Shown here: one piece after another, positions 1 through 64,000 of the stretch
Numbering within the stretch: the stretch's first letter is position 1
Layout of the letters: each line of letters begins with the position of its first letter
DNA from: an uncultured Methanosarcinales archaeon
Lineage (GTDB): Archaea; Nanobdellota; Nanobdellia; Woesearchaeales; GW2011-AR4
NCBI GenBank assembly: GCA_964438385.1
Contig: CAYTKI010000011.1
Coordinates: forward strand, 48,739 to 112,738
Reading direction: 5' to 3'
DNA: 64,000 nt
Notes under the pieces: model-generated
Databases searched by the model: none
Seen by the model: the letters and a program-made list of their open reading frames with translations, nothing else
What the model was told of the DNA's origin: nothing
Made by a program: the position numbers and the translations under genes

Positions 1-1100
1 TCCCTAAAGAGCAGAGATTCATCGGCGACCTTGATATGCGTACCTGGAGTGTAGAGCCCAATCTTAAGCGCGCTTTTCTCAAGCATCACATCAAGGATGT
101 CTGAATTGATGTTGCAGTAATTGAGCAGCGTATTCCCTTTTGCAGGCGCTCCAATGCCAACAATCCTCTTGCCTTCTTTCTTGATGTCAATGAGCATCTC
201 TTGAAGTGCAAACTTGTGCGATCGTATTTTTTTCCAAAAGTCCAAAAGGATGGACTCATCATAGAGCCCATGGCGCGTTTCCTCATCAATGATTGTTTGC
301 AGGTTTGGTAAGAGAGGATAGTCCCCAACCCTGCAAACATAGATGCGAAGCGATCCGCCGTGCGTGGATATTTTCTCCGCATCGAAAACTTCAAGCCCGA
401 AGAGTTGGAAGAGGTAGATAAGCGGCTTTAAGCTGTAATAGCGCAGGTGCTCATGGTAAATGGAGTCCCATTGGTTGAATTTGATAATGCTCAGAAGGTG
501 GTGGGATTCGCTTACAAACACCCCTTTCGGCCCGAGCAGTTCCTTGATGCCTTCCACAACTGAATGGAGATTGTCCACATGGGCAAACACGTTGGTTGCC
601 GTGATGACTCTTGCCTTTCCGTGCTTATTGATGATCTGCGGCACGATATCCTTGCTGAAAAATTCCTTGAATGTGGGGATGCCCTTCTCCATGGTTATTT
701 TCGCAACACTGGATGGCTCAACACCAACAACCTTAACTCCATGCGGCAAATAGAATGAAAGCAGTGTTCCATCGTTTGAGCCGATATCAACCACAAGGTC
801 ATCCTTTGAGAGTGAGAAGCGCTTCACAAGCGTATCCGCAAGCCCTGAGAAGTTCTTAATGAGGCTCGTGTTCATGCCCGTGGTATAGACATAATCCGAG
901 AAGATGATTTTTCTATCAACGGTGTAGCCAAGCTGCACAAGATTGCACGTTGGGCAGTAATAGAGATCAAGTGGATAGCGTATTTCCGGCTTATTGAGGT
1001 CTTGCTCCTTAAGGAACGCATTGCTCGGCGGCTGATGGCCAAGCGAGAGGATAGGGTGCAGGCCGGTGTTGCGGCAGATATAGCAGTGTATCTCGCTCAT
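1..1100 (-). CDS. SAM-dependent C-methyltransferase (NDP-hexose C-methyltransferase-like), 3' end beyond window
   Basis: Hand translation of the minus strand from the ATG at 1100: MSEIHCYICRNTGLHPILSLGHQPPSNAFL...CPTCNLVQLGY...VVDIGSNDGTLLSF... This gives an N-terminal CxxC..CxxC zinc-ribbon plus a class I MTase motif I, the typical TylCIII/C-methyltransferase architecture. It is not in the ORF track because the ORF is open at the window edge. Confidence 0.65.
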   Translation of the reverse strand, partial: MSEIHCYICRNTGLHPILSLGHQPPSNAFLKEQDLNKPEIRYPLDLYYCPTCNLVQLGYTVDRKIIFSDYVYTTGMNTSLIKNFSGLADTLVKRFSLSKDDLVVDIGSNDGTLLSFYLPHGVKVVGVEPSSVAKITMEKGIPTFKEFFSKDIVPQIINKHGKARVITATNVFAHVDNLHSVVEGIKELLGPKGVFVSESHHLLSIIKFNQWDSIYHEHLRYYSLKPLIYLFQLFGLEVFDAEKISTHGGSLRIYVCRVGDYPLLPNLQTIIDEETRHGLYDESILLDFWKKIRSHKFALQEMLIDIKKEGKRIVGIGAPAKGNTLLNYCNINSDILDVMLEKSALKIGLYTPGTHIKVADESLLFR

Positions 1101-1291
1101 GGGTTGGGGCCTCTTCTGGCTAGGGGAGCAGTGCTGGAGGGAAAGCGCGCATTTGTCTTCGTCATGGAGAAATCCATCAGAGGGGGGGCTATGGGGGGCT
1201 TTTTAATTTTTTTGATGTTTGGGTCTTGGAGATGAGATTGGAGTAGTTGTCGTAAGAAGGTCAAAGAATTCTGTAGAATATTAGGGGAAGC

Positions 1292-1651
1292 TTAGCTAAT
1301 TGCCAAAGCAGGGCTTGCCTCGGTTATCTGAGGGATGAACATCGGGGTTTCAAGCACCTTGTTGGACTTGAAAAACATGATGACCTTGATGAAGAGGAAA
1401 TTGCTTTTAGAGATGATGTCCAACTTGCACTCTTTAATATCGTTAAGGACTTCCTTGTCGAATCCCTTGGAATCCATGCTCTTAAAGAAAGCGGATGCCT
1501 TGAGCATTTCAATGCCTGAAACCTCTTTTTTGGAGTTGTAATCGATTATAAGATCGTCTATCTCGATGCTTGCCTTGGATTTGGAATTTGGATCGTACAA
1601 AAACAAGCTGTCGTTCTTTTGGTCGTAGTCAAATTTGAAGTTTCTTAGCAT
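1292..1651 (-). CDS. DUF2283-family small protein (antitoxin-like)
   Basis: FDYDQKNDSLFLY...IEIDDLIIDYNSKKEVSGIEMLKAS matches the DUF2283 pattern (YDxExDaLYI ... lidfDkdGklvGIEiLnAS). It sits in an AT-rich islet. Confidence 0.5.
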   Translation of the reverse strand: MLRNFKFDYDQKNDSLFLYDPNSKSKASIEIDDLIIDYNSKKEVSGIEMLKASAFFKSMDSKGFDKEVLNDIKECKLDIISKSNFLFIKVIMFFKSNKVLETPMFIPQITEASPALAIS

Positions 1652-1776
1652 GGTTATCGTCTCATTGATTTTGATAATTTCTTTTCAGCTATCCGTTGCC
1701 ATTTCTTGCTAATCTTTATGACCGTCACGACAATCACCTGGTCGGTGAATTCAATGACGTATCGGTGGCAAAGATT

Positions 1777-2169
1777 TTAGGTATAGCCGAAATAACAATC
1801 AAATTTTTGATCTTGGGATTCTTCCTTTATAGCATACTCCAACCGATTTGGCTTTATAAGGTTTTCTATGACTTCCTTCTCGGAAATCTGGCGTTGGGCG
1901 AGCCGAATTTTGGCATGGGAAGAGAGGCTTATCTGGTCAGCGGAATACTGCTTCAATCTTGAAACCACATAATCTCGTTCATTCATGGGGCATTTTTGAT
2001 GTTGTGATTTATAATCGTTTTCCTGTTGAAAAAGGTCCTGCACATCCGGGATATTACAGCCGCGGGAGCCACCATTATCCCGAACCTCATGCGCTAATGC
2101 GAGTGGCAGGGAGATGATCAGGTAACTTAAGGCGATTGCGATGAGCCCGAGGTATTTCTTGAGCATCAT
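1777..2169 (-). CDS. DUF4258-like protein (toxin-like); the true start may be the internal Met at ~1986
   Basis: The C-terminal half, SSHAKIRLAQRQISEKEVIENLIKP, resembles the DUF4258 HAxERMxERgIseeEVeevL motif. It lies upstream of, and on the same strand as, the DUF2283 gene. The N-terminal 60 aa look like a signal peptide and may not be translated. Confidence 0.4.
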   Translation of the reverse strand: MMLKKYLGLIAIALSYLIISLPLALAHEVRDNGGSRGCNIPDVQDLFQQENDYKSQHQKCPMNERDYVVSRLKQYSADQISLSSHAKIRLAQRQISEKEVIENLIKPNRLEYAIKEESQDQKFDCYFGYT

Positions 2170-2367
2170 GACACGGCAACCCCTGTCGCGTTATCCCCTA
2201 AAGTGGATGAGTTGACCGTGAAATTTAATGGATAGATTCCTGGTGAGGAGAAATTTGTTGCAATCACTATAATCGCTTGTTGAGATGTGGCAAGCTCAAT
2301 CACTCCGTTGGATGATGTCAATTGCTCTGAATTATTCAATTGCCATGAGATGTTCTTCGGCTGGGCA

Positions 2368-3789
2368 CTATGGCGTGAAAGAATGTATTAATCGTTGAGA
2401 AACAACTCCCCTATGCATCCTATACATCATATAGATGCAGAACAGATACAACAGCGGCCCAAAGAGGGAATAAGCAACTACTTCCCTCAAGAAAAGGTTC
2501 TCCGCCCCGGTAGTTCGCAAAAGACCGTGCCCAAGATAGAAGAAGAACGCGACAAAAGAGCCAAGAAAAGTGTATACTGCATAAAAATCAGAGCGGTGCA
2601 GGCAGAGGAAAGGGACAATCCACACCAGGTATTGGGTGCCAAAGCCGGAGAGCAGGACAATAAAAAAGAGCAAGGAGATAAGAATGCCATCAAGCGTCTT
2701 GATATTCCTATAGCGGCTAAAATAAAAAATCATCACAAGGAAAGTCATAATAATCATGAGTTTAGGCAGGTAAGCATGAAGCATCTCCTGGAAGGCAGTC
2801 CATCCAAAAAGAGTAGTAATATACTCAAGAGCGCGCGAATAGCCCCACGTGCCGAAAATGCCGCCGTAGCCAAAGACATTGGAGATTATCTGCGGAAGCG
2901 CTCCAGATAAATAGGGAGTAATCAATAGCCAGAAGGGCACTGATGCGATGAAAAGGAATAACACGGACCTATTGAAGCTTTTTTTCTGCAGCGCAAAAAA
3001 GAAGAGGGGAAACACCGTGACCTGCTTGACCGCAATGGAGCACCCATAGATCACATCCTCAAGGAGCGTGCGTTTCCTCTTGATTTCAGAGCGATAATAG
3101 AATAAAAGAAGCAGCGAGATTGCCGCCATGTCAAACTGCGCGCCCTGCACTGTGACCATGATGCTGATGGGATTGTAGAGGAACTTTGAAACAATAGTGA
3201 ACTGCTCTTTTGCACCAAGCCCTTCCCCTTGGGCAATGCGCAAAAGCAGGATGCCAACAAAGATATCTACTGAAATGAGGAAAAGCTTGACCAGGAAGGG
3301 AAATGCAAGTCCGGTGAAATCACCAAAGGAATCAATGGCGTGGAGGGTGTACGCCCATAAGGGAGAATAATTATAGCGGTCAGTTTCCGCATAGAAATTG
3401 GTGAATGTCCCTTTCTCCATGATGCCAGCGACAGTCTGGTAGGAATCCATGTCAAATGTCCCAAAGAATTGCAGGGCAAGGAAAGTTTTCAGGAGAAATG
3501 ATATGGCAAAAACAGCTACCAGTGCAATGCGGTAATTCTTCCCTGAAAAATAGAGTGTTCCATACACCATATAAAGCAAAAAGGAAAGGAGAATGGAAAA
3601 TGGCAAGGGGTAAGAATGACCGCCGAAAACAGCAAGCCAATAGACAAGTGGAGGCGTGGAAGCAAGAAAAAAAAGCATCACAAGTGATAAGTGCGCTGTA
3701 ACCCAAGTCTTGATTGAAAGGTACAGGCGGGCAGAATGATCGTGCTGCAATTCCTGCTGAAGTCGTTGGGTCATGCTCATGAGAACCAA
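2368..3789 (-). CDS. Polytopic GT-C-fold glycosyltransferase (DUF2029/GT87-like)
   Basis: 473 aa with ~11 predicted TM helices, typical of DUF2029-type mannosyl/arabinosyltransferases. It overlaps the upstream Dpm1-like GT2 gene by 13 nt. Confidence 0.5.
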   Translation of the reverse strand: MVLMSMTQRLQQELQHDHSARLYLSIKTWVTAHLSLVMLFFLASTPPLVYWLAVFGGHSYPLPFSILLSFLLYMVYGTLYFSGKNYRIALVAVFAISFLLKTFLALQFFGTFDMDSYQTVAGIMEKGTFTNFYAETDRYNYSPLWAYTLHAIDSFGDFTGLAFPFLVKLFLISVDIFVGILLLRIAQGEGLGAKEQFTIVSKFLYNPISIMVTVQGAQFDMAAISLLLLFYYRSEIKRKRTLLEDVIYGCSIAVKQVTVFPLFFFALQKKSFNRSVLFLFIASVPFWLLITPYLSGALPQIISNVFGYGGIFGTWGYSRALEYITTLFGWTAFQEMLHAYLPKLMIIMTFLVMIFYFSRYRNIKTLDGILISLLFFIVLLSGFGTQYLVWIVPFLCLHRSDFYAVYTFLGSFVAFFFYLGHGLLRTTGAENLFLREVVAYSLFGPLLYLFCIYMMYRMHRGVVSQRLIHSFTP

Positions 3790-4517
3790 AAGGAGAACCG
3801 CATCCTAAGGATATTGAGGAGGTAATTCGTCACGGTCTGAAAAATCCTAACTTTACTCTTCTTCCTCTCGATCCACACAACCGGTTGCTCAAAGATGTGA
3901 ATGCCCAACCTTTCAGCAAGGAGCAAAAGCTCGGTGTCAAAAAACCATTCCTGGTCCTTTGTCAATGGCAGGAGCCGCAATGCAAGATCTGTTCGTAACG
4001 CCTTGAAGCCGCACTGCGCATCAGTAAATTTTGGGGCGAATAAAACCTTGAGGAGAAAATTGTAGCCCGTGGAAAGTATCTGCCGTTTCATTCCGCGCTC
4101 AACTTCCGCCCCTTTCATGAGCCGCGAACCAACCGCAAGATCATATCCGCGTATGGCTATGGCTTCCACAATCTGCTTGAAATGGGAGAGATTAGTCGAG
4201 AGATCAACATCCATGTACGAGACGATGTCAGCAGAACTTTCCATCCATGCCTTCCGTAGTGCCCTGCCGCGGCCCTTCTGGTAGAGGTGAATGAATGTTA
4301 TGCGTTTGTTTTGTTTCGAAAGCCTTTTTGCGATCTGTAGCGAATGGTCAGTTGACGCGTTGTTCGCGATGATGATGCGATAGGCATAGGGAAAATCCTT
4401 TCGCAGGTAGGCGTCCAGGTCCAGGATATTCTGCTCAAGCTCGGCTTCCTCATTGTAGACGGGGATGACGATGTCAACTGTGGGTTTTCGCTGCGTATTT
4501 TTTTTGTCTTTTGCCAT
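3777..4517 (-). CDS. GT2 polyprenyl-phosphate glycosyltransferase (Dpm1/GtrB-like)
   Basis: VDIVIPVYNEE...IIANNASTD...DVD...GSR...QCGFKA are GT2 DxD/Q(R)xxRW-type motifs. ~246 aa soluble catalytic domain. Confidence 0.8.
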   Translation of the reverse strand: MAKDKKNTQRKPTVDIVIPVYNEEAELEQNILDLDAYLRKDFPYAYRIIIANNASTDHSLQIAKRLSKQNKRITFIHLYQKGRGRALRKAWMESSADIVSYMDVDLSTNLSHFKQIVEAIAIRGYDLAVGSRLMKGAEVERGMKRQILSTGYNFLLKVLFAPKFTDAQCGFKALRTDLALRLLPLTKDQEWFFDTELLLLAERLGIHIFEQPVVWIERKKSKVRIFQTVTNYLLNILRMRFSFWFS

Positions 4518-4539
4518 TGCTCATGCCTTTTGCGATTGC

Positions 4540-5838
4540 CTAGCGCCTTCCTTGGGCATCAATTTTCTCAATAATAGTGGCTGCAATCTCGATGGATTTG
4601 GCAACGCTTCTCTCCGGGTAGCTGTTGAACATGCCGCCAATAAAAAGGTTGCTTATGGGTGTCTGCACATCAGGAATGAGTGATGAAATTCCTTTCTTGT
4701 AGATAAGTCCTGTATTGAAGTCCCGCGCAATCCTCCACCACAGCACGTCTTTTTTTGAAAGGTGAGGATACATCTTTTGCAGGTCATTGAAATAGAAATC
4801 AAACACATCTTTTTCCGGAAGCGTCATGAGTTTTGATTTTGGATTTACATAGCTTGCAAGATAGGCAAGGTGCTCTCCATTATAGGACTCCTTTGGAAGG
4901 AAATTGGTATGCTCGACAAATGCACCGAACGCATTGTCATCCTTGAGCACTGTAACCCAGTAATAGTTTTTGGTTATTGGTTTTTTCAGTCCAAGGAGCA
5001 CACACACAGCCGGCTGGTATTCAAGTTGGTTGAGCCGCTGCGCATACGCTTTTGGAAGGGAGACAAGCTTTGTGAGAACAAAAGGGGGTATGGAGGAAAT
5101 GACGAATTCGCAATTTGCATGAGTGTCATTGAAATGGACCGAGGTTATCTTTCCGTTTTTGGAATCCATCCTCTTCACCTGCGCACCTGTGATGATGCGC
5201 CCGCCCTTTTCGATGATTTTTTCCTTGAGTGTAGTGATGAGCTGCGAAAAGCCGCCCCTGAGGTAGCCAAGGATCTCTCCTTTGCTGTCGGTGTGGCTCC
5301 GAAGTTTGATGCGCTCAACAAACCATGCGGCCGATGCGCGCTCGGCGTCATCTGCGAATTTGCTGCGGAGGAGGATGCGGAAGAATTCATTGTATGCTGC
5401 CCCCCCTCCAAATGCGCTAATCCACTCTTTTGCTGTGTGCCTGTCCAGTTTCTCAAAATCCCGTGCGAGTTTTGCGCGAATCATAAACATCCCAAGCCCG
5501 ATTTTGGCGCGCAGGGAAAGCGGCCTAAAGCGTAGAAGATCGAAGGGGGTGAGTAGGGGATAAATGGCTCCATCATAAAAGAATCCATTGCGCACTGAGC
5601 GAAAAAAGATTTTATCTCCAAGTCCGAGTTTTTTAAGCGCAGCAACAAAGTCCTTGTCAATGGTGAAGAAATGGTGGTAAAACTGCTCAATGTCAAAGCC
5701 GTCAATGGAATAGGATCGCAGCGCTCCGCCGAGCGAATCTGATTTTTCAAGTATCAGGACATCATGCCCGCGCTCCTGCAACTCATGGGCAGCATACAGC
5801 CCAAGTACACCTGCCCCAAGGATGACCACTTTTCCCAT
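4540..5838 (-). CDS. FAD/NAD(P)-binding amine-oxidase/phytoene-desaturase-like oxidoreductase
   Basis: N-terminal Rossmann motif KVVILGAGVLGLYAAHEL...LEKSDSLGG. 432 aa, flavin amine-oxidase-family architecture. Confidence 0.65.
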   Translation of the reverse strand: MGKVVILGAGVLGLYAAHELQERGHDVLILEKSDSLGGALRSYSIDGFDIEQFYHHFFTIDKDFVAALKKLGLGDKIFFRSVRNGFFYDGAIYPLLTPFDLLRFRPLSLRAKIGLGMFMIRAKLARDFEKLDRHTAKEWISAFGGGAAYNEFFRILLRSKFADDAERASAAWFVERIKLRSHTDSKGEILGYLRGGFSQLITTLKEKIIEKGGRIITGAQVKRMDSKNGKITSVHFNDTHANCEFVISSIPPFVLTKLVSLPKAYAQRLNQLEYQPAVCVLLGLKKPITKNYYWVTVLKDDNAFGAFVEHTNFLPKESYNGEHLAYLASYVNPKSKLMTLPEKDVFDFYFNDLQKMYPHLSKKDVLWWRIARDFNTGLIYKKGISSLIPDVQTPISNLFIGGMFNSYPERSVAKSIEIAATIIEKIDAQGRR

Positions 5839-5934
5839 GCAGGGCGCTCATGGCAGCGGATTTAAAAGATTATCTTCTCCTTTAAGCAAAAATTAAAAAG
5901 TAGTGGAGCTGGAGAAATGAATGCAATAGAATCA

Positions 5935-6924
5935 TTATTTCCTAAATCCTTCAGGATGCGTCGTGTGCCACTTCCACGCGCTCCCGATGATTGACTTGAT
6001 AGAGGGGTATTTCGGCTTCCAGCCAAGGTCCTTTTTTATCTTCGCGGAAGAGGCGACGGAAATGGCAACATCCCCTTCCCTTCTTGGCAATAGTTCCCTC
6101 GGGATTTTTCTCTTCGCCTCCCGCTCGGCAGCAGAGATGACTTCAAGAACAGAATGCCCTTTCTCCTTTCCAAGATTGAAGCAGTCAGTGGCATGGCCTT
6201 CCTGTAATGCTTTTAGCGCGAGGATGTGCGCATCCGCAAGGTCGCAGACATGGACATAATCTCGGATTGCAGTGCCATCTTTTGTGGGATAATCGGTGCC
6301 AAATATCCTGATGCAGGGCTTTTTGCCCATCGCGGCAAAGATGACATTGGGGATAAGGTGCGTCTCCGGATGGTGGTCTTCCCCAATCGAGGCAGTAGGG
6401 TGCGCGCCTGCCGCGTTAAAGTAACGCAGTGAGATGGATTTTAGTTGGGATACCTTACCCGTCTGCAAAAGCACCTTCTCAAAGGCGGCCTTTGTCTCTC
6501 CATAAGGATTTTCCGGGGCAATCTGGTTTTTTTCAGTCAGTGGCATCTTTTGCCCGCTGCCATAAACGACAGACGAAGAGGAATAGATAATCCGCTTGAC
6601 ATTGTTTTTGGACATCGCCAAAAGGAGGTTTTTCCCATACTCCACATTGGTTTTCCAATAGCGCCTAGGAAAGCGCACCGACTCCTCGACCTGAATCAAC
6701 GCGGCCATGTGAATGACTGCATTAACGCGATGGCGCTTAATCACATCACTTATCAGTTTCGCATCGCGCAGATCCCCCTTAACAAATACGGCAACGGGAT
6801 CGATCGCCTCAAGATGGCCAAAGGAAAGATTGTCAAGCACAACAACATCCTGCTTTCTCTCGATGAGTAGCTTCACCACATGGCTGCCTACATACCCGGC
6901 CCCGCCGGTCACAAGGATTGTCAT
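5935..6924 (-). CDS. galE: UDP-glucose 4-epimerase
   Basis: ILVTGGAGYVGSHVV...YSSSSVVYG...YGETKAAFE. Extended-SDR GalE signature (TGGAGYIG, YxxxK). Start taken at the Met preceding TILVTGG. Confidence 0.85.
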   Translation of the reverse strand: MTILVTGGAGYVGSHVVKLLIERKQDVVVLDNLSFGHLEAIDPVAVFVKGDLRDAKLISDVIKRHRVNAVIHMAALIQVEESVRFPRRYWKTNVEYGKNLLLAMSKNNVKRIIYSSSSVVYGSGQKMPLTEKNQIAPENPYGETKAAFEKVLLQTGKVSQLKSISLRYFNAAGAHPTASIGEDHHPETHLIPNVIFAAMGKKPCIRIFGTDYPTKDGTAIRDYVHVCDLADAHILALKALQEGHATDCFNLGKEKGHSVLEVISAAEREAKRKIPRELLPRREGDVAISVASSAKIKKDLGWKPKYPSIKSIIGSAWKWHTTHPEGFRK

Positions 6925-7062
6925 AGAGATACTTTGCCGTGGGCATTTCTTAAATGTTTCTTTTGGGGGTGAAGGTGTATTGGGTAGTGACATAGGTCAT
7001 TACCCAGCAAAAGAGCCGGGGTGAACGAAAGACTTTTAAGCGTCGGAGGATGCTCCTGCCGC

Positions 7063-8331
7063 ATGAAAACAGTCGCTATCATCGGCCTTGGATACGTCGG
7101 GCTTCCCCTTGCATGCCTCTGCGCAGAGAAGGGGCTGAAGGTTTATGGCGTTGAGATTGATGAAAAGAAGCGCGAACTCATCTCGCAGGGCATAAGTCCA
7201 ATAGACGATTCCAAGCTCACAGAGCAGCTCAAAAAGCTCAAAGGGAAAATACTGACGACAGGCGATGCCGCAAATGCCGCAAAAAACTCTGATGTCGTAA
7301 TCGTCTGCGTCCCAACGCCGGTGGACAAGGGCCATGCTCCAGATCTTATGCCGCTTATCTCAGCGTGCAAAGCCCTTGAGAAGGGCATCCATGATGGGAT
7401 TGCCATAGTCATTGAATCCACCATCTTCCCGGGAACCGTGGAGGAGATTGTCCTTCCCATTCTGAAAAAATCAGGCAGAAAATTCTTCCTCGGCCACTGC
7501 CCCGAGCGCATTGATCCGGGAAATAAAAAATACACAGTGCGCAACCTGCCAAGGGTAGTTGGAGGCATTGGGAAGGAATCAACAAAGAAGATAGCCGAAT
7601 TCTACCGCTCAATCATCGAAGCGGAAATCCTTGAATTGGGTTCGGTCAAGGCCGCGGAAGCCACAAAGATAATGGAGAACACATTTCGCGATGTCAATAT
7701 CGCCTTTGTCAATGAGATGGCGAAAAGTTTTGACAAGGTGGGAATTGACATCACAGAAGTCATCAGGGGCGCATCCACAAAGCCATTTGGATTTCTCCCC
7801 CACTATCCAGGGGCAGGAGTGGGCGGCCATTGCATCGCAGTTGATCCTTATTACCTCATCGCAAAGGCAAAGGAGATGGGATTCATCCATGATTTTCTCA
7901 TTCTTGCAAGAAAGATTAACGAAGGTATGCCTGGCTACACCATCCATCTGCTCGAAGCGCAGCTCAGTAAATTGGGAAAGCGTATCAGCGGCGCAAAAGT
8001 CGGGGTCCTTGGGCTCGCCTACAAGGGAAATGTTGATGATACAAGAGAGAGCCCGGCATGGGAGATAATCCATATCCTAAAAGGGAAAGGCGCAAAGGTT
8101 GAGGTTTTTGACCCGCACGTCCCTGGCGAATCAACGGCAAAATCATTCGATGAGCTCCTGGATAAGGCGGAGTATCTGGTGCTGGTGACCAACCATAATG
8201 AGTTCAGGGAAATGGATTATGGCCTTTTGAAAAAGAAAGGAATTAAAATCATAATCGATGGCAGAAACTGCCTAGACAGGGAAAAAATCACAAAGCTCGG
8301 CATCCTCTATCACGGCATCGGAAGGGCATAA
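7063..8331 (+). CDS. Nucleotide-sugar 6-dehydrogenase (UDP-glucose / UDP-ManNAc dehydrogenase family)
   Basis: KTVAIIGLGYVGLPLA, GHCIAVDPYY, GLAYKGNVDDTRESPA. Canonical UDPGDH N-terminal, central and C-terminal motifs. Confidence 0.85.
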   Translation: MKTVAIIGLGYVGLPLACLCAEKGLKVYGVEIDEKKRELISQGISPIDDSKLTEQLKKLKGKILTTGDAANAAKNSDVVIVCVPTPVDKGHAPDLMPLISACKALEKGIHDGIAIVIESTIFPGTVEEIVLPILKKSGRKFFLGHCPERIDPGNKKYTVRNLPRVVGGIGKESTKKIAEFYRSIIEAEILELGSVKAAEATKIMENTFRDVNIAFVNEMAKSFDKVGIDITEVIRGASTKPFGFLPHYPGAGVGGHCIAVDPYYLIAKAKEMGFIHDFLILARKINEGMPGYTIHLLEAQLSKLGKRISGAKVGVLGLAYKGNVDDTRESPAWEIIHILKGKGAKVEVFDPHVPGESTAKSFDELLDKAEYLVLVTNHNEFREMDYGLLKKKGIKIIIDGRNCLDREKITKLGILYHGIGRA

Positions 8332-8390
8332 GAAAAAGTGGGTAATGGAAATTCCAGTATTTTTTTGTGATTTGAATAATTCTTTAGCGG

Positions 8391-9806
8391 CTACACAATT
8401 CCTTTGATATCCTCTTTTTTTATTCCGCCTATCAAATAGAGTGCGCCGAAATAGATGAGGGCCGCAATTGGAAGCACGATAAAGAGATTCATGTCCTTTC
8501 CAAGGAAATAGATGAAGGCGCCCATAGCGGCTGACGCAAGGATCGGTTTGGCGCACATCCGCACGATGCCAACGCCATAGTTTTCCTTAAGCGCATAGTA
8601 ATAGAGCAGGCAGAAATTGACAAATGCGGTGATCACAGTCGCTGCCGATGCCCCGATGTAGCTGAACTTCGGGATAAGGAGTGCATTGAGTGCCACATTG
8701 ATGAAAAGGCATATTCCTGTTGTGTAGGCGAAGATGTGCGGCTTCTTGATGGCATTGAGAAACCACCCGACCATGTTGCCAAGGAAGAGAAAAACCGTAG
8801 TCCAGATGAGGATTTGGAGCACAATGATGGACTGCGTGAATCCTTCCTCGTACATAAAGAGAATTATCTTATCCGCAATCAGCGTCGCTCCAACCATCAG
8901 GGGAAAGCTCACAGCAGCCATCGCATACATCCCTTTCTCAAGAACCATCCGAAGAAGCTTCTTTGACATCTTGGCGTGCATCTCGGCCATGATGGGAAAG
9001 AGGACAAAGACAAGTATCCAGGGAATTTTTGATATCACATTGATGAGCTTATACGCCGCGTTGTAGAATCCGCTCGCCTCATAGCCCTTCATGAGGGTGA
9101 GCATGATGGTGTCCACCTGGAAATAGATGATGATAAACACGCTCGAGAGCCAAAACGTCCAGGATGTCTTGAGCATGGTCTTCCACATCGGCACATCAAT
9201 CTTAAGGGAGAAATGGACATCAAGCTTTCTGAGGAGATAAAGGGAGTAAAGCGTTGCAATGGCATTTGATATCACAAGCACAATCATGAAGGGCATAAGC
9301 CCATAGCCCGCAAGGAGCACAGAGATCCCAATCGCAAAGGCGATAGCCCGCTCGGCGATCCGAACAGCGGCCTCGTATTTCATCTGCTGGAATGAGGAGA
9401 AGGTGTTTCGCGCGACGTAGGAATAGTTCTGGAAGAAAAGCGAGATTGCGGCAAGGAAAATAATGAGGTTCACAGTCGGTCCTCGCGCCATGAAGAGAAG
9501 TGAGAGCATCGGGAGCCCCAAGGTGAGAAGGCAGAAGATCAGCTTGAGAGAGGCATACTGCCCAATATACTTATTCGCGTTCGCCCGATCCTTTGAGACG
9601 CTTGTGACATAAAAATAGGAGATCCCAAAATCATAGGCAAAGGTGAAGAATCCTGCGAAAGCAAACGCAAAGGAGTAGATGCCCAGCTGCTCCGCTCCGA
9701 GGTTTCTCGCAAGAAGGACTATCAAGAAATATGAAAGGATGTTGGAAATGACTTCTGCGAACGTCACAAAGCTGATGTTCTTCACGATATGCTTCTTAAG
9801 GGACAT
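8391..9806 (-). CDS. Polysaccharide flippase (Wzx/MOP superfamily)
   Basis: 471 aa, ~12-14 TM helices. Polysacc_synt-like N-terminus (ISNILSYFLIVLLARNLGAEQLGIYSFAFAFAG). Confidence 0.8.
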   Translation of the reverse strand: MSLKKHIVKNISFVTFAEVISNILSYFLIVLLARNLGAEQLGIYSFAFAFAGFFTFAYDFGISYFYVTSVSKDRANANKYIGQYASLKLIFCLLTLGLPMLSLLFMARGPTVNLIIFLAAISLFFQNYSYVARNTFSSFQQMKYEAAVRIAERAIAFAIGISVLLAGYGLMPFMIVLVISNAIATLYSLYLLRKLDVHFSLKIDVPMWKTMLKTSWTFWLSSVFIIIYFQVDTIMLTLMKGYEASGFYNAAYKLINVISKIPWILVFVLFPIMAEMHAKMSKKLLRMVLEKGMYAMAAVSFPLMVGATLIADKIILFMYEEGFTQSIIVLQILIWTTVFLFLGNMVGWFLNAIKKPHIFAYTTGICLFINVALNALLIPKFSYIGASAATVITAFVNFCLLYYYALKENYGVGIVRMCAKPILASAAMGAFIYFLGKDMNLFIVLPIAALIYFGALYLIGGIKKEDIKGIV

Positions 9807-9891
9807 GGACTCAAAAGGGAAATATCTTTATATATAGTTATTGCTTCCATAAGGAGTATTAAAATCAGGAAAAATATTTGGTTTTGGTAAA

Positions 9892-10869
9892 ATGGCAAAA
9901 ATTCTAGTGACTGGCGGTACGGGCTATGTGGGGGCGAACCTAGTCGTTGCGCTGGCAAAGGGGAGGCACCAAATAACCATCTTTGCAAGCCAGCCAATGC
10001 ATCCGTTCCTAAAGGATTTGAATATCAGGATCATCCAAGGGGATATCCGTGACCAGGGGGCAGTCGAGAGCGCGATAAAAGGCAAGGATTATGTCTATCA
10101 CCTTGCCGCGACCGCTATCAACGATCCGAAGAGAAGAAAGGATATCTTCGATATCAACGTACTCGGGACGGAGAGTGTGATGAGGGCCGCTCTCAAGCAC
10201 AAAGTGAAGAAAGTCGTCTACACAAGCTCCAGCGCAGCGCTTGGCTTTTCCAAGAATGAGGTTCCGCTCGATGAAAAAAATTTCCTTGATGAGAAGGATA
10301 ATCTCTATGGCATCTCAAAGAAAAATGGGGAGGACATCGTCCTGGAATATGTCAAGAAAGGCCTTAATGCGGTGATTGTCATGCCCTGCTATGTCGTTGG
10401 CGCAGGAGAGGTGGATCCGCAAAGATACGGGCTCTGGAAAAGCATCCATGCGGGAAGGATCCGCTTCACCTATCCGGGAGGCGGAGGAACCGTTGCCATC
10501 GAGGATCTGGTGGAAGGCATCATGCTTGCGATGAAGAAAGGAAAGGCAGCAGAGCGCTACAATCTCTGCAGCGGCTATATCCGGCTCTTTGATTTCTATA
10601 ATCTCATCGCAAAAGAGATGGGAAGTCCAGGGATACGGTGGAAAATACCGCGCATGGGCTATTATCCCGCCTATTTTCTTGCCGCTATTCTCGAAAAGCT
10701 TTTGAAGAGCCCTCCAATCACAAGGGAAGCGGTGCGATGGCATTTCAATTACAAGATGCCGGATTCCTCGAAAGCAAGGAAGGAGTTGGGGTGGGATCCC
10801 AATGTCCAGCTCAGGGAATCAGTCCAGCGCGCAATCGCGTACTACAAGAAAATCGGGGTGCTTCCATGA
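9892..10869 (+). CDS. NAD-dependent sugar epimerase/dehydratase (extended SDR)
   Basis: KILVTGGTGYVGANLV...YTSSSAA...YGISK (GxxGxxG, YxxxK). Confidence 0.8.
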   Translation: MAKILVTGGTGYVGANLVVALAKGRHQITIFASQPMHPFLKDLNIRIIQGDIRDQGAVESAIKGKDYVYHLAATAINDPKRRKDIFDINVLGTESVMRAALKHKVKKVVYTSSSAALGFSKNEVPLDEKNFLDEKDNLYGISKKNGEDIVLEYVKKGLNAVIVMPCYVVGAGEVDPQRYGLWKSIHAGRIRFTYPGGGGTVAIEDLVEGIMLAMKKGKAAERYNLCSGYIRLFDFYNLIAKEMGSPGIRWKIPRMGYYPAYFLAAILEKLLKSPPITREAVRWHFNYKMPDSSKARKELGWDPNVQLRESVQRAIAYYKKIGVLP

Positions 10870-11351
10870 AAATGGACCTGTTCCAGAAAATCATTAATAT
10901 GATAATCAATAGGATGAGGGTTTTTGTCAATAACGGGACGGCAAAGGTGCTCTCAAAGCCACACTTCATGACAAGAATTTTCGTGAACAGAGGGGCCCAT
11001 CTTGAGATAGGGATGAACACCAGCATCCAGCCCTACACAGTCGTTAATGTCGGAAGAAAAGTCAGCATCGGAAGCGATGTCATGGTCTCGCCGCATTGCT
11101 TCATCTCTGATTTCCAGCACGACTTCAAGCTCACGGGAAAGGAGAGGATGGAGAGCATGAAATACATGGATTGCGTGATAGACGATGGTGCATGGATCGG
11201 CTTTGGAAGCGTCATCATCGGCTCAAAGATCGGAAAGAATGCCGTAATTGGGGCGAATTCGACGCTCATCAACAAGGACATCAAAGACGATCATCTGTTT
11301 TTTGGTGACAGCAGGCTTGAGCAGACCCCAGAGCAGCTTAAGATTCGTTAG
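10866..11351 (+). CDS. Left-handed beta-helix (hexapeptide-repeat) acetyltransferase
   Basis: Hexapeptide repeats (VSIGSDVMV, AWIGFGSVIIGSKIGKNAVIGANSTL). The ATG overlaps the upstream stop (ATGA). Confidence 0.7.
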   Translation: MKMDLFQKIINMIINRMRVFVNNGTAKVLSKPHFMTRIFVNRGAHLEIGMNTSIQPYTVVNVGRKVSIGSDVMVSPHCFISDFQHDFKLTGKERMESMKYMDCVIDDGAWIGFGSVIIGSKIGKNAVIGANSTLINKDIKDDHLFFGDSRLEQTPEQLKIR

Positions 11352-12427
11352 AAGGAAATGACATCCGCAAGGAATTCTGCCGCATATTTGCCATCGGTAA
11401 TGCGGTGGTCAAATGCAATAGTCAGGTTTATTTTTGAGTCATGGGAAAGTTTTCCGCCATGTTGGGCGCAGGAATCATATTCTGAACCGATGCCAACGAT
11501 TGCAGATTGCCTTGCATTGATGAGGGGCTGGAATGAGAGAACGCCTGTTGCGGAGAGATCAGAGACGGTGAAGGTCCCTCCGTCCATGTCTTCCACTATA
11601 AGCGCGTTCTTTACTGTTTTCATGATGTGCTGCTTGTACTCTTCGGCAAATTGCGATAAGGGAATTCCTGATGCATTCTTTATGACCGGCACGAGCAGCT
11701 CATTTCCCACGTTTATGGCAATCCCAAGGTTGACCATCTTATACACCATAAATTTTCCCGCATGAAAATAGCTGTTAAGAAGCGGAAATTTCTTGAGGGA
11801 TAGTGCGATGCGAAATGAGAGGAATTCGCCTGAGCTAAGATTGATACGCAACTCGCTTTTTGCCTTCAAAATCGCCTCCTTGAGTTTGGAGGCAGAGCAT
11901 GTCATAGTAACTGAAGAGACAATATACTCCTTATTATGCGAGATTGCTTCTATCTCAGCAAGCTTCCGCGGAGAAATATCTTGCGCAATTGCATTGGTTT
12001 GCGTCAGTGACGCAATGTACTCTAGAATGTCAGATTCCTTGATAATCTTAGAAATTCCTTTGAACGCTGACAAAATATCTATGCCGTTATCTGCAGCAAG
12101 CTTTTTTGCAGATGGCGTTGCCTTGATATCGGTTGTAGCATCAGTTTTTGCTGTCTGCTGCGTGCGCTTGAAAGGCGCAATGGTTTCACCCGCAGTTCCG
12201 ATGAATCCAAGTTCATCAAGAACGTTATAGCGCTTCCCCAGCTCTGCTTCTAGGGCAAGTACCATTCCCTCACTCTCTGCCTCGATGCCATAGACAGCTT
12301 TCTCAGTCTCCACTTCGAAAAGAATGTCTCCCTTCTTCACAGTATCCCCCTTCCTAGCAAAGAGTTTGACAACAAGCGCCGTTGAGATATTTGCCCCCAT
12401 TTTGGGGATATAAATGAGTGTTCCCAT
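11348..12427 (-). CDS. Dihydrolipoamide acyltransferase (E2) of a 2-oxoacid dehydrogenase complex
   Basis: Lipoyl domain (ILFEVETEKAVYGIEAESEGMV), linker/PSBD region, and C-terminal 2-oxoacid_dh catalytic domain (AFDHRITDG). Confidence 0.85.
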   Translation of the reverse strand: MGTLIYIPKMGANISTALVVKLFARKGDTVKKGDILFEVETEKAVYGIEAESEGMVLALEAELGKRYNVLDELGFIGTAGETIAPFKRTQQTAKTDATTDIKATPSAKKLAADNGIDILSAFKGISKIIKESDILEYIASLTQTNAIAQDISPRKLAEIEAISHNKEYIVSSVTMTCSASKLKEAILKAKSELRINLSSGEFLSFRIALSLKKFPLLNSYFHAGKFMVYKMVNLGIAINVGNELLVPVIKNASGIPLSQFAEEYKQHIMKTVKNALIVEDMDGGTFTVSDLSATGVLSFQPLINARQSAIVGIGSEYDSCAQHGGKLSHDSKINLTIAFDHRITDGKYAAEFLADVISF

Positions 12428-12532
12428 GTCCTATGGTCCCCCAATTCCGTTTAAATAAGTTTGCTCGGGAAAGCCGCCATTCAGTTGCCAATCACTCTCA
12501 TTCTTGCCTGGCAACCAACACCCGCTCCCCAA

Positions 12533-13669
12533 TCATTTATTTTTTGAGGGCATATTGCTTTTCAAAATATTATCTCTGAGAATCTCTGCCACAAGCGTAT
12601 GGCCTTCCACGTTCCAATGACCATCAACAATGAAATAGAATGTGTTGTTGATGTTTTTCTGCCTGAACTCATCTAGGGGGTTGATGGCAGCAATGCCTTC
12701 TTTTTTGAGCCAGGGGACAAGCTCATCCTGCACTCTTGTCCTATTGATATCATTTAGCCCATTTTCCGAAGCGAATTTTTGCATCATCCCCTCATCAACC
12801 TGCTCTTTTGCCGGACTTACAAGAACCATAAAGTGGATATTTCTTTCATCAAGATATTTTTTCATGGCATCAAGCAGAAGCAAGGTCTTTTGGAATGCCT
12901 GCTCATACTCTTTGCTTTGCTCATTGGAATAGATTAGCGTATTGAAGTCCGCTTTTGGATCTTTTGTAGAAGGGTTGAGAAGGTGCATCCCAATGAGGAG
13001 GTTACTGATTTTCTTATTATCAATAACCGAGAAATAGAAAAGTGAATAGAGATGGGAATGCCAGCTCACCATATTCCTCACTTTCAGGGAGAAGCCCACA
13101 TCCTTTTTTGGAGTTTGGATAAGGGTGCTATTTTGTACCTCGAAGAGATTATACTTCACGTTCTCCTTAAGATCATTTGGAAAAAAGCTGAGAACGACCA
13201 TATCTGGGTGGAATGCCGCAACAGTATCCCTGAGAAGGAGGTATTCCTGCTCGGTACCATAGGCCGATATCCCAAAATTCATAACTTCGTATTTTCCTCT
13301 ACTATTATTTCCGTTGAGGAGCCGCTCAAGTACTTTGGCAAATGCCTCATTCTCCTCAACCCCAAACCCGAACACAAATGAGTCGCCGAGAACCGCGATT
13401 CTTTTCACGCCTTCTGGCTTCTGCACAGCATACTCCCTATCCCGAAGTCCTTGGGAGCTAATCCTCACATGCGTCTTGAATTCTAGGCGCTGAAGTACAG
13501 TTGAAATTCCCGGCTTGTGCTCAAATATCTTTTCAGAATCAAGCTGAGTGATATTGAGGTTTTGCGGGAAGAAGAGGCGGAGAAAGATTTCTGTAAGGAG
13601 GAATATAACCAGCAGCGCAGCAATTGCGACTGCAGCATTTTTCAAGAAACCCCCCATGCTCCAATTCAT
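12533..13669 (-). CDS. Membrane-anchored SGNH/GDSL hydrolase (paralog 1), inserted between E1beta and E2
   Basis: N-terminal TM helix, then block I RIAVLGDSFVFGFGV and C-terminal DGHWN (catalytic D/H). Confidence 0.7.
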   Translation of the reverse strand: MNWSMGGFLKNAAVAIAALLVIFLLTEIFLRLFFPQNLNITQLDSEKIFEHKPGISTVLQRLEFKTHVRISSQGLRDREYAVQKPEGVKRIAVLGDSFVFGFGVEENEAFAKVLERLLNGNNSRGKYEVMNFGISAYGTEQEYLLLRDTVAAFHPDMVVLSFFPNDLKENVKYNLFEVQNSTLIQTPKKDVGFSLKVRNMVSWHSHLYSLFYFSVIDNKKISNLLIGMHLLNPSTKDPKADFNTLIYSNEQSKEYEQAFQKTLLLLDAMKKYLDERNIHFMVLVSPAKEQVDEGMMQKFASENGLNDINRTRVQDELVPWLKKEGIAAINPLDEFRQKNINNTFYFIVDGHWNVEGHTLVAEILRDNILKSNMPSKNK

Positions 13670-13901
13670 TGCCTTTCCTTTCCTCCCTTAAAATTCCTTA
13701 CGCCACTCTGCTCTTGCCTAAAAATTGTTTATAAAAGTATCACGCGATGAGGCTGTTGCACTATCTGGATATGCCCAAAAGGAAGAAAACACCAATCCAG
13801 AAGTTTTGGTTCAGTAAAGGAATGCGCGTCCTGTTGCGCGCCACCATTGTGCGAGTGCGCAGTACAAGCGAGATAAAAAATAAACCTATACATAGAGTAA
13901 A

Positions 13902-14876
13902 TCATTCATCCAATAAGGCCAATACTGCCGCCTCTATCCTCTCTTTGTTTGGGATCAGTTTTTTCTCAAAGCTGGGATTGCAGGGAATGGGCGCATCAAA
14001 GGTGGCAATTCTCTTCATGGGAGCGTTAAGCGAATAAAAGCAGGATTCATTGATTCGTGCCATGATTTCTGCCGCAACTCCTGCCTCCTGAAAACCCTCA
14101 TCAACAATGACCACTTTTCCGATTTTCTTGACTGACGCGGAGATTGTCTCAATGTCAAGCGGCTTGATAGTGCGAAGATCAATCACTTCAACAGATACAC
14201 CATGTTTCTCAAGCTCCTGCGCGACTTCAAGGCAGTCATTGACTAGCTTGCTAAAGGAAATGAGTAGGGCATCGCTGCCAATTTTTGCCACCCTGGCTTT
14301 TCCTAACGGAATAAGTGCAGGGGCATTTGTAACATCTGCCTTTACCGAATACAACAATTTATGCTCGACAAATACAACGGGGCTGTTGTCCGCAATCGAC
14401 GCATGAAGCAATGCCTTTGCCTCAAGGGGATTTGAGGGAGCAACGATCTTGATGCCGGGAATATGCATGAGGGGGGCATACAATGATTTGGAATGCGTCG
14501 CCCCATACCCCCGCCCGGCCCCTGCTGCGACGCGGATGACTACGGGAACAGAAGTCTTTCCGTTTGAGAGATAGTGGAAGATGCTCGCATGATTGAATAG
14601 CTGATCATATGCCAATGTCACAAAATCCATGAACATGAGTTCCACAACGGGGCGAAGCCCCTGAATTGCGGCTCCAACGCCAAGCCCAACGATTGCCGCC
14701 TCCGACATCGGCGTGTCGATGACTCTTTTGCTTCCGTATTTGTCAAACAGCCCTTTCGTCATGCCAAAGCACCCGCCATAGACTGCAATGTCCTCCCCTG
14801 CAAGAAAGACATTCTCATCATTTGCAAGTGCCTCATCAAGGCCTTCCCGAATCATCTCCCCATAGGATTTCATCAT
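13902..14876 (-). CDS. 2-oxoacid (pyruvate/acetoin) dehydrogenase E1 beta subunit
   Basis: Transketolase-like pyrimidine-binding and C-terminal domains. Overlaps the E1 alpha gene by 4 nt. Confidence 0.9.
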   Translation of the reverse strand: MMKSYGEMIREGLDEALANDENVFLAGEDIAVYGGCFGMTKGLFDKYGSKRVIDTPMSEAAIVGLGVGAAIQGLRPVVELMFMDFVTLAYDQLFNHASIFHYLSNGKTSVPVVIRVAAGAGRGYGATHSKSLYAPLMHIPGIKIVAPSNPLEAKALLHASIADNSPVVFVEHKLLYSVKADVTNAPALIPLGKARVAKIGSDALLISFSKLVNDCLEVAQELEKHGVSVEVIDLRTIKPLDIETISASVKKIGKVVIVDEGFQEAGVAAEIMARINESCFYSLNAPMKRIATFDAPIPCNPSFEKKLIPNKERIEAAVLALLDE

Positions 14877-15814
14877 GGCGCGTACACATTCTCCAATAAC
14901 CTGCTCTCCTCCTCTTCAGGAAGCGCAATGACTTCGTCCGCTATGGTGTTTACAGTTGCAGTGCATTCTTCTTTGAATGCATTAATCGCTTCCCTCGTGG
15001 TTTTTCCGCTGTCAATAAGTTCATTTTCCATGGCCGGAACAGCATCCTTTCCGAACCAGAACTGCTCTTCTTTCTTGTCGCGGTACAGGTTCTGATCGTT
15101 TTTCGAGTGGCCATGGTGCCTATACGTCTGCACCTCGATGAATCGGGGGGAGGGGGTTTTCCGCATGTCACTGATGAATGTTTTTGCTGCCAAATCGAGC
15201 TTGTTGTAGTTATTTTCAGGTATGGTCTCGCAAATGATGCCAAATCCTTCTACCCTCTTCTTGATAGTTGCAGAAAGAACGCGATTGACATGGGTTGACA
15301 TTGCGTAAAAATTGTTCTCGCACACGAAGAGTACCGGAACGTCAAGGACTTTTGCCATGTTGAGTGCCTCAAGCGCAAATCCCTCATTCATGGTCCCGTC
15401 CCCAAGGTATGCAACAACAATGGAGTCCTTGCCTTTGTACTTGTCCGCAAAGGCCATGCCGTTTGCAACCGGCATCATGCCGCCGGTGATACCATTGGCA
15501 AAGAAATTGTGATCCTTTGAGCTCACGTGCTGCGAGCCTCCTTTGCCCCTGTTATACCCGATTTTCTTGCCCAGAAGCTCTGCGAGAAATAGGCGAACAT
15601 CAAGCCCTTTGGCAAGAGCATGCCCATGGCCGCGGTGCGTGCTCGTGACCGCATCCTCATCAGTGAGGTATTGGGAGATGATGACGGGAATAAACTCCTG
15701 GCCTATGCAAAAGTGCGCAGTTCCATGCACCAACCCTTTTTTGAAGAGCTCATCAAGCTTTTTCTCAACAGTGCGTATGAGAAAAGTCTTCTTATAAACT
15801 TCAAAATCCATGTG
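14873..15814 (-). CDS. 2-oxoacid dehydrogenase E1 alpha subunit (TPP-dependent)
   Basis: GDG TPP-binding motif (YLGDGTMNEG), HGHS phosphorylation-loop-like region (YRHHGHS). Start placed at MDFEVYKK; the 27-aa N-terminal extension in the track is probably not translated. Confidence 0.85.
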   Translation of the reverse strand, partial: HMDFEVYKKTFLIRTVEKKLDELFKKGLVHGTAHFCIGQEFIPVIISQYLTDEDAVTSTHRGHGHALAKGLDVRLFLAELLGKKIGYNRGKGGSQHVSSKDHNFFANGITGGMMPVANGMAFADKYKGKDSIVVAYLGDGTMNEGFALEALNMAKVLDVPVLFVCENNFYAMSTHVNRVLSATIKKRVEGFGIICETIPENNYNKLDLAAKTFISDMRKTPSPRFIEVQTYRHHGHSKNDQNLYRDKKEEQFWFGKDAVPAMENELIDSGKTTREAINAFKEECTATVNTIADEVIALPEEEESRLLENVYAP

Positions 15815-15880
15815 GTCTGGAGAGCCAGAAACGTTTAAATAGGTTTCTGAGGAAGCACTCTGCTTTAAGAGGGAAAATGG

Positions 15881-16099
15881 ATGGATGAAGAGCAACTCAA
15901 GGCGTTCACTGCGGAGTACTGGAAGCTTAAGCCATCAGGGGTACACGAAGGGCTTTCTTTCGATAATGTGCAGATCGCAAATTTTAGCTCCATTAAGTTC
16001 TATCGTTTCATCGCGGAAGTGGAGAAGAGATTCAAGGTCAAGGTGCACAATCTCAGTCAGATAGCCACTCTAAAGGATCTTCTCGCTAACCTGAAATAA
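15881..16099 (+). CDS. Small acyl/aminoacyl carrier protein-like protein (copy 1)
   Basis: 72 aa. The core NFSSIKFYRFIAEVEKRFKVKV aligns residue-by-residue with copy 2 at 47751..47999 (DSFNNLMLISKFEEEYNVRF) and fits a phosphopantetheine-attachment Ser followed by helix II/III. TTTAAATA sits 40 nt upstream. Confidence 0.5.
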   Translation: MDEEQLKAFTAEYWKLKPSGVHEGLSFDNVQIANFSSIKFYRFIAEVEKRFKVKVHNLSQIATLKDLLANLK

Positions 16100-16103
16100 G
16101 GCC

Positions 16104-17432
16104 TTACTTCTTTCCTTTCTGGGCAATTTCGACAAGCGCGGCATCTACCGCTTGCAAAAATGCCTCTGAAAGAGTCGGGTGGGCATGTACGGTCTTATGG
16201 ATATCTTCCAATGTGAGGTTGTTTCTGATGGCAAGCGTTGGCTCTGCTACAAGTTCCGATGCCCAAGGGCCAATGGCGCAAAAACCCTTGAGATAGTTGC
16301 CATCGTGAAATATTTTAACAAACCCATCTATGTCCCCAAGGGCGCGGGCCTTGCCGTTTGCGGCGAATCGGAAGATGCTTGAGGGAAGGGTTGAATTTCG
16401 CACGCCAACAGAGGAGATTTCAGGTAAGGTGAAAATAGCGGCAGGAATAATTGTTCCGTCAAATTCCTTTCTTTTGCCCATGAGAGTTGAGGCAGCGGCT
16501 TCTGCCTGGGCAGAAGCAAAATGCGCAAGCATGGTCAGCCCGGTGACATCACCGACCGCATAGATATTTTCCACGCTGGTCTGCATCATGCTATTGACGT
16601 GAATTCCCTTCGAATAGTTTACACCAAGTTTGTCTAATTCTTTCTTGTCAAAAGATGGCTGAACGCCGATTGCGACAAGAATCCTATCTCCCTTCACACT
16701 CTTTGCTCCATTTTCATGCAGAAATGAGATTTCATCCTCCTTAATGCCCGTTACTTTTGCTTCGGTGAAAACATTTATGCCCTCTCTTCTCATCAGGCGC
16801 AGGATTTCCTCTGAGATATCGGCATCTTCTGTCGGCAGCAGCCGTTGTGCCATCTCAATGATTATCACCTTAGAGCCAAAGGCGCAGAAGAGGGAGGCGA
16901 ATTCACAGCCGATGTATCCTCCACCGATAATGACAAGTGTTGCGGGCAATTCAGTGACTTCAAGTAGCGTTGTGCTGTTAAGGACAAAAGGATTATCTTC
17001 TGTGTGGGGAAGCGCAATTGGCTTCGCTCCGGTAGCGATGACGATATTCTTTGTCTTGAGCTCTTTTCCATTGACAACAACAGTATGCCTGTCTTTGATT
17101 TTCCCTTCTCCGGAAATGACTTCCACATTGTGCTCATTCATCACCATGCCAATACCGCGCGAAAGCAATCCGGAAACCTCATCCTTGCGCTGCATAAGGG
17201 CGGCAAAATCAATCTGCACTTCGCCAGAAATGCCTGTCCCTTGTGCTTTCTTGAGCTTTTGGAGTAGCGTTGCTGTGGCATGCAGGGTCTTTGTCGGGAT
17301 GCATCCGTAATTGGTGCATGCGCCGCCGAGCTTGTCTTTTTCGATAAGTGCAGCTTTTCCACCAAGATCCGCTACAAGGCGCGCACATTCGTATCCACCT
17401 GGCCCTGAGCCGATGATTATTGCGTCATACAT
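16104..17432 (-). CDS. lpd: Dihydrolipoyl dehydrogenase (E3)
   Basis: YDAIIIGSGPGGY...GGACTNYGCIPTK redox-active disulfide motif. 442 aa. Confidence 0.9.
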   Translation of the reverse strand: MYDAIIIGSGPGGYECARLVADLGGKAALIEKDKLGGACTNYGCIPTKTLHATATLLQKLKKAQGTGISGEVQIDFAALMQRKDEVSGLLSRGIGMVMNEHNVEVISGEGKIKDRHTVVVNGKELKTKNIVIATGAKPIALPHTEDNPFVLNSTTLLEVTELPATLVIIGGGYIGCEFASLFCAFGSKVIIIEMAQRLLPTEDADISEEILRLMRREGINVFTEAKVTGIKEDEISFLHENGAKSVKGDRILVAIGVQPSFDKKELDKLGVNYSKGIHVNSMMQTSVENIYAVGDVTGLTMLAHFASAQAEAAASTLMGKRKEFDGTIIPAAIFTLPEISSVGVRNSTLPSSIFRFAANGKARALGDIDGFVKIFHDGNYLKGFCAIGPWASELVAEPTLAIRNNLTLEDIHKTVHAHPTLSEAFLQAVDAALVEIAQKGKK

Positions 17433-17567
17433 GGAAATCAGATAAAAGGTGGAAGTGGTATTTTAAAGATTTTGTGGTGGAAATGTCCGCATAAGGGAAA
17501 AGTGATGGAGGGTAATTGATGGCAAATAATCGTTATATTTATCTATGGAAAGGGATTTTGGCTTGGA

Positions 17568-18596
17568 ATGAAAGAAAAGCAAAAGAACCTCATTGCACTT
17601 GTGGTATCCATTGCTCTCATCCTCTTCCTTGCCGAGATGATGCTGCGTTTTGTGGTGATAGGCCCCCCTCTAAAGGAAACTCCAAACTCCATGCACATTC
17701 CGCTTAACACTTCAGAACGGCTCTGGGGGCTTAAGCCAAACGAGGAAGGCATCCAGGCAGGCGCCTATTACAGGATCAACTCCCAAGGATTCAGGGATTA
17801 TGAATACTCACAAAAGAAGCCGGCAGGTGTTTATAGGATTGCCGTGATTGGTGACTCAGTCACATTTGGCAAGGGGGTTCTTTTGGAGGACACTTATACA
17901 AAGATCCTTGAGAAAGAGCTTCCTTCGCTTTGCAATAAGAAGATAGAGGTGCTCAATTTTGGAGTTTATGGCTACAACACAGAGCAGGAAGTTGCCGTTA
18001 TAAAGGAGCATGTATTGAAGTACCATCCGGACATGATAATCATGCTCTACACCCTTAACGATCCTGATGTTGAGTTCCAATTCATCCTTTCAAGAGTTGA
18101 GGAAAAAAAGACAGTGAGTGGGAGCGTCAAGAAATTCCTAAACGATCACATCTATCTCTATAAGATTGCCGCCCGCATTTACTACACACAGAGCCAAATC
18201 AAGAAAAACAAGAATTTAAGCATTCTAACTTTTTATCCGAAACTCCATAATAAATCATATCCAGGATGGAAGATGGTCGAGCAGAAATTTTCAGAAATGA
18301 GTGATTTAAGTAGATATGAAAGAATTCCGATTGTTCTTTTCATTCAGCCGGAGCTCTATAAGTTAAGCGGAGAGTATCCGTTCGCAGCCATCCATGCGCA
18401 GGTGATCGCAGAGGCCAAGGCAAGGGGAATTCCCGCCTATGATCTCTTCCCCTATTTCAAGGGAGGGAATCCGCGGGAGCTGAGGGTCAGTAATTTCGAG
18501 GATCGGCATCCAAACAAGAGGGGCCATAAGATAATCGCAGAAGGAATTATGGATATCCTCGCCAAAAATAATTTTCTTAAGGGATGCAATGCATAG
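17568..18596 (+). CDS. Membrane-anchored SGNH/GDSL hydrolase (paralog 2)
   Basis: TM anchor plus RIAVIGDSVTFGKGV. Same architecture as 12533..13669 and 19694..20851. Confidence 0.7.
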   Translation: MKEKQKNLIALVVSIALILFLAEMMLRFVVIGPPLKETPNSMHIPLNTSERLWGLKPNEEGIQAGAYYRINSQGFRDYEYSQKKPAGVYRIAVIGDSVTFGKGVLLEDTYTKILEKELPSLCNKKIEVLNFGVYGYNTEQEVAVIKEHVLKYHPDMIIMLYTLNDPDVEFQFILSRVEEKKTVSGSVKKFLNDHIYLYKIAARIYYTQSQIKKNKNLSILTFYPKLHNKSYPGWKMVEQKFSEMSDLSRYERIPIVLFIQPELYKLSGEYPFAAIHAQVIAEAKARGIPAYDLFPYFKGGNPRELRVSNFEDRHPNKRGHKIIAEGIMDILAKNNFLKGCNA

Positions 18597-19677
18597 GGAC
18601 CGAGACAAAAGCATGGAGAAGAATGGCAGCATGTGGAGAGGCAAAAAGGTTGAACTTGGGAAAAGTCCAAGAATGCTCCTCATCGCCCTCAATGGGATAG
18701 GAAATCTGCTGCTCGCAACCCCATTTCTTACAAATGGTAAGAAGATGTATCCGCGATCCGCTGTTTCTGTGCTCGCGCTTGGGGATGCCGTAAGTGTGCT
18801 TAAAGAAAGCCCTTATGTTGATGAAGTCATCATCTATCCGGAAAAGTCCTCATTTCTTGTGCGTATTGGATTTCTCTTATCGCTGAGGAAAAGGAAATTC
18901 GATGTCAGCTTCTATCCCTATCCCAATGTCAATGCCATGAGCGCGATCATCGCATTCATCATAGGGGCCAAAGTGAGGGTAAATTTCGAGTATAGGATGT
19001 TAGGCAGGTGGGCAGGCCTTTTCGACACTATCAGCATTCCTGTTGATTTGTCAAAGCACGATATCGGGAAAAACCTTGATCTTCTTGAGCCGTTCCATGC
19101 AAAAGTACTCTCGAGGGAGTTATTTATTCCAATCACAAAAGAAGACAAGAACGTTGTTGATGGGCTCTTGAAAGGAAAAATCAGGAAAGGCAATATCTTA
19201 ATCGGCATGCACGTTGGCTCAAAGGAGAGCATGCGCATCTGGCCAACAGGGAATTTCGCGAAACTCGCACAGCTCCTTTCTGTCCATAAAAACATCAAAA
19301 TCCTTCTTGTGGGAACTTCAATCGAAGAGGGGCTCATCAAGGGGTTGCAGGAATTTAATGGCAGAAATATCATCAGCCTCCTCAGCAAAGCAACGATTCC
19401 AGAGACTACGGAAGCCATCAGAAGGTGCGCGCTCTTTGTAACTACTGATTCCGGCCCTATGCACATGGCGGTTGCCGCGAAGACAAAAGTGATTGCAGTC
19501 TATCTCGGCCCAAACATCAGAAGGACTGCCCCATATGGAAAGAAGCATGTCGTATTCCTCACCAACAAGGCGACGATGGCAGAAGATGGGAACAAAAAAC
19601 ACCTCTATGTGGATAAGGTGACTCCTGAAATGCTCTATGAGCGCATCAAAAAAGAGCTGGGAAAAAGGTTAAAATAA
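18589..19677 (+). CDS. GT9-family glycosyltransferase (ADP-heptose:LPS heptosyltransferase-like)
   Basis: MLLIALNGIGNLLLATPFL, GMHVGSKESMRIWP, TTDSGPMHMAVA: GT9 (RfaF/RfaC/WaaQ-like) blocks. The true start is probably an internal Met. Confidence 0.7.
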   Translation: MHRDRDKSMEKNGSMWRGKKVELGKSPRMLLIALNGIGNLLLATPFLTNGKKMYPRSAVSVLALGDAVSVLKESPYVDEVIIYPEKSSFLVRIGFLLSLRKRKFDVSFYPYPNVNAMSAIIAFIIGAKVRVNFEYRMLGRWAGLFDTISIPVDLSKHDIGKNLDLLEPFHAKVLSRELFIPITKEDKNVVDGLLKGKIRKGNILIGMHVGSKESMRIWPTGNFAKLAQLLSVHKNIKILLVGTSIEEGLIKGLQEFNGRNIISLLSKATIPETTEAIRRCALFVTTDSGPMHMAVAAKTKVIAVYLGPNIRRTAPYGKKHVVFLTNKATMAEDGNKKHLYVDKVTPEMLYERIKKELGKRLK

Positions 19678-19693
19678 TGTAGTTTTGCGTTGT

Positions 19694-20851
19694 CTACGTT
19701 CTTTGTGCCCTTTCAAGCTCTTCTTTGGCCTGCACGAAAAGCTGCTGCGCGACAAGGGCATGCCCTTCTGCGTTCAGGTGACCGTCAATGGGCAGAAACA
19801 GCGGAGCGGAAGTATCTTTTTCCCTGAAAGCGGTGTAGACATCCACAAAAGTGATGTTGTTTTTTTTTGCGTAGTCGTATAGTTCGTCATTGGGCCGCGT
19901 CCTGCTCACTTTTCCTTCTCCAATCCGCTTCTTGTACATGGTCCATTCCGCATCGCGTATCTGGAAGCGCACCGGCAGGGCAAGGAGGATAAGCGAAATG
20001 TTGTGTTCAAGTGAGAGGGTGTGGATGGCAGAAAGCACTTTCTTGTTTTTCTCCCAATCCTTGGCGATCCCCAGGTTGTATTCAAGATCAAAGATCCGAT
20101 TTGAGGAGGACACATCAACCCATTGCGAGACGCGGGTCTTGGCAAAGACAAAAAGATGGGAATGGGTGAGTAGGCCCTCATAGAGCGAATTCACTATCCT
20201 GTTCTTGAGCAGGGGTAGTGTGCGCTTAGCGCTGCGCAGCCGGTGCTCTTCATCAACAGAATAGTAGGGTGAGGTAATTTTTTGCAGAAGTCCTTGCTCA
20301 TCACTCTCCCAAACATTGAGGGAAACATCAGTGACATCGTTATAGACAAAAAAACCGATAATGATGACATCTGGCTTGAATTTTTCCAAGGCATAATTCT
20401 TGAGATAGAGATAATAGCTGTCAAGTGAGTACCCATCGCTAAATCCGGTGTTGAACACCTGGTACGCGATTCCCTTGGAGTTGAGTATCCTCTCAAGTGA
20501 TTTAGCATAAGTTTCATTCATCTCAACCCCAAAGCCGTAGGTCATGGAATCACCCATCACAAGGACACGGGTCAAGTTGGAATGGATTGGGCGTTCATAG
20601 TCTCGAATCCCATAGGAATTGATCTCAACAGACACGTTGAAATCCCCATACACCCCGATATGGGTGTCTTTTGCCCCAGGCATGAGTGTCCAGGGAAGAT
20701 ACTCGCTCTTCTGGTAGATCTGAGGGGAGCTGTGCCTCGCAGTAGAGTAGGTTACCTGCGGCAAAAAGAGCCGAAGCGCGATCTCAAGTAGGAGAATCGA
20801 AACGAGGAGCGCTGCTGTGAGCGCAAGGATATTTTTGTGGAAGTTTCTCAT
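19694..20851 (-). CDS. Membrane-anchored SGNH/GDSL hydrolase (paralog 3)
   Basis: TM anchor, RVLVMGDSMTYGFGV, DGHLNAEGH. Confidence 0.7.
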   Translation of the reverse strand: MRNFHKNILALTAALLVSILLLEIALRLFLPQVTYSTARHSSPQIYQKSEYLPWTLMPGAKDTHIGVYGDFNVSVEINSYGIRDYERPIHSNLTRVLVMGDSMTYGFGVEMNETYAKSLERILNSKGIAYQVFNTGFSDGYSLDSYYLYLKNYALEKFKPDVIIIGFFVYNDVTDVSLNVWESDEQGLLQKITSPYYSVDEEHRLRSAKRTLPLLKNRIVNSLYEGLLTHSHLFVFAKTRVSQWVDVSSSNRIFDLEYNLGIAKDWEKNKKVLSAIHTLSLEHNISLILLALPVRFQIRDAEWTMYKKRIGEGKVSRTRPNDELYDYAKKNNITFVDVYTAFREKDTSAPLFLPIDGHLNAEGHALVAQQLFVQAKEELERAQRT

Positions 20852-20918
20852 GGAACTTTGCCCCTCAATGAATAAGGAACGCTGCTGTTGATATTGTGAG
20901 GTAAATTCAATTTCTTCC

Positions 20919-20938
20919 GTTTAAAAAGATTGTTGCGG
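20919..20938. promoter_or_regulatory. Recurrent promoter motif GTTTAAAAAGATTGTTGCGG in a divergent intergenic region
   Basis: 18/19 identical to 24337..24355. Both copies lie 63-86 nt upstream of minus-strand starts (SGNH 20851; MBOAT 24277). The reverse complement reads CAACAATC-TTTTTAAAC, a BRE/TATA-like arrangement. Confidence 0.5.
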
Positions 20939-21003
20939 AGTCCCATAAGAAAATTTAAATAAACCTCTAAATTTGGGAAAATAGATGGAAATTCGATAAA
21001 AAC

Positions 21004-21855
21004 GTGAATGCGATGAACCAAAATCTTGAGCAATTGAAGGATGTGTTATCTGCAGAAGTTGTCAGGATCTACGCGGAAGCCTTCGGAGAGCCCAAGCTGA
21101 AAAAAGCCCTTGCGTTCCTGAAAACCTATAACACGGAGTTCCTCTTGGGCCAAAGCAGGCTGAACCGAAGCAAGAATTATGAGAAAGGCAATGAGAAGGA
21201 TTTGCATGCGCTCTATTACACCGATGCGGAGTTTATGCAGTTCTACAATGACTCCCTCTTCCTCTCCTACGCCCATTGGAAGAACCATAATGCCATGCTA
21301 AGGTACTTCATCAAGATAGTCAGGAAAATCAAGCCGGAAACTGTCCTTGACGTTCCCTGCGGATCAGGTTTCTACACGCGCTACCTGAGAAAATCCTCCC
21401 GCTCATTCCCGCACATAACCTGCGTCGATGCGAGCGAGCATTCGCTGCAGTTCGCAAAAAAAATAAACAGGGATTCGCAAAATGTTTTCTATCTCAGGGA
21501 GGATTTCAGGAATATCGGAGGAAAATACGATTTCATCATCTGTGGAGAGCTCCTCGAGCACCTTGAAAAGCCAAAAGAATTGCTCGCATTCCTCCGCAAG
21601 CGCGTCAAGGAAGATGGAAAGGTCTTTTTGACCACGGCTCTTTTTTGTTATGCCCATGATCATATCTATATGTTCAGGAGCGCAAGGGATGTGAGGAGAT
21701 TGCTGAAAAAATACTTCTTCATAGAGAATGAATTGGTCCTGCCTGTCTTTGACAGCCAGAAGCTGGGGCATAATGTCCCCACAAACTATGCCTGCCTTCT
21801 GAGGCCGATAAAGACGGGCGGCAGGCAGAATAATGGGGAAGATGCTTCCTTCTAG
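21004..21855 (+). CDS. Class I SAM-dependent methyltransferase
   Basis: VLDVPCGSGFYTRYL (motif I), DFIICGELLEHL (motif II/III). GTG start in the track. Confidence 0.7.
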   Translation: MNAMNQNLEQLKDVLSAEVVRIYAEAFGEPKLKKALAFLKTYNTEFLLGQSRLNRSKNYEKGNEKDLHALYYTDAEFMQFYNDSLFLSYAHWKNHNAMLRYFIKIVRKIKPETVLDVPCGSGFYTRYLRKSSRSFPHITCVDASEHSLQFAKKINRDSQNVFYLREDFRNIGGKYDFIICGELLEHLEKPKELLAFLRKRVKEDGKVFLTTALFCYAHDHIYMFRSARDVRRLLKKYFFIENELVLPVFDSQKLGHNVPTNYACLLRPIKTGGRQNNGEDASF

Positions 21856-22829
21856 CCGGATCCTGATGCATTCCTCCGGATAATCGCGATATCTGCCGCG
21901 AGCTGCCTGGAAAATTGGGCGCTGCCCTCATCGTTGAGGTGCACGCTGTCTGCGAATAAGAAATGGTTTGTATAGTTCCAGCGTTGATAGTCCAGAAGAT
22001 AGGTATTGGAGACATTGCCGTAATAATCACCGAGAATCCCGTAAAATCCCTTTGTATCGGGAATATACCCTGAAGCGATTGAGAGATAGGTGTCTGTAAC
22101 GGGAAATTTCACCAGGATGACGGTGATGTTTCTCTTTTGCGCAAGGGCAAGCGTTTTTTGGAAGTAGTGGATCATTCCTGGGTGCAGGATGGACGCGTTC
22201 CTGAAGTGGTATGCTGCGCGCTGCGAGGCGATGCCATCCTTATCTGCGGCCATGCTAAAGCGGTCATGCATCGGCAGGTGGCCAAGCGCCATTTCCCGCG
22301 AACCTCCCTCAAAGAGAGAAGCCACGAGCTTTTCTCCCCCTCCGATTATTGGGAACGCCGATTTGATGTACTCCTTGAAGGGGTATACCTCATCAAAATG
22401 ATACCACAACTCTTCATAATCAATGAACTTGTGCCAATACCACACATCCTGTACTCTCGAAGCCCTATAGGAAGAAAAGGAGTGGAGATTAAGCGGCAGG
22501 ACGATCACCTCAGGCTCAAAGCCGGAGTCGTTAAGAAGAAAGCGGAGCTTATAGTATGTCTGCATGTAGGTTTCCCCCGCCAAGCCGTAGTTAAAGGATC
22601 CTGGGATAAACGCCGGATTCACGTCTGCCTGCGTTGATGAATCCCCGAGGAACAGAATCTTCACATCAGGCTTGCTCTTGGAGAACTGCTCATCTTGGAT
22701 CCAAAGCCCGGTTCTCTTCAGCACGTATTCTGCATACAGGGCATTAAGAAGGAGAAAAAGAACAAGAAAGAGGAGCGCAAAGGCGCCTGCATATCCCAAT
22801 GATTTGTACATTTCCTTTTCCATGGTCAA
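21852..22829 (-). CDS. SGNH-like O-acyltransferase partner protein (DltD/AlgJ-like), paralog 4
   Basis: TM anchor, ILFLGDSS block I, adjacent to and co-oriented with the MBOAT gene (4-nt overlap). Confidence 0.6.
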   Translation of the reverse strand: MTMEKEMYKSLGYAGAFALLFLVLFLLLNALYAEYVLKRTGLWIQDEQFSKSKPDVKILFLGDSSTQADVNPAFIPGSFNYGLAGETYMQTYYKLRFLLNDSGFEPEVIVLPLNLHSFSSYRASRVQDVWYWHKFIDYEELWYHFDEVYPFKEYIKSAFPIIGGGEKLVASLFEGGSREMALGHLPMHDRFSMAADKDGIASQRAAYHFRNASILHPGMIHYFQKTLALAQKRNITVILVKFPVTDTYLSIASGYIPDTKGFYGILGDYYGNVSNTYLLDYQRWNYTNHFLFADSVHLNDEGSAQFSRQLAADIAIIRRNASGSG

Positions 22830-24277
22830 AACTGGAAATAAATGAAGGGTGTTTTTTCAAATACGCCAAAGAGCAAAATGAAGAGTATGGCAAGGGCAGA
22901 GACGCTCCATTTCACCACAAGAGATCCTTTGGAAAGAGAATCCTCATGGAGCATGTCTTTCTCCTCAAGCCATTCCCAGAACAGGAGCAGTGTGATGGTG
23001 CCGAAGGAGATGGCAAGGCCATACCAGCTCAGGCCGATAAATGTTCCCCCGACAGAGAGGCTCCAGCCGCTGAGAAGATGAGTGAATATGTAGTAGGCAT
23101 CTCCCAGGGAGTTCGAGCGGAAGAGGATGTTGGAAAGGGAGAACAAAAGGAAGGTGGCAATCACTTTCAGAAGCTGTGGCATGGTATCCCACTGCTTTCT
23201 TGCAAAATAGTAGAGGAAAATCAGCAATGCCATGCACCATCCATAGATGATAAAATTCCAGCTCGCGCCGTGCCACAGGCCAAGAAGCGGCCAGCCGATG
23301 AACAGGCAGAGTGTAAAGGCGAGTGTGTGGAGTATTTTCGCATCCTGCACGAATTCCCTAGATGTTTCCTTAAGCAAAAGATAGAGCGGGATGAAAACAT
23401 AATCCTGGAACCATTTAGTGAGGGAAATATGCCAGCGGTTCCAAAGCTCAGCGATGGACTGCGCAAAAAATGGTCTTCGGAAATTCTGAACTAGGCTATA
23501 GCCCATAATCCCTGCAGTCCCACGTGCGATGTCAGAATACCCGGAGAAATCGCAGTAGATCTGAATCGTGAAGGCAAAAGCCGCCAGAAGCAGCTCCATG
23601 CCATTGTAAGACGAGGGAGAACTGAAGACAGTGACGGTGAGCAGGGAGAGGCGATCCGCGATAACAACTTTCTTGAAAAAACCAAGGGCGATGAGCTGTA
23701 GGCTGCCAAAAATGCGGGAGTTGTCCCATTTCTTTTCCTCATAGAATTGCGGAAGTAGATGTCCAGCGCGCTCGATTGGCCCCGCGACAAGCTGTGGGAA
23801 GAACGCATGGTAGACTGCGTAAATTCCAAAGTGTCTTTCCGCAGTGATTTTTTTACGGTAGACATCGATATTGTAGCTCACGGCCTGGAAAGTGTAAAAT
23901 GAGATGCCGACAGGCAGGATGAGATTGAGGGCAAGGGGAGAGAACTGGATGCCGATGTGGGAGAAGAGTTCCCTGAGCGATTCGCCAAAGAAATTCGCGT
24001 ACTTGAAGGCAAAGAGCATGCCGAAGTTGCCAAATAGCCCAAACAGAAGCAATGTTTTGCGGGTGCGTGGATTTTCCGACTTCTCCATGAAGAGCGAGCA
24101 GAAGTAGCCAATGAGTGTGGAGAGGAAAAGAAGGATGCCATACTCAAGCTTCACGCTCATGTAGAAGTAATAGCTCGCGATGAGGAGCAGCATCCAGCGG
24201 AAGCGGTGGGGAATAGTGAAATGCAGTAGCACCACAATGGTAAAGAACACTAAAAATTCAAGGGAGTTGAAGAGCAT
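22826..24277 (-). CDS. MBOAT-family membrane O-acyltransferase (AlgI/DltB-like)
   Basis: 483 aa polytopic. FYTFQAVSYNIDVYRKK, QLVAGPIER, and a conserved His region, typical of AlgI/DltB. Confidence 0.85.
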   Translation of the reverse strand: MLFNSLEFLVFFTIVVLLHFTIPHRFRWMLLLIASYYFYMSVKLEYGILLFLSTLIGYFCSLFMEKSENPRTRKTLLLFGLFGNFGMLFAFKYANFFGESLRELFSHIGIQFSPLALNLILPVGISFYTFQAVSYNIDVYRKKITAERHFGIYAVYHAFFPQLVAGPIERAGHLLPQFYEEKKWDNSRIFGSLQLIALGFFKKVVIADRLSLLTVTVFSSPSSYNGMELLLAAFAFTIQIYCDFSGYSDIARGTAGIMGYSLVQNFRRPFFAQSIAELWNRWHISLTKWFQDYVFIPLYLLLKETSREFVQDAKILHTLAFTLCLFIGWPLLGLWHGASWNFIIYGWCMALLIFLYYFARKQWDTMPQLLKVIATFLLFSLSNILFRSNSLGDAYYIFTHLLSGWSLSVGGTFIGLSWYGLAISFGTITLLLFWEWLEEKDMLHEDSLSKGSLVVKWSVSALAILFILLFGVFEKTPFIYFQF

Positions 24278-24336
24278 CGTGGTCGTGATAAGTGTAGTTT
24301 TTTGGTGTTTTCTATACGGAGAGCTCGCCTTCTATT

Positions 24337-24355
24337 GTTTAAAAAGATTGCTGCG
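24337..24355. promoter_or_regulatory. Second copy of the recurrent motif GTTTAAAAAGATTGCTGCG
   Basis: See 20919..20938. A TATAAATA box on the opposite side (24400-24409) lies ~25 nt before the ATG at 24433. Confidence 0.5.
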
Positions 24356-24417
24356 TTTAGTCGCAGGGAAAAAAAGTATGGAAGGTGTGGTTAAGGGAAA
24401 CCTATAAATACTGAAAT

Positions 24418-26061
24418 TTGCGCAAGTTTGGCATGGCTTCCAACTGGCTCGGGCTCCGCAGGGAATACGAAAAGGTGCTGCTCTTTGGCATCTTCGCGGT
24501 GTTTCTCATCCTGCGGCTCTTTTCCCTAACGCCTTATTTTTTCATCCAGGGGGGCGATGATGCAAGGTATCTTGCGCTCGCGCAGAGCTTTCCCTCTCAT
24601 CTTCTGGATAACAACCAATTCTACATCACACACCCGCCTCTCTTCTCCTGGATAGTTGCAGTATTCTCTTTTGTCTTTGAGGATTACATCGCAGGCATCC
24701 TGGTTTCCCTCCTATCTTCAATCGCCTCCTTTTTTCTTATATACGCGATTTTTAAAAAAGTCGCCTCCAGCGTTTATGTCGCGCTCACTGTTGTACTCCT
24801 CTATTCGATTTCCCCTTTCTTTATCAGCATTGCAACCCTAGTCTCCAAGGAGTCGCTTGCCCTGATGCTGTTTTTGCTGACAATCCATTATTTCATCTCA
24901 TTTGTTGAGGAGAGAAGCGCAAAGGCAGGTCTCATCGCGAGCGTCTTTGGCGCATTGCATGCAATGACAACCGATCATACCTTGCTTCTCATCCCAGCGC
25001 TCGTGCTCACTGCGTTCTTTTTTTCAAGAAAAAAAGTGTCATGGGGCGTTTTGATCCCAATTTTCGTTACGGTAGTTTTCTATCTTATCTGGATTGGGAT
25101 TCGGGTGTATGTCTACACCCATTATGAGTATTATCCTGCCGCCATGGACGGAACCCCTGTTTCAACCGAAGGGTGGGGTGTGAGGGAGCTTCTCAGCCCG
25201 CATTATTTTGATGAGAAGTACGTGCCATTTGGCATTGTCTTTGAGCTAACGCATTATCTCTATCCGATTTTCTATATGCTTAACGTCCAGTTTTTTCCCT
25301 GGCCGCATTCTCTCACCTTTCAAACCATCGGTACCCTCTTTTCCCTCAAGCTCCTCCCTCAGCTATTAATCTATGCCGGATTGGTTGGGACGGCAATCAT
25401 CGGCATTGTGGCCATTTTCAATGATGCGGTGAAATCAGGATTTAAGCGGAATGCGCTGCTCTGGATGCTTGTCATGTTCGCAATCTTCTTTGCGCCTGCC
25501 GCGCAGATACTGACCTCGACTAGGTATGTGCAGATTGCAAATATCTTCCTCTATGGGATTATCGGGCTTGGCATCGTCTCTTTCTTCAGGGCAGTCAAGC
25601 AGGAAAAGCGTCTGCGGCTCCACTTTGCTGCGGCGGTTGGGATGTGCCTCATCCTGCTCATCCCCTATGTCATCCACAATCATTACTTTATGCTCACCAA
25701 GGAAAAGATTGTGGAGCTACGGAAGACCGCTCCCTTCATCCAGGGGCTTCCAAAAGATGGCATCATGGCGCAGTTTGGCTACTCTCCTGAGCTCAACTAC
25801 CTCACAACAAAGAGAGTGATGACTCTTCCCGAGAGTGTGGAGGATCTTTCACCCATCGATCTCTTCAATATCAGCTATGTGTTGTATGGCGAGTATTACC
25901 TTGATACGTTTGAGACAGGAAAAATGTTCAACTATGACATCATTGACTACATCAGGAAGCACCCGGAGCGTTTCAAGCTCCTGGCAGTGGTTGAGGAGCG
26001 CTATGAGCCAAGAGAGCGGCCGGATCATATCTATATCTATGAAGTTGTTAGGAAGGACTAA
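24418..26061 (+). CDS. Polytopic GT-C-fold glycosyltransferase (PMT/ArnT-like)
   Basis: 547 aa, ~12 TM helices, acidic DD motif in the first loop (IQGGDDARYLALAQ). A likely ATG start is at 24433; the track uses an upstream TTG. Confidence 0.5.
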   Translation: MRKFGMASNWLGLRREYEKVLLFGIFAVFLILRLFSLTPYFFIQGGDDARYLALAQSFPSHLLDNNQFYITHPPLFSWIVAVFSFVFEDYIAGILVSLLSSIASFFLIYAIFKKVASSVYVALTVVLLYSISPFFISIATLVSKESLALMLFLLTIHYFISFVEERSAKAGLIASVFGALHAMTTDHTLLLIPALVLTAFFFSRKKVSWGVLIPIFVTVVFYLIWIGIRVYVYTHYEYYPAAMDGTPVSTEGWGVRELLSPHYFDEKYVPFGIVFELTHYLYPIFYMLNVQFFPWPHSLTFQTIGTLFSLKLLPQLLIYAGLVGTAIIGIVAIFNDAVKSGFKRNALLWMLVMFAIFFAPAAQILTSTRYVQIANIFLYGIIGLGIVSFFRAVKQEKRLRLHFAAAVGMCLILLIPYVIHNHYFMLTKEKIVELRKTAPFIQGLPKDGIMAQFGYSPELNYLTTKRVMTLPESVEDLSPIDLFNISYVLYGEYYLDTFETGKMFNYDIIDYIRKHPERFKLLAVVEERYEPRERPDHIYIYEVVRKD

Positions 26062-26103
26062 GGTTTGTTTTTCTTTACCCTTCCATTGGATAAAATAAGA
26101 ATG

Positions 26104-26796
26104 CTAATGGTTTTTCTTGTGATTTGCGCTTTTGGTGCACACAAACACAAACTGTATCGCAAAGAGCCGCTTCCAAATCATTGTGGAAAGGTAATTCAGA
26201 TGATGGGCAAAGGAGAGTATTCTTCCTTGGGCGAATAGATGGCTTAGTTTTGGCAAAGGAAGGGGAGTTGCCTGCTCTTTTGTTATGGATAGGCCAGCGC
26301 CCAGCAGCAATTGCCTCATGGTCTTCAGGGTATAGAAATGAAGGTGCGTGCAATCAAACACCCCTCGCTCATCATAATCAAAATTGCCGAAAAGCACTCG
26401 CAGGCGCGCATAGAGATGGCCGACATTGGGAAGCGAGATGATGGCAATGCCATCTTTCTTGAGAAACGACGCAAACTTTTTTAGGGCAGCATGGGGGTTC
26501 TTTAGGTGTTCAAGCACATCGCCGATGATGATGGCATCAAATGATCCTTTTGGATAATTTGGTATTTTTGAATCCAGGTCAGCAACCTTGACATCCTTGT
26601 AATGGGCGTGCGCTCGTTTTGCGGAATCTGGGTCATACTCAATGCCATAGAAAGTATGCATGGGAAGGTTCATGCCGATATAGCCATCGTTGCATCCCAC
26701 ATCAAGCACTTTCATGCCAGCAGGCATTCCCGAAAGGGTGGAGATAATCCTCATGTGGCTGCTATACTTATCCGGCTTGAATTCATAGGATGCCAT
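26104..26796 (-). CDS. Class I SAM-dependent methyltransferase
   Basis: KVLDVGCNDGYIG (motif I), DAIIIGDVLEHL. Confidence 0.75.
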   Translation of the reverse strand: MASYEFKPDKYSSHMRIISTLSGMPAGMKVLDVGCNDGYIGMNLPMHTFYGIEYDPDSAKRAHAHYKDVKVADLDSKIPNYPKGSFDAIIIGDVLEHLKNPHAALKKFASFLKKDGIAIISLPNVGHLYARLRVLFGNFDYDERGVFDCTHLHFYTLKTMRQLLLGAGLSITKEQATPLPLPKLSHLFAQGRILSFAHHLNYLSTMIWKRLFAIQFVFVCTKSANHKKNH

Positions 26797-26888
26797 GGGA
26801 ACTGGGGGGGGGATGGTGTTTTAAATGTTTCTTGCGGTGGGAGAGAAAAAAGAAAGTGGATAATAAAGGGAGATTTTAGAGGTTCCCC

Positions 26889-27398
26889 ATGCACAATATT
26901 TTTAAAGCCAAAGGCGATGCCAACAAGAGGGGTGCAGGCATGATTGATGGAGTGAAGATAAAGCATCTGAAGGTCATAAAAGATAACCGCGGCTTTCTCA
27001 TGGAGATGCTGCGCTGCGACGATAGTATTTTCCAGAAATTCGGCCAGGTTTATCTCTCTGTCTGCAATCCAAAAGTAGTCAAGGGATGGCATTACCACAA
27101 GAATCAGGTTGACAATTTTGTCATCGTCAAGGGCAATGCGAAAATTGTGCTTTATGATGATAGGAAGGATTCCCAAACCTATGGCGAAGTGCAGGAAGTC
27201 TTCATGGGCGAGAAGAATCCCATACTGCTCCAGATCCCAACATATGTGGTTCATGGCATGACTCCTGCAGATGACAACCCCATCTATCTTGTCAATAGTC
27301 CAACGCTTCCCTATGACTACAAGCAGCCCGATGAGCACCGCATCCCCTTCAAAAGTAAGGACATCCCCTATGACTGGGGCCTTGAGGAAGGCGGCTGA
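26889..27398 (+). CDS. rmlC: dTDP-4-dehydrorhamnose 3,5-epimerase-like cupin
   Basis: DNRGFLMEM and KGWHYHK match the RmlC DERGFF/RGLHYQ blocks. First gene of the rml operon. Confidence 0.7.
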   Translation: MHNIFKAKGDANKRGAGMIDGVKIKHLKVIKDNRGFLMEMLRCDDSIFQKFGQVYLSVCNPKVVKGWHYHKNQVDNFVIVKGNAKIVLYDDRKDSQTYGEVQEVFMGEKNPILLQIPTYVVHGMTPADDNPIYLVNSPTLPYDYKQPDEHRIPFKSKDIPYDWGLEEGG

Positions 27399-28357
27399 TG
27401 CGCCTTCTCATTACCGGCGGACTAGGGTTCATCGGCAGCCATTTCATTAGGCACATTCTCAAAAAATATCCAACCTATCGCATCACAAATCTCGATAAGA
27501 TCACCTATGCGGGAAATGCCGATAATCTTAAGGATGTTGAGCGCAATAAGAATTATTGCTTTGTCAAGGGCGATATCTGCGATGCCACTCTTGTAAAAAA
27601 ACTGGTGAAAGATGCGGACGCGATCATCAATTTCGCCGCCGAGACCCATGTCGATCGCTCAATTGAGGATGCAAGCTCTTTTGTGCGAACAGATGTCCTG
27701 GGGACATACACGCTCCTCAACGCCGCAAAAGACGCCGGCATAAAAAAATTCCTGCATATCTCAACTGATGAAGTGTATGGAAGCATTGAAAAGGGATCAT
27801 TTACTGAAGTTTCCTCCATGCAGCCAAACAGCCCCTATGCGGCAAGCAAGGCAGGAGGGGATATGTTCGTGCGCGCCTATCACCAGACTTTTGGCCTGCC
27901 AGTAGTCATCACGCGCAGCTCAAATAACTATGGCCCCTTCCAGTATCCTGAGAAGTTCATCCCACTCTTCATCACCAACCTTCTTTTGGGCAAGAAAGTC
28001 CCCTTGTATGGGGATGGGAAGAATGTGCGCGACTGGCTCTTTGTTGAGGATAACTGCAGGGCGATTGATATGGCCTTCCATAAAGGGGTTCTGGGAGAAA
28101 TTTACAATATCGGCGGGGACTGCGAGAAGAGAAATATTGATGTCGTGCGCATGATACTTAAGGAAATGGGCAAGGGGGAGGAGTGCATTGAGCAGGTGAC
28201 CGATCGCCTGGGCCATGACCGCAGGTATTCCCTTGATAACTCAAAAATCAGAAAGCTTGGTTGGAAGCCAAAGATGGATTTTAGGCAAGGGCTCAAATTG
28301 ACAGTTGAATGGTACAAGGGTAATGAGCAATGGTGGAGAAAAACACTCGGAAAATAG
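27398..28357 (+). CDS. rmlB: dTDP-glucose 4,6-dehydratase
   Basis: LLITGGLGFIGSHF...ISTDEVYG...YAASKAGGD. Canonical RmlB. Confidence 0.9.
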   Translation: MRLLITGGLGFIGSHFIRHILKKYPTYRITNLDKITYAGNADNLKDVERNKNYCFVKGDICDATLVKKLVKDADAIINFAAETHVDRSIEDASSFVRTDVLGTYTLLNAAKDAGIKKFLHISTDEVYGSIEKGSFTEVSSMQPNSPYAASKAGGDMFVRAYHQTFGLPVVITRSSNNYGPFQYPEKFIPLFITNLLLGKKVPLYGDGKNVRDWLFVEDNCRAIDMAFHKGVLGEIYNIGGDCEKRNIDVVRMILKEMGKGEECIEQVTDRLGHDRRYSLDNSKIRKLGWKPKMDFRQGLKLTVEWYKGNEQWWRKTLGK

Positions 28358-29178
28358 TTGTAATCGGTAGCAAAGGAATGCTGGGCACCGATATGGCTAC
28401 CGAGCTCTCGCGGCATTCTTTTCAGCTACATTCATTTGATCGAGATGAAGTGGATATCACTAAGCCAAATCAGATTCGCGCGATTTTCGGCAAAATCCGC
28501 CCGGTAGTAGTCATCAACTGCGCCGCTTACACTGATGTGGATGGCAGCGAGTCGCATCGCAAGGAAGCATTTGCGCTCAATGCAGGGGCAGTAAGGGATC
28601 TCGCTATAGCATGCAGGGAAATTAATGCCCTCCTTGTCCACTATTCTACTGATTATGTCTTCAATGGGAAATCCAAAAAAGGGTACAGGGAAGATGGCAA
28701 AAAAGACCCGATAAATTATTACGGCAAAACCAAGTCCATTGGGGAGGATTACCTCAGCGAGGATCTAAAAGAGCATTATCTCATCCGAACCTCCTGGCTT
28801 TTCGGAGAGAACGGAAAGAATTTCATTGAAGCAATCAAAAAGAAAGCAAATGAGCAGGAGATTAGGGTTGTGGACGATCAGCGCGGCTCCCCAACCTACA
28901 CTAAAGACCTCGCAAAGGCAACAGTTAGGCTCATTGTGGGAAAATATCCTTTTGGCACCTATCATCTCACAAATAGCGGCGTTTGCACCTGGCATGAGTT
29001 CGCAAAAGAGGTTCTGGCACAGATAGGATCAAATGCCAAGGTGATTGCAATCAAGTCCATTGAGCTCAAGCGGGCGGCAAAAAGGCCTATCTGCTCCATC
29101 CTTCTGAACACAAAATTTAAAAGCGCCCTGCCATCCTGGAAGGATGCAGTACGAAGGTATATTGGGGGGAGCAAATGA
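28330..29178 (+). CDS. rmlD: dTDP-4-dehydrorhamnose reductase
   Basis: KIVVIGSKGMLG...VINCAAYTDVDGSE...STDYVFNG...YGKTK. RmlD signature. Confidence 0.85.
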   Translation: MVEKNTRKIVVIGSKGMLGTDMATELSRHSFQLHSFDRDEVDITKPNQIRAIFGKIRPVVVINCAAYTDVDGSESHRKEAFALNAGAVRDLAIACREINALLVHYSTDYVFNGKSKKGYREDGKKDPINYYGKTKSIGEDYLSEDLKEHYLIRTSWLFGENGKNFIEAIKKKANEQEIRVVDDQRGSPTYTKDLAKATVRLIVGKYPFGTYHLTNSGVCTWHEFAKEVLAQIGSNAKVIAIKSIELKRAAKRPICSILLNTKFKSALPSWKDAVRRYIGGSK

Positions 29179-29930
29179 AAGGAGTGATTCTTGCTGGCGG
29201 ATTCGGCACTCGCCTTGGCCTTCTCACCAAGGTAACAAACAAGCACCTGCTCCCGGTCTATGATAAGCCCATGATTTTCTATCCGCTCCAGAATCTTCTC
29301 GAGGCGGGAATTAGGGATATCATGATCATCTCAGGGCCTGAGTATTCAGGGCATTTTTTAAGGCTCCTAGGTTCAGGGAAAAACTTCAAGGCGCGCTTCA
29401 CCTACGAGATCCAGGATGACGCAGGAGGAATCGCGCAGGCATTGGGCCTTGCTGAGGACTTTGCCGATGGGGAGGATATTGCGGTCATCTTGGGGGATAA
29501 TATCTTCCAGGACGGCTTTTCAAAAGAGATCGCCTCATTTCGCTACGGGGCAAAGATATTTCTCAAGCCGACAGCCGAGGCAAAAAGGTTTGGCGTGGCG
29601 GAAATCAAGGGGGATCGCGTTGTTCGCATCGAGGAAAAGCCGAAAAAGCCAAAGAGCAATCTCGCGGTCACGGGGTTATATTTATATGACGCAAGGGTGT
29701 TTGACATCATCCGAAAACTCAGGCCCTCTTCACGCGGCGAGCTTGAGATAACAGATGTGAATAACGTGTATATTCGGATGGGGCTCATGAGCTATGCCAC
29801 CGTGCGTGGCTACTGGACTGACGCTGGCACACAGGATACGCTCTTGCGTGCATCAGTTCTGGTTCAGCGCCAGAGCAAGGGAGAGAGAGGGAAATCTTCA
29901 TGGGCAAAAAAATTGCGATTTTCATTATAG
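29175..29930 (+). CDS. rmlA: Glucose-1-phosphate thymidylyltransferase
   Basis: MKGVILAGGFGTRLGLLTK...KHLLPVYDKPMIFYPL. RmlA N-terminal signature. Confidence 0.85.
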   Translation: MKGVILAGGFGTRLGLLTKVTNKHLLPVYDKPMIFYPLQNLLEAGIRDIMIISGPEYSGHFLRLLGSGKNFKARFTYEIQDDAGGIAQALGLAEDFADGEDIAVILGDNIFQDGFSKEIASFRYGAKIFLKPTAEAKRFGVAEIKGDRVVRIEEKPKKPKSNLAVTGLYLYDARVFDIIRKLRPSSRGELEITDVNNVYIRMGLMSYATVRGYWTDAGTQDTLLRASVLVQRQSKGERGKSSWAKKLRFSL

Positions 29931-30664
29931 CATACCAGGCAGTGACCACGTTTGACAAGGTCATTCGGCGCATCCCAAAAAAGGTGTATGATGGGGTGGG
30001 GGAGATCTTCCTGATTGATGATTCCAGCAATGACAATACATACTACGCCGCCATCGGCTATAAGCACCTGCATCATCTCAAAAAACTCAATGTGTTTCGG
30101 AACCCAAAGAACCTCGGCTATGGAGGAAACCAGAAAAGAGGATACAATTACGCGATCTCAAAGGGGCATGACATCGTCGTGATGCTCCATGGCGATGCGC
30201 AGTATGCCCCGGAGCAATTGCCAAGCATCCTTAGGCCCCTTATTGAGGGCAAGGCGGATATGGTTTTTGGCTCGCGCATGCTTGGAAACCCCCTGAAGGG
30301 AAAGATGCCGATTGTCAAATATATAGGTAATAGGATCCTCACATCCATTCAGAATTTCTTCCTCAAGACAAATCTTACCGAGTTCCATTCCGGCTATCGG
30401 GCATATAGCTGCAAGGCGCTTAGAAAAGTTCCCTTCAACAAGTGCGCAGATGACTTCCATTTCGATACCGAGATTCTTATCCAGTTTATCGAGAGAGGCT
30501 TGCGCATACAAGAGGTTCCGATCCCAACCTACTATGGTGATGAGATCTCCCGTGTGAAGATTCTGGAGTATGGCTATAATGTGCTCAAATCAACGATTGA
30601 GTATGTGCTCCACAAGCGCGGGATCATCTATCGGGAGAAGTATGACCTCTCAAAAGACGGCTAG
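29900..30664 (+). CDS. GT2 polyprenyl-phosphate glycosyltransferase (Dpm1-like), copy 2
   Basis: IAIFIIAYQ...LIDDSSNDNT...HGDAQY...GSRML. GT2 motifs. Confidence 0.8.
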   Translation: MGKKIAIFIIAYQAVTTFDKVIRRIPKKVYDGVGEIFLIDDSSNDNTYYAAIGYKHLHHLKKLNVFRNPKNLGYGGNQKRGYNYAISKGHDIVVMLHGDAQYAPEQLPSILRPLIEGKADMVFGSRMLGNPLKGKMPIVKYIGNRILTSIQNFFLKTNLTEFHSGYRAYSCKALRKVPFNKCADDFHFDTEILIQFIERGLRIQEVPIPTYYGDEISRVKILEYGYNVLKSTIEYVLHKRGIIYREKYDLSKDG

Positions 30665-30681
30665 GGTGCCTGGGCAGTCCG

Positions 30682-33264
30682 ATGAAAATAACCCTCAATG
30701 ACATCCTCGCGCTTGCGTTTGTCATCCTGCTCTCCCTTGTACTAAAAAAGTTTCTCCTCATCCCCTTAGTGGCAATTGCCATCGTCTATCTTCTGGGAAA
30801 AGATCTTGATTCCTGCCACAAGAATCTCGCGTATCTTGCTGCCATGATGATTCCATTTCTGCCTTTTTTGGTTTTCTTTCTGTTCTATCTGCCTTTTACG
30901 ATTTTTGGAATCCTGTTGAGCAAACGCTCATTCATCAAAAGCTATGTGCTGGGCCTTTCCATCATTTTGATTCTGCGCATTTTTCTCTACCACCTCACTA
31001 TGCTAGGCGTCCCGTTGACCAAGTGGACTATTCTTTTCACTACCCTTCTCTTCCTCTCCATTTCCTATTCTTTTTTTATCAAAAAGAATGGAATGCAGGA
31101 AGTAAAAAATACCTTTAAGGTGGATGGAAAGGAGTTTAGGATTTTATTGGGAACCCTCTTTTTTCTCTTTTTCGTCTCCCAGGTCATCTACAATAACACA
31201 AGCCTGTATGGCTCAAATGGGACGCAAATCTATGCCAAGCAGAAGTTCGTGATTGATTCCATTGAAAAATACGGCAAGTTCCCCCTCTATGATCCAGGAA
31301 TAGGGATGGGCGAGCAGCTCTTCCTGACTGATTCCCCCACCCATTTCATCAAGGATATCCTGGTGCTTGCGACCATTTGGCTGCGTCCCTGGTTTGGTGA
31401 AGTGCTTATCTATAATGCGTATCACATGTTCATCCTCTGGATGGTGATGCTTGCGGCATCAGTTCTTTTGCGTGAGCTTCTCTCAAGGGAGGGAAAAGAC
31501 AACAGCGCCTTAACCCATTATTTTGTCATCCTGGGAAGCATTGCAATCGCCCTGAGCTTTGTGTTTGTTCGCCTGCTTGAAAGCTTCAAGGCATTCTCCG
31601 CGCATCCGATCAACCTATTGCTCCTCGCGCTTCTTTTCACAAAGCCAAAAAAGCCGCTGGAGTGGCTTGTCATCGGCTATCTTATGCTCTTCAGCTACAT
31701 GGTGCATGCGATCCAGGCCATGGGGGTGTTTGTGCTTGCGGTATCTATCCTAATCGTGATGTATGTGCGGGATTGGGCTTCGGTTAGGAATGGCTTTTCC
31801 TATCTTCTCTCCCACAAGGTGAAGGCAGGAGCAATCGTGCTCATCTTCATCGCGGTCATGTTCGGCTACACCGCGACAGGATATATCACCAAGGATTATC
31901 TGCGCCAGAGCAATCCGGGGATAATCCAGCCAAACCCCTGGCCAAACACCATCGGATGGTTTTTTGGATTCTTTGAGAATCCCGATATCACCATCCTCTC
32001 CATCCACTATCCTGATCTTCGCAGGATCGACACCAAGCACTCCGGCTTTTTCCTCTCGGTGATTGGAGGGATATCATTTCTGATCCTGCTCTTTGCGTTC
32101 AAGCATGATGCCATGGGAAAGTCCTCGCTTTTTTGCTGGGCATTTGTGCTGCAATTCATCCTCTATGGCATTTCAACAAACATCATCAACGTTGGAAACC
32201 TTGAGCCCGGCTATCGCATAGTTCTTCCCTATGCCATTGTCGCGCTTGCCATCTCTTTTTGCGCGCTCTTTGATGCGCTAAAAAACATAAAGATGAAAGC
32301 GGTTATTGCCATTGTTTGTCTTGCATTCCTCGTCCATAGCTTCTATTATGTCAATATCAATATGGGAAACATCCACTCATCCTCAATCATTTCAAAGAAC
32401 GTCTTTCCCGATGTCATCGCGGCAATTGAGAGGCTGCCTATAGATGGGCGCTTCATCACCTACGGCCATTTCTCAAATGAGGTGGATGCGGGAATTGCTT
32501 CATCAACAGGAAGATATTTCACACGCTACCAATACAATCTCTGGAGTTCAAAAAATAACATCTATGAGTTGGTCCATACCCAGCATTCATTTGGTGAGTT
32601 TCCGGAGTTGGCAGGTCTTTCCGGGGCGCAGCTGCATAACTACTGGGCGCTTGGAGGGTATAAGTATATGTTCATCAACGCATGCCATCCGGTGGGAAAC
32701 ACAATTCTCCAAAAGGCATATCCCAATTACACCCAACCATTCTTTCAAAGCGAGCAGAATAAATGCCTCATCCTTGCCAAGGTGAATAATGTGTCCTACG
32801 CGGAAAAAGTGAGCGTTCTCAAAGAAGTGGATGATGTGGTGTACAAGAGGGAAGATGGATATTATTATCTCACCGTGAGCGATCTTTCCCGCTACCATGT
32901 TGATCGGAAAGCTGCTCTCAATGGTGTGTCTAATTCACCCTCACCACCGCAGGAGTTATCGTTCAAGCGCACAACTCCCCAGGAAGTTGAAATCAGCGGC
33001 GATTTCAGGCCCGGTGATTGGGTGAATTTCAAGGAGGAGTATTTCTTCCGCTGGAGAGCATATATGGACGGCAAGGAAGTCCCAGTCTATCCAAGCAACT
33101 TCAACATGATTTTGATAAAAGTGACAGAGCCAGGAACTTCAATCCACTTGGTCTATGACATCCTCCCCTCCGAGAGGATCTTCCACATCATCTCTCTCAT
33201 CGGCACATTCCTCTGCGCTGCATTGTTCCTTCTGCTCCTAAGAAGGCCGGAGTGGCTGGATTAA
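30682..33264 (+). CDS. Large polytopic membrane protein, putative GT-C/YfhO-like glycosyltransferase
   Basis: 860 aa, >15 TM helices, a large C-terminal extracytoplasmic domain, terminal TM. LYDPGIGMGEQLF resembles the YfhO W-x-P-x-x-G-x-P-LF loop. Lies immediately downstream of a Dpm1-like GT2. Confidence 0.45.
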   Translation: MKITLNDILALAFVILLSLVLKKFLLIPLVAIAIVYLLGKDLDSCHKNLAYLAAMMIPFLPFLVFFLFYLPFTIFGILLSKRSFIKSYVLGLSIILILRIFLYHLTMLGVPLTKWTILFTTLLFLSISYSFFIKKNGMQEVKNTFKVDGKEFRILLGTLFFLFFVSQVIYNNTSLYGSNGTQIYAKQKFVIDSIEKYGKFPLYDPGIGMGEQLFLTDSPTHFIKDILVLATIWLRPWFGEVLIYNAYHMFILWMVMLAASVLLRELLSREGKDNSALTHYFVILGSIAIALSFVFVRLLESFKAFSAHPINLLLLALLFTKPKKPLEWLVIGYLMLFSYMVHAIQAMGVFVLAVSILIVMYVRDWASVRNGFSYLLSHKVKAGAIVLIFIAVMFGYTATGYITKDYLRQSNPGIIQPNPWPNTIGWFFGFFENPDITILSIHYPDLRRIDTKHSGFFLSVIGGISFLILLFAFKHDAMGKSSLFCWAFVLQFILYGISTNIINVGNLEPGYRIVLPYAIVALAISFCALFDALKNIKMKAVIAIVCLAFLVHSFYYVNINMGNIHSSSIISKNVFPDVIAAIERLPIDGRFITYGHFSNEVDAGIASSTGRYFTRYQYNLWSSKNNIYELVHTQHSFGEFPELAGLSGAQLHNYWALGGYKYMFINACHPVGNTILQKAYPNYTQPFFQSEQNKCLILAKVNNVSYAEKVSVLKEVDDVVYKREDGYYYLTVSDLSRYHVDRKAALNGVSNSPSPPQELSFKRTTPQEVEISGDFRPGDWVNFKEEYFFRWRAYMDGKEVPVYPSNFNMILIKVTEPGTSIHLVYDILPSERIFHIISLIGTFLCAALFLLLLRRPEWLD

Positions 33265-33424
33265 GAGAAGTGGAAGTGCAGGAGTTCTTTTAACCAAATT
33301 TAAGTTCAATAATTTTTAGTGGCTAACGACTGATAGGGGGCATATGGAACGACTACGACCCAATGTCTCCATGGATATCCATTCTTTATTGCTCACTTTG
33401 TTTACCCGATTCCACAACCAAAAC

Positions 33425-33432
33425 CTTTAAAT
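33425..33432 (+). promoter_or_regulatory. TTTAAATA box (archaeal TATA-like) upstream of the wHTH-NTase gene
   Basis: TTTAAATA lies 37 nt upstream of the ATG at 33469. Similar boxes occur at 15834-15841, 20955-20962, 41121-41128 and 51011-51021. Confidence 0.4.
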
Positions 33433-33468
33433 ACCACTATTAACCATTAGTTAATAACTATTAACAAA

Positions 33469-34068
33469 ATGGAAACAACAAAGCCGACCATCAAAATCCT
33501 GAAAATCCTGCTAAAAGAGATCTCCATAAATCCCACTATAACCTTCTTAGCTAAAGAAATTGGCATGAGCAGGGTAGGAACGTGGAAGATCCTTAAGAAG
33601 CTAGAAGCAGGGAAACTAATTACCCTATCTCCAATAGGTGAAGGCAAAACAAGTGCCAATATCATAAGCCTGAACTGGGAAAATTCCATTATAGAAAAGA
33701 CTTTATCCCTTGCATTAACGCAAGATGCCCTGAAAAATCAGAGATGGCTAAGCAGTTTTGAGGAATTAGAAAATAAAGTCGATTTTCTCTTGATCTATGG
33801 CAGCATTATCCATTCTCCAAAAGAAGCTAATGACATTGATGTCTTAGGGGTAACCAATAAGAATGAATTTTTGGAAATAGAAGAATCAATTAAAATGATA
33901 CAGAAAGTCCAGATCAAAAAAATACATGCCATTAACTTTACACCAGCAGAATTTAAAGGAGAGCTTGAGAAGCCAAACAAGGTGTTTATTGATGCAATAA
34001 AGAAGGGAACGATCTTATTCGGTCAGGAAAAATTTATTGAGTTCATGAAGGGAATTCAGAGAAAATGA
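33469..34068 (+). CDS. wHTH-fused minimal nucleotidyltransferase (MNT-like antitoxin/toxin partner)
   Basis: N-terminal wHTH (ITFLAKEIGMSRVGTWKILKKLE), then the NTase core LLIYGSIIHSPKEANDIDVLGV (GS..DxD). TTTAAATA lies 37 nt upstream. Confidence 0.6.
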   Translation: METTKPTIKILKILLKEISINPTITFLAKEIGMSRVGTWKILKKLEAGKLITLSPIGEGKTSANIISLNWENSIIEKTLSLALTQDALKNQRWLSSFEELENKVDFLLIYGSIIHSPKEANDIDVLGVTNKNEFLEIEESIKMIQKVQIKKIHAINFTPAEFKGELEKPNKVFIDAIKKGTILFGQEKFIEFMKGIQRK

Positions 34069-34600
34069 AAAAAGAAGTAAGAGAGTGCTTTGTACTCGCT
34101 GCAAAGGACGAGAAGAAAGGCAAAAAGCATAAGGGCCTTCTTATTGGAAAACCGGACAACAAAACAGCAGAAGGCTATATTCAAAAAGCAAAAGTAAACT
34201 TACAGCTTTGCGAAGTCTATAAGGAAAAAGGATTTGACTATAAGATCCCTGAAGAATGGTTTTATACGCTTTACTATTGCGCTTTGGCCATACTGTCAAA
34301 GTATGGATTGAGAGCAGAAGCCAGAAGTGCACTGCTTTTTTTCTTAGATATACGAAGGATCTCAAGTTAATAGAGTATGAAGATGAATTTATCGATAGGA
34401 TAACTGTGTACAGCACTAAAGAGGTAAAATCAGATGTGGATGAAAGAGAAACTGCAAGATATAGCTCATCTGTTACCAGCAAAGAAATTGAAAGCAAATA
34501 TAATCATATGACGGATGTATGTAAAAAAGCGATTTCTCAGGCAGAAGAGATAGTTTTTTCTGGCAAAGAGTTTAAAGTTCCTAAAGAATTATATGAATAA
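34065..34600 (+). pseudogene. HEPN-domain protein disrupted by a frameshift at a T7 run (34336-34342)
   Basis: ORF 34065..34370 has a HEPN-like N-terminus (YYCALAILSKYGL...SALLFF). It continues in another frame (34256..34600) as ...ERETARYSSSVTSKEIESKYNH...AISQAEEIV, which matches the HEPN C-terminal aRY...iskeeAeeal block. The junction is a 7-T homopolymer. Confidence 0.45.
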
Positions 34601-34776
34601 TTGACGGAATCCTCAAACGAACGACTTCTAACGAAATGTTCCCTCGAATGTTATTCCGGATTGCTCACCTTGTTCGCCTGATTGGAACGAGCCACTAAAA
34701 ATTACTCTGCGGACGCAGGTTTTCCACACTTGCGTATGGGAAACGAACTTAACAAGAACCAACGTTAAACAAACAG

Positions 34777-35133
34777 CTACTCCCTCGCCCAGAAATAAAT
34801 CCCCAGCCCAATAATCAGAGGAGGGAACACCCACACATGGTACTTGATGTGAAGGCCGAAAATACCAACATAATAGCTAAGTATGCCCATCACGGCAAAC
34901 AAGAGCGCGCAGCCGATTACAAGCCGCTCAAGGAAGTCAAGCTTTTCCTTCCAGTAGAGCATGAGGGCATAGCCGGGAATCACAAAGAGCCAGAAAAGCG
35001 ATGCCACCATCTTCACGATAACGATTATGCTCTCCTTGTAGAAGGCGATCTTAAGCGCGATGAGCAGTCCAAAAAGGGCGATGCCAAGGAAAAGCAGTTC
35101 CCCTTTCAGTTCCTCAAAATGTTTTTTCAGCAA
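34777..35133 (-). CDS. Small 4-TM membrane protein
   Basis: 118 aa with four hydrophobic helices. Overlaps the end of the upstream large membrane protein gene by 20 nt. Confidence 0.4.
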   Translation of the reverse strand: MLKKHFEELKGELLFLGIALFGLLIALKIAFYKESIIVIVKMVASLFWLFVIPGYALMLYWKEKLDFLERLVIGCALLFAVMGILSYYVGIFGLHIKYHVWVFPPLIIGLGIYFWARE

Positions 35134-36757
35134 TGCACTCTCCTCCTACTTTTGTGTTCGTGAGTATCACAACCATATCGTTTTGGAACGCGACTTGGCC
35201 GCCATTCTCTATAAGATCGTTTGCAATTAAAAGGTTATACTGCGCAAGCGCCTCCTGCCTGCTTGCCTTGTCAAGCACAAAATAATCAAACAGGCAGATG
35301 TCATACGAGCCCTTCCACATGAAATCAGAGAGATCCGATCGCTGATGCAGTTTTATTTTCGGAAACGGGGAAAAATACGGCATCCCCGCCCCATGGTCAG
35401 CCGGAGTCTCTGTCTCAAATACGCGATGAATCGATCTGTTCTGCAAGTCAGCAACAAAATCCTCAGGGATTATTTGTGCGTGCGTCCGTTTGGCATTGCG
35501 AAGAATCGCATCCTGGGAATACGGATCGCCATAGAAGAAATAGACCTTCGCATCAGGAGCAGTGTTCTTGCCTATCCATTGCAGCGCCTCCCAGTGCCAG
35601 GGATCCATGATGCCAGGTCCCACAACTTTGTTGTAGGTTGGGATGTGCTTAAGAGAAAAGAGGGGGGAAAACGCGTTTGCAAAGAGGAAGAGAAAAAGGA
35701 TGCCAACCCCAATCATAGAGGGAGAACGAAAATACTGAGGGATCAAATTCAACAATAAATAAAGCCCCATTCCAAAAAAGAACATGAAATACACCGGCCA
35801 TAGTAGGCGCGGCTGAAACGCCCGAATGCCAAAGCCGATGTAGTTTGTATAGCCGACAAGAAGCATGAACACTCCGGCAATCACCAGGAGGTGCATCTTC
35901 CTAAAAAAGAGCATCCCTCCGATTAGGCCAGCCGCAAGGACTATCAGCAAAAGTCCAAAATCAGTGAGATAAAAGATAGGCGTTCCCCCCCAATCGGTTG
36001 AGACCGAGAAGGAATAGGGATTCACTACCTGAAAGCTCTGAACAAAGATGAGTAGGTTGTAGCCGACCAATGCTCCGGCAAGAAGCGCGGCAAAGAGAAT
36101 ACCAAAAAGAAATGATTTGGTGAATTGCTTGGTGAATAATAGATAAATTCCGAAAAGGGTGACAAACCCCGCGCCATAGAGAAGCTCGGAAGTGTGCGAC
36201 AATCCAAGAGCTGCAAAGAACATCCCAAGCAGAAGCCAGCTCTTCGAAAGTTCATTGCGGCACACTGCCCAGAAGATACATATCAGGAAGAGCTGCCCAA
36301 CAATCGACGCCCAATGCCCCCAGAGAAAGCCAATGTAGGATTTGCTGGAAAAGAGGAGCACTGCCAGGGGAAGCGAGAGCAGCGCAATATGCTTATTGAG
36401 AGTCCTGATAATGACATACATCACAAGCGCTGCCATAATTGCGCTCAAAAAAATCATGAAGTAAAGAGTGTCATAGAGCGGAATTCCAGTGGAGAAAGAG
36501 AGCAGAACCCCAAGATGGTGCAAAACAGGCGGGTAATACCCAACAACATCAGTATATCCCTTCACAATATATGGCGGCTCATGGCGGTAATTACCCACAT
36601 CCTTGATGCCTTCAGCCCGAGTCTGCTGCTGGAACGTGTCTGAGGCCATATACCCATAGGGAAAATCATGCGAGAGTTTGTGGTCCCATAGGTTTCCCAC
36701 ACCAAGAAAGAGAAGTACTGTAATCACAATCCAAAGGTAGGACTTTTCAAGGTTCAT
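35114..36757 (-). CDS. Polytopic membrane protein, putative GT-C-fold glycosyltransferase
   Basis: 547 aa, ~13 TM helices plus a C-terminal soluble domain. No specific family recognised. Confidence 0.4.
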   Translation of the reverse strand: MNLEKSYLWIVITVLLFLGVGNLWDHKLSHDFPYGYMASDTFQQQTRAEGIKDVGNYRHEPPYIVKGYTDVVGYYPPVLHHLGVLLSFSTGIPLYDTLYFMIFLSAIMAALVMYVIIRTLNKHIALLSLPLAVLLFSSKSYIGFLWGHWASIVGQLFLICIFWAVCRNELSKSWLLLGMFFAALGLSHTSELLYGAGFVTLFGIYLLFTKQFTKSFLFGILFAALLAGALVGYNLLIFVQSFQVVNPYSFSVSTDWGGTPIFYLTDFGLLLIVLAAGLIGGMLFFRKMHLLVIAGVFMLLVGYTNYIGFGIRAFQPRLLWPVYFMFFFGMGLYLLLNLIPQYFRSPSMIGVGILFLFLFANAFSPLFSLKHIPTYNKVVGPGIMDPWHWEALQWIGKNTAPDAKVYFFYGDPYSQDAILRNAKRTHAQIIPEDFVADLQNRSIHRVFETETPADHGAGMPYFSPFPKIKLHQRSDLSDFMWKGSYDICLFDYFVLDKASRQEALAQYNLLIANDLIENGGQVAFQNDMVVILTNTKVGGECIAEKTF

Positions 36758-36788
36758 GGTGTTCGTCTAGTGTAAAAAAAGGTGCGTT

Positions 36789-37712
36789 TCATCTCTTCCT
36801 CGCATAGATAGTCACCTTATATCGCGGATCGACAAAGACTTTCCTTTTGTCTATCCCAAGGGAGGAGGACAGTGCGCCAAGGAGCGAGAATATCAGCTTG
36901 TTGTAGAGTTTTCCGCGCTCCATGGCCACTCCGATGGAAAAATACCTTCCCGCTGTTTCCACGCGAAGAATCTCAAAGCCAAGCGACTCAAGCATCTTCC
37001 TAAGTGTCTCTTCGGAAAAGAAATAGATGTGTTCGCGGACCCGGCGTACCTCTTCCCAGTTCTTTCCAAGAAGGCGTGCAACAACGCTTCCGATGTTTGG
37101 GGTGGTGATTGATATCACACCTCCTTTTTTCAGCACGCGTCCCATCTCCGCAACAGTCCTCTTAGGATCAGGAAGGTGCTCAATCACATCAAAGAGGGTG
37201 ATGGCATCAAACGATCCGGAAGGGAATTTCACCTGCTCGAGCGTCTTTTTCTGAACGGGAATCTTAAGTACCTTCTTCGTATAGGAATATGCATAATCCG
37301 CGAGCTCAAGTCCCTCAACCTTCCACCCCTGCTCCCGCGCCAATTCCAAAAAGAACCCGAGCGCGCAGCCGATGTCAAGCAGCTTTCCTTTTTTCGCATA
37401 GCGGTTGATCCACTTCAGCCGCAAATTAAATGTCGCGCGGATGTCATCTTTCTCCCGAAGGTACTCGCCATAGCCGAAGAACGTCGTCTTCTTGCCTTTG
37501 AACACGGGGTTGTGATAGTAATTCTTATCATAGATCTCATGGAGCTTCTTTTCCTTTAGCCGCGGATTTTGGTAGATGAGCCCGCATCTTCTGCACTTCA
37601 CAATCGTATAGCCATTGAGCTTCAGATACGCTCTTGCAGAATTCAAACCGCAGAGATTGCAAGAGACAAATTCTAAGGATGCTTCTGCGCCCATAATCTC
37701 CAAAGAAGCCAC
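36789..37712 (-). CDS. Class I SAM-dependent methyltransferase with N-terminal Cys4 zinc ribbon
   Basis: CNLCG...CRRCG zinc ribbon, LLDIGCALGFF motif I, DAITLFDVIEHL. Confidence 0.7.
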   Translation of the reverse strand: MASLEIMGAEASLEFVSCNLCGLNSARAYLKLNGYTIVKCRRCGLIYQNPRLKEKKLHEIYDKNYYHNPVFKGKKTTFFGYGEYLREKDDIRATFNLRLKWINRYAKKGKLLDIGCALGFFLELAREQGWKVEGLELADYAYSYTKKVLKIPVQKKTLEQVKFPSGSFDAITLFDVIEHLPDPKRTVAEMGRVLKKGGVISITTPNIGSVVARLLGKNWEEVRRVREHIYFFSEETLRKMLESLGFEILRVETAGRYFSIGVAMERGKLYNKLIFSLLGALSSSLGIDKRKVFVDPRYKVTIYARKR

Positions 37713-39991
37713 GCGCCATATATAAATATTATGAGCAGGGTGAGAAGGGAGATTGCAGCCCCTTTAACAAACGATGCGGGTCGATAGGAGAAGCGTATCG
37801 TACCCGGCTTTTCAACAATAACGGCGCTGATAACCGTGTCTGCCCTAAGGATTTCAAGTTGCGTTCCATCCTGCATAGCGCTCCAGTCATCAAAAAGGGA
37901 GAATTTCTCGCTTAGAACAAGTATGCCAGGTCCCTTAGGTGTGACTTCAATCGTATTGGGCGATATTCTTTTCGCATCAACAGGCATAAGCGATCCATTA
38001 AGCGAGCCAAGCAAATCCTCAATATCTGCCGCTTCAATGGAGTTTTTTCCTGATAGCATGTCCGGAAGCACAATCCCTCCCCCTTCCTTGTATTTTTGGA
38101 GGATGGCTGCAAAGTTTTGGTCAACCGAGCCCGCAGCAAGAATCACTGCCTTGAAGGAGGAGAGAAAGTCAGCATCATAATCATTGACGCGAGGCATTTT
38201 CCCATGGACAATCACCGTATGTTTAGGATCAAATTTCGAATCAAGGAGCAGCGCATAGGTAAGCTGCTTTGCCGAATCCAAATCACCGATCACAAGCACG
38301 GCATTGGGCGCAAGGTAATAGCGCGGAAGGAAATCCAGGTTCTCGTAGAGATAGGGACCTGCAATCCAGGTTGTCCACCCGGCTTTCTTGCACGGCGCGC
38401 ATTCATTGAATTTCTGCACAAGCCTATAACCGGAAACATTGACAGGCTTTGTGGAGAGCGCATAGCGCAGGTTGAGGATGCCAAGCAACTTTGTGGAACC
38501 ATAATTCTTCGCGATGCCAAGGAATGAGACATAGTCGTTGCTCCACAGGCTTCCTCCTCCATTGAGGGTCTCAAGGCCGTACTGCGCATAATAGCTGCTC
38601 CCATAAAAGGAGATGATGTCATTGACATCAAAGGTAGTGATCCTGAAAAATCCATGCTGCTCGCCCATGAATTTCGCAGCCTCGTTCTGATCAAACTGCT
38701 CTTGGACATTGAAACCCGCAGGCAGCCCTTTCATGAGCAAAAGTTCCGAGAGTATCGCGGCGCTTACTGCCACTACAATAGCAAGTTGCACTGTACTTTT
38801 TCCAGCAGAATGGAATTTTCTGGAAATCATCTGGAGGAAGTAGAAATACCCATATCCCGCAAGGAGGGAAGCGCAGAAGACGAAGACAAACATCACCCTT
38901 ACAATGTGTCTGGTCTGTGGAAAGACTGGAAGATATTTGTAGAACAATGCCGCAAGAAAGCCGCCTGATGCGAGGAGAACGATAAATGCGCATAGGATAA
39001 CCAAAAAGGCGACCATGCGCCTCTTAAATAAGAGAAATGAACACAGCGCCAACAGTGATGCAGCAATGCCAATGTGGATGGGATGGGAGGACGTCTCCCC
39101 TTTCACCACGACAATCTTGAGGAAATCCTTGAGCACAAAGTGATCCTCCCCGATATATTCCTGGTACGAGACTCCCTGCGCGCGGTTGGACTGGGAGATA
39201 AAGTCAGTGCTTGGCATCACCTTGACCGCAGAGAGTCCAAAAAACACTGCAAGAAGGATGGAAAAGACAACGGCAGTCCTGATAAGATTTTTCTTGATGT
39301 CTTTTCTGATGAGATCAAAAAAAAGATATGTGCCGATGAGGAGTATAGTGTAGAGGAAAGTGATTGCGCCTCCGGAGAATATCTGGAATGCGAGGAGCGC
39401 GCCAGCCGCAATGGAGAAGGGAAAGGGACTCTCCGCTTTTTTTGCCTTGAGCACGCATAGGAAGATGAAGGGAATAAGGGCATACGGCTCAAGGATGCTT
39501 GGGTTTCCTGACACGATGAATTGGTAGATGAGCCCATTAAACATGAACACAAGAGAAGCGATGAATGCGGCTCCTGGGTTCCCAAACAGATGCCTTCCGA
39601 GAAGATACATTCCGGCTCCTGCAAGGAAAAAATAAATCAGGATGGAAAGGTTAATCGCGAGAGGGATGATGCCAAAAAGCATCACAAAAAGATGCGTGAG
39701 GTTGAGGAAAAATACCTGGCCGTCGCCAAAGAGGGGCTGTCCCCCATACCAATAGGGTGTCCAGAGGGGAAGCGTTCCTTGCGCAAGCGCTGCTTTGTAA
39801 TTATAACTGAAGAAGGTCTGCTCATGCAGGTGATGCCCATTGTCCATCAAAGTCTGGGTTCCGATGAAGTTCTTGAAGAAAAAAAGCGAGAGTGTAAAAA
39901 GGGCAAGAAAAGCAAGGATATCCGCCTGCCTCTCCCTGCTGCCAAGCCAGGTAAAGTCATGCCAAGTCTTTTGCTGCGTGGATTCCATCAC
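37673..39991 (-). CDS. YfhO-family polytopic membrane glycosyltransferase (GT-C)
   Basis: 772 aa. N-terminal LWTPYWYGGQPLF matches the YfhO signature loop. Many TM helices plus a C-terminal TM. Confidence 0.6.
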   Translation of the reverse strand: MMESTQQKTWHDFTWLGSRERQADILAFLALFTLSLFFFKNFIGTQTLMDNGHHLHEQTFFSYNYKAALAQGTLPLWTPYWYGGQPLFGDGQVFFLNLTHLFVMLFGIIPLAINLSILIYFFLAGAGMYLLGRHLFGNPGAAFIASLVFMFNGLIYQFIVSGNPSILEPYALIPFIFLCVLKAKKAESPFPFSIAAGALLAFQIFSGGAITFLYTILLIGTYLFFDLIRKDIKKNLIRTAVVFSILLAVFFGLSAVKVMPSTDFISQSNRAQGVSYQEYIGEDHFVLKDFLKIVVVKGETSSHPIHIGIAASLLALCSFLLFKRRMVAFLVILCAFIVLLASGGFLAALFYKYLPVFPQTRHIVRVMFVFVFCASLLAGYGYFYFLQMISRKFHSAGKSTVQLAIVVAVSAAILSELLLMKGLPAGFNVQEQFDQNEAAKFMGEQHGFFRITTFDVNDIISFYGSSYYAQYGLETLNGGGSLWSNDYVSFLGIAKNYGSTKLLGILNLRYALSTKPVNVSGYRLVQKFNECAPCKKAGWTTWIAGPYLYENLDFLPRYYLAPNAVLVIGDLDSAKQLTYALLLDSKFDPKHTVIVHGKMPRVNDYDADFLSSFKAVILAAGSVDQNFAAILQKYKEGGGIVLPDMLSGKNSIEAADIEDLLGSLNGSLMPVDAKRISPNTIEVTPKGPGILVLSEKFSLFDDWSAMQDGTQLEILRADTVISAVIVEKPGTIRFSYRPASFVKGAAISLLTLLIIFIYGAWLLWRLWAQKHP

Positions 39992-40000
39992 TAGTGGCCT

Positions 40001-41098
40001 TTATTTGAGCGCATGGCGCAATACCTTGGCTATCCTTTCTGCGGCATTGCCATCCCACAGGGGAGGCATGCTAGCTTTCCGTATGGTTTTCCCATCAAGG
40101 ATGGAGTTAGCGGCGGCAAGGATTTTTGTTTTGTCAGTGCTCACAAGCACATTCGTCCCACATTCAACGGTCGCAGGGCGTTCGGTATTCTCCCGCAGCG
40201 TGATGCAGGGAATGCCAAGGGCTGTGGTCTCTTCCTGGATGCCGCCGGAATCAGTGAGCACAAGCGCGCAATTGTCCATGAGCGAGAGAAAATCCAGATA
40301 TCCAAGCGGCTCGCAAAGTATCACATTATAATTCAAAATTTTCTTTTCAAGTCCGAATTTCCCTATATTCTTCCGAGTGCGCGGGTGGACGGGAAAAACA
40401 ATGGGCATGCGCTTTCCAAGATCTTCCAAAAGAGAGGTGAGGTGGATAAGGGATTTGGCATAGTCCACATTGCCGGGCCTATGTAGGGTAAGCACCACAT
40501 ATTTTTTTTTGGTGAGATGCATTCTCTCCAGCACATCTGATGATGCAGCCTTCTTGCGATGCGCCAAGAGGGAGTCTATCATGACATTGCCGACAAAAAA
40601 TGATTTCTCCTTTGGGATGCGCTCGTTCTCAAGATTGGTAATGGCGCTCTGTTCGGTGGTGAAAAGGTAATCGGAGATGTGATCAATGATGATGCGGTTG
40701 ATCTCTTCTGGCATGCTCCGATCAAAGCTGCGCAGTCCCGCTTCGACATGGCAGAGGGGGATGTTCATTTTTTTCGCGGTGAGCGCTCCGGCAAGCGTTG
40801 AGTTTACGTCCCCAACGACTACAACAAGGTTTGGCTGCTCTTTGAGGAAGATGCTCTCAAGGGCAGTCATCATCTCGGAAAGCTGCTTTACCGTGCTGCC
40901 ATGCTCCACATTAAGGACATAGTCCGGCCTTGGCATCTCAAGATCCGTAAAGAAGAGTTTTGACATGTTGGCGTCAAAATGCTGTCCGGTGTGGATAAGG
41001 ATCTGCCTGATGCCCTTGCTACTTGAGAATGCAGATATGATTGGCGCTATCTTGATGAAATTCGGCCGTGTGCCAACCACGTGGGCAATCTTGATCAT
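40001..41098 (-). CDS. wecB: UDP-N-acetylglucosamine 2-epimerase (non-hydrolysing)
   Basis: KIAHVVGTRPNFIKIAPI...HVEAGLRSFD...PEEINR...DSGGIQEE. Canonical WecB/MnaA blocks. Confidence 0.9.
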   Translation of the reverse strand: MIKIAHVVGTRPNFIKIAPIISAFSSSKGIRQILIHTGQHFDANMSKLFFTDLEMPRPDYVLNVEHGSTVKQLSEMMTALESIFLKEQPNLVVVVGDVNSTLAGALTAKKMNIPLCHVEAGLRSFDRSMPEEINRIIIDHISDYLFTTEQSAITNLENERIPKEKSFFVGNVMIDSLLAHRKKAASSDVLERMHLTKKKYVVLTLHRPGNVDYAKSLIHLTSLLEDLGKRMPIVFPVHPRTRKNIGKFGLEKKILNYNVILCEPLGYLDFLSLMDNCALVLTDSGGIQEETTALGIPCITLRENTERPATVECGTNVLVSTDKTKILAAANSILDGKTIRKASMPPLWDGNAAERIAKVLRHALK

Positions 41099-41178
41099 GC
41101 TCCAATGAAAGAAAAGCTATTTAAATAATTTCCCATGAGAGAGTGATAAGGCCGCTAGATTAGTGGCTCAGAGGAAAT

Positions 41179-42324
41179 ATGGCAAAACAGGGCAAAAAAA
41201 AGATTCTGAAGGTGGCATCGGTCATCCCACCTCATGTCACCACTGCATCCATGGTGAATCTGCTCAAGGCGTATCGATACATCGCAAAAAAACACCAGGT
41301 TGAGTTTACCATCTTTGTGGATGAAGGCATTCAGGCAAATTTCCCAGGCTTTAGGGTAAAAAAAGTAAGGGGAATGGATAGCAAATGGTTCTACAAGGCG
41401 CTCTTTGTACTCGGATTACCAAGGTTCTACTATCCCTCATTAGTGAAAGAATTGGAGGGCTTTGATGTGATTGAGACCAGCACCCCGGAATTCTACATTT
41501 ACGCATACCAATCATACCTTGCTGCGAAAAAATACGGCTCGCGCCTGGTGCTAAGGACAAGCCAAACCATCCATGATTTTTTCCTCTTCCCCTATACTAA
41601 ATGGGTTGCGCTGCCTTTCGCAAGGAAAACATGCGAGTTTGCGAAATGGCTCTGCTTCACAAATCCTGAGTCCAGGGATTCCTATGTCAAGCTTGGGATT
41701 CTGAAGAAGGACGCGAAGAATGTCATCATTCTTGGCCATGGCGTTGATACAGCCATATTCAGGCCGATAAAAGTGAGGAAAGGTGGAAGCAAAAAAGTGC
41801 TGCTCTCAGTCGGCGCGCTCATGCAGCTTAAGGGCCATCAAAATATCATCAGGGCTCTTGCGTTTCTAAATGGGAAAGGCCATAAAAATCTTGAGTTGTG
41901 GATTGTGGGTAAGGGTGATTACCAAAAAACGCTTGAAGACCTTGCCTCGGAACTTGGATGCACAAGTCAGGTGAAATTCCTTGGAGCAATGGGACATGAG
42001 CAGCTCGCGCTCACATACAACAAATCGGATATTTTTGTCCTCGGTAATATCCACGACGTCACTCCGGCAGTGAGCGAGGCCATGCTCTGCAATCTCCCAG
42101 TGGTTGCAAGCAGGTGCGGTGGCATTGATTTTGTCATTCCTTCGGAAAAAATAGGAATCATCACTGGGTATAATGATCCAAAGGATTTAGCGGTCGGAAT
42201 TGAGCGAATTCTTGGGGACAGGCAGCTGAGGCAAAAGCTGGCAAAAAACAGCAGGAATTTCATCCTAAAGAATTTTTCAATCCAGAAAGTGGCAGAACGG
42301 CTCTACAGGGCTTACACTAGGTAG
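41179..42324 (+). CDS. GT4-family glycosyltransferase
   Basis: C-terminal GT-B/GT4 pattern: LLSVGALMQLKGHQNIIRA...ELWIVGKGD...FVLGNIHD...SEAMLCNLPVVAS (EX7E-like). Confidence 0.8.
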   Translation: MAKQGKKKILKVASVIPPHVTTASMVNLLKAYRYIAKKHQVEFTIFVDEGIQANFPGFRVKKVRGMDSKWFYKALFVLGLPRFYYPSLVKELEGFDVIETSTPEFYIYAYQSYLAAKKYGSRLVLRTSQTIHDFFLFPYTKWVALPFARKTCEFAKWLCFTNPESRDSYVKLGILKKDAKNVIILGHGVDTAIFRPIKVRKGGSKKVLLSVGALMQLKGHQNIIRALAFLNGKGHKNLELWIVGKGDYQKTLEDLASELGCTSQVKFLGAMGHEQLALTYNKSDIFVLGNIHDVTPAVSEAMLCNLPVVASRCGGIDFVIPSEKIGIITGYNDPKDLAVGIERILGDRQLRQKLAKNSRNFILKNFSIQKVAERLYRAYTR

Positions 42325-43604
42325 CGAATCGAGTGTTTCATGTTCTTAGGCGGGTGAAGGTACATCCCAAGCGCCTGGGCAGCAAACATGGTGACCCAGG
42401 AATTGACGTGTTTTCCGGTGTGGTCGTGCTTTTCCCCATAGAACCATGCATCGCCGCTCAGAAAACCGCCATAAGAATGATTTCCTTTTAACAGGCATTG
42501 GTGGGAGAGGATATTGCCTAGCGCATCTTGGAAAAAATCTTTGGGCTGCGGCATCTCGCCTAGGGCATGGAGCAGGATGACTAATCGAATCGCCTGGGCA
42601 TTGATGTCTGCGCTTTCCCGCTCAAGTGCAGTGCCGTCGACATGATGCGCGGAGAATCCATGGCTCTTAAGCCGCGCGGAGAGTATCCAACTAACGCTTC
42701 GCTTCACCGCTTCAAGGTATTTTTTCTCATCAAGCATGACCGCTGCGGTGAGCAGCCCTTCATTGGTATAACAGAATGGATGGAGAAAAGTGTTTCCTGT
42801 CAACTCATCGGTAATGAATCTCCCATCGGGCTGCTGAAAGCGCAGTGCCAGATCGCAGAGCCGAATAGCGGAAATTCTGTATTTTTCTTCTCCTAAGAGG
42901 TCATACAGGTTGAGAAGCCCGATTGCAAGCTTCGCGTGAAACGAGCCGGATTGCTTTGACCATTTGTCTCCCTTATGCTCAAATTCTCCTGTGGTGAGCA
43001 GGTGGCGCGTGAAAAACGATCCGTCCTCTTTTTGCATGGAGAGGAGCCAATCGCCAAGCTGAATGGCAAAATCCTTATGGCGCTGATCTGTTGTCTGCCG
43101 ATAGAGGTTTGCCACACCATTAAGGCACATCCCATTATCAAAGGTGCACGCCCTGGGAGAGAGTTGCCCATCTTTGTGCTCAAGCCGGCACAGGATTGCC
43201 TTTTCCCGATGGTCAAATGCAGTGGCCAAAAGCCAGTCTGCAGCCCGCGCCGCCCTTTCGACAAGAATTTTCTCCGGAGCGATACTGTTAAGATATAGAA
43301 GCGTTGTAATGCCGTAGCCGGTTATCTCGGAATAGGAGAAGGAAAAGGTGTTTGATGAAAGATCATGCCACGCATGAAAGCTGCCATCCATTTTCCCGCC
43401 ATCAAGGTTCTGGATGCCAGAATGCAAAAGCCATTCTTTCGCAATCTCAAGGCGGCTTTGGACATGGCCCTCAACGACTTCATGCGCCAAGGGTATCTCC
43501 CTCTTTGAGATGCAACTCGGGCGCAAGATCGTCCGCCCACACTTCAACTCCCTGTTCTGTTTGGGCACGGATAATAAGGATGCTGCCTTCTCCAGTTCCC
43601 GCAA
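42312..43604 (-). CDS. Hypothetical protein, possible (alpha/alpha)6-toroid fold (AGE/glucuronyl C5-epimerase-like). The N-terminal ~40 codons overlap the upstream gene and are probably not translated.
   Basis: ~430 aa, helix-rich, with repeated aromatic/Gly motifs. No firm family match. Overlaps the formyltransferase gene by 125 nt unless an internal start (~43391) is used. Confidence 0.35.
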   Translation of the reverse strand: MRELEKAASLLSVPKQNRELKCGRTILRPSCISKREIPLAHEVVEGHVQSRLEIAKEWLLHSGIQNLDGGKMDGSFHAWHDLSSNTFSFSYSEITGYGITTLLYLNSIAPEKILVERAARAADWLLATAFDHREKAILCRLEHKDGQLSPRACTFDNGMCLNGVANLYRQTTDQRHKDFAIQLGDWLLSMQKEDGSFFTRHLLTTGEFEHKGDKWSKQSGSFHAKLAIGLLNLYDLLGEEKYRISAIRLCDLALRFQQPDGRFITDELTGNTFLHPFCYTNEGLLTAAVMLDEKKYLEAVKRSVSWILSARLKSHGFSAHHVDGTALERESADINAQAIRLVILLHALGEMPQPKDFFQDALGNILSHQCLLKGNHSYGGFLSGDAWFYGEKHDHTGKHVNSWVTMFAAQALGMYLHPPKNMKHSIRYLV

Positions 43605-44409
43605 GTATCCCTTTTCCTTTCATGATGGCAAGGATGGCACCCGGCTTTCCTTTCTGCGCATGCTGTTCCGCTTTCCACACAAGGATTTTTGTGTTTTTGA
43701 AGGAGGTGAATGCTCCGGGATAGGGTTTGGTGAGAGCCCGCACAAGGTTGAAAATCTCTCGGGAAGGGGACTTCCAGTTGATTTTTCCATCCTCCGGCTT
43801 TCTGCGTGGGAGATAGGTGGCATCTTCCTTGTTCTGTTTTATTCTTGGCGCAGTGTTTTTTGCGAGGAGTGGAAGGTTCTTATGCAGCATCTCAACCGCC
43901 AAAAAATCCGCCTTATCAAAGAGGGTATTGACATCGTCCCTATCATTGATGGGAAAATTCCGCTGCTCGATGATATCGCCCTCATCCACTTTTGCCGTCA
44001 GGTAAAAGAGCGACACTCCCCATTTCTTCTCATCCTTAATCAGTGCCCAGTTAATGGAGGCGGCTCCCTGGTTTTTGGGAAGAAAAGAGCAGTGCACGCC
44101 AATGGTTCCAAGGCGAGGAATATTCAGGATGCTAAAAGGTATAATCTGAGACCATCCGGACTCAAGAATGATATCTGGCTTCAGTTCTTTCACCCTCTGG
44201 ATAATTGTGGGATTAGAGATTTTATCAAGCTTGTAGAGGGGGATGCCATGGGAAGCGCAGAAATCATCAAGCAGGACATGGCGCGATTTGGCAACTGCAT
44301 ACTTGTCTTCAAGGGTAAAAATGGAGGTAATGCGGCAATCCTTATGGCGCACAATCTCCTCCATGAAGCGTTTTGTTGAGAGTGTGCACCCAATGACGAC
44401 AATGTCCAT
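43480..44409 (-). CDS. Formyltransferase-fold enzyme (Fmt/ArnA-N-like sugar N-formyl/acyl-transferase)
   Basis: MDIVVIGCT...GIPLY...PDIILESGWSQIIP...GTIGVHCSFLPKNQGAASINWALI. Formyl_trans_N motifs (catalytic HxSLLPxxxG region). Start placed at the internal Met. Confidence 0.7.
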   Translation of the reverse strand: MDIVVIGCTLSTKRFMEEIVRHKDCRITSIFTLEDKYAVAKSRHVLLDDFCASHGIPLYKLDKISNPTIIQRVKELKPDIILESGWSQIIPFSILNIPRLGTIGVHCSFLPKNQGAASINWALIKDEKKWGVSLFYLTAKVDEGDIIEQRNFPINDRDDVNTLFDKADFLAVEMLHKNLPLLAKNTAPRIKQNKEDATYLPRRKPEDGKINWKSPSREIFNLVRALTKPYPGAFTSFKNTKILVWKAEQHAQKGKPGAILAIMKGKGILAGTGEGSILIIRAQTEQGVEVWADDLAPELHLKEGDTLGA

Positions 44410-44588
44410 GAGCCCTGGAGAGTTCGCTGTTTTAAAAGAGTTGTGGAGAGAATGTTTTTGTGTAAAAATCTCCTGCATAAAAAGTGGGTGGGTATGAGGT
44501 GGGTGAGGTTTAGGATTTATCTTACAAAGCTTCCTTCTACGCAAAACATTTAAAGCTTCTTCAGTAGCCATTCGCCAGGGGAATCATC

Positions 44589-45005
44589 GTGAATAGCTAC
44601 ACCTATGGGGAGATTGAAGTTGGGCAATCTGCGTCATTTGAAAAAACAATCACAAAAGAGGACATTCTTTTATTCTCAAAATTGACAGGGGACAAAAATC
44701 CGCTTCATGTGGATGAAGAGTACGCAAAGCAGACAAAATTCAAGAAACCAGTTGCATTCGGGCTCCTCATCAGTTCCCTGTGGTCTACAATTGCCGGAAT
44801 GCATCTTCCAGGGAAGCATTCGCTGATACTTTCTGTGCAGTCTAGTTTCAGAAAGCCCTGCTTCGTAGGGGATACCCTGACAGTAGAGGGTGTGGTGAGG
44901 CAGAAAGTGGATGTTGGAAGCATCCTCGTCCTGGGCCTCTCAGTGAAAAACCAGACTCGCGCGATTGTTGCTGATGGGGAGATGAAAGTGCAGGTGCTAA
45001 AGTGA
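44589..45005 (+). CDS. MaoC-like (R)-specific enoyl-thioester hydratase/dehydratase (hot-dog fold)
   Basis: 138 aa. LTGDKNPLHVDEEYA...FGLL is the MaoC hot-dog signature. Confidence 0.75.
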   Translation: MNSYTYGEIEVGQSASFEKTITKEDILLFSKLTGDKNPLHVDEEYAKQTKFKKPVAFGLLISSLWSTIAGMHLPGKHSLILSVQSSFRKPCFVGDTLTVEGVVRQKVDVGSILVLGLSVKNQTRAIVADGEMKVQVLK

Positions 45006-45709
45006 AGCAGGCAGTCATCCTTGGGATAAGCGGGGATCTTGGAAAAGCGATAGCGCGGATGCTGTTGAAAAAGGGGTATCGTATTCTGGGGACCTCCCAC
45101 ACCCATCAAGCGGAGGAGTTTGCAGGTAATGGGAATGTCGAGGTCGTTTCCCTCGACCTTTCCGACGCAAACCAGGTGGAAAAATTTTGCAGCCAGATTG
45201 GGAAGCTGGAGGGCATTGATTTCATGGTGAATACCATAGGAAGCTACACCATGGGCCGCTTTGAGCAGATCCCATTTGAGACATTCCAAAAAGATTTCAA
45301 CCTCAACGTGCTGCTTTATATTCAGGTGCTTCAGAAGGCATTTCCAAAATTCAGAAAAGATGCAAATCTCATCTTCATATTGACGGAGATGGTAGTTGGT
45401 GACCCGAGCTATTTTCTCACGCCTTACGTATCATCAAAGTACGCCCTCCTTGGGCTTATGAGGGCGCTCGCAGGAGAGCTGAAGCAGCGTGGCATTCGAG
45501 TAAATGGAGTCTCTCCGGGGATGATGGATACAAGATTCATAGCTTCAGTTCCGCGCATCGTAAAGGAGCAATACCTGAGAAATTCCCCCTTGGGTAAGTT
45601 TGTGGATCCAAAAGAAGTTGCCAATGTTATTGAGAATATCGTGGATGATCCTTCCATGAACGGAGAAAATATTCCTCTCTTGGGAAAGAAAATGCCGCAG
45701 GGAAAATGA
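45002..45709 (+). CDS. Short-chain dehydrogenase/reductase (SDR)
   Basis: AVILGISGDLGKAIA (TGxxxGxG-like), YVSSKYAL (YxxxK). 4-nt overlap with the MaoC gene. Confidence 0.75.
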   Translation: MKQAVILGISGDLGKAIARMLLKKGYRILGTSHTHQAEEFAGNGNVEVVSLDLSDANQVEKFCSQIGKLEGIDFMVNTIGSYTMGRFEQIPFETFQKDFNLNVLLYIQVLQKAFPKFRKDANLIFILTEMVVGDPSYFLTPYVSSKYALLGLMRALAGELKQRGIRVNGVSPGMMDTRFIASVPRIVKEQYLRNSPLGKFVDPKEVANVIENIVDDPSMNGENIPLLGKKMPQGK

Positions 45710-46041
45710 GGATTGGAATAGATATCGAGGAAGTGAAGCGTTTTGTGCTCAGTAGAAATCACCCTTTTATCAGGCATGCATTCACAAAAAAAGAAATGAG
45801 GTATGCGTTTTCAAGGAAAAATCCTGCAATGCACCTGTGCGGGTTCTTCTGCGCAAAGGAGGCGCTCATAAAGGCCCTCTGCCCTGCTTCGCTTCTTCTC
45901 AGGGAGATAGAGATTACGCACGGAAGGAATGATGAACCAAAGATGAGCATTCTCAAGAAAAGTTTAAAAATTCGGAAGGGGATTGATGTAAGCATCTCCC
46001 ACACGGAAAAATACGCAGTGGCAGTTGTGATGGGGAAGTGA
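45706..46041 (+). CDS. acpS: Holo-ACP synthase (4'-phosphopantetheinyl transferase, AcpS type)
   Basis: 111 aa. MRIGIDIEEVKRF...FTKKEMRY...FCAKEALIKAL...VSISHTEKYAVAVV. Classic AcpS blocks. Confidence 0.75.
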   Translation: MRIGIDIEEVKRFVLSRNHPFIRHAFTKKEMRYAFSRKNPAMHLCGFFCAKEALIKALCPASLLLREIEITHGRNDEPKMSILKKSLKIRKGIDVSISHTEKYAVAVVMGK

Positions 46042-46054
46042 GTGGGGAAGTCTC

Positions 46055-47758
46055 ATGAAAAAGATTAAGGTCGCGATTCTTTGCTCATACACCATCAACA
46101 ACCTTGTTCCTCCGCTAAAGGACGTTCTCTTGGAAAAGGGGTTTGATCCGGAGATCAGGTTTGGCGGGTATAACCAGTTTATCCAGGAACTGATGGATAA
46201 GTCCTCCTGGCTCGCAGATTTTAAGCCGGAAATCATTGTCGTTGCCCTCAGCGCAAGAACCTATCTTCAGGATCTTGAATATTATCTGTTGGATCTTTCA
46301 GAAACCGAGATAAATGGTCTCATTGATGAAAAATCCTCTTTTCTTCTCAGCGCAATTCAGGCATACCGGGAGCCGGCAAAGATTATCCTCACCACTTTAG
46401 ACTACCCCAATTACTCTCCGCTCGGCATAATGGACCTCATTTCTGACGTTGGGATGAAACATGGTATCGACCGATTCAATTATGCGCTCGTGTCATTCGC
46501 AAGGAAAAATCGCCAAGTTATCCTCATTGATTTTGATAAAGTGCTCTCTGGCATGGGAAAGGTGGAAGCGACCGACGAGAAGATGTATTATCTGGGAAAG
46601 CTTCTCCTACGCAATAATGCGGCAGCCGCCTTTGCTTGGGAGATTGCCGGCTGCATAGCGGCAACCTTTGGCCAGAGGAAGAAATGTATCGTTGTGGATC
46701 TTGATAATACCTTATGGGGAGGGGTGATTGGGGAGGATGGGGCAAATGGGATTGTGATTGGCGATGATGGGGTGGGCAGCGTCTATCGCGACATCCAAAG
46801 AATCCTTTTGAATTGGAAAAAATCCGGCGTGCTCCTTGCCATCGCCTCCAAGAATAACCCTGACGACGCCATCTCCGCGTTCAGGGAGAATGGGGCAATG
46901 GTGCTTAAGGAAGAGGATTTTGTGGCGACAAGGATCTGCTGGGAGAGCAAGTCAAAGGGGATCGCCTCCATCTCAGAGGAGCTCAATATCGGACTTGAGA
47001 GCTTTGTCTTTCTCGATGACAACCCTGCCGAGCGGCTGGAGGTGAGGACGCACCTTCCGATGGTTGAGGTCATTGATGTCCCGCAGGATATTGCCCTTCT
47101 TCCGGAAATGCTCAAGGGGCTCCGGCTCTTTTGGGCGCTCGCGCTCACAGAGGAGGATAAGCAGCGCCATGGGCTGTATATGCAGGAAAAAAGCAGGGCG
47201 GTGCTGAAGGAGAAAGTGTCTGTTGATGATTATCTTAGGGAGCTTGGCACATCAATAGTGGTGAAGAAAAATGATCTCTCCTCGCTTGAGCGGATAACGC
47301 AGCTCATCAACAAGACCAACCAATTCAATCTGCGCACCCAGCGCTACTCTCAGGAGCAGGTAAAAGCGCTTATGGAGTCAAAAAACAGCATGGTACTCTC
47401 GCTCCATGCTGCGGACAAATTCGGAGATCTTGGTCTCACCGGAATTATCATCATCAATAGGCAGAAAGAGAATGAATATTTTCTGGAAGGCCTTCTCATG
47501 AGCTGCAGGATTCTGGGGAGAAATATTGAGCGCCAGTTCTTCATCGAAGCGATAAAAGTGCTGAAAGGGGTGGACCCCTTGGCCATCCTGCATGCGGAAT
47601 ACGTCCCGACACAAAAGAACGGCATGATAAAGGATTTTTGCGCTCAGATGGGTTTTAAGATGATGGGGGAAGGGGATGGCAAACTATCATATTCCCTATC
47701 GCTTGGACAGTATCAGATTCACGATGTGCAGTCAATTGAGGTGAAACACTATGGATAA
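46055..47758 (+). CDS. FkbH-like HAD-superfamily (subfamily IIIC) enzyme; predicted (glyceryl-)acyl loader onto a carrier protein
   Basis: 567 aa. Central HAD core CIVVDLDNTLWGGVIGEDG...ASKNN...FLDDNP with a C-terminal FkbH-like region. Immediately upstream of an ACP gene, overlapping it by 8 nt. Confidence 0.65.
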   Translation: MKKIKVAILCSYTINNLVPPLKDVLLEKGFDPEIRFGGYNQFIQELMDKSSWLADFKPEIIVVALSARTYLQDLEYYLLDLSETEINGLIDEKSSFLLSAIQAYREPAKIILTTLDYPNYSPLGIMDLISDVGMKHGIDRFNYALVSFARKNRQVILIDFDKVLSGMGKVEATDEKMYYLGKLLLRNNAAAAFAWEIAGCIAATFGQRKKCIVVDLDNTLWGGVIGEDGANGIVIGDDGVGSVYRDIQRILLNWKKSGVLLAIASKNNPDDAISAFRENGAMVLKEEDFVATRICWESKSKGIASISEELNIGLESFVFLDDNPAERLEVRTHLPMVEVIDVPQDIALLPEMLKGLRLFWALALTEEDKQRHGLYMQEKSRAVLKEKVSVDDYLRELGTSIVVKKNDLSSLERITQLINKTNQFNLRTQRYSQEQVKALMESKNSMVLSLHAADKFGDLGLTGIIIINRQKENEYFLEGLLMSCRILGRNIERQFFIEAIKVLKGVDPLAILHAEYVPTQKNGMIKDFCAQMGFKMMGEGDGKLSYSLSLGQYQIHDVQSIEVKHYG

Positions 47759-47999
47759 GAACCTGGAAGAAAATGTAAGAAAGACAGTGGAAACAGTCAT
47801 GGGTGTTGATATCGGGGCTATGGACAGTGAAACTAAGTTTAGTAGCATCTCCGCATGGGATTCATTCAACAACCTCATGCTCATTTCCAAGTTTGAGGAG
47901 GAGTACAATGTGCGCTTCACCGCAGTAGAGATCGAGCAGACGCAGACAGTGGGCGATCTGCTTATCTTGATGGAGAGAAAAGTCGAAAAAGCGCAATAA
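47751..47999 (+). CDS. Acyl carrier protein (copy 2)
   Basis: 82 aa. SAWDSFNNLMLISKFEEEY is a DSL-type phosphopantetheine attachment site plus helix II. Homologous to the 15881..16099 ORF. Confidence 0.6.
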   Translation: MDKNLEENVRKTVETVMGVDIGAMDSETKFSSISAWDSFNNLMLISKFEEEYNVRFTAVEIEQTQTVGDLLILMERKVEKAQ

Positions 48000-48069
48000 T
48001 TCCTTTGTATCCTGGGAGGGAGTTGAATCCAAAATTAGTTGTCAGGAATTGGTTGGTTATTCCCTTCCC

Positions 48070-50151
48070 TTAGCCCTTTGAAACAGCAAGCACGACCATG
48101 CCCTGGTTCTGGAATGCCGGGGTGAATTTTTGGCTGGAGATGAGCTCCTGCACTTTCATGTTTGTTGCGTTCATGCCGAATTTGCGCGCGGCCTGCCCAT
48201 CAATGACAACGTATTCATAGTTGTGCTGCGCAGCCCAATCGTGGATTTCCTGTGCTGATAAATTAAAGCCGTTTTTCTCAAAATCCTTTATCTCAGGGCA
48301 CCATGCGCAGGTATATTTGTCAAAGGCAAGTAGAAGCGCATCATTGGAGAACGAAAAGATCGCGGAATTTGTAGGCAATGCCTGGTGCAGCCACAGGTAG
48401 CCGGATATCTCTTCATTTGACGTCCAGAAACCCCCTGGCCCCCATTGCGCCGTATTGACGGCATATTTCTGGACAAATGATGTCTGGATGATCCCATAGC
48501 CAAGCAGTGCGATAAGAATGCTCGAGCCAACAAGCGCGATAGCGGGGTTTGAGATGCTGCGAATTGATGATCGGGCTAAAGTCAAAAGTGTAAAAATACC
48601 TTCCCCGGCAAGAATCGCGACGGGAATTGCAAGCAGCATCCACGCTCGGAAGGGGGAGAGCCGAAGAGCAAAGGGGGAGGCGTTCACGGCGTAAAAGCTG
48701 AAGGCAAGCCAGCCAAGGGAAAGCAAAAGGTGCGTATCGCCAAAATCCTTGTTCTTCCAGCATGAGAATGCGAGCGTGACGAGGAGGAAAAGCATGATTC
48801 CAAGGAAGAATATCAAAAAGAGCTGGTCAGTGAAGAATTCCATGAAAGGGATGCTTCCCGGCTGAAGTTTTGCAAATGTTCTTTTTTCAGGGTATTTGAC
48901 ATAGGACTTCCACAGGATGAGGATGATAAAAAGGAAGAGTGCGGGAAAAACAAGCAGAATTGGCTTCGCGTGCTGGGTTATTTCCGTTCTGTATTTGAAA
49001 AAAAGAACTGTCAGTGAAAACGTGAGAAGAAGAGTGATTACGAGCCCAAGCCCGGTGGGATTATTGATGAGGTTTTGACTCTGCGCAAAGAGAAAATCTG
49101 AAAGGTAATATTGGCGATCCGCAGTGCCGCTTACTGAAATCGCATCAGAGGCATTGGAGAGCCCAAGTCCTGCGAGCGTGCCGGAAAGTCCGTGGCGGAC
49201 TAGTGCAGGAAGCCACCACAGCAAAAAGGAAAGGAATATTCCTAGTAACGCCGCTGCATATTCATTCCAAAGAAACCTGCGCGCAGCAAGTGTCCTGATG
49301 CCTATCCAGATAATGAGAAAAAATCCAAAGTAGGCGCTGTGGCTCGGGGAGGTGGTGAGCGTCGCAAAAATGAGAACTGCCGCACTTATGCCCCACCACT
49401 TATCTTCCCGCATGCGCTCAAGGCAGTAGAATGAAGTGAAGAAAAGAGGCATGGTGAGCGCAATCGCCCAGATGAAATGGCTCATGAACGCAGGCAGGGC
49501 AAAGAGTGCAAACGCGGAAAAAAATGCTTTCTTCGAGCTTGAGGTGAGCTGGCGCACAAGGAAATAGAAGATGATGATGTAGAGGGATATAATGAGCGCG
49601 TTGAAAAACTTAAGCGTCCAGTAGAGGGAGTCATTGGTCTGGTGTATTACTCCCATCACCATATCATACGCGGGTGGATAAGGGTCCATATAGCGAAGCG
49701 ACGCTCCCTCTGGGCGAAACAGTGACTTCTCCAATGAGACATATTTTGCACCGACCGCATGTCCCCAGGGATCGTCATCTTCAAGGTAGGGATAGGCAAA
49801 CGCGCCCTTGTGGTACATAAAAAAGGTGAGGCTAAAGAGAATAAGCATTCCGATGATGTAAGGATTGATGTTGAAGGAAATTGGAACTGCAAGGAGTTTC
49901 TTTGTTTTCCATAATCTGAATCCGAATGCCATGATGATTCCAGTTAATGTGATGGTAAGGAAAATTCGGTAATCGATTGGAACGTGCAGCAGATTGAGTA
50001 GGTATCCTAGCGAGACAAGTCCCCCCAGGCCGATTCCCAGGCGCATAAGATGCCGCTCAAGAAAGCTCTCAGAGTTCTTTGCGGAAAATGTCAGCAGATA
50101 GCCAAGGCCGTAGCAGAGCGCAAGGAAGACGATGATGCTGAGGGGATACAT
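48070..50151 (-). CDS. Polytopic GT-C-fold glycosyltransferase (PMT/ArnT/AglB-like)
   Basis: 693 aa, >14 TM helices, acidic first-loop motif YPYLEDDDPWGHA. Confidence 0.5.
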   Translation of the reverse strand: MYPLSIIVFLALCYGLGYLLTFSAKNSESFLERHLMRLGIGLGGLVSLGYLLNLLHVPIDYRIFLTITLTGIIMAFGFRLWKTKKLLAVPISFNINPYIIGMLILFSLTFFMYHKGAFAYPYLEDDDPWGHAVGAKYVSLEKSLFRPEGASLRYMDPYPPAYDMVMGVIHQTNDSLYWTLKFFNALIISLYIIIFYFLVRQLTSSSKKAFFSAFALFALPAFMSHFIWAIALTMPLFFTSFYCLERMREDKWWGISAAVLIFATLTTSPSHSAYFGFFLIIWIGIRTLAARRFLWNEYAAALLGIFLSFLLWWLPALVRHGLSGTLAGLGLSNASDAISVSGTADRQYYLSDFLFAQSQNLINNPTGLGLVITLLLTFSLTVLFFKYRTEITQHAKPILLVFPALFLFIILILWKSYVKYPEKRTFAKLQPGSIPFMEFFTDQLFLIFFLGIMLFLLVTLAFSCWKNKDFGDTHLLLSLGWLAFSFYAVNASPFALRLSPFRAWMLLAIPVAILAGEGIFTLLTLARSSIRSISNPAIALVGSSILIALLGYGIIQTSFVQKYAVNTAQWGPGGFWTSNEEISGYLWLHQALPTNSAIFSFSNDALLLAFDKYTCAWCPEIKDFEKNGFNLSAQEIHDWAAQHNYEYVVIDGQAARKFGMNATNMKVQELISSQKFTPAFQNQGMVVLAVSKG

Positions 50152-50207
50152 TTCAAAAAATAAGGAAATTGTGTTTAAGAAGTTTTTGCTTTGTGCCTTG
50201 TTCGGAT

Positions 50208-50930
50208 TTATTTTTTCTTCAGGATGAAAACAAAAGTTGGCGTGAAGGGGGTGAGCAGCTTGAGGAGCGGAAATGGTACTAATTTAATTGCTTTCTGGAG
50301 ATAGGGATAGGCATCGACGCCATAGCGCGAGGGGTATTTCATGAGCCGGGGGGTGATATCAACCATATCAAAATGAGGGCGTGCAATCTTTTTAAGGGAA
50401 AGGTAGGATAGAGAATATATGTCCCAGTTTTCTTTTTTCCTTGCCCATCTGATGTAATGCGCTGCAATTTTTGCCGGGAGCCAGGTGATGAAAGGGAGCT
50501 TGTAGTGCGGATCCATCACCCACCACCGATTCGGAGTCGCAAGATACAGGATCCCTTTTTTTTTAAGCACGCGATGAATTTCGGAGAGATGGGTTTTTTG
50601 GTTTGGGATATGTTCAAGGACATGGTTGGAGAGCGCGATGTCAAAAGTATTATTTTTAAAGGGGAGCTTTTCGCTTGGGATTTTCCTGAATTCATAGCCC
50701 TTTTTTGAGGTGCGCTCATCATACAAATCGACGCTCACCGCCTTCTTAGTATGCCTTGCTATCCTTGCGATAATATGGCCGGAGCCGGTTCCGATGTCTA
50801 GCAGCAGGGAGGTTGTGAGATTCTTGTGCTCGCGAAGGACGCTGAGTATTTTCTGCGCTTTTTTATCCCTGCTCGCCCCATCGAGCCGTGCGTGAGAGGT
50901 ATCTGATTTTATCGCCTTTTGTAGTGCCAT
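50208..50930 (-). CDS. Class I SAM-dependent methyltransferase
   Basis: LLLDIGTGSGHI (motif I), DIALSNHVLEHI. Confidence 0.75.
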   Translation of the reverse strand: MALQKAIKSDTSHARLDGASRDKKAQKILSVLREHKNLTTSLLLDIGTGSGHIIARIARHTKKAVSVDLYDERTSKKGYEFRKIPSEKLPFKNNTFDIALSNHVLEHIPNQKTHLSEIHRVLKKKGILYLATPNRWWVMDPHYKLPFITWLPAKIAAHYIRWARKKENWDIYSLSYLSLKKIARPHFDMVDITPRLMKYPSRYGVDAYPYLQKAIKLVPFPLLKLLTPFTPTFVFILKKK

Positions 50931-51044
50931 TGCACCATTTGCATTGTTGTTATTCTTAAAGATTTGCTGAATTGTGTAAAAATCTTCTTTGGAATATTTT
51001 CTTCTGGTAGAAATATATTTAAACCATCCTCCATTGGTCTCCCT

Positions 51045-51935
51045 ATGCTCATCATCATCACCATTCCCGCCTACAATGAAGGCAAGACCCTAGGTGCGAT
51101 CATCCGCGAGATTAAAAGGGTGATGGATGGATCTTCCTATGGCTACAAGTACAAGGTGCTGGTCGTGGATGACGGATCGCAGGACGACACCGCAGAGGTT
51201 GCAAGAAAAGCGGGCGCAGTTGTGCAGTCCCATCCCAGGAATTGCGGGCTTGCTGAGACATTCAGAACAGAAGTGAAAAAGAGTGTTGATCTGGGAGCGG
51301 ATATCATCGTCCATATTGATGCTGACGGCCAATACCTCCCAAAAGAAATTCCCCTTCTTATCAAGGAAGTACAGGAGGGAAATGACCTTGTCCTGGGGAG
51401 CAGGTTCAAGGGGACAATTGAGCACATGTCCCTGACGAAAAGATGGGGTAATAAGGCGTTCTCAAGGGTAATATCTCATATCACCGGCGTTCAGATTTCA
51501 GATGGGCAGACCGGGTTTCGCGCATTTACAAAGGAAGTGGCAAAGCGGGTGGATATCATCTCAAGCCACACCTACACCCAGGAGCAGATTATCAAGGCAG
51601 TCCGTGAGAAATTCAGGGTGAAGGAAGTCCCTATATATTTTGCCAGGCGCAAGGACAAGAGCAGGCTCATCAGTAATCCCTTTGAATACGCGCTCAAGGC
51701 ATGGATAAACATCCTGCGTATCTACCGCGATTACGAGCCGTTGAGGTTTTTTGGCATGAGTGGCGGCTTGATTTTCTGCCTCGGTTTTCTTCTGGGGCTC
51801 TATCTGGTGTACATCCAGTTCTTCGGTGAGGGGGTAAATCGCCATTTCGGACTCATGATGATGGATATCCTCATCCTCAGTATAGGTCTGCAGCTCATCA
51901 TTTTCGGCTTCCTTGCAGATATGCAAAAAAAGTGA
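51045..51935 (+). CDS. GT2 polyprenyl-phosphate glycosyltransferase (Dpm1-like) with C-terminal TM helices, copy 3
   Basis: IIITIPAYNEG...VVDDGSQDDT...HIDADGQY...GSRF, then two C-terminal TM helices. Start set at the in-frame ATG at 51045, which is preceded by ATATATTTAAA. Confidence 0.8.
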   Translation: MLIIITIPAYNEGKTLGAIIREIKRVMDGSSYGYKYKVLVVDDGSQDDTAEVARKAGAVVQSHPRNCGLAETFRTEVKKSVDLGADIIVHIDADGQYLPKEIPLLIKEVQEGNDLVLGSRFKGTIEHMSLTKRWGNKAFSRVISHITGVQISDGQTGFRAFTKEVAKRVDIISSHTYTQEQIIKAVREKFRVKEVPIYFARRKDKSRLISNPFEYALKAWINILRIYRDYEPLRFFGMSGGLIFCLGFLLGLYLVYIQFFGEGVNRHFGLMMMDILILSIGLQLIIFGFLADMQKK

Positions 51936-51939
51936 TCCC

Positions 51940-52581
51940 ATGTTTTTCCTGATCAATGTGCAGATGAGGCGGCAATGGCGCGGCCTGTTTTCAAGGTCTG
52001 ACCGGATTCTTGACATCGGCTGCGGAGATGCCCCAAGGTATCATCGGTATTTCTCAGGTAAAGTTGTGTGCGCAGACATCATCCCGACAAGGGCTTCGCA
52101 TCTTGTGTCCAAAGCAGAATCACTGCCGCTTAGGAGCAGATCCTTTGATGGGATCGTCTGCGTGAATTCCCTCTATTGTTATGGTAATCCTGGGATGGCG
52201 CTTGGGGAGTTCAAGAGGGTTCTCAGAGAGAAGGGCATCCTTGTTCTTGTGACACCGTTCATGTATCCCATCCATGATGCGCCATATGACAAATACCGCT
52301 TTACCAGATATGGCCTCGAAGAGCTGCTGAGAAAGGATTTCATGGTGCAGAAAATGGTTCCTGTGGGTGGCGTCTTTAGCATTCCCTTGGTCCTTGTGCA
52401 TTCCATTCGGAAAGGGGTGCCGCTCCTTGCTCCAAGATCAGCAAGGGTAATAGTTGGACTCTTAAGCACTGTCGTATTTTTTATTCCGGGAATAGTGGCA
52501 GAAATTTTTAGTATCCTTGATGTGCTGGATAGAAGCGGCAGATGGCCGGTGTATTATTTTACCATCGCAAGGAAAAAATAA
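51940..52581 (+). CDS. Class I SAM-dependent methyltransferase
   Basis: ILDIGCGDAP (motif I), DGIVCVNSLYCY. Start taken at the first Met after the upstream stop. Confidence 0.65.
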   Translation: MFFLINVQMRRQWRGLFSRSDRILDIGCGDAPRYHRYFSGKVVCADIIPTRASHLVSKAESLPLRSRSFDGIVCVNSLYCYGNPGMALGEFKRVLREKGILVLVTPFMYPIHDAPYDKYRFTRYGLEELLRKDFMVQKMVPVGGVFSIPLVLVHSIRKGVPLLAPRSARVIVGLLSTVVFFIPGIVAEIFSILDVLDRSGRWPVYYFTIARKK

Positions 52582-52592
52582 GGAAGCATCAT

Positions 52593-53702
52593 CTATCGGG
52601 AATACATCTTGCGTGCATTCTCAACCGTCACAAATTTCACACCTGAGAATTGTTTCACAAAAAGTATAAATTTCTCGATATCGGAAAGTACCTGCGTCTT
52701 CTTTCCATCCTGCATCGTGGCTTCGCAGCTGTGCGTGGTCACGACAAAGGGAAATGGCCTCTCTGAGCGATCTGTTTGGTGATAATACTCAAGGAACGCA
52801 TTGCTGAGCAGGGCAGAATATTGCGGGTCCGCTCGCATGATTTTTCCGAAGAAGGAGAAAGTCGCGATTGGAATCTCCAGGGTCTGTTTTTTTCCTTTTT
52901 GGGTTTTAATTGGTGCTTTTTTCCAGTTATTGCCTTCCCTTGTTGATTGGTAGTCGGTAGTGCTTAATAGCCAGGGATAATGTTCCTTCGCCTTACTCCA
53001 GTCATATTTTCTTCCATCATCCAAATGCCCCTTAATCCCAGGAGTTGCGGAGCTGTCAACCAATAGTCCTGCCTCGTTGATCGCTTTTGCGCCTTCGGTA
53101 TTGAGCGCCCAATTCCCCCAGCGGATACTTGTAATTTTTTCACCATTCTTCCCAATAAGGTTCGTATTCTCTTTTCCTAAGTGTGTTCCAATAATTTTCC
53201 TGGAGGTATCGATAAATTCAAGCAATTGCTTTTCATCATGGAAAAAGCAGCTCGTTGCGGGGAATGACTGTCCCAATTCTTTTTGAAGCGCCTTATCGGA
53301 ATCAGGATGGAGATGCAATCCGATCTCATGGCCATCCCTAAGAAGTCCAAAAAGTTCAGCCATAATCCTCTTGTAATCTTCTCCTTGAGCTGAAAAGCAG
53401 TGCGTAGAGAGAAAAAACGTCGCCTCCACCCCATGCCTCTTGAATAGTTCCCGTAGGTTTTTGATGCCAGCGTAGTATCCCAAATAGGCATCCGGCGCTT
53501 CCTTCTGCCACACTCTTCTCTGGTTCACGGCAACATAGCCGGATTCAGTATCGATTGTGAGGGAAATCAAAAAGGGTTTTTTGTTTGGTTTCTTTGGTGA
53601 TTTTTTTATGTAAGGGATGGAGACGCCAAAAGAAAGGCCGCGCGCAATTGCCCCTCCAAGCTTGGTCATGGAAAAGCGATAGGCGAGCAGCTTAAGGCTC
53701 AT
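52593..53702 (-). CDS. Polysaccharide deacetylase-like (divergent CE4/NodB-like) protein
   Basis: LTIDTESG (TFDDG-like), HEIGLHLH (His motif), RWGNW. Divergent, hence modest confidence. Confidence 0.45.
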   Translation of the reverse strand: MSLKLLAYRFSMTKLGGAIARGLSFGVSIPYIKKSPKKPNKKPFLISLTIDTESGYVAVNQRRVWQKEAPDAYLGYYAGIKNLRELFKRHGVEATFFLSTHCFSAQGEDYKRIMAELFGLLRDGHEIGLHLHPDSDKALQKELGQSFPATSCFFHDEKQLLEFIDTSRKIIGTHLGKENTNLIGKNGEKITSIRWGNWALNTEGAKAINEAGLLVDSSATPGIKGHLDDGRKYDWSKAKEHYPWLLSTTDYQSTREGNNWKKAPIKTQKGKKQTLEIPIATFSFFGKIMRADPQYSALLSNAFLEYYHQTDRSERPFPFVVTTHSCEATMQDGKKTQVLSDIEKFILFVKQFSGVKFVTVENARKMYSR

Positions 53703-54907
53703 CTGAGCACCTCCCCATACACTTCAGCGAATTTCTTTGAGACAAATTTCCATGAGTAGTTCTTCTTGACGGACTCCCGCGCGCACTTTCCAAGCACCTT
53801 CGCTTTTTTGGGGCTGTAGAGGAGAGAGGAGATGGCATGTGAGAGCTCCTTTGGATTTTTTTGCTCAATAAGAATGCCATTCTTCCCATTGGAAACAACT
53901 GTTGGGATGCCGCCGACATTTGTCCCGACAACCGCGCAGCCAGAGGCCATGGCTTCCAAAAGTGAGAGTCCTAAGGCCTCTGTTCCGGTCTCATTCGAAA
54001 GGGCTGGCAAAACAAACACATCGCAGATATTATGAAAATAGGCAATCTCATCCTGCTGCAATGCGCCGAGAAATTTTACCGCGCCATTCACTTTTTTTTC
54101 AGTAATTTTCTCCTCAAGTTCCTGCCTGTAAGGCCCATCACCTATGATTAGCAAGAGGGAGTTCTTGTGTTTCTTAAGGATTGCAGGCATGGCCTCGATG
54201 AGATACTGCACTCCCTTCTGATCGCTCAGTCTGCCAACAAAGAGGATAATCTTCTTGCCTTTGTATTCGGGCGGCTTTGCAATCTTTCTTGGCTTGAAGC
54301 AATCGGTATTGACACCCATGGGGATCAGGATGGTCTTTTTCTTCGCTTCTGGAAATCTTCTCAGCAGCTCTTCCTGTGTTGCCGCACTGTTCACCGTTAT
54401 CAAATCCGCCTTCTTCACTACGTTTTTCTGCAATTTCAAAAATATGCTATTTTTCAATGGAAATAAATCACTCCCATGGATGGTTACAATGAGCGGTTTT
54501 CCCGTTAGTCTCTTGAGCCACGTTCCAACAACTCCTTGGGGGAGTATCCAATGCGCGTGGATAAACTCGATGTTTTTTTCCCCCATTATATACCACGCAG
54601 AAAAGAACTCGGAAATAATCAAAAGAGGCAATTGCATTTTTGCAAGGAAGCTCTTCCCCATATTAGGGATAATCCCGCCGCCATAGCACAGCTTCTGTAG
54701 CGATTCCGGCTTGAAATAGGAAAAGCGGTGCACATCAAGATTTCCCATAACCTCCTGCTTCTTCGCTCCAGGATGGTGAGGCGCAAGGATCGTCATAGCA
54801 TAGGAAGAAGTAAGTCGTTCAGAAAGTTCAAGGACAAATCGTGGCGTGGTGTCGTTCACCCAGCGCGGAAAGGTCGTTGCCAGCGCAAGAACCCTTGGTT
54901 TTGCCAT
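53699..54907 (-). CDS. GT4-family glycosyltransferase
   Basis: GT-B fold. ...ILFVGRLSDQKGVQYLIEA...LLIIGDGP...VFVLPALSNETGTEALGLSLLEAMASGCAVVGT (EX7E). Confidence 0.85.
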   Translation of the reverse strand: MAKPRVLALATTFPRWVNDTTPRFVLELSERLTSSYAMTILAPHHPGAKKQEVMGNLDVHRFSYFKPESLQKLCYGGGIIPNMGKSFLAKMQLPLLIISEFFSAWYIMGEKNIEFIHAHWILPQGVVGTWLKRLTGKPLIVTIHGSDLFPLKNSIFLKLQKNVVKKADLITVNSAATQEELLRRFPEAKKKTILIPMGVNTDCFKPRKIAKPPEYKGKKIILFVGRLSDQKGVQYLIEAMPAILKKHKNSLLLIIGDGPYRQELEEKITEKKVNGAVKFLGALQQDEIAYFHNICDVFVLPALSNETGTEALGLSLLEAMASGCAVVGTNVGGIPTVVSNGKNGILIEQKNPKELSHAISSLLYSPKKAKVLGKCARESVKKNYSWKFVSKKFAEVYGEVLR

Positions 54908-54955
54908 GCCACAGCAAGAGCAAATCCGCTTTAAAAAAGTATGGTCGGGTTTCCT

Positions 54956-55264
54956 TCAATTCAAAAAATACGAGAAGATTATTTTCTGTTCTTGAATTTT
55001 TTTTGCGAGATATGCCGATAGAATAGAGAAGAGAATAATGAAAGGCGAAAGGAGTAATAGGACAAAAACAATCCATAAGTTCAATGAATCAATGAAATAA
55101 GACTTCACGATAAAAAATACAATGATACTTCCCCATAAAATTGTGCTTGCCATCACTCCTCGGAAAATATGTCTATTCTCCGGCCAGTAAGAAACTATAA
55201 AGCTAGGTAGTAATGGGAGGATATAAAACATCCAATCGAATGTGCCACGAAAATAATATGTCAA
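54956..55264 (-). CDS. Possible small membrane protein (low confidence)
   Basis: 102-aa ORF with 2-3 hydrophobic segments in a very AT-rich spacer. Could be non-coding. Confidence 0.2.
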   Translation of the reverse strand: MTYYFRGTFDWMFYILPLLPSFIVSYWPENRHIFRGVMASTILWGSIIVFFIVKSYFIDSLNLWIVFVLLLLSPFIILFSILSAYLAKKIQEQKIIFSYFLN

Positions 55265-55399
55265 AAAAAACTAAGAGAGATGATGAAACGACAATAATTC
55301 CCAGTCATATGTTCTTTGAGAAGTGTTACCCTTTGCAGTGATTGTTAGTGGGTTTGCCATCTGAAGTAAACCTTCAAAATAGAGGAAAAAAGGGAAACC

Positions 55400-55723
55400 C
55401 TACTCCTTCCCTTCATCCTTCTCAGAGTATGCAGGAACTGCAGCCCGGGAAATTATCATGATATCTCCCATGCTCTTCACAAGCTGGTGCGGGACAATTA
55501 CCCCTTTTGCAGAGCCGAGGACCTTATTGAGAAACGAGCTCTTGGTCGCCCGAACCCTCCAGGCATGGATTTTATTCTTGGTCAAAATAAGCTCCTCAAC
55601 ATCGCCAAAATACTCTCCGTTGTCCGTAAAGACCTTCATGTCATAGCATTCAGAAATGGGTTTCATTTTCAGCATATGTCTCACCTTACTACTTCTTTTA
55701 AATCTACCTATTTTTCTAACCAC
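55400..55723 (-). CDS. PRC-barrel domain protein
   Basis: VFTDNGEYFGDVEELILTKNKIHAWRV fits the PRC-barrel GxxVxdxxGxxiGxVxDl pattern. The start is probably an internal Met. Confidence 0.5.
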   Translation of the reverse strand: MVRKIGRFKRSSKVRHMLKMKPISECYDMKVFTDNGEYFGDVEELILTKNKIHAWRVRATKSSFLNKVLGSAKGVIVPHQLVKSMGDIMIISRAAVPAYSEKDEGKE

Positions 55724-55840
55724 TGGATAGTATTTAAACTTTTTGCTTGGGTTGGCTTGTAGGTGGGTTTGTGGTGTATTTTTAGGGGAGGGATCTTATT
55801 GTGTGCGCCTAATATACCAGAAACTTTTCTACCCTCCGAT

Positions 55841-56602
55841 ATGAATAGGAAGGGAATCATTAAAAATAAGGTTTCTGTCCCAGCCAGTATGGTAATAACC
55901 ATCATAGGCACCTCCCACATCGCAAAGCAGAGCATAAAGGATGTGCAGGAGGCGATAGAGCAGGGAAAGCCCGATATCATTGCATTGGAGCTGGATAGAA
56001 AGCGCCTGCCTGCGCTCTTAGCAAAGGAGAGGCAGAAGGTAAGAATATCGGACATCGGAAGGATTGGGATCAAGGGGTTTCTCTTCGCTGCTTTGGGGAG
56101 CTGGGCAGAGCGAAAGCTTGGCGAGTCAGTCGGAGTAAAACCGGGAGCTGAGATGAAGCTGGCGTTTCGGCTTGCGAAGAAAAACAGCATCAGGATTGCC
56201 CTAATTGATCAGGATATTGACATCACCCTCAGGCGCATATCAACAAGTTTGACCTGGAAGGAGAAGTTCCGCTTCCTAGGAGATGTATGCGGTGGGTTTT
56301 TCGGCAAAAAGCATGATTTTTTGTTTGATCTTAGCACAGTCCCAAAAAATGAGCTCATAGCAAGGATGCTCGAAAAAGTGCGTACGAGATATCCAAGCAT
56401 CCATCGGGTGTTGATTGATGAGCGCAATATGGTGATGATAAAAAACATCAAAAGGCTCAGGGATCAGAACCAGGGGAAGAAAATTCTTGTGATTGTGGGG
56501 GCAGGCCATAAAGTTGCTATTGAGGGGGCGCTCGATAAGGAAAACAATGTATCAGTATCCTATTCGCTGCCCCAAGGAATGGCTCTTTCAATGGATGGGT
56601 GA
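55841..56602 (+). CDS. TraB/PrgY/GumN-family protein
   Basis: ITIIGTSHIAKQSIKDVQEAIEQGKPDIIALELD matches the TraB-family N-terminus (GTAHVS..S...V.....PD.VavEL). Exact start uncertain. Confidence 0.6.
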   Translation: MNRKGIIKNKVSVPASMVITIIGTSHIAKQSIKDVQEAIEQGKPDIIALELDRKRLPALLAKERQKVRISDIGRIGIKGFLFAALGSWAERKLGESVGVKPGAEMKLAFRLAKKNSIRIALIDQDIDITLRRISTSLTWKEKFRFLGDVCGGFFGKKHDFLFDLSTVPKNELIARMLEKVRTRYPSIHRVLIDERNMVMIKNIKRLRDQNQGKKILVIVGAGHKVAIEGALDKENNVSVSYSLPQGMALSMDG

Positions 56603-56770
56603 GAAGTTGCCTGTTACTCATAATTTATTTTTAAGTCTATTGCATATAACGGTCCATAGAGAAAACGCGAAATGTTTTTAAACGAGGCGGCGTTCTTTGG
56701 GAAGGGTGAATGCGTGGATTCCATCGACAAATTCAAGGATTCAGAAGGGAGAATTAGCAGGGAAAATATC

Positions 56771-57211
56771 ATGAAGATTATCCCATACAACGAGCATTTC
56801 CTTTTCATAGATGAAGTGGTCTCTTTGGATAAGAAGAGGATTGTCGCAAGAAAGAAAATTACGGGAAAAGAAGATTTCCTCAAAGGTCATTTTGTGGATT
56901 TTCCAATTACCCCGGGGGCATTGATTGTCGAAGGGCTTGGCCAGGCAGCGACTCTACTCGCACGCTACAGTATTCCAAATCACCAGAAAAAAGATGTGCT
57001 CGCATACAAGATCCGCGATGCGAAATTCATGGCTCCGGTGCTTCCGGGCAGTGAGATGACCTATGAGGTGGTCTCGCAGGGGCAGATGGAGAAATTTGCC
57101 ATGATGCAGGGCAAGGTATTTGTGGATGGGAATCTCACTGCGGAAGCGTTCATGATGCTTGCGATAGTCGATCGTGATGCGTTTAGGGGTAAGCACTCCT
57201 CCGCGAAATAA
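56771..57211 (+). CDS. fabZ: 3-hydroxyacyl-thioester dehydratase (FabZ-like hot-dog fold)
   Basis: IIPYNEHFLFIDEVVSLD...GHFVDFPITPGALIVEGLGQAA matches the FabZ IPHRyPFLLiD...GHFPg.PvmPGvL..EamaQ block. Confidence 0.75.
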   Translation: MKIIPYNEHFLFIDEVVSLDKKRIVARKKITGKEDFLKGHFVDFPITPGALIVEGLGQAATLLARYSIPNHQKKDVLAYKIRDAKFMAPVLPGSEMTYEVVSQGQMEKFAMMQGKVFVDGNLTAEAFMMLAIVDRDAFRGKHSSAK

Positions 57212-57225
57212 AAGATTGTTCTTCC

Positions 57226-58350
57226 ATGATGCATGTAAAAGGAATTGGAATGACGAAATTTGGAATCCATAGTAAGACAACCCATGAGCTGTGCTATGAG
57301 GCGGCAATGGAGGCATTCGATGATGCAAATATAACTCCGGACCAGATAGATGCCGTTGTCATCTCCCGTAGTGATAGCGCAATTGATGGGGAGCGGCAGC
57401 GCCTCTTTCCCTCTCTTATCAGCAGCATCCTGCAGAAAGAGGGAATCCCCATGGTGCATGTGATTGCCGCGTGCGCGGGAGGCGGAGCTGCATTGTGGAA
57501 TGCAGTGCACTTGGATTATGGGAATGTACTTGTGCTTGGGGTTGAGAAGCTCACACCTCCTCCGACGCCGCAGGTGACTGAAGACCTCATGACTGCATCT
57601 GAGCACCTCTACGAGCAGTCAGAAGGGATGAATTTTCCAGCCCAGAATGCACTGATAGCGCAGCAGTACATGCGCAGGTATGGGGTTTCCACTGATGATC
57701 TTGCATTGGTTGCCCTAAAAAACCATGAAAATGCAAACCTTAACCCAAAAGCAAGATTTTACGGAAAAACTGTGACGCTCGCCATGATCAAAAAATCACC
57801 CATCATCTGCTCCCCCTTGCGCCTCTTTGACTGCAGTATCTCCGTGGATGGCGCGGCTGCCGTAATAGTCACCAAGGAAAAAACAGATATTGAAATCGCT
57901 GGATCTGCATTGTACGCTGATCGCCTTCCTGCCTTTGAAGCGCCGGATATGACCTCATGGGAAGGGACAAAACTTGCTGCGGAGCAGGCATATAGGGAAG
58001 CAGGAATCACTCCAAAGGATCTTGATTGTGTGGAATTGCACGACGCGTTTACTTCTGTTGAATTGATGGCGTATGAGGATCTTGGCTTGTGTGGAAAAGG
58101 CGAGGGGAAAAAACTCATCCGCAAAGGACATACAAAGCTCAATGGAGCGCTTCCAGTCAACATGTCTGGAGGCCTCAAGGCAAAAGGGCATCCCATTTCC
58201 GCGACAGGTATATCGCAAATTTATGAGATCGTAAAGCAGTTGCGCAATCAGGCAGGAAAACGCCAGGTGGATGGAGCGAAAATCGGAATCGCGCATAATG
58301 TGGGCGGCGTTGGCAGTTCAGTGACTGTCCATGTGCTCAAAAAAGTATAG
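57226..58350 (+). CDS. Archaeal-type thiolase (acetyl-CoA C-acyltransferase, SCP-x/thiolase fold)
   Basis: GIGMTKFG, active-site VIAACAGGG, C-terminal HNVGG. The family that partners DUF35 proteins. Confidence 0.8.
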   Translation: MMHVKGIGMTKFGIHSKTTHELCYEAAMEAFDDANITPDQIDAVVISRSDSAIDGERQRLFPSLISSILQKEGIPMVHVIAACAGGGAALWNAVHLDYGNVLVLGVEKLTPPPTPQVTEDLMTASEHLYEQSEGMNFPAQNALIAQQYMRRYGVSTDDLALVALKNHENANLNPKARFYGKTVTLAMIKKSPIICSPLRLFDCSISVDGAAAVIVTKEKTDIEIAGSALYADRLPAFEAPDMTSWEGTKLAAEQAYREAGITPKDLDCVELHDAFTSVELMAYEDLGLCGKGEGKKLIRKGHTKLNGALPVNMSGGLKAKGHPISATGISQIYEIVKQLRNQAGKRQVDGAKIGIAHNVGGVGSSVTVHVLKKV

Positions 58351-58363
58351 AAAATGAATGTAG

Positions 58364-59830
58364 GTGAATGACATGATTATCAGATGGATATGCGAGATAT
58401 GCAGTAAGAAATGGATATATCCCGTGCAGAAATGCCTCTATTGCAAAGGACCAATAGTAAAGCAGAAGGGCACAAAGGTGAAAATCATTGGCATCACCAA
58501 AGTGAATATCCCCTCACCAATGCACCCAATCATTCCCTATAATATTATCCTTCTCGAGGATGAGTTTGGCAACCGCATGCCTAAAAAAACAATGAAAGAA
58601 TACCACATTGGGGATGCCTACCAGCTCGAGCAGGCAAAGACAGATGGCGCAGTTATCATTTGCAAGGTAAAGTATGATATTGAGGAAGCATTGCAAGAAT
58701 CCCTTGGCCTTTTGAGATCAGTTGATTTGGCGCCGGATGATAAGGTGCTCATTAAGGTAAGTTGCATTGAGTCAGTATATCCATACCAGGCGGTAACGAC
58801 AAACCCCGTGCTTCTTGAATCCATCATCCATATTCTGAGGGGGAGGGGCATCTCTAATATTATTATTGGGGAGCAGGCAATGCTCGGTAATGACACCATG
58901 GACGCAGCTTCAAAGGCAGGAATCCTTGAAGTCTGCAAGAAGGCGGATATTGCATTCGTTGATTTAGGCAAGGCAGAGTATGTGGAGAAGAAGCATGGCA
59001 CAACAACCTTTAGCATTGCGAAAGATGCAGTGGAGAGAAAAATCATTGATGTGCCCGTCCTAAAGACCCATTCCCAACTTGGCGTTGCAGGGGCCATGGA
59101 GAATTTGCTTCGTGTATGCTCCGCAGAAACGCAGAAGAATATGTATGCTGAAGGCATTGAGAAATCACTTGCAAAACTTGCGCTGGTCGCAAGGCCCATA
59201 CTCATCATCGGAGATGCGACAAATGGGCTTCAGGGCAATGGCCCTACTTCCCTTGGCGAGCCGGCGTTTCTGAATATGCTGCTTGTGGGAAAAGACATTG
59301 TTTCAGTTGACCGAATATTTTCTGAGCTGGGGATGTTTTCCTTGCCGGAACATGTCAGGGAAGCCGGGATTCTTGGGGCTGGTGAATCTGATCTCAAGAA
59401 AATTGAAGTGGTAAATTGTGAAGTGAATGCGGCAAAGTACTCCCTCAAGAAACCGGAAAAAGTGGTAACAGCTCATCCCAACATCCGGCTGGTTGATGGC
59501 CAGGCAGATCCTTATGTGCTCAATACTGCACTCAGGATGGCGCAGAAGCTGGTTGGAATTGCCGGGGAAGAAGTGCATATCGTGGTGGGCTCCCATCTTT
59601 CATCGGAGATGGTTGAGGGCAAGCAGCGCTTGGTGCTATACGGCCGTGACGCCATCAGGAAGGGAAAGGAGATAGGTATCCAGGCGGTCGCTGAGCTTAC
59701 TGAAGAGATGCCGGATATCCAAAAAGTCGTGTTCTTGAAAAGCATACTTGAGAATCCAGACAAGAAGAAACTTGGTATCGCGGACGTCTTCAAGGCAAAG
59801 CTTGCGATGTTCTCGCAGAAAAAGAAATGA
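58364..59830 (+). CDS. Fusion protein: N-terminal DUF35 (Zn-ribbon + OB-fold) and C-terminal DUF362-like domain
   Basis: N-terminus CEICSKKWIYPVQKCLYCKG...KVKIIGITKV is the DUF35 rubredoxin-like ribbon plus OB fold. From ~aa 120, DDKVLIKVSCIESVYPYQAVTTNPVLLESIIHILRGRG fits the DUF362 kVlIKPN...tThP.vv.avv motif. 488 aa in total. Confidence 0.55.
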   Translation: MNDMIIRWICEICSKKWIYPVQKCLYCKGPIVKQKGTKVKIIGITKVNIPSPMHPIIPYNIILLEDEFGNRMPKKTMKEYHIGDAYQLEQAKTDGAVIICKVKYDIEEALQESLGLLRSVDLAPDDKVLIKVSCIESVYPYQAVTTNPVLLESIIHILRGRGISNIIIGEQAMLGNDTMDAASKAGILEVCKKADIAFVDLGKAEYVEKKHGTTTFSIAKDAVERKIIDVPVLKTHSQLGVAGAMENLLRVCSAETQKNMYAEGIEKSLAKLALVARPILIIGDATNGLQGNGPTSLGEPAFLNMLLVGKDIVSVDRIFSELGMFSLPEHVREAGILGAGESDLKKIEVVNCEVNAAKYSLKKPEKVVTAHPNIRLVDGQADPYVLNTALRMAQKLVGIAGEEVHIVVGSHLSSEMVEGKQRLVLYGRDAIRKGKEIGIQAVAELTEEMPDIQKVVFLKSILENPDKKKLGIADVFKAKLAMFSQKKK

Positions 59831-59867
59831 ACGTAGTCCCAAGATCCGGGCTGAATGGTATAAAATC

Positions 59868-60602
59868 ATGCTGACTGGAAAAATTGCATTGGTCACCGGC
59901 TCCTCACGGGGCATTGGAAAGGCAATTGCCCTTGAGCTTGCAAAGAAAGGGGCAGATGTCGCAATTAATTATAGCAGTGATGAGAATGGCGCGCGGGCAG
60001 TTGCCGAGGAAATTGAAAAGATTGGGAGAAAGGCGATTGTGGTCAAGGCGAATGTTTCCAACACAGAGCAGACAAAAAAGATGGTGCAGGAAATATGTGA
60101 GAAACTTGGAAAAATCGACTTGCTGGTCAATAATGCGGGAATCGCACGCGATAAGACCTTAAAGAACATGAGTGTAGAGAAATGGAACTTAGTGATTGAC
60201 ACCAACCTCACTGGCACCTTCAATGTCACCAAGAGCGTGCTTGAAGTTATGCCTGAGGGCGGGAGCATTGTCAACATTTCTTCTGTAGTGGGGCTCAACG
60301 GCAATTTCGGGCAGACAAACTATTCTGCATCCAAGGCAGGCATAATCGGATTCACCAAATCATTGGCAAAAGAGGTGGCGAAGAGAAGGATAAGGGTGAA
60401 CGCAGTCGCTCCTGGATTTATCGAGACAGAGATGACAAAAGGCATCCCGTTCATCAGGAAGCTCATCGTGAAGAGATTCATTCCGCTTGGGCGGTTGGGA
60501 GCAGCAGAGGATGTTGCGCACTTAGTGGCATTTTTACTTTCTGAGGATGCAGGATACATCAGCGGCCAAGTCGTGAGAATAGATGGGGGGTTGATGTTCT
60601 GA
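59868..60602 (+). CDS. fabG: 3-oxoacyl-thioester reductase (FabG-type SDR)
   Basis: KIALVTGSSRGIGKAIA...NNAG...SSVVG...YSASKAG...APGFIETEM. Classical FabG motifs. Confidence 0.85.
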   Translation: MLTGKIALVTGSSRGIGKAIALELAKKGADVAINYSSDENGARAVAEEIEKIGRKAIVVKANVSNTEQTKKMVQEICEKLGKIDLLVNNAGIARDKTLKNMSVEKWNLVIDTNLTGTFNVTKSVLEVMPEGGSIVNISSVVGLNGNFGQTNYSASKAGIIGFTKSLAKEVAKRRIRVNAVAPGFIETEMTKGIPFIRKLIVKRFIPLGRLGAAEDVAHLVAFLLSEDAGYISGQVVRIDGGLMF

Positions 60603-61735
60603 TGTTTGTTAGGGGAGTTGGCATGACCTCATTTGATTTTGATCAAACACCCTCATTTGAGAGAATTTCACAGTGCGTGTCTGAAGCGCTTGAGGATGCG
60701 GAACTTGGGCTTGAGCAGCTTGATGCAGTTTTCATATCAAACACAGAGACAGGAGGGAATAGCGAGCGCCAGCGCCACATGTCTCCTCTCGTAAGCAGTC
60801 TGTTTGAGAGGAGGATCCCAATAATCAATCTCCCATGGGGATGTGGTGGTGGTGGGGTTGCTTTATGGGATGCGCTGCGGTTCTTGATGGCCACGCCAAA
60901 GGAAAATGTTCTCGTTATCGGCTGCGATAAAGTGGTGGGAAACACTTCAGAGCGGCTCACAGATGAGATCCTAATGGGCGGTGAGAGAAAATATGAGCAG
61001 ATTGAGGGAGTTGTCTTTCCCGCCCAGAACGCGCTTGTGGCGCAGCAGTACATGCTCAAGTTCAATGCTGTGGAGGGGGATTTTGCGCTTGTTGCCCTGA
61101 AAAATCACGAGAATGGGTTTCTCAATCCGAAAGCAAGATTTTACAATAAAAAAGTAACTCTTGAGATGATTGAGAAGTCCCAGGTTGTTGCCTCTCCTCT
61201 TCGCCTCTTTGACTGCAGTATCTCGTGTAATGGGGCTGCTGCTGTAGTGGTAAGTAGGGAAAAAAGTGATATAGAGATTGTGGGGAGTAGCGTCGCAACA
61301 AGCAATCTCTCAACATTTGAGAGAAAAAATATGCTCTCTTGGGAATCAACAAAGATTGCCGCGAAGAACGCGTACTCACAGGCAGGGATTAGCCATGAGG
61401 AAGTGGATATTGCGGAGCTTCATGATGCTTTTACTCCTGTTGAAATCATTTCGTATGAGGATCTTGGATTTTGCGGGCCTGGAGAAGGCATTCAGCTTAT
61501 CAGGGAAGGCGCGACAAAGCTGAACGGAAAACTGCCGGTAAACACTTCAGGCGGGCTCAAGGCGCGTGGGCATCCTATTAGTCCGACCGGCATCGCGCAG
61601 ATATATGAGATTGCATGCCAGATGAGAGGAGATGCCGGCAAGAGGCAGATTGAGAAGCCAACCTATGGGCTGGCCCAGAATATTGGAGGGGCGGGAAGCA
61701 TGGCTGCCGTGCACATCCTGAAAAACAATGGCTAA
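60602..61735 (+). CDS. Thiolase-fold protein, paralog of 57226..58350
   Basis: GVGMTSFD, WGCGGGG (Cys retained), QNIGGAG. ~40-45% identical to the upstream thiolase by eye. Confidence 0.7.
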   Translation: MFVRGVGMTSFDFDQTPSFERISQCVSEALEDAELGLEQLDAVFISNTETGGNSERQRHMSPLVSSLFERRIPIINLPWGCGGGGVALWDALRFLMATPKENVLVIGCDKVVGNTSERLTDEILMGGERKYEQIEGVVFPAQNALVAQQYMLKFNAVEGDFALVALKNHENGFLNPKARFYNKKVTLEMIEKSQVVASPLRLFDCSISCNGAAAVVVSREKSDIEIVGSSVATSNLSTFERKNMLSWESTKIAAKNAYSQAGISHEEVDIAELHDAFTPVEIISYEDLGFCGPGEGIQLIREGATKLNGKLPVNTSGGLKARGHPISPTGIAQIYEIACQMRGDAGKRQIEKPTYGLAQNIGGAGSMAAVHILKNNG

Positions 61736-62804
61736 AGGAATGCTTTCCGGGATACGGGTACTTGACTGTTCTTCTCTTATTCCGGGGCCGTTTTGCGCGA
61801 TGATGCTTGCTGATCTTGGTGCGGATGTCACCAAGGTGGAGAGTCCAAAGGGTGATGGTTTACGCTCCTTTGGGACAATCAATGGGGTGAGTCCTTATTT
61901 TGTGGTCATAAACAGGGGCAAGAAAATCGTGGTGCTCAACCTCAAGACAAAGGAAGGAAAAGGCAAGCTTCATCAGCTCGTTAAGGGAACAGATGTCATA
62001 ATTATCGGGACAAGACCGATGAAAGCAGCAGATCTTGGCCTTGCATACTCACAAATAAGGAAAATGAACAAGAGGATTGTGTATTGCTCAATCACTGGCT
62101 ATGGGATGCGTGGAAGAAAGAGCAAATTGGCAGGACATGACATAAATTATCTCGCCCATAGCGGAATGCTCCCTGCGCTTTCAGGAAATTCAGTTTCAGT
62201 ACCAGGGGTGCAGCATGCGGATCTTGCCGCAGGAACGCTTGCGTGTTCTGTGATACTCGCGGCGCTTTTCTCCAGGCAAAAAACAGGGAAAGGTGTATGT
62301 CTGGACCTTAGTATGGCGGATGCCACTTCCTATTTTTTTGGGATGTATCTTTCGCATGACTCTCTTGCCGGAATGGATAGATTTCTTGCAGGAGCATGCC
62401 CATGCTACAATGTGTACAAGACCAAGGATCATAAGTGGGTTGCTCTCGGTGCCGTAGAGGAAAAATTTTGGAAAGCGTGGTGCGGTGCGTCAAAAATGAT
62501 TTCATTGGAAAAGAAGCAATGGTCGATGGAGAAAGATGTAATTGAGAAAGTGCGTGATGTGTTCATGAACAAGACTGCAAAAGAGTGGGTGATGCTCGGT
62601 AATCTTCATGATTTTTGCTGCGAAGAAGTTCTGGATGCAAAAAGCGCCGTCTCCTTGGGCATGGAGCAAAAAAAATGGGAGGAGGTGCAAAGAATACCTG
62701 TTCCTAGTCTGGGATTTGGTGTTTTTGGGATTCCTGTTTCACAACCATCATGGAAAAAAAAGCCAACTTTCCTCAACTCAGGAATAGAGCGGGAGGGTAA
62801 GTGA
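61728..62804 (+). CDS. Family III CoA-transferase (CaiB/BaiF / alpha-methylacyl-CoA racemase family)
   Basis: GIRVLDCSSLIPGPFCAMMLADLGADVTKVE is the hallmark N-terminal block of CoA-transferase family III. Confidence 0.85.
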   Translation: MAKGMLSGIRVLDCSSLIPGPFCAMMLADLGADVTKVESPKGDGLRSFGTINGVSPYFVVINRGKKIVVLNLKTKEGKGKLHQLVKGTDVIIIGTRPMKAADLGLAYSQIRKMNKRIVYCSITGYGMRGRKSKLAGHDINYLAHSGMLPALSGNSVSVPGVQHADLAAGTLACSVILAALFSRQKTGKGVCLDLSMADATSYFFGMYLSHDSLAGMDRFLAGACPCYNVYKTKDHKWVALGAVEEKFWKAWCGASKMISLEKKQWSMEKDVIEKVRDVFMNKTAKEWVMLGNLHDFCCEEVLDAKSAVSLGMEQKKWEEVQRIPVPSLGFGVFGIPVSQPSWKKKPTFLNSGIEREGK

Positions 62805-62809
62805 CATTA

Positions 62810-64000
62810 ATGGAAATCAAAAGACATTCCTGGAAACCGACAGCGCCAATCTCAAAAGGAGCGAGCGCGTACCATGATGCAGTCTGCAACGCCAAGTATT
62901 ATGTGACTATTCTTGATGAGCTCATGATGAACGCTGCTCAGAAGATCGTGGAAGGTCAGATCGTTGTTGATTTTGGCGCAGGAACAGGAGTTTCTGCTCT
63001 TCGGCTCTTAAAGCAGGCATCCGATCATTTTGATTTGTGGATGGTGGACAATTCTCCTGCGTGGCTCGGCAAGGCCTATGAGATTCTGCACGATCGCAAG
63101 GGCACTGATTTTTTTATCGTTGGGAAAAAAGGAGAGACTCATGCGACGCTCTCCCAGACCATTGGGGAAGGTATTGCGGACCACGTGGTCTGCGCAAATA
63201 CCATCCACCTCATTCCAGATATTGCAGAGGTATTCGAGGGGGTCTCATGCGCGCTTAAGGAGGGGGGGATGTTTTTTGTCGAGAGTGGAAATGTCCTCTA
63301 TGACGATACTCCAAAAGGAGCGCTTCTGGTCGATGACACCGTCAAGCGGGTACATGATATCGCCCTGGACATGGTGAGGTATAATCCTTCATTCTCATCC
63401 TATAAGGCGGATCTCGATGCGGATATCAGGAAGTATGCGGCTCAGAGAAAATTTGTCTTTCCTGATCCTCGGCCGTTAAGCTTCTATTGTGAAATGCTCC
63501 AAAAGTCCGGGTTTGTAGTTGAGCGCTCCTATGCAAAGCTTTTCAAGGTTGAATATGGGGATTGGCTTACATTTCTCCGCGTTAAGCGGCTGCAGGCAGG
63601 AATCCTTCCCGAAATCGGCGGCAATGATCCATCCAATAAGGAAGAGGAGGATCGTGACAATCTCATTTCATTGGCCACCCATAAGCTCTTTGACGAATTG
63701 CGCGCTGAGAATCCGCTTGCTGACAAGCAGGGGTTCACTATTGAGGTAGTGTATATCATCGCCCACAAAAAAGAGCGCACGCTTGCCGGAAAAAAAGCTC
63801 TGGTCACTGGCGCATCACGCGGCATTGGAAGGGCAATCGCACTTGAATTGGCTTCCGAAGGGGCAGAGATCATCATTAACTACAATAGCAGCAAAGAGAA
63901 GGCGCAGGAAGTTGTGGAGGAGATTGCTTCGATTGGCTCGCGCGGAATCGCGGTCAAAGCGGATGTAGCAATCCATTCTGATGTGACGCATCTTGCTGCG
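62810..64000 (+). CDS. Didomain protein: class I SAM methyltransferase-like domain fused to an SDR (FabG-like ketoreductase) domain; 3' end beyond window
   Basis: Hand translation from the ATG at 62810 is open through 64000 with no stop, checked codon by codon. VVDFGAGTGVSALRL (MTase motif I) is followed ~330 codons later, in the same frame, by KKALVTGASRGIGRAIALELASEGAEIIINYNSS (SDR TGxxxGxG). Missing from the ORF track because it runs off the edge. Confidence 0.65.
   Translation, partial: MEIKRHSWKPTAPISKGASAYHDAVCNAKYYVTILDELMMNAAQKIVEGQIVVDFGAGTGVSALRLLKQASDHFDLWMVDNSPAWLGKAYEILHDRKGTDFFIVGKKGETHATLSQTIGEGIADHVVCANTIHLIPDIAEVFEGVSCALKEGGMFFVESGNVLYDDTPKGALLVDDTVKRVHDIALDMVRYNPSFSSYKADLDADIRKYAAQRKFVFPDPRPLSFYCEMLQKSGFVVERSYAKLFKVEYGDWLTFLRVKRLQAGILPEIGGNDPSNKEEEDRDNLISLATHKLFDELRAENPLADKQGFTIEVVYIIAHKKERTLAGKKALVTGASRGIGRAIALELASEGAEIIINYNSSKEKAQEVVEEIASIGSRGIAVKADVAIHSDVTHLAA

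Follow-up and report, generated by a model that had tools for sequence, protein, structure and literature searches.

The open reading frame (ORF) at positions 15881–16099 of the window (the whole stretch of 64,000 nucleotides analysed here) is a real, conserved gene for a 72-aa protein with the fold of an acyl carrier protein (ACP) and an invariant serine that starts helix II. Beyond the identity of the carrier, our reading is based on gene neighbourhood and gene fusions. It is somewhat probable (about 0.55) that this divergent ACP is charged by pyruvate dehydrogenase (PDH)-like E1, E2 and E3 proteins in place of CoA, and that an LbH (hexapeptide-repeat) acyltransferase moves the acyl group to a sugar. 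The gene set suggests that a nominal 'dehydrogenase' may load acyl groups on a protein carrier for the decoration of surface sugars.

Location and gene signals of the carrier

The carrier gene runs on the plus strand from an ATG at 15881 to a TAA at 16097–16099 (72 codons) and lies in the 292-bp space between the E3 and E1alpha genes, in agreement with the coordinates and the layout given in the first-pass annotation. Its stop codon is 4 nt apart from that of E3 (16104–16106, minus strand). On the other side, E1alpha starts at an ATG at 15811; the upstream TTG at 15895 was the version of the ORF lister. The gene calls of two further contigs that carry this sequence are in accord, with E1alpha as a 312-aa protein and the 72-aa ORF called as a gene. 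Since the ORF is free of overlap with any coding sequence, it is an opposite-strand gene within the cluster and not an antisense ORF, as it had been described.

In the 69-bp divergent gap an archaeal TATA-box-like element, TTTAAATA, was read at 15834–15841, with a spacing of 23 nt to the E1alpha ATG and of 40 nt to the carrier ATG, which bears out the earlier statement that the carrier has its own box 40 nt upstream. The motif is over-represented, with 8 copies in the window where 2.45 would be expected; none of 100 shuffles reached 8. A box at 12450–12457 precedes the E2 ATG (12427) at the same 23-nt spacing as before E1alpha, and a 14-mer, TTTAAATAGGTTTC, was found again in the corresponding gap of the Woesearchaeota locus L085. 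We infer from the sequence that TTTAAATA at 15834–15841 functions as a promoter element. Similarly, AGAGGGA at 15868–15874 (plus strand), 7 nt ahead of the carrier ATG, is a Shine-Dalgarno-like stretch and would have this role for the carrier gene. The GC profile of the window is flat at ~47% and gives no hint that DNA was inserted recently.

Fold and conservation of the carrier protein

A word-index homologue search with the lone 72-aa sequence returned nothing beyond the sequence itself, and an exhaustive HMMER search was required. The latter gave 21 cluster representatives at E < 1e-3, a profile search gave 37 proteins at E ≤ 1e-3, and the family counts ~60 relatives. For the small genomes with these E1/E2/E3 genes the nearest relatives are Woesearchaeota, and a homologue with 46% identity occupies the same site beside E1alpha on a Woesearchaeota contig of 27% GC. 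The first-pass annotation had left conservation in related genomes to be checked, and these homologues establish it. Protein-level conservation spans loci of 26% to 71% GC, and W14 and S37 are invariant in family alignments of 22 and 37 sequences.

The AF2 model of the 72-aa protein has a pLDDT of 92.7 and a pTM of 0.81, and its helix II comprises residues 37–51 with S37 as the first residue. In a Foldseek comparison with the PDB, the best 50 matches were ACPs or ACP-containing complexes (TM ~0.6–0.8, rmsd ~2 Å). The family profile matched solved ACPs at E = 9.6e-6, with S37 paired to the serine of their DSx motif (DSI/DSL), and phosphopantetheine is predicted to be attached at Ser37. By the Pfam PP-binding model (PF00550) the carrier scored 15.2 bits, below the cut-off of 20.8 (E = 0.026), and it is hence assigned to a divergent ACP subfamily. 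The precomputed Pfam annotation is empty for 36 of the 37 relatives, a NCBIfam scan (E ≤ 10) returned the generic ACP subfamily alone (17 bits, cut-off 66) and no DltC model, and the sole NCBI record of the family that bears a name says 'hypothetical protein'. The check by PP-binding profile gave a divided answer: the second ORF proposed as a carrier, at 47751–47999, passed the cut-off (24.7 bits), and the 15881 carrier did not, its likeness to ACPs appearing with the family profile.

Seven representatives are fusions of the carrier to AcpS (Pfam ACPS 45–56 bits, cut-off 25). A further 9 carrier loci have AcpS as a gene of its own, and L091 has its AcpS domain joined to an E2-like protein (E2 catalytic domain). 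With these fusions, the invariant S37, the ACP fold and the homologues across genomes, the earlier proposal of a phosphopantetheine-type carrier encoded by a real gene is upheld. Two candidates from other loci were rejected. The gene L003:12493–12795 has no ACPS domain in Pfam and was not retained as AcpS, and in an apparent LbH::carrier fusion (P0005) an in-frame TGA separates two adjacent genes, which makes it a case of adjacency unless the organism reads TGA as sense.

Gene neighbourhoods of the carrier family

The neighbourhood survey covered 22 non-redundant loci, i.e. the window and 21 others with a family member. The constant neighbours were an LbH sugar acyltransferase, AcpS and an acyltransferase of the E2 type (2-oxoacid_dh), accompanied by either E1alpha, E1beta and E3 or a FkbH-ACP-MaoC-SDR set. 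In at least 11 loci the LbH gene adjoins that of the carrier, and in most others it is nearby. Clustering of the carrier with E1alpha-like, E1beta-like, E2 and phosphopantetheinyl transferase genes was found in the window and in L003, L083, L085 and L087, where it adjoins E1alpha, and in L089 and L101, where it comes after E2. Within the surveyed DNA of L003, L083, L085, L087 and L089 (type A) no FkbH is present, and L003 and L083 have their own LplA and lipoyl-synthase-like genes within the same operon. In the FkbH-type layout (type B, ~11 loci), genes for FkbH, ACP and MaoC, read in this order, are divergent from a series of Zn-ribbon, carrier, LbH, AcpS and E2cat genes, with no E1 and no E3. 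The E2-like domain of type B has no lipoyl domain and its catalytic His is missing (YD[SA]RVxDC), unlike the E2 of the window, which is type-A-like and has kept both. A Zn-ribbon mini-protein precedes the carrier in most relatives and is absent from the window; it is fused to E2 in L101 and probably also in L089.

Between E1/E2-type and FkbH-type loci, the carriers share 55–65% identity. Because both contexts share one carrier group, it is the constant partners (E2 domain, LbH, AcpS) that would define its function, and with an E2-type acyltransferase, LbH and an AcpS-type phosphopantetheinyl transferase (PPTase) as the conserved partners, which the first-pass annotation had overlooked, the 2-oxoacid dehydrogenase genes appear to be functional partners of the carrier and more than its surroundings. 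When the genome collection was scanned with E1alpha, a family member was present in L003 only out of 80 loci, so that ordinary E1alpha relatives (e.g. Pedobacter) are uninformative. Another E1alpha-E1beta-E2-ACP cassette was found in Legionella qingyii. The glycan islands with the carrier family are mostly of low GC and probably belong to small archaea.

Dehydrogenase genes and LbH acyltransferase in the window

The dehydrogenase genes are on the minus strand. E1alpha, a ThDP-dependent dehydrogenase subunit of 312 aa divergent from the carrier (14873–15811), scored 194 bits with Pfam E1_dh and 271 bits with NCBIfam PDH_E1_alph_y, under the equivalog cut-off of 394. E1beta (13902–14876, 324 aa; Pfam Transket_pyr and Transketolase_C) is above the cut-off of the NCBIfam PDH E1beta subfamily (332 vs 321), and the dihydrolipoyl dehydrogenase E3 (16104–17432, 442 aa; Pfam Pyr_redox_2 and Pyr_redox_dim), convergent with the carrier gene, is above that of the lipoamide_DH equivalog (454 vs 409). 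With both proteins above the cut-offs for ordinary PDH and lipoamide dehydrogenase, the sequences are compatible with a normal CoA-dependent complex. E2 (11348–12427, 359 aa) consists of a lipoyl domain (Pfam Biotin_lipoyl), a short E3-binding remnant and an acyltransferase domain (Pfam 2-oxoacid_dh, 144 bits) with an intact DHRxxDG motif (...AFDHRITDGKY...), and is far under all NCBIfam E2 equivalog cut-offs.

The LbH acyltransferase gene (10866–11351, plus strand, 161 aa; Pfam Hexapep) is convergent with E2 and overlaps its 3' end. Its best matches, in L091 (E = 4e-17) and L090 (E = 2e-16), are LbH genes directly downstream of carriers, and by NCBIfam it weakly resembles sugar acetyltransferases of the WbbJ/NeuD/WcaF type. 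In the window, the distance from the carrier gene is 4.5 kb to LbH and 30 kb to AcpS.

Second carrier and FkbH module

The 82-aa ORF at 47751–47999 (plus strand) had been called an ACP, and its PP-binding score, given above, confirms this; it is a canonical FkbH-cognate ACP and the last gene of a MaoC-SDR-AcpS-FkbH-ACP operon. The operon, on the plus strand, opens with a MaoC-type dehydratase of 138 aa (44589–45005; Pfam MaoC_dehydratas 66 bits), followed by a short-chain dehydrogenase/reductase (SDR) of 235 aa (45002–45709; Pfam adh_short_C2 114 bits), an AcpS-type 4'-phosphopantetheinyl transferase of 111 aa (45706–46041; Pfam ACPS 58 vs 25 bits, NCBIfam pantethn_trn 66 vs 45) and a FkbH-like glyceryl-ACP synthase of 567 aa (46055–47758; Pfam FkbH_N, NCBIfam FkbH domain 301 bits vs 147). 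A custom HMM found no further PPTase in the window, and this AcpS presumably serves both carriers. A 194-aa ORF at 44705–45289 (minus strand), antisense to MaoC and SDR and without family match, was discarded as spurious.

The two carriers had been aligned without gaps around the serine. The exact register was recovered by profile comparison (61 columns, E = 0.0012, 16% identity), which placed S37 opposite the Ser of WDS, but BLASTP gave no meaningful alignment, and the 15881-family HMM matched the 47751 ACP at E = 0.87. Since the relationship is at the profile level, with so low an identity, the two are homologous at the superfamily level only, and judged by sequence the 47751 ACP is of a different subfamily. 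An ACP is directly downstream of FkbH in the window, L090, L091, L098–L100, L104, L107 and L109. The 15881 ORF does not have this position, and its family is a second, different carrier in such loci. The suggestion of a second ACP for the FkbH system holds in so far as the family occurs beside FkbH-ACP-MaoC-SDR genes in ~11 loci, although the gene next downstream of FkbH is in every case an ACP dedicated to it.

MBOAT and SGNH genes

As the first-pass annotation had noted, an MBOAT (~7 kb from the carrier by its account) and several SGNH proteins are encoded near the carrier. The MBOAT gene (22826–24277, minus strand; Pfam MBOAT) is 6.7 kb away, and the protein has a PatA/AlgI-type architecture with a C-terminal FIYFQF. 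Directly downstream of it, a 325-aa protein of no known family (21852–22829, minus strand; no Pfam or NCBIfam match) is encoded, homologues of which follow the MBOAT in L108 (E = 1e-37) and L109 (E = 5e-36). Three genes for membrane-anchored SGNH/AlgX-like proteins were located at 12533–13669, 17568–18596 and 19694–20851. The protein of the first (minus strand; Pfam ALGX 39 bits, Lipase_GDSL_2) has an N-terminal membrane anchor, visible in the sequence as a hydrophobic N-terminus, and its gene lies between E1beta and E2. This insertion within the E1-E2 genes was found in this genome only, and none of the other family loci showed a homologue. A related archaeal locus, L109, has the FkbH-ACP directly beside its MBOAT, which makes the 47751 ACP the likelier MBOAT partner.

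Proposed mechanism and alternative explanations

In the mechanism that we favour, AcpS (45706–46041) would turn the apo-carrier into its holo form at Ser37. E1alpha and E1beta would decarboxylate a 2-oxo acid (pyruvate most likely) or cleave a ketose phosphate, with reductive acylation of the E2 lipoyl domain as the outcome. The E2 catalytic domain, with its DHRxxDG motif, would then hand the acyl group to the phosphopantetheine thiol of the carrier and not to CoA, and E3 would re-oxidise the lipoamide. Charging of this kind is reported for QncN/L/M and SclQ1-4, and in work of Peng and colleagues (PNAS 109:8540, 2012) a lipoyl-bound acyl group reportedly went to a carrier protein in place of CoA. 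The acyl-carrier would serve as donor for LbH (10866–11351), yielding an acylated sugar or nucleotide-sugar of the 64-kb glycan island. By analogy to L109, the MBOAT route is more likely fed by the separate carrier module MaoC-SDR-AcpS-FkbH-ACP (44589–47999). Several features of the window weigh against this mechanism, i.e. the distance of LbH and AcpS from the carrier gene, the absent Zn-ribbon and the sub-threshold Pfam PP-binding score. In addition, as the E2-like domain of type B is without the catalytic His, the lipoyl domain and E1, carrier loading by E2 would not be the same chemistry everywhere.

At its simplest, a reading frame of 72 codons in an intergenic gap, with no Pfam match over threshold, could have arisen by chance in a promoter region between divergent genes. 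This is refuted by the conservation of the protein over loci of such different GC content, by the high-confidence fold and by the gene call on independent contigs; both profile and structural similarity to carriers and conservation in related genomes were found. ACP-fold proteins are also structural subunits in some complexes, e.g. mitochondrial complex I and NFS1-ISD11, and entries of these types are among the Foldseek matches. Together with the low PP-binding score, this would fit a carrier-fold protein that shuttles no acyl group and has, for instance, a structural or regulatory part in AcpS or the dehydrogenase complex. We hold this to be highly improbable, because precisely the residue used for attachment in ACPs is an invariant serine, because the recurrent fusion and adjacency to a PPTase is hard to explain without phosphopantetheinylation, and because the family is tightly linked to two acyltransferase families. 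A second carrier of the FkbH pathway is unlikely, too. Here a glycerate-derived C3 unit (e.g. glyceryl or lactyl) from FkbH, the 47751 ACP, MaoC and SDR would be passed to the 15881 carrier by an E2-type transacylase, and the role of E1 and E3 would be another or an accessory one. The ~11 type-B loci, which pair the FkbH set with carrier, LbH, AcpS and E2cat, speak for it, as does the FkbH set of the window (44589–47999), which is without a carrier, LbH and E2cat trio of its own, the trio being found at the E1/E2 locus instead. Moreover, FkbH, ACP and a stand-alone E2-like acyltransferase are known from tetronate pathways (PMC5819245). Against it stand the five type-A loci with no FkbH in the surveyed DNA, the window carrier, which adjoins E1alpha at 30 kb from FkbH, the lipoyl domain and catalytic His retained in the window E2, and L109, where the FkbH set pairs with an MBOAT and a carrier of the 15881 type is absent.

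The first-pass annotation had also proposed a DltC-like carrier for the MBOAT. The acyl-carrier would dock on the MBOAT (22826–24277), the acyl group would cross the membrane, and SGNH/AlgX-like proteins would O-acylate an extracellular glycan. The MBOAT and the three SGNH/AlgX-like genes are within 7 kb, and the one inside the E1-E2 operon points to an extracytoplasmic MBOAT/SGNH route over the cytoplasmic LbH. The sole NCBIfam match of the MBOAT is DltB (138 bits, under the cut-off), a carrier protein is the known acyl donor of DltB (PMC12148441), and the MBOAT of L109, 50% identical, is divergent from an ACP-encoding operon. The synteny of carrier and MBOAT did not extend beyond the window: in the surveyed DNA of the 21 other non-redundant family loci, MBOAT or SGNH homologues were found in none, and close relatives of the MBOAT number at least 8000, compared with ~60 carriers. 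The carrier beside the MBOAT of L109 is a FkbH-type ACP, with the 15881 family absent there, and no carrier is encoded near two further close homologues of the MBOAT. The C-terminal FIYFQF is a PatA/AlgI-type motif and not a DltB architecture, and the presumed donor for enzymes of this type is acyl-CoA, whose use has been shown for PatA (PMC12148441). The window proteins scanned contained no DltA-type AMP ligase or AMP-binding protein, and the carrier showed no DltC similarity. On balance, a DltC-like role is very unlikely.

If carrier charging by E1/E2/E3 holds, the presence of these genes in such small genomes would not be evidence of pyruvate oxidation to acetyl-CoA, and they would represent a dedicated acyl supply for cell-surface glycans. 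More tentatively, and with considerable doubt, the PDH-like genes could be seen as a self-contained ACP-charging machine for glycan decoration that is interchangeable with a FkbH front end, combined with a carrier-dependent MBOAT of PatA/AlgI type. In such a joint reading, the 'pyruvate dehydrogenase' genes of probably archaeal, Woesearchaeota-like genomes would be no central-metabolic source of acetyl-CoA. The two front ends (E1/E2/E3 and FkbH-ACP-MaoC-SDR) would feed an undescribed core of Zn-ribbon, carrier, LbH, AcpS and E2-type domain, and the FxYxxF MBOAT of L109 and the window would draw its acyl group from a carrier protein, a first for an MBOAT beyond the Dlt system. New in either case are the definition of a carrier-protein subfamily missed by Pfam and a searchable recurrent gene set of carrier, AcpS, E2-type acyltransferase, LbH acyltransferase and Zn-ribbon. 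They raise the biochemical questions of an E2 that acylates a carrier in a glycan pathway and of acyl-ACP donors for WbbJ/NeuD-like LbH proteins and PatA/AlgI-type MBOATs.

Comparison with known systems

Literature searches that covered PDH of Woesearchaeota, FkbH in O-antigens, LPS loci of Legionella and the pairing of FkbH with MBOAT gave no account of the system. The closest parallel in gene content, judged from the description of the cassettes, is with QncN/QncL/QncM (quinocarcin) and SclQ1-4 with SclP (scleric acid), which make glycolicacyl-S-ACP (PMC6335953). The parts given there are the same: an ACP of ~75 aa, an E1alpha-like ThDP protein of ~305 aa, an E1beta-like protein of ~338 aa, an E2 with lipoyl and acyltransferase domains of ~386 aa, and a PPTase (PMC6335953). 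Those cassettes are from Streptomyces and feed NRPS, whereas the carrier family described here is from mostly low-GC, probably archaeal glycan islands with an LbH partner. The E1 substrates of Qnc and Scl are ketose phosphates; E1alpha and E1beta of the window look PDH-like. Further differences here are the dedicated E3, the dedicated LplA and lipoyl-synthase genes added in relatives, and a carrier subfamily under the Pfam PP-binding threshold.

The Dlt relay shares with the window a small carrier in the vicinity of an MBOAT and of SGNH-like membrane proteins, and the documented MBOAT with a phosphopantetheinyl carrier as acyl source is DltB (PMC12148441). The window differs in that a DltA-type ligase is absent, the FxYxxF is fused at the MBOAT's C-terminus in place of a separate DltX, the pairing of carrier and MBOAT recurs in 0 of 21 loci, and no DltC model is matched. 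FkbH-ACP glycerate modules are similar to the type-B loci in their FkbH, cognate ACP and stand-alone 2-oxoacid_dh-type acyltransferase; the tetronate 'glycerate' cassettes with an E2-like acyltransferase include ChlD1-D4 and Agg4/Agg5 (PMC5819245). The FkbH-ACP pair is present in the window as well, with MaoC and SDR. Compared to these modules, the loci here have no FabH-like ketosynthase or alpha/beta-hydrolase, have a second carrier, LbH and Zn-ribbon in addition, show a glycan and not a polyketide context, and in type B have an E2-like domain without catalytic His.

With regard to single components, the coupling of an LbH-fold sugar acyltransferase gene to a carrier protein gene resembles LpxA and LpxD. 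These are LbH acyltransferases with acyl-ACP donors, whereas the window LbH is closest, weakly, to the WbbJ/NeuD/WcaF type, known users of acetyl-CoA. The carrier itself differs from the AcpP of type II fatty acid synthesis (FAS) by an identity of no more than ~20%, an x-S-[IL]-[RK]-F in place of the D-S-L motif, the invariant Trp14 and the absence of adjoining FAS genes; it shares with AcpP the four-helix fold and the placing of a serine at helix II's N-terminus.

A carrier gene in the gap between E3 and E1alpha

The ORF at 15881-16099 (+) encodes 72 aa and is a real gene for a carrier protein. The pyruvate-dehydrogenase-like subunit E1alpha (14873-15811, minus strand) starts at the ATG at 15811, the TTG at 15895 given by the ORF lister not being a real start, and the carrier ORF therefore sits in an intergenic gap of 292 bp and overlaps no coding sequence. 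The first-pass annotation, which had described the ORF as antisense within the 2-oxoacid dehydrogenase operon, was thus right about the opposite strand between E3 and E1alpha but not about an antisense position to any coding sequence. Carrier and E3 converge, their stop codons 4 nt apart, and on its other side the carrier diverges from E1alpha across a 69-bp gap. In two further contigs with identical sequence, the gene calls give a 312-aa E1alpha and the 72-aa ORF as a gene. The gene is also conserved in a related genome: a homologous 74-aa ORF occupies the same place beside E1alpha on a Candidatus Woesearchaeota contig (27% GC), whose E1alpha is nearer to that of the window than any other in the genome collection. 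An exhaustive HMMER search returned 21 cluster representatives (E<1e-3) and a profile search 37 proteins (E<=1e-3), only four of which are named by any source: three are "acyl carrier protein" at JGI, and the sole NCBI name is "hypothetical protein".

The element TTTAAATA occurs eight times in the window against 2.45 expected, a count reached in 0 of 100 shuffles, with mostly intergenic copies at 12450-12457, 15834-15841, 20954-20961, 33426-33433, 41118-41127, 51016-51023 and 55731-55738. The copy at 15834-15841 is 23 nt from the E1alpha ATG, exactly as the copy at 12450-12457 is from the E2 ATG, a spacing suggestive of archaeal TATA boxes with leaderless transcripts. The same box lies 40 nt 5' of the carrier ATG, which leaves space for a short leader containing the AGAGGGA at 15868-15874. 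The 14-mer TTTAAATAGGTTTC is identical in the same gap of a Woesearchaeota locus (L085), 22-23 nt from both ATGs there, which makes it likely that the box is a promoter element acting in both directions. The 40-nt distance noted at first pass stands, but the box is probably not the carrier's own and would be shared by E1alpha and the carrier.

The window is a glycan-biosynthesis island with GT2, GT4 and GT9 glycosyltransferases, PMT_2 proteins, rmlCBDA, epimerases, methyltransferases, a formyltransferase and a flippase. In minus-strand order, E3 (dihydrolipoyl dehydrogenase, 16104-17432) comes first, and E1alpha, next after the carrier, is followed by E1beta (13902-14876), a gene of the same operon for an SGNH/AlgX-like protein anchored in the membrane at its N-terminus (12533-13669) and E2 (11348-12427). 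The hexapeptide-repeat sugar acyltransferase LbH (10866-11351, +) is convergent with E2. At the edge of the island, 56672-62804 (+) looks like an acyl-chain metabolism cluster, encoding a FabA-like dehydratase, a thiolase-like protein, DUF362, a FabG-like SDR, a second thiolase-like protein and a family III CoA-transferase.

The carrier is a divergent member of the ACP superfamily

On its own, the 15881 carrier stays below the thresholds of Pfam PP-binding (15.2 vs 20.8 bits) and of the NCBIfam ACP subfamily (17 vs 66 bits), yet the profile of its family reaches solved ACPs (best E=9.6e-6), with S37 aligned on the phosphopantetheine serine. W14 and S37 are invariant in the family alignments, F43, A45 and E48 are invariant or nearly so, and the motif reads x-S-[IL]-[RK]-F. 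The AlphaFold model (pLDDT 92.7) places S37 at the start of helix II, and each of the 50 best fold matches in the PDB is either an ACP or a complex that contains one (TM about 0.6-0.8). Seven representatives are fusions of a carrier domain to an AcpS-type phosphopantetheinyl transferase (PPTase; Pfam ACPS 45-56 bits, cut-off 25). Fold, serine and PPTase linkage place the carrier in the ACP superfamily, though it stays under the Pfam threshold.

The second carrier, a standard ACP of 82 aa directly downstream of FkbH (47751-47999), does match PP-binding. Profile comparison (E=0.0012) recovered the register in which the two mini carriers had been aligned by eye, and places them in one superfamily, but not as close paralogues: they are 16% identical, BLASTP of one against the other gave no match, and the 47751 ACP scores E=0.87 with the carrier-family HMM. 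The 15881 carrier is neither DltC nor the FkbH-cognate ACP.

Conserved neighbours of the carrier

Contexts of carrier relatives were gathered and complemented by a metagenome scan, and all loci were screened with window proteins as queries. This gave about 22 non-redundant loci in two architectures; absences among them are soft evidence, as no flank exceeded 10 kb and several contigs are short. In type A (window, L003, L083, L085, L087, L089, L101) the carrier adjoins E1alpha-E1beta-(E3)-E2, and AcpS either neighbours E2 or forms a fusion with the carrier. In type B (L090, L091, L093, L098-L100, L102, L104-L107, probably L092) one arm is MaoC<-ACP<-FkbH, often with an SDR, and the divergent arm is Zn-ribbon mini-ORF->carrier->LbH->AcpS->stand-alone 2-oxoacid_dh catalytic domain. 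Type-A and type-B carriers are 55-65% identical and therefore form one orthologous group, so that its constant partners are AcpS, an E2-type acyltransferase domain and LbH. LbH and carrier genes are directly adjacent in at least 11 loci, and the window LbH is the closest relative of these LbHs. The links are reinforced by fusions: carrier::AcpS (L089, L101), AcpS::E2cat::B12-radical-SAM (L091), and a Zn-ribbon at the C-terminus of E2 (L101, probably also L089) or of AcpS (L092).

The window carries the complete type-A set (LbH, E2, E1beta, E1alpha, carrier, E3) and, 30 kb away, a single compact operon with the type-B front end, made up of MaoC (44589-45005), SDR (45002-45709), AcpS (45706-46041), FkbH (46055-47758) and ACP (47751-47999). 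No other PPTase than this AcpS was found in the window. A 194-aa ORF antisense to MaoC and SDR (44705-45289, minus strand), with no family match, is probably spurious.

Most carrier loci have low GC (26-41%) and are probably archaeal, judged by nearest relatives and promoter-like motifs; L089, L092 and L101 (56-71%) look bacterial. Literature searches found no description of this carrier system. We regard as new the carrier subfamily as such, its presence in glycan islands (mostly low-GC and probably archaeal, plus three bacterial-looking loci), its coupling to LbH sugar acyltransferases, its Zn-ribbon partner and its interchangeable front ends, E1/E2/E3 or FkbH.

The Zn-ribbon mini-protein (about 48 aa, two CxxC pairs, RCxKC[FL][IV]TLxRLKxD...Y[IL]CxxCxxGW, no Pfam family match) is encoded directly 5' of the carrier in about 18 related loci, among others L083:9823-9969, L003:5794-5949(-), L099:6270-6482, L087:9843-10007, L090:9874-10041 and L091:8265-8411; it is missing from the window and L085. 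In L088:141-773 nothing but an in-frame TGA stands between the LbH and carrier genes, and gene calling merged them into a single protein of 210 aa (P0005); this is either an error of the gene call or the sign of an organism reading TGA as sense.

A putative acyl-transfer route

What is demonstrated is the fold, the conservation of the serine and genetic linkage to a PPTase, an E2-type acyltransferase and LbH; for a function beyond that of a carrier protein, neighbourhoods and fusions suggest the following route. AcpS would convert the carrier to its holo form, E1alpha/E1beta would acylate the E2 lipoyl arm, the E2 catalytic domain would load the acyl group onto the thiol of the carrier rather than onto CoA, E3 would recycle the lipoamide, and LbH would transfer the group from the carrier to a sugar. 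The motif FDHRxxDG is kept in the E2 of the window and in all other type-A E2s that were aligned. By NCBIfam, E1beta passes the pyruvate dehydrogenase and E3 the lipoamide dehydrogenase cut-off; E1alpha and E2 fall below every equivalog cut-off. Acetyl from pyruvate is the default guess for the acyl group, which may also be glycolyl or another one. In L003 (9161-11032) and L083 (4385-6327) the E1-E2 operon itself includes genes for a lipoate-protein ligase in two parts, LplA and a C-terminal domain, and for a lipoyl-synthase-like radical SAM protein, making the module self-sufficient there; neither was seen among scanned window ORFs of at least 150 aa.

The systems that the module would most resemble in function, and a direct precedent, are the acyl-ACP cassettes QncN/L/M and SclQ1-4 with SclP of Streptomyces, which consist of an ACP, subunits resembling E1alpha and E1beta, a lipoyl-domain E2 and a PPTase (PMC6335953); the match is one of gene content. 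A bacterial cassette in Legionella qingyii (L062:4235-9248) encodes an AMP-binding enzyme, E1alpha, E1beta, E2 and an 88-aa PP-binding ACP, on one strand and all overlapping; it is another E1/E2-plus-ACP set, with a standard ACP. L075 and L077 gave similar weak matches.

In the type-B 2-oxoacid_dh domains, YD[SA]RVxDC replaces FDHRxxDG, with the catalytic His lost and a conserved Cys gained. They stand alone in L098:4727-5332, L099:7668-8285, L100:6011-6622, L104:1691-2314, L106:1064-1714 and L107:12515-13123, and are fused to a B12-binding radical SAM enzyme in L090:5344-7401 and L091:3453-5813, the latter also to AcpS.

The MBOAT and its possible carrier

The first-pass proposal of a DltC-like carrier serving the MBOAT found little backing in synteny, as MBOAT and SGNH homologues occur in none of the screened carrier loci except the window, or in the MBOAT itself. 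The window protein (22826-24277, minus strand) and a 50% identical homologue (L109:10001-11458) both end in FIYFQF, matching FxYxxF, the C-terminal acyl-tyrosine shuttle motif of PatA/AlgI-type MBOATs, which is absent from DltB and supplied by DltX; acetyl-CoA was shown as donor for PatA and DltC for DltB (PMC12148441). The family is large: common in Woesearchaeota, Nanoarchaeota, CPR bacteria and clostridia, it gave at least 8000 matches at E<1e-20.

Three close MBOAT homologues were examined. In L109:6503-12434, which looks archaeal from STT3 and a weak geranylgeranyl-reductase match nearby, SDR<-MaoC<-ACP<-FkbH diverges from MBOAT->323-aa partner; AcpS lies next to them, and a 15881-family carrier, LbH and E2 domain are absent. 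The other two have no carrier nearby. Should the window MBOAT depend on any carrier, the 47751 ACP is a better candidate than the 15881 carrier, and the L109 layout may reflect a PatA/AlgI-type MBOAT using an ACP-bound, glycerate-derived acyl donor. The SGNH/AlgX gene within the E1-E2 operon, found in no related locus, still ties the E1/E2/carrier module to an extracytoplasmic route, as the one remaining link. Immediately 3' of this MBOAT type, a protein of about 325 aa without Pfam or NCBIfam family is kept (window 21852-22829, minus strand; L108:3138-4136; L109:11463-12434), possibly an SGNH-like or other partner of the MBOAT.

Follow-up and report, generated by a model that had tools for sequence, protein, structure and literature searches.

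Two near-identical sequences upstream of neighbouring sugar-acylation units

The stretch of DNA analysed here over its whole length (64 kb, hereafter the window) carries two almost identical sequences, each upstream of a minus-strand gene, which raises the question of whether they constitute a shared regulatory site, a copied element, or simply the core promoters of the two genes. Copy 1, GTTTAAAAAGATTGTTGCGG (20919–20938), and copy 2, GTTTAAAAAGATTGCTGCG (24337–24355), match at 18 of 19 positions, are situated 3.4 kb apart, and have the same orientation relative to their own genes. Both had been singled out in an earlier sequence-only reading, whose coordinates proved exact; the 18/19 identity was reproduced, and both copies are indeed located in divergent intergenic regions. 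Copy 1 lies 68–87 nt from the ATG of an SGNH gene at 20851, and copy 2 lies 60–78 nt from the ATG of an MBOAT gene at 24277, near the 63–86 nt originally given. Read on the minus strand, both copies conform to CGCARCAATC-TTTTTAAA-C, that is, a BRE and then a TATA box.

The identities proposed for the two genes were borne out by Pfam. The gene behind copy 1 (19694–20851, minus strand) is SGNH/GDSL hydrolase-like with an AlgX-type domain (PF13472 and PF16822), and no start codon of its ORF lies upstream of the ATG at 20851. The gene behind copy 2 (22826–24277, minus strand) encodes an MBOAT (AlgI/DltB-like) O-acyltransferase (PF03062) and is directly followed by a DUF1574-like gene (21852–22823, minus strand; weak PF07611 match), its probable operon partner; the MBOAT-DUF1574 gene order is also found in two other loci (L001 and L002).

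A promoter matrix for the window

Motif discovery in 34 upstream regions of the window yielded a 22-nt motif comprising a BRE and a TATA box (13.4 bits). A 22-nt matrix was trained on 21 other upstream regions, with the two focal sites held out; the matrix derives from the same window, and only the two focal sites, together with the foreign loci, are true hold-outs. On the minus strand, this held-out matrix scored copy 1 at 16.8 bits and copy 2 at 16.5 bits, whereas on the plus strand both copies remained below 4 bits, in agreement with the earlier proposal of a BRE-like element followed, on the gene strand, by a TTTTTAAA box directed toward the minus-strand genes. The window contains 27 matrix matches of at least 12 bits, compared with 3.5 in shuffled sequences, and 22 of them fall in non-coding DNA, which makes up 7% of the window. 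A similar frequency in coding DNA had been named beforehand as evidence against a promoter role; the matches in the window are instead concentrated in intergenic DNA.

[quoted passage not shown] This spacing indicates that most window genes with a promoter of their own are leaderless. The window promoter consensus is roughly CC..RAAAAnC-TWTTTAAA-C, in which the invariant A residues of the matrix are found 3–4 nt upstream of the TATA box. Both copies carry AA at matrix positions 8–9, the highest-information columns of the BRE, and their TATA box reads TTTTTAAA, versus TWTTTAAA in the consensus. Named MBOAT homologues are mostly from Woesearchaeota and Nanoarchaeota; judged from these sequence features, the host is a DPANN-type archaeon, and the predicted promoter architecture of the window is archaeal and leaderless.

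The window supplies a promoter matrix that can be used for an uncultured Woesearchaeota-like archaeon, summarized in the rule that the A residues of the BRE precede TWTTTAAA by 3–4 nt and that the ATG follows 21–23 nt past the box. The matrix can be applied in annotation, where it helps to settle start codons and the limits of operons. It also marks the SGNH and MBOAT units as exceptions with predicted 5' leaders, and it points to no new regulatory mechanism.

Probable core promoters and predicted leaders of the SGNH and MBOAT units

The core promoter of the SGNH/AlgX-like gene spans 20917–20938 (minus strand; 16.8 bits) and consists of the BRE region CCGCAACAATC (20928–20938) and the TTTTTAAA box (20920–20927), followed by CGG; in the minus orientation, it is the sole match above 6 bits in its intergenic region. 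The core promoter of the MBOAT-DUF1574-like operon spans 24335–24356 (minus strand; 16.5 bits) and consists of the BRE region ACGCAGCAATC and the TTTTTAAA box (24338–24345), followed by CAA. Its intergenic region also holds two weaker alternatives. One, of 11.6 bits, is a mere 8 nt away from the ATG; the other, a weak proximal site (24296–24317; 5.6 bits), is at the leaderless distance of 18 nt and could fire as well.

[quoted passage not shown] Since both focal promoter sites lie 57–65 nt from the ATG, the two transcripts are predicted to carry 5' leaders of about 45 nt (20852–20896, minus strand) and 37 nt (24278–24314, minus strand), respectively, unlike the mostly leaderless genes of the window. 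The predicted SGNH leader contains a Shine-Dalgarno-like element, GAGGGG, 9 nt before the ATG, and its fold is not significant (z = -1.1). The predicted MBOAT leader displays neither a Shine-Dalgarno-like element nor structure (fold z = -0.2), and no known RNA family was detected by Rfam between 20600 and 24700.

Each focal promoter has a divergent counterpart on the plus strand. The promoter of a methyltransferase gene (21013–21855) is located back to back with that of SGNH at 20943–20964 (18.3 bits), and the promoter of a PMT_2 glycosyltransferase gene (24433–26061) is located divergently from that of MBOAT at 24392–24413 (15.0 bits), ending at the leaderless distance of 19 nt from its ATG; both belong to the training set.

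We infer that the two copies are ordinary archaeal core promoters (BRE plus TATA) of two neighbouring sugar-acylation units, a reading to which we assign a probability of about 0.8. TBP would bind the TTTTTAAA box and TFB the A-rich BRE (CGCARCAATC) immediately upstream on the gene strand, directing transcription toward the minus-strand genes. Copy 1 would drive the SGNH/AlgX-like gene and copy 2 the MBOAT-DUF1574-like operon; in each case, the divergent plus-strand gene has a promoter of its own, arranged back to back with the copy.

Occurrence of the motif elsewhere in the window and in other genomes

Looser versions of the motif had been reported at four further places in the window. All four sites exist, but each is more than 3 mismatches away from the motif, and three of them are generic promoters 19–26 nt from the ATG rather than 60–80 nt. 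These three are all on the minus strand and in the training set. Two are generic leaderless promoters, each 19 nt from its ATG: one at 26816–26837 for a methyltransferase gene (26104–26796; 17.3 bits) and one at 50171–50192 for the gene 48070–50151 (17.6 bits). The third, at 17459–17480, is a generic promoter that scores 19.0 bits and lies 26 nt from its ATG. The gene behind it (16104–17432) encodes a pyridine-nucleotide disulphide oxidoreductase (PF07992) and is not an O-acylation gene. The fourth site, 50954–50968, near the gene 50208–50930, reads TCTTAAAGATTTGCT, one base off the string first reported, and was rejected as a promoter copy with a matrix score below 3 bits.

A scan of 596 Gb of genomes with the 18-mer of the motif returned 95 occurrences, close to the chance expectation and mostly in unrelated bacteria. 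Six matches were archaeal, none of them being the window's own locus. At four archaeal loci, the exact 18-mer occupies promoter positions: 22 nt before an ATG in L067, 23 nt before an ATG in L071, 38 nt before an ATG in L075, and approximately 49 nt before an intron-containing tRNA in L089, which was found by Rfam in a locus where ARAGORN called no tRNA. The genes behind these sites are a class I aminoacyl-tRNA synthetase (L067), the tRNA, and two without Pfam assignment. In L067 and L071, the edge of the TATA box is 21–23 nt from the ATG, as in the leaderless genes of the window, and in these foreign loci the window matrix located sites at the leaderless distance of 19–22 nt before long ORFs. 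The 18-mer is absent from the promoter of the nearest MBOAT homologue (53% identical), which is a different generic promoter, CTCCAAACCTTTAAAAAAA, 21 nt from the ATG; with relatives this distant, the comparison constitutes a weak test.

Likeness of the two copies

When up to 3 mismatches to the motif were allowed, the two focal sites alone matched in the window, and at least two matches were obtained in 3 of 100 shuffles. Across the whole 64 kb, pairs of 19-mers that differ at no more than 1 position are not rare: they occur at 6 locus pairs, two of which (20355/61990 and 30840/49927) are without evident paralogy. For the non-coding DNA (4.6 kb), such a pair arose in 11 of 1000 dinucleotide shuffles. 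Among 253 promoter pairs, the focal pair ranked highest at 18/19, followed by a runner-up at 16/19, and a promoter-aware null with independent positions gave P = 0.006–0.04, according to which matrix and how many promoters were used. The focal pair is thus modestly more alike than two promoters in the window should be, which leaves some room for co-regulation or shared ancestry; by extrapolation, a genome with several hundred promoters should by chance contain pairs of comparable similarity.

Weighing the explanations

The sequence-only reading had considered the motif too conserved for a generic TATA element and had favoured a shared regulatory site or, possibly, a small mobile promoter cassette. 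The conserved 19–20 nt, however, equal the span of a BRE plus a TATA box, and the same 18-mer stands at promoters of unrelated archaeal genes. The two copies would be near-identical mainly because both are close to the promoter consensus of the lineage. On this argument, the pair is two strong generic promoters and not a separate element, and the analysis turned up no evidence of a specific operator or a mobile cassette. Coincidence without any function, namely an AT-rich 19-mer pair placed by accident in two intergenic regions, is hardly credible: although pairs without evident paralogy do arise by chance in 64 kb, the copies combine top-tier held-out promoter scores with the correct orientation in regions needing a promoter, and the non-coding shuffles seldom yielded such a pair. 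Duplication of one promoter to the other site, either locally or by a miniature mobile element, would account for two near-identical stretches in the same orientation to their genes, but it is very unlikely and already largely refuted. Likeness between the two intergenic regions is lost after approximately 23 nt, beyond which no longer homology was found and the flanks are unrelated. Neither was homology found among the leaders, including that of a third SGNH paralogue; the SGNH paralogues are only 30% identical to each other. Furthermore, the copies lack terminal inverted repeats and target duplications, no further copies occur in the window, the 18-mer is no more than chance-frequent in other genomes, and the downstream MBOAT and SGNH genes are not paralogues.

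A regulatory role could take the form of an operator overlapping the core promoters, through which a dedicated factor, reading shared bases outside the consensus (CGCARC..T), would control the SGNH and MBOAT units of O-acylation together. The rank of the pair among promoter pairs and its P values argue for such a site, as do the membership of both genes in one pathway and the unusual distal placement, with predicted leaders, at both genes. We nevertheless regard it as unlikely. Just two sites are involved, and CGCARCAATC (at most 1 mismatch) was found nowhere else in the intergenic DNA of the window, its other matches lying in coding DNA only. No dyad or direct-repeat symmetry was detected inside the 19 nt that the copies have in common; a palindrome, CTGCG-N6-CGCAG (24351–24366), is present at copy 2 only and, being unique in the window, was rejected as a recurring operator. 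Moreover, the motif is missing upstream of the nearest MBOAT homologue, it serves unrelated genes, housekeeping included, in other archaea, and chance would supply comparable pairs among several hundred genome promoters.

An extended version, a small O-acylation regulon in which a regulator of its own would recognise the CGCARCAATC bases common to both copies where they overlap the BRE, and in which the unusual, predicted 37–45 nt leaders would add post-transcriptional control, appears quite unlikely. If true, the expression of SGNH and MBOAT would be coordinated in an archaeon of the DPANN type, for which no characterised operator is known to us. The genome-wide set of CGCARCAATC-TTTTTAAAC sites would be functionally limited under such a regulon, whereas it would grade into general promoters if the two copies are generic core promoters.

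Comparison with known systems

In the divergent haloarchaeal gvp promoters PA and PD, the GvpE activator sites are reported to be located upstream of the BREs (PMC2241852). The two regions studied here resemble that account in having two oppositely oriented core promoters back to back. The gap between them is about 4 nt in the first region (20938/20943) and about 35 nt in the second (24356/24392), which leaves space for a common regulator site upstream. Unlike in PA/PD (PMC2241852), no recurring upstream activator was found in the two regions, and the sequence between the BREs is not common to both.

Archaeal BRE/TATA core promoters are reported to have been mapped in the primary transcriptomes of Thermococcus and Haloferax (PMC4247193, PMC5316973, PMC4983044). 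In Methanocaldococcus jannaschii, the BRE covers 9 nt and the TATA box 8 nt, an extended-BRE preference is seen still further upstream, BRE position -34 is conserved, and the TATA-to-TSS spacing is 23±2 nt (Zhang, Li & Olsen 2009, PMC2699501). The window promoters share with these (PMC2699501) an 8-nt A/T-rich TATA box, a polarity defined by the BRE, 9 nt of A-rich BRE upstream of the box in which the A 3–4 nt before the box is highly conserved, and, beyond these, a weak preference for C/G (CC/CCG in the window, ACCG in M. jannaschii); their distance of 21–23 nt from the TATA edge to the leaderless start compares with the 23±2 nt measured for M. jannaschii (PMC2699501). They differ in the TATA consensus (TWTTTAAA here, TWTATATA there), in a CC(G) preference about 2 nt further from the box, and in being predicted from sequence. 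The two focal promoters depart from these systems in their distal position, which would give leaders of 37–45 nt within a mostly leaderless gene set.

Two near-identical copies in divergent intergenic regions

The recurrent motif described in the sequence-only reading was confirmed, copy 1 (GTTTAAAAAGATTGTTGCGG, 20919–20938) and copy 2 (GTTTAAAAAGATTGCTGCG, 24337–24355) being identical at 18 of 19 positions. A third copy is absent from the window at up to three mismatches, and alignment of the two intergenic regions revealed that their likeness stops after approximately 23 nt. Both regions are divergent: copy 1 is flanked by an SGNH/AlgX-like gene (19694–20851, minus strand) and a methyltransferase gene (21013–21855, plus strand), and copy 2 by an MBOAT gene (22826–24277, minus strand; a DUF1574-like gene is next) and a PMT_2 glycosyltransferase gene (24433–26061, plus strand). 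No start codon lies upstream of the annotated ATG in the SGNH or MBOAT ORF, and, judging from the sequence, both N-termini look genuine (MLFNSLEFLVF in MBOAT, a hydrophobic anchor in SGNH). The named MBOAT homologues belong mostly to Woesearchaeota/Nanoarchaeota and the best non-self match reaches 53% identity; consequently, the host is a DPANN-type archaeon lacking a close sequenced relative.

The motif matches the promoter matrix of the window

When the upstream regions of all genes were read on the gene strand, many of those with an upstream gap exhibited an A-rich element followed by a TTTAAA-type box roughly 20 nt upstream of the ATG. EM motif discovery on the 34 genes with an upstream gap of at least 40 nt yielded a 22-nt motif (consensus CCAGAAAAAAC-TTTTTAAA-CAA; 13.4 bits), whose most informative columns are the box and two A's 3–4 nt upstream of it. 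A matrix rebuilt from 21 sites, with both focal sites (20917–20938 and 24335–24356) held out, gave these minus-strand scores of 16.8 and 16.5 bits and plus-strand scores below 4 bits, which supports the earlier interpretation of the motif as a BRE/TATA element. Matches of at least 12 bits number 27 in the window versus 3.5 in shuffles, and 22 of the 27 fall in non-coding DNA, which makes up 7.2% of the window; within this scope, the comparison of coding and intergenic frequency proposed with the original observation thus shows a strongly intergenic motif class. The weaker versions near 26818, 50173 and 17461, previously regarded as forms of a shared site, turned out to be ordinary promoters 19–26 nt from ATGs, and that at 50954 a weak site. 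Slippage at 26804–26812 would alter the TATA-to-start spacing, a possible phase-variation switch.

The commonest spacing from motif end to ATG is 18–20 nt, placing the TATA 3' edge 21–23 nt from the ATG. Since transcription in M. jannaschii starts 23±2 nt from the TATA 3' edge (PMC2699501), the majority of window genes with their own promoter are likely leaderless.

Predicted transcription from the focal sites

TBP is predicted to bind TTTTTAAA at 20920–20927 and 24338–24345, and TFB the BRE on the higher-coordinate side. Because the BRE lies on that side of the TATA box, transcription would proceed leftward. Under the 23±2 nt rule, transcription would start at about 20896 (SGNH) and 24314 (MBOAT), giving putative leaders of approximately 45 and 37 nt. 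In the SGNH leader, GAGGGG lies 9 nt upstream of the ATG, and the MBOAT leader lacks a Shine-Dalgarno-like element; significant folding and Rfam matches were absent from both leaders. A weak proximal site at leaderless distance (24296–24317, 5.6 bits) could supply a minor leaderless MBOAT transcript. Plus-strand promoters stand back to back with those of SGNH (20943–20964, 18.3 bits) and MBOAT (24392–24413, 15.0 bits, at leaderless distance).

Other promoters and gene starts

A 4-codon mini-ORF (ATG GAA ATT CGA TAA, 20985–20999) starts exactly at the predicted start site of the 20943–20964 promoter (TATA 3' edge 20961 + 24), and the methyltransferase ORF can begin only at 21004 (GTG) or 21013 (ATG), without a Shine-Dalgarno element; reinitiation after a leaderless mini-ORF is one possible explanation, coincidence another. 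Palindromic TATA boxes scoring as promoters on both strands lie at 41107–41138 (TATTTAAATA), between divergent genes 40001–41098 (minus) and 41179 (plus), and at 9814–9847 (CTTTATATATAG), between 8391–9806 (minus) and 9892 (plus); each resembles a bidirectional TATA box that the two flanking genes share and that is bordered by a BRE on either side. Operon-internal and leadered genes (e.g. 52593–53702, 55400–55675 and 58373–59830) carry GGAGGTG/AGGTGA Shine-Dalgarno elements 6–9 nt before the ATG, unlike the leaderless promoter-proximal genes, and both initiation modes appear to be in use in this genome.

Genes 57226–58350 and 60602–61735 have several DNA stretches in common, always 3382 nt apart and identical over up to 26 nt, a pattern indicating that the two are tandem paralogues of fairly recent origin. 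The SGNH paralogue at 12533–13669 aligns to the 19694–20851 protein only from its fifth residue, so its true start may be the second ATG (~13657), in which case the promoter-to-ATG spacing in the 13640–13669 region would change.

A shared regulatory site, a mobile cassette or two strong promoters

The sequence-only reading held the motif to be too conserved for a generic TATA element, and proposed a shared regulatory site or, possibly, a mobile promoter cassette. Exact matches to the 18-mer GCARCAATCTTTTTAAAC number 95 in 596 Gb of genomes, most of them in bacteria; this total is approximately the chance expectation under uniform base composition. At least four of the six archaeal matches are placed as promoters of unrelated genes would be. 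In a Nanoarchaeia MAG (L067, reading CCGCAGCAATCTTTTTAAAC), the 18-mer precedes the ATG of a class I aminoacyl-tRNA synthetase by 22 nt; it precedes an ATG by 23 nt in a Methanosarcinales MAG (L071) and by 38 nt in a Woesearchaeota MAG (L075), and in a second Woesearchaeota MAG (L089) an intron-containing tRNA lies about 49 nt downstream of it. This tRNA gene (6932–7061 of L089, intron of ~60 nt) was missed by ARAGORN and gave an Rfam tRNA match of 50.3 bits. In these foreign loci, the window-derived matrix found further sites before long ORFs at leaderless distance (19–22 nt). No further instance of the non-TATA half, CGCARCAATC, exists in the intergenic DNA of the window even at one mismatch, and the promoter of the nearest MBOAT homologue, CTCCAAACC-TTTAAAAA at 21 nt from the ATG, is generic but different. 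Furthermore, the two copies have unrelated flanks and leaders, the motif lacks bracketing inverted repeats and the window contains no additional copies; the mobile cassette was therefore largely ruled out. Taken together, the 18-mer elsewhere, the non-recurring half, the homologue's promoter and the flanks say that the motif is not a separate element, and the notion of a special shared site was not supported. The sole nearby palindrome, a perfect CTGCG-TTTAGT-CGCAG (CTGCG-N6-CGCAG, 24351–24366) unique in the window, shares bases with the MBOAT promoter at its distal end and has no counterpart at the SGNH copy; it may be a regulator site, for the MBOAT-region promoter pair only.

What could still favour shared regulation of the two promoters is their likeness. 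Pairs of 19-mers with at most one mismatch are not rare in the whole window (six locus pairs, several from paralogous genes and two without evident paralogy); the 4.6 kb of non-coding DNA alone produced such a pair in 11 of 1000 dinucleotide shuffles. Under the more relevant promoter-aware null, in which sets of 17–30 promoters were sampled from the window's own matrix, the probability of any pair reaching 18/19 was 0.006–0.04, these pair probabilities assuming that positions are independent and that the 19-nt frame was chosen post hoc. Real promoter pairs reached 16/19 twice and 15/19 three times. The probability also scales with the number of pairs, and a whole genome, with its several hundred promoters, would be expected to contain such a pair. 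For these reasons the excess similarity is suggestive at most, and fits two strong, near-consensus promoters; we regard shared regulation as improbable.

The two copies belong to a known class of element, here met in a new genome. The M. jannaschii BRE is highly conserved at a position 3 nt ahead of the box and, further upstream, shows an extended preference for C/G (ACCG) (PMC2699501), and this BRE/TATA footprint corresponds exactly to the 19–20 nt motif, CC/CG + CARCAATC + TTTTTAAA.

Follow-up and report, generated by a model that had tools for sequence, protein, structure and literature searches.

FkbH domains charge carrier domains with glycerate, which they obtain from 1,3-bisphosphoglycerate (PMC8949500), and an FkbH loading module is listed in a table of one publication as making D-lactate-ACP, the table citing the paper on the FR901464 gene cluster (Zhang et al., JACS 2011, as cited in PMC7901079). 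In the flagellin glycosylation locus of Campylobacter jejuni, the FkbH-domain gene cj1302 is found among sugar-modification genes (PMC7099621). In the window analysed here, by which we mean the whole stretch of DNA with a length of 64 kb, an FkbH-like gene belongs to the gene set MaoC-SDR-AcpS-FkbH-ACP, a self-sufficient cassette conserved among DPANN archaea. As the original prediction proposed, these five same-strand genes appear from their sequences to be a functional unit, which would put a glycolysis-derived C3 acid on its own carrier and has its own phosphopantetheinyl transferase, a hot-dog dehydratase and an SDR. The closest homologues carry Nanoarchaeota or Woesearchaeota names (DPANN), which supports the archaeal origin.

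The cassette lies on the forward strand and begins with a single hot-dog dehydratase (MaoC; 44589–45005, 138 aa), followed by the SDR (ketoreductase; 45002–45709, 235 aa), an AcpS-type 4'-phosphopantetheinyl transferase (45706–46041, 111 aa), the FkbH-like loader (46055–47758, 567 aa), which has FkbH_N, a HAD-IIIC core and a C-terminal GNAT-fold domain, and the ACP (47751–47999, 82 aa). Together with an Fmt-like gene, six ORFs had been predicted in total; all were found where they had been placed, and HMM searches with Pfam and NCBIfam bore out all six domain assignments. The last five genes had been described as joined by overlaps, and this is correct for three of the four junctions (4 nt for MaoC/SDR, 4 nt for SDR/AcpS and 8 nt for FkbH/ACP), the AcpS/FkbH junction being a 13-nt spacer. 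The flanking genes were also identified properly: wecB (40001–41098), GT4 (41179–42324) and two large polytopic proteins (37673–39991 and 48070–50151), which are taken to be GT-C-like, are present beside the six-gene unit.

The FkbH-like protein matches TIGR01686 (FkbH) of NCBIfam at residues 209–536 with 300.8 bits (cut-off 146.65), and FkbH_N is matched as well. In its AF2 model (pLDDT 90.2), the N-terminal and HAD parts resemble PDB 3SLR (TMt 0.88) and the C-terminus resembles GNATs (TMt about 0.7). The residues D215xD217xT219, S265, K299, D321-D322 and S483-C484-R485..R489..E492 are invariant, and the motif SCR(V/I)LGR is common to this protein and the NRPS-embedded FkbH domain P0361; the FkbH-specific C-terminal region, on which the assignment hinged, is therefore present. 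The ACP matches PP-binding of Pfam (24.7 bits; cut-off 20.8) and has its attachment site, Ser38, within a W-D-S motif. Among 94 ACP-like ORFs of FkbH loci, W36 is kept in 92, D37 in 91 and S38 in 93, and the attachment Ser, likewise decisive for the original prediction, is thus conserved; in 74 of the 156 loci, FkbH is directly followed by an ACP-like ORF. The AcpS matches ACPS of Pfam with 58.4 bits and TIGR00556 with 66.3 bits (cut-off 45.35), and its gene is inside the cassette in 5 of 7 archaeal FkbH loci as against 4 of 67 bacterial ones (p = 1.5e-4).

For the identity of the acyl group, MaoC (MaoC_dehydratas, 66.4 bits) and the SDR (adh_short_C2, 113.6 bits) are informative. Asp35 and His40, the catalytic residues of the hydratase-2 motif in MaoC, do not vary among 11 orthologues and fusions. 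In the SDR, Tyr142, Lys146 and the glycine-rich motif for the cofactor are invariant. Natural MaoC-SDR fusions, with MaoC at the N-terminus, were found in 24 other FkbH loci, and the SDR is fused to or directly beside MaoC in 35 of the 43 MaoC-containing FkbH loci; because the two are often fused, they are likely to act in sequence. The presence of both a dehydratase and a ketoreductase makes a lactyl product likelier than the glyceryl or tetronate-like one originally predicted, and the C3 hydroxy-acid on the carrier is probably lactate. Since the SDR is missing from the cassette of one relative (L174), lactyl would not be a universal product.

The same five-gene order was found in at least five independent relatives (L002, L084, L085, L171 and L173; FkbH identity 48–55%), and because it recurs independently, the cassette is not a chance arrangement. 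Rarity in archaea had also been supposed, and this view is not supported: with 6,108 clusters at E ≤ 1e-30, the FkbH-ACP pair has a wide distribution, occurring in DPANN, Asgard and Nitrososphaeria archaea and in many bacteria. Of 10 independent close relatives, 7 have an MBOAT gene no more than three genes away from the cassette (L002, L085, L092, L095, L172, L173 and L174); no MBOAT was found near the cassette in two of the ten (L001, and L171 within 9 kb), and the contig of L084 stops just past the ACP. In a distant set of 65 FkbH loci, each flanked by 5 kb or more on either side, 18 have the DH-KR pair, 15 have an MBOAT and 9 have both (odds ratio 6.8, p = 0.003). Where FkbH loci contain an MBOAT, it is on the same strand within two genes of the ACP in 23 of 44, often with gaps of −41 to +71 nt. 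About three quarters of the distant FkbH-ACP loci have no nearby MBOAT, which suggests that the family uses several acceptors.

The single MBOAT gene of the window (22826–24277, reverse strand, 483 aa; Pfam MBOAT) overlaps by 4 nt with the gene of a DUF1574-like SGNH protein (21852–22829, reverse strand, 325 aa) having an N-terminal membrane anchor, and the pair adjoins a class I SAM methyltransferase (21004–21855, forward strand, 283 aa; Methyltransf_23). In the 64 kb of the genome that the analysis covered, these genes are 21 kb from the cassette, so that it is orthology to genes of relatives, and not proximity, that links them to it. The MBOAT has 37–49% full-length identity to the cassette-adjacent MBOATs of L174, L173, L085, L002 and L172, and the SGNH protein is 26–31% identical to genes after the MBOAT or ACP in L002, L085, L172, L173 and L174. 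The methyltransferase is 41% identical to its L174 counterpart, which is encoded between ACP and MBOAT, and 38% to the one encoded after ACP in L171, its family is found inside or beside the FkbH cassettes of L055, L075, L035, L106 and L155, and the window block of 17.5–24.3 kb matches, as a whole, the cassette-flanking genes of L002. Among NCBIfam and PDB entries the MBOAT matches only DltB (137.9 bits; 94.6 bits for 6BUG), with the histidine of WNRWH(I/M)SL aligned, and to our knowledge DltB is the one MBOAT known to draw its acyl group from a carrier protein. A C-terminal tail [FL][LIVM]Y..F is present in 39 of 50 FkbH-linked MBOATs, and the window MBOAT, ending in the hexapeptide F-I-Y-F-Q-F, has F-x-Y-x-x-F; a C-terminal tail of this kind is said to act as an acyl shuttle, according to Schultz, Snow and Walker in 2023. 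In the SGNH protein, G62-x-S64 of block I and D294-x-x-H297 of block V are invariant, the catalytic Ser, Asp and His thus being kept, and DUF1574 is an SGNH family without known function (PMC9487903). These comparisons suggest that the recurrent partner of the cassette is a DltB-like MBOAT with a DUF1574 SGNH protein, often accompanied by a methyltransferase, and not a formyltransferase; the MBOAT and SGNH partners point to O-acylation outside the membrane. The methyltransferase could speculatively be a tailoring enzyme for the acyl group, e.g. by O-methylation.

In the pathway that we infer from domain identities, active-site motifs, gene order, fusions and the synteny conserved in relatives, AcpS would convert the ACP to its holo form at Ser38, and the HAD core of FkbH would dephosphorylate 1,3-bisphosphoglycerate, the glyceryl group passing to Cys484 of the GNAT-fold domain and then to the ACP thiol. 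MaoC would eliminate the C3 hydroxyl from glyceryl-S-ACP, giving enol-pyruvoyl/pyruvoyl-S-ACP, and the SDR would reduce the 2-keto group of pyruvoyl-S-ACP to produce lactyl-S-ACP; the acid may perhaps be O-methylated by the recurrent methyltransferase. The acyl-ACP would be used by the DltB-like MBOAT and not by the neighbouring formyltransferase. After the putative hand-off from the ACP, the MBOAT would move the acyl group across the membrane to the Tyr of its own tail, and the membrane-anchored SGNH protein would transfer it via the catalytic Ser to form an ester on a surface glycan, presumably assembled by the numerous glycosyltransferases (GT-C, GT2 and GT4) that the locus encodes. That the five genes supply a carrier-bound C3 hydroxy-acid and that this MBOAT/SGNH route esterifies a surface glycan has, in our estimation, about an even chance; the cell-surface sugar coat would then carry an acyl decoration from a membrane acyltransferase pair.

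The original prediction assigned the acyl transfer to the adjacent formyltransferase-fold enzyme, which would N-acylate a nucleotide-linked amino sugar with the ACP-bound hydroxy-acid. This Fmt/ArnA-N-like protein (Formyl_trans_N 79.8 bits and Formyl_trans_C 74.9 bits in Pfam; under every NCBIfam equivalog cut-off) is indeed encoded next to the cassette on the opposite strand; the ORF had been given as 43480–44571, and alignment of homologues moved its start to the ATG at 44409 (43480–44409, 309 aa), leaving a divergent intergenic region of 179 bp before MaoC. Besides this adjacency, the replacement of the catalytic Asn by Gly across most of the aligned set, with His106 and Asp142 retained, leaves room for a non-canonical donor, and the PDB relatives include HypX/HoxX and 10-formyl-THF dehydrogenase, formyltransferase folds being known to act with pantetheine thiols. 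However, judging from gene order in relatives, the Fmt-like gene appears to head a conserved module of its own (Fmt-like, AGE-fold, GT4, WecB) outside the cassette. The AGE-fold (alpha/alpha)6-barrel protein (42312–43478, reverse strand), which is part of this module and not of the cassette, comes after the Fmt-like gene in each of the six loci inspected (the window and L086–L090); the best PDB matches of its AF2 model (pLDDT 95.2) are cellobiose, glucose and N-acylglucosamine 2-epimerases (TM 0.72–0.77). In L086 and L087 the four genes keep the order of the window with no cassette nearby, and in L088–L090 the neighbours of the Fmt-like gene include FolD, 5-formyl-THF cyclo-ligase and SHMT, an argument for a folate donor; in Aenigmarchaeota the module adjoins folate genes. 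An Fmt gene is beside the cassette in none of the 10 independent close relatives and within 8 kb of FkbH in 2 of the 65 well-flanked loci, and the scanned window ORFs of at least 150 aa contained no DegT-type aminotransferase. Neither the transfer by this enzyme nor an N-acylated amino sugar is thus upheld, and we regard such a route as very improbable.

Pre-export acylation of a nucleotide sugar or of a lipid-linked glycan by a soluble intracellular enzyme (Hexapep LpxA/LpxD-like or GT-associated), the MBOAT being an independent acetyl-CoA-type O-acetyltransferase, is unlikely but deserves consideration. In L171 the five-gene cassette is followed by a methyltransferase and a hexapeptide-repeat acyltransferase, with a DegT aminotransferase upstream, and a Hexapep protein is encoded in the window at 10638–11351; the scarcity of MBOATs in distant loci and the context of cj1302 in C. 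jejuni favour the same view. Against it are the MBOATs near the cassette in most close relatives, to which, along with their SGNH and methyltransferase neighbours, exactly the window genes are homologous, the distance of 34 kb to the window Hexapep gene, which has no demonstrated relation to that of L171, and the aforementioned lack of an aminotransferase among the ORFs scanned. A variant that we also consider unlikely, to a similar degree, retains the MBOAT route with a glyceryl, pyruvoyl or O-methylated (2-methoxypropanoyl or methoxyacryloyl) group in place of lactyl: L174 has MaoC and a methyltransferase with no SDR, MaoC and SDR are both missing from many MBOAT-linked FkbH loci, the methyltransferase family recurs inside cassettes, and the flagellin sugars of C. 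jejuni are known to bear di-O-methylglyceroyl groups. In this window, however, the MaoC and SDR genes are intact and coupled translationally, with their catalytic residues conserved, and their frequent fusion argues for sequential action. Priming of a lipid or polyketide-like chain, built by the FabA-like, thiolase and FabG-like genes at 56.6–62.8 kb, is extremely improbable; these genes are 8–15 kb downstream in the window, and archaea otherwise seldom have ACP or AcpS, but no relative has a ketosynthase or acyltransferase in or beside the cassette, the gene set is not syntenic with it elsewhere, and the substrates of such thiolase-type enzymes are CoA esters.

We know of no MaoC-type enzyme shown to act on glyceryl-ACP, and this counts against the preferred reading, in which lactyl-ACP serves the MBOAT/SGNH pair. 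The biochemistry of DH* and KR* domains was reportedly described by He et al. in 2014. The MaoC, SDR, FkbH and ACP steps proposed here have the same DH-KR-FkbH-ACP logic as that reported for the loading module of the FR901464 polyketide.

The region comprises exactly the six ORFs of the original prediction, and all six domain assignments made there have been confirmed by HMM searches with Pfam and NCBIfam. Five of the ORFs lie on the plus strand and are called the cassette here, namely a MaoC-type dehydratase (44589-45005; MaoC_dehydratas in Pfam, 66.4 bits), an SDR-type ketoreductase (45002-45709; adh_short_C2 in Pfam, 113.6 bits), AcpS (45706-46041), FkbH (46055-47758, 567 aa) and ACP (47751-47999, 82 aa). 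The sixth, referred to as Fmt-like, is a divergent formyltransferase-fold gene on the minus strand (43480-44409), which matches the Pfam domains Formyl_trans_N (79.8 bits) and Formyl_trans_C (74.9 bits). Its start has been moved to the ATG at 44409 by homologue alignment, giving a protein of 309 aa and a divergent spacer of 179 bp, and TTTAAA-type boxes can be seen by eye before each of the two divergent starts, at a distance of 25-40 nt. The predicted coupling of the cassette genes by 4-8-nt overlaps holds for the MaoC/SDR (4 nt), SDR/AcpS (4 nt) and FkbH/ACP (8 nt) junctions, but AcpS and FkbH are separated by a 13-nt spacer. We considered this spacer as a mark of separate units and rejected that reading because the two genes overlap by 8-20 nt in relatives. 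No tRNA genes were found across the window. Because the nearest relatives of both the FkbH and the Fmt-like proteins bear the names Nanoarchaeota, Woesearchaeota or Aenigmarchaeota, the host is regarded as a DPANN archaeon.

The prediction had depended on whether the 567-aa protein carries the FkbH-specific C-terminal region, and this region is present: TIGR01686 matches residues 209-536 with 300.8 bits (cut-off 146.65), and the C-terminal SCR is invariant. Among 25 aligned FkbH relatives, D215xD217xT219, S265, K299 and D321-D322 of the HAD core are invariant, and so is the C-terminal stretch S483-C484-R485..R489..E492. The HAD-IIIC core (TIGR01681, 78.4 bits) and an FkbH_N domain (PF21211, 35.3 bits) are also recognized, and PDB 3SLR, a fragment of Bacteroides BF1531, aligns to residues 2-370 with 153 bits. 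The AlphaFold model (pLDDT 90.2) has three domains; its N-terminal and HAD parts superpose on 3SLR (TMt 0.88), and its C-terminal part has a GNAT fold (TMt ~0.7), which is visible only by structure prediction, the C-terminal 188 aa alone giving no match in Pfam. In the model, Cys484, the presumed acyl-enzyme site, is located in the loop that joins the last strand (474-482) to the helix 491-506, the place where GNATs bind pantetheine. The motif SCR(V/I)LGR is common to the window FkbH and the NRPS-embedded FkbH domain of the long protein P0361 (453 bits), in a comparison that covered the uncharacterised NRPS-embedded domains of P0361 and P0391 only. The closest long FkbH hits were considered as DH-KR-FkbH-ACP megasynthases (DH, dehydratase; KR, ketoreductase) and rejected, P0435 being a radical-SAM fusion and P0391 and P0361 being NRPSs with C-FkbH modules. 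FkbH-like proteins are abundant: at 50% identity they form 13,790 clusters with a threshold of E<=1e-3, and 6,108 with one of E<=1e-30. A look-up by exact sequence gave no record for the window FkbH protein and none for P0001.

A conserved attachment Ser had likewise been expected in the 82-aa ACP (PP-binding, 24.7 bits), and Ser38 is kept in 93 of 94 homologues; across these ACP-like ORFs in FkbH loci, the W-D-S motif shows W in 92/94, D in 91/94 and S in 93/94. AcpS matches PF01648 (ACPS) with 58.4 bits over residues 2-108 of 111 and TIGR00556 with 66.3 bits (cut-off 45.35). The hydratase-2 residues Asp35 and His40 of MaoC are invariant, as are the glycine-rich motif, Tyr142 and Lys146 of the SDR; judging from these residues, both enzymes look active. 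MaoC and SDR are joined in one polypeptide, in that order, in 24 FkbH loci, the MaoC profile for the locus counts having been built from single-domain sequences.

We gathered about 165 FkbH-anchored loci and annotated them with profiles made from the window proteins; the close set consists of 10 independent loci with 45-55% FkbH identity and the distant set of 65 loci with at least 5 kb on each side. Conserved synteny was seen for the cassette, whose order MaoC-SDR-AcpS-FkbH-ACP is the same in L002, L084, L085, L171 and L173, but not for the Fmt gene, which was found beside it in none of the 10 close relatives. Instead, seven of the ten (L002, L085, L092, L095, L172, L173 and L174) have an MBOAT gene no more than three genes away from the cassette, usually with a DUF1574-type SGNH gene next after it. 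As to the others, the contig of L084 ends just past ACP, and L001 has SDR-FkbH only. In L171 the identical five-gene cassette is followed, where others have the MBOAT, by a methyltransferase (MT) and a hexapeptide-repeat acyltransferase, with a DegT aminotransferase upstream and no MBOAT (L171:10931-12517, 5266-6360), and this locus may represent a form of the same acyl-ACP supply that serves N-acylation in the cytoplasm.

In the distant set, ACP was found in 46 loci, the MaoC-SDR pair in 18, MBOAT in 15 and Fmt in 2; DH-KR and MBOAT occur together in 9 of the 65 (odds ratio 6.8, p = 0.003). An MBOAT gene on the same strand and within two genes of ACP is present in 23 of the 44 FkbH loci that bear an MBOAT. 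AcpS within the FkbH cassette is strongly enriched in archaeal loci (5/7, namely L010, L013, L014, L016 and L024) compared with bacterial ones (4/67; p = 1.5e-4), which is consistent with a cassette that brings its own PPTase to hosts without an ACP system or a housekeeping PPTase. One class I MT family also recurs in or beside FkbH cassettes (window 21004-21855, plus strand; L174:4769-5671; L055:8901-9875; L106:11337-12236), in positions that vary among the ACP/MBOAT, MaoC-SDR/FkbH and FkbH/ACP gaps, and this recurrence suggests methylation of the carrier-bound acid as a step common to many systems.

When the partner genes of relatives were searched for by tblastn, the sole MBOAT within the 64 kb proved to be a DltB-like gene at 22826-24277 on the minus strand, with 37-49% identity to the cassette-adjacent MBOATs along its whole length, a divergence about equal to that of the FkbH orthologues. 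It overlaps by 4 nt with a DUF1574-like SGNH gene (21852-22829, minus strand; 26-31% identical to its counterparts), and this is adjoined by the class I MT gene (21004-21855, plus strand), which is 41% identical to the MT located between ACP and MBOAT in L174. Because the whole 17.5-24.3 kb block (GDSL, GT9, SGNH, MT, DUF1574 and MBOAT) matches the cassette flanks in L002, the system is split here into two sub-clusters that lie in a single large glycan region with 21 kb between them, and the real unit appears to consist of eight genes in these two sub-clusters.

Both in NCBIfam and in the PDB, the window MBOAT matches DltB alone, and its WNRWHISL aligns with WNRWHMSL of DltB, including the catalytic His. 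Its C-terminus reads F-I-Y-F-Q-F, and an [FL][LIVM]Y..F end is found in 39 of 50 FkbH-linked MBOATs; the C-terminal motif F-x-Y-x-x-F defines the acyl-shuttle hexapeptide, which Schultz, Snow and Walker reportedly described in 2023 on DltX and also fused to other MBOATs. A second class of FkbH-linked MBOATs, of about 390-425 aa, has no such fused tail (L024, L056, L066, L106, L111, L132, L139 and L155) and may depend on a separate DltX-like microprotein. In the SGNH partner, G62-x-S64 and D294-x-x-H297, which contain the Ser/Asp/His triad, are invariant, and an N-terminal hydrophobic helix provides a membrane anchor; DUF1574 has been listed as an SGNH family without known function (PMC9487903). 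GT-C/PMT_2 genes adjoin the MBOAT in the window (24418-26061) and in L172 and L084.

Other contents of the window are described here as observations in their own right. Five large proteins are encoded within about 26 kb (24418-26061, 30682-33264, 35114-36757, 37673-39991 and 48070-50151); three of the five have no match in Pfam, and the three whose sequences we read (35114-36757, 37673-39991 and 48070-50151) are polytopic and GT-C-like. Many MTs and dTDP-rhamnose genes (27398-29930) lie among them, which implies an unusually elaborate surface-glycan machinery acting outside the membrane. Within the glycan region there is also a complete 2-oxoacid dehydrogenase complex on the minus strand (11348-17432), comprising E2 (11348-12427), E1-beta (13902-14876), E1-alpha (14873-15895) and E3 (16104-17432), with an AlgX-like SGNH gene (12533-13669) between E2 and E1-beta. 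A co-directional set on the plus strand (56672-62804) encodes a FabA-like dehydratase, a thiolase, a DUF362 Fe-S protein, a FabG-like SDR, a second thiolase and a family III CoA-transferase, and could be an ACP-independent fatty-acid-type pathway.

From the observed gene content, motifs, fusions and synteny we infer all of the following chemistry. AcpS would prime the ACP, and FkbH would turn 1,3-bisphosphoglycerate into glyceryl-S-ACP, such glyceryl-carrier loading being the function of the FkbH family (PMC8949500). MaoC would then remove water across C2-C3 to give enol-pyruvoyl/pyruvoyl-S-ACP, the SDR would reduce pyruvoyl-S-ACP to lactyl-S-ACP, and the acid might be O-methylated by the MT. 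The corresponding DH* and KR* steps are said to have been demonstrated by He et al. in 2014. PMC7901079 lists the same DH-KR-FkbH-ACP logic with its D-lactate-ACP product in a table, with reference to Zhang et al. (JACS 2011) for FR901464. The next steps are modelled on DltC and DltB: the acyl-ACP would dock on the MBOAT, the acyl group would move to Tyr480 in the C-terminal tail of the MBOAT and on to Ser64 of the DUF1574 protein, and a hydroxyl of a surface glycan would be its final acceptor. We consider it very probable that the cassette makes a C3 acyl-ACP, and the MBOAT route for this acyl-ACP is moderately favoured; the chances that the acyl group is lactyl are about even, and the whole proposal, in which a lactyl-type acyl-ACP supply feeds MBOAT/SGNH esterification of a surface glycan, is evenly balanced between right and wrong.

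In the original prediction, the acyl-transfer step was assigned to the Fmt-like protein, which was to N-acylate an amino sugar, and this now seems highly improbable. The synteny speaks against it, because an Fmt gene lies near the cassette in none of the close relatives and near FkbH in only 2 of the 65 distant loci, and homologues occur without the cassette. In L086 and L087, loci of Fmt-like homologues with 60% identity, the gene is followed by the same AGE-fold ((alpha/alpha)6-barrel) protein, GT4 on the opposite strand and wecB, which is the arrangement of the window, and an MT occupies the place where the cassette would be. Homologues in Aenigmarchaeota (48% identity; L088-L090) are again followed by the AGE-fold protein and wecB and, further along, by FolD, 5-formyl-THF cyclo-ligase, SHMT, GT2 and two PMT_2 genes; this link to folate genes also counts against N-acylation and is good circumstantial evidence that the Fmt-like protein uses a folate-derived one-carbon donor. 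In all six loci seen (the window and L086-L090), the AGE-fold gene, at 42312-43478 on the minus strand in the window, comes after the Fmt-like gene, and wecB is nearby; the model of the AGE-fold protein (pLDDT 95.2) resembles cellobiose, glucose and N-acylglucosamine 2-epimerases (TM 0.72-0.77). A further point against N-acylation is that no sugar aminotransferase was found among the scanned window ORFs of at least 150 aa. The Fmt-like protein scores under every NCBIfam equivalog cut-off; His106 and Asp142 of the catalytic Asn-His-Asp triad are retained, and the Asn that is catalytic in Fmt, ArnA and PurN is replaced by Gly (IGVH, against FNLH in ArnA), both in this protein and in 24 of the 26 sequences aligned. 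The Gly-for-Asn Fmt/ArnA-N-like group is mostly archaeal. The Fmt-like protein belongs to a separate module and is a neighbour of the cassette, not a member, with nothing tying it to the ACP. Thus the part of the original interpretation that concerned the cassette has stood, on the FkbH C-terminal region and Ser38 of the ACP, and the part that joined the formyltransferase to it has not.

A soluble acyltransferase might instead use the acyl-ACP in the cytoplasm, and L171 shows that such a variant exists; for the window we consider this unlikely. It is similarly unlikely that the end product is another one, such as a glyceryl, pyruvoyl or methoxy derivative, and this reading is compatible with the same MBOAT route. 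Priming of a lipid or polyketide by the acyl-ACP, by way of the FabA-like and thiolase genes at 56.6-62.8 kb, is hardly credible, because synteny between that gene set and the cassette is absent in relatives. We regard esterification of a surface glycan through the MBOAT and the DUF1574 protein as the likeliest mechanism.

Every part of the system comes from a known family, and each half has a known analogue, PKS-type loading for one and Dlt-type export for the other. In the full-text literature, subscription literature being outside the scope, we found no description of the combination of these halves; FkbH together with MBOAT gave only two natural-product papers, both cyanobacterial, the search for FkbH with polysaccharide or glycosylation gave only a passing mention of C. 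jejuni cj1302, and that for FkbH with lactate, HAD-IIIC or lactyl/glyceryl-ACP gave PKS/NRPS papers only. We put forward tentatively, at slightly less than even chances, that the cassette is one case of a widespread prokaryotic envelope modification, in which surface glycans would receive esters of C3 hydroxy-acids derived from glycolysis (lactyl, O-methyl-lactyl, pyruvoyl or glyceryl). FkbH, joined in some systems by DH-KR and MT, would make the acid on a dedicated carrier protein, and export would fall to a DltB-like MBOAT that carries a fused Tyr shuttle, together with a DUF1574 SGNH transferase. If true, this C3-acid modification would be one so far undescribed, DUF1574 would receive its first function, the MBOAT would be the second known to be fed by a carrier protein after Dlt, and thousands of 'HAD-IIIC/FkbH-like' genes in polysaccharide loci would receive a role. 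To our knowledge, genome-reduced DPANN archaea normally have neither ACP nor AcpS, and if the proposal is true, they would import the whole kit, PPTase included. DPANN archaea, which depend on cell-cell contact for their way of life, would then be predicted to bear ester-linked lactate or a relative on their surface. For the holo-ACP, the model predicts mass shifts of +88 Da (glyceryl), +70 (pyruvoyl), +72 (lactyl) and +86 (O-methyl-lactyl).

Among known systems, the FkbGHIJK methoxymalonyl-ACP and tetronate glyceryl-ACP pathways (FkbH, OzmB, RkD and Tmn16 type) likewise have an FkbH-family loader with its own discrete ACP and sometimes an attached MT, but the cassette lacks dehydrogenases of the FkbK or FkbI type, no PKS lies downstream of it, and its context is a glycan locus. 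The FkbH-DH-KR-ACP loading modules of trans-AT PKSs, of the FR901464 type, share with it dehydratase, ketoreductase, FkbH and carrier in the same order, and bryostatin BryA contains another such module. The conversion of 1,3-bisphosphoglycerate to a lactyl-S-carrier proposed for FR901464-type modules (PMC7901079) is also the one proposed here. Unlike in these modules, the activities here reside on free-standing proteins, or in bacteria on a MaoC-SDR didomain; the dehydratase is of the MaoC type with a single hot-dog fold, no ketosynthase follows, and no polyketide is built on the product.

Pseudaminic acid of C. jejuni bears glyceric-acid-derived N-acyl groups, and we know of no MBOAT/SGNH export step in its flagellin glycosylation, which differs from the present proposal in that a nonulosonic acid is thought to be N-acylated in the cytoplasm. 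The likeness is that its locus, with the FkbH-domain gene cj1302 and extra ACPs, also places an FkbH-family gene among surface-glycan genes (PMC7099621). In O-acetylation of the AlgI/AlgJ/AlgX, PatA/PatB and WssH types, an MBOAT and an extracytoplasmic SGNH partner esterify a surface polymer, and AlgX-like SGNH genes are also present in the window (19694-20851 and 12533-13669). These systems, however, move acetate without a dedicated carrier-protein donor gene, whereas the relatives here pair the MBOAT with a complete acyl-ACP supply cassette.

The Dlt system of Gram-positive teichoic acid D-alanylation (DltA, DltC, DltB, DltX and DltD) resembles the proposal in its components. In both, the membrane step falls to an MBOAT of the DltB type that has the WxxWH(M/I)SL histidine, an F-x-Y-x-x-F acyl-shuttle tail is present, and a membrane-anchored SGNH-fold protein comes last; the thioester of a small carrier protein, the cytoplasmic donor in Dlt, would be the donor here as well. 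It differs in that FkbH, a phosphatase/acyltransferase, would load here from a glycolytic intermediate without a DltA-type adenylating ligase, and no AMP-binding ligase was found in the cassette or its relatives. The proposed group is a hydroxy-acid and not D-alanine, and therefore no positive charge would be added. Furthermore, the MBOAT here carries the shuttle tail as a fusion, while in Dlt the tail lies on the DltX microprotein, the SGNH partner is DUF1574 and not DltD, and the host archaeon has no teichoic acids. The window system is not Dlt proper, because it has no DltA, its MBOAT scores 137.9 bits against the DltB equivalog (cut-off 375), and its SGNH protein is of another family; if the proposal is true, the Dlt paradigm of carrier protein, MBOAT, SGNH transferase and envelope polymer would be extended to an acyl donor drawn from glycolysis and to archaea.
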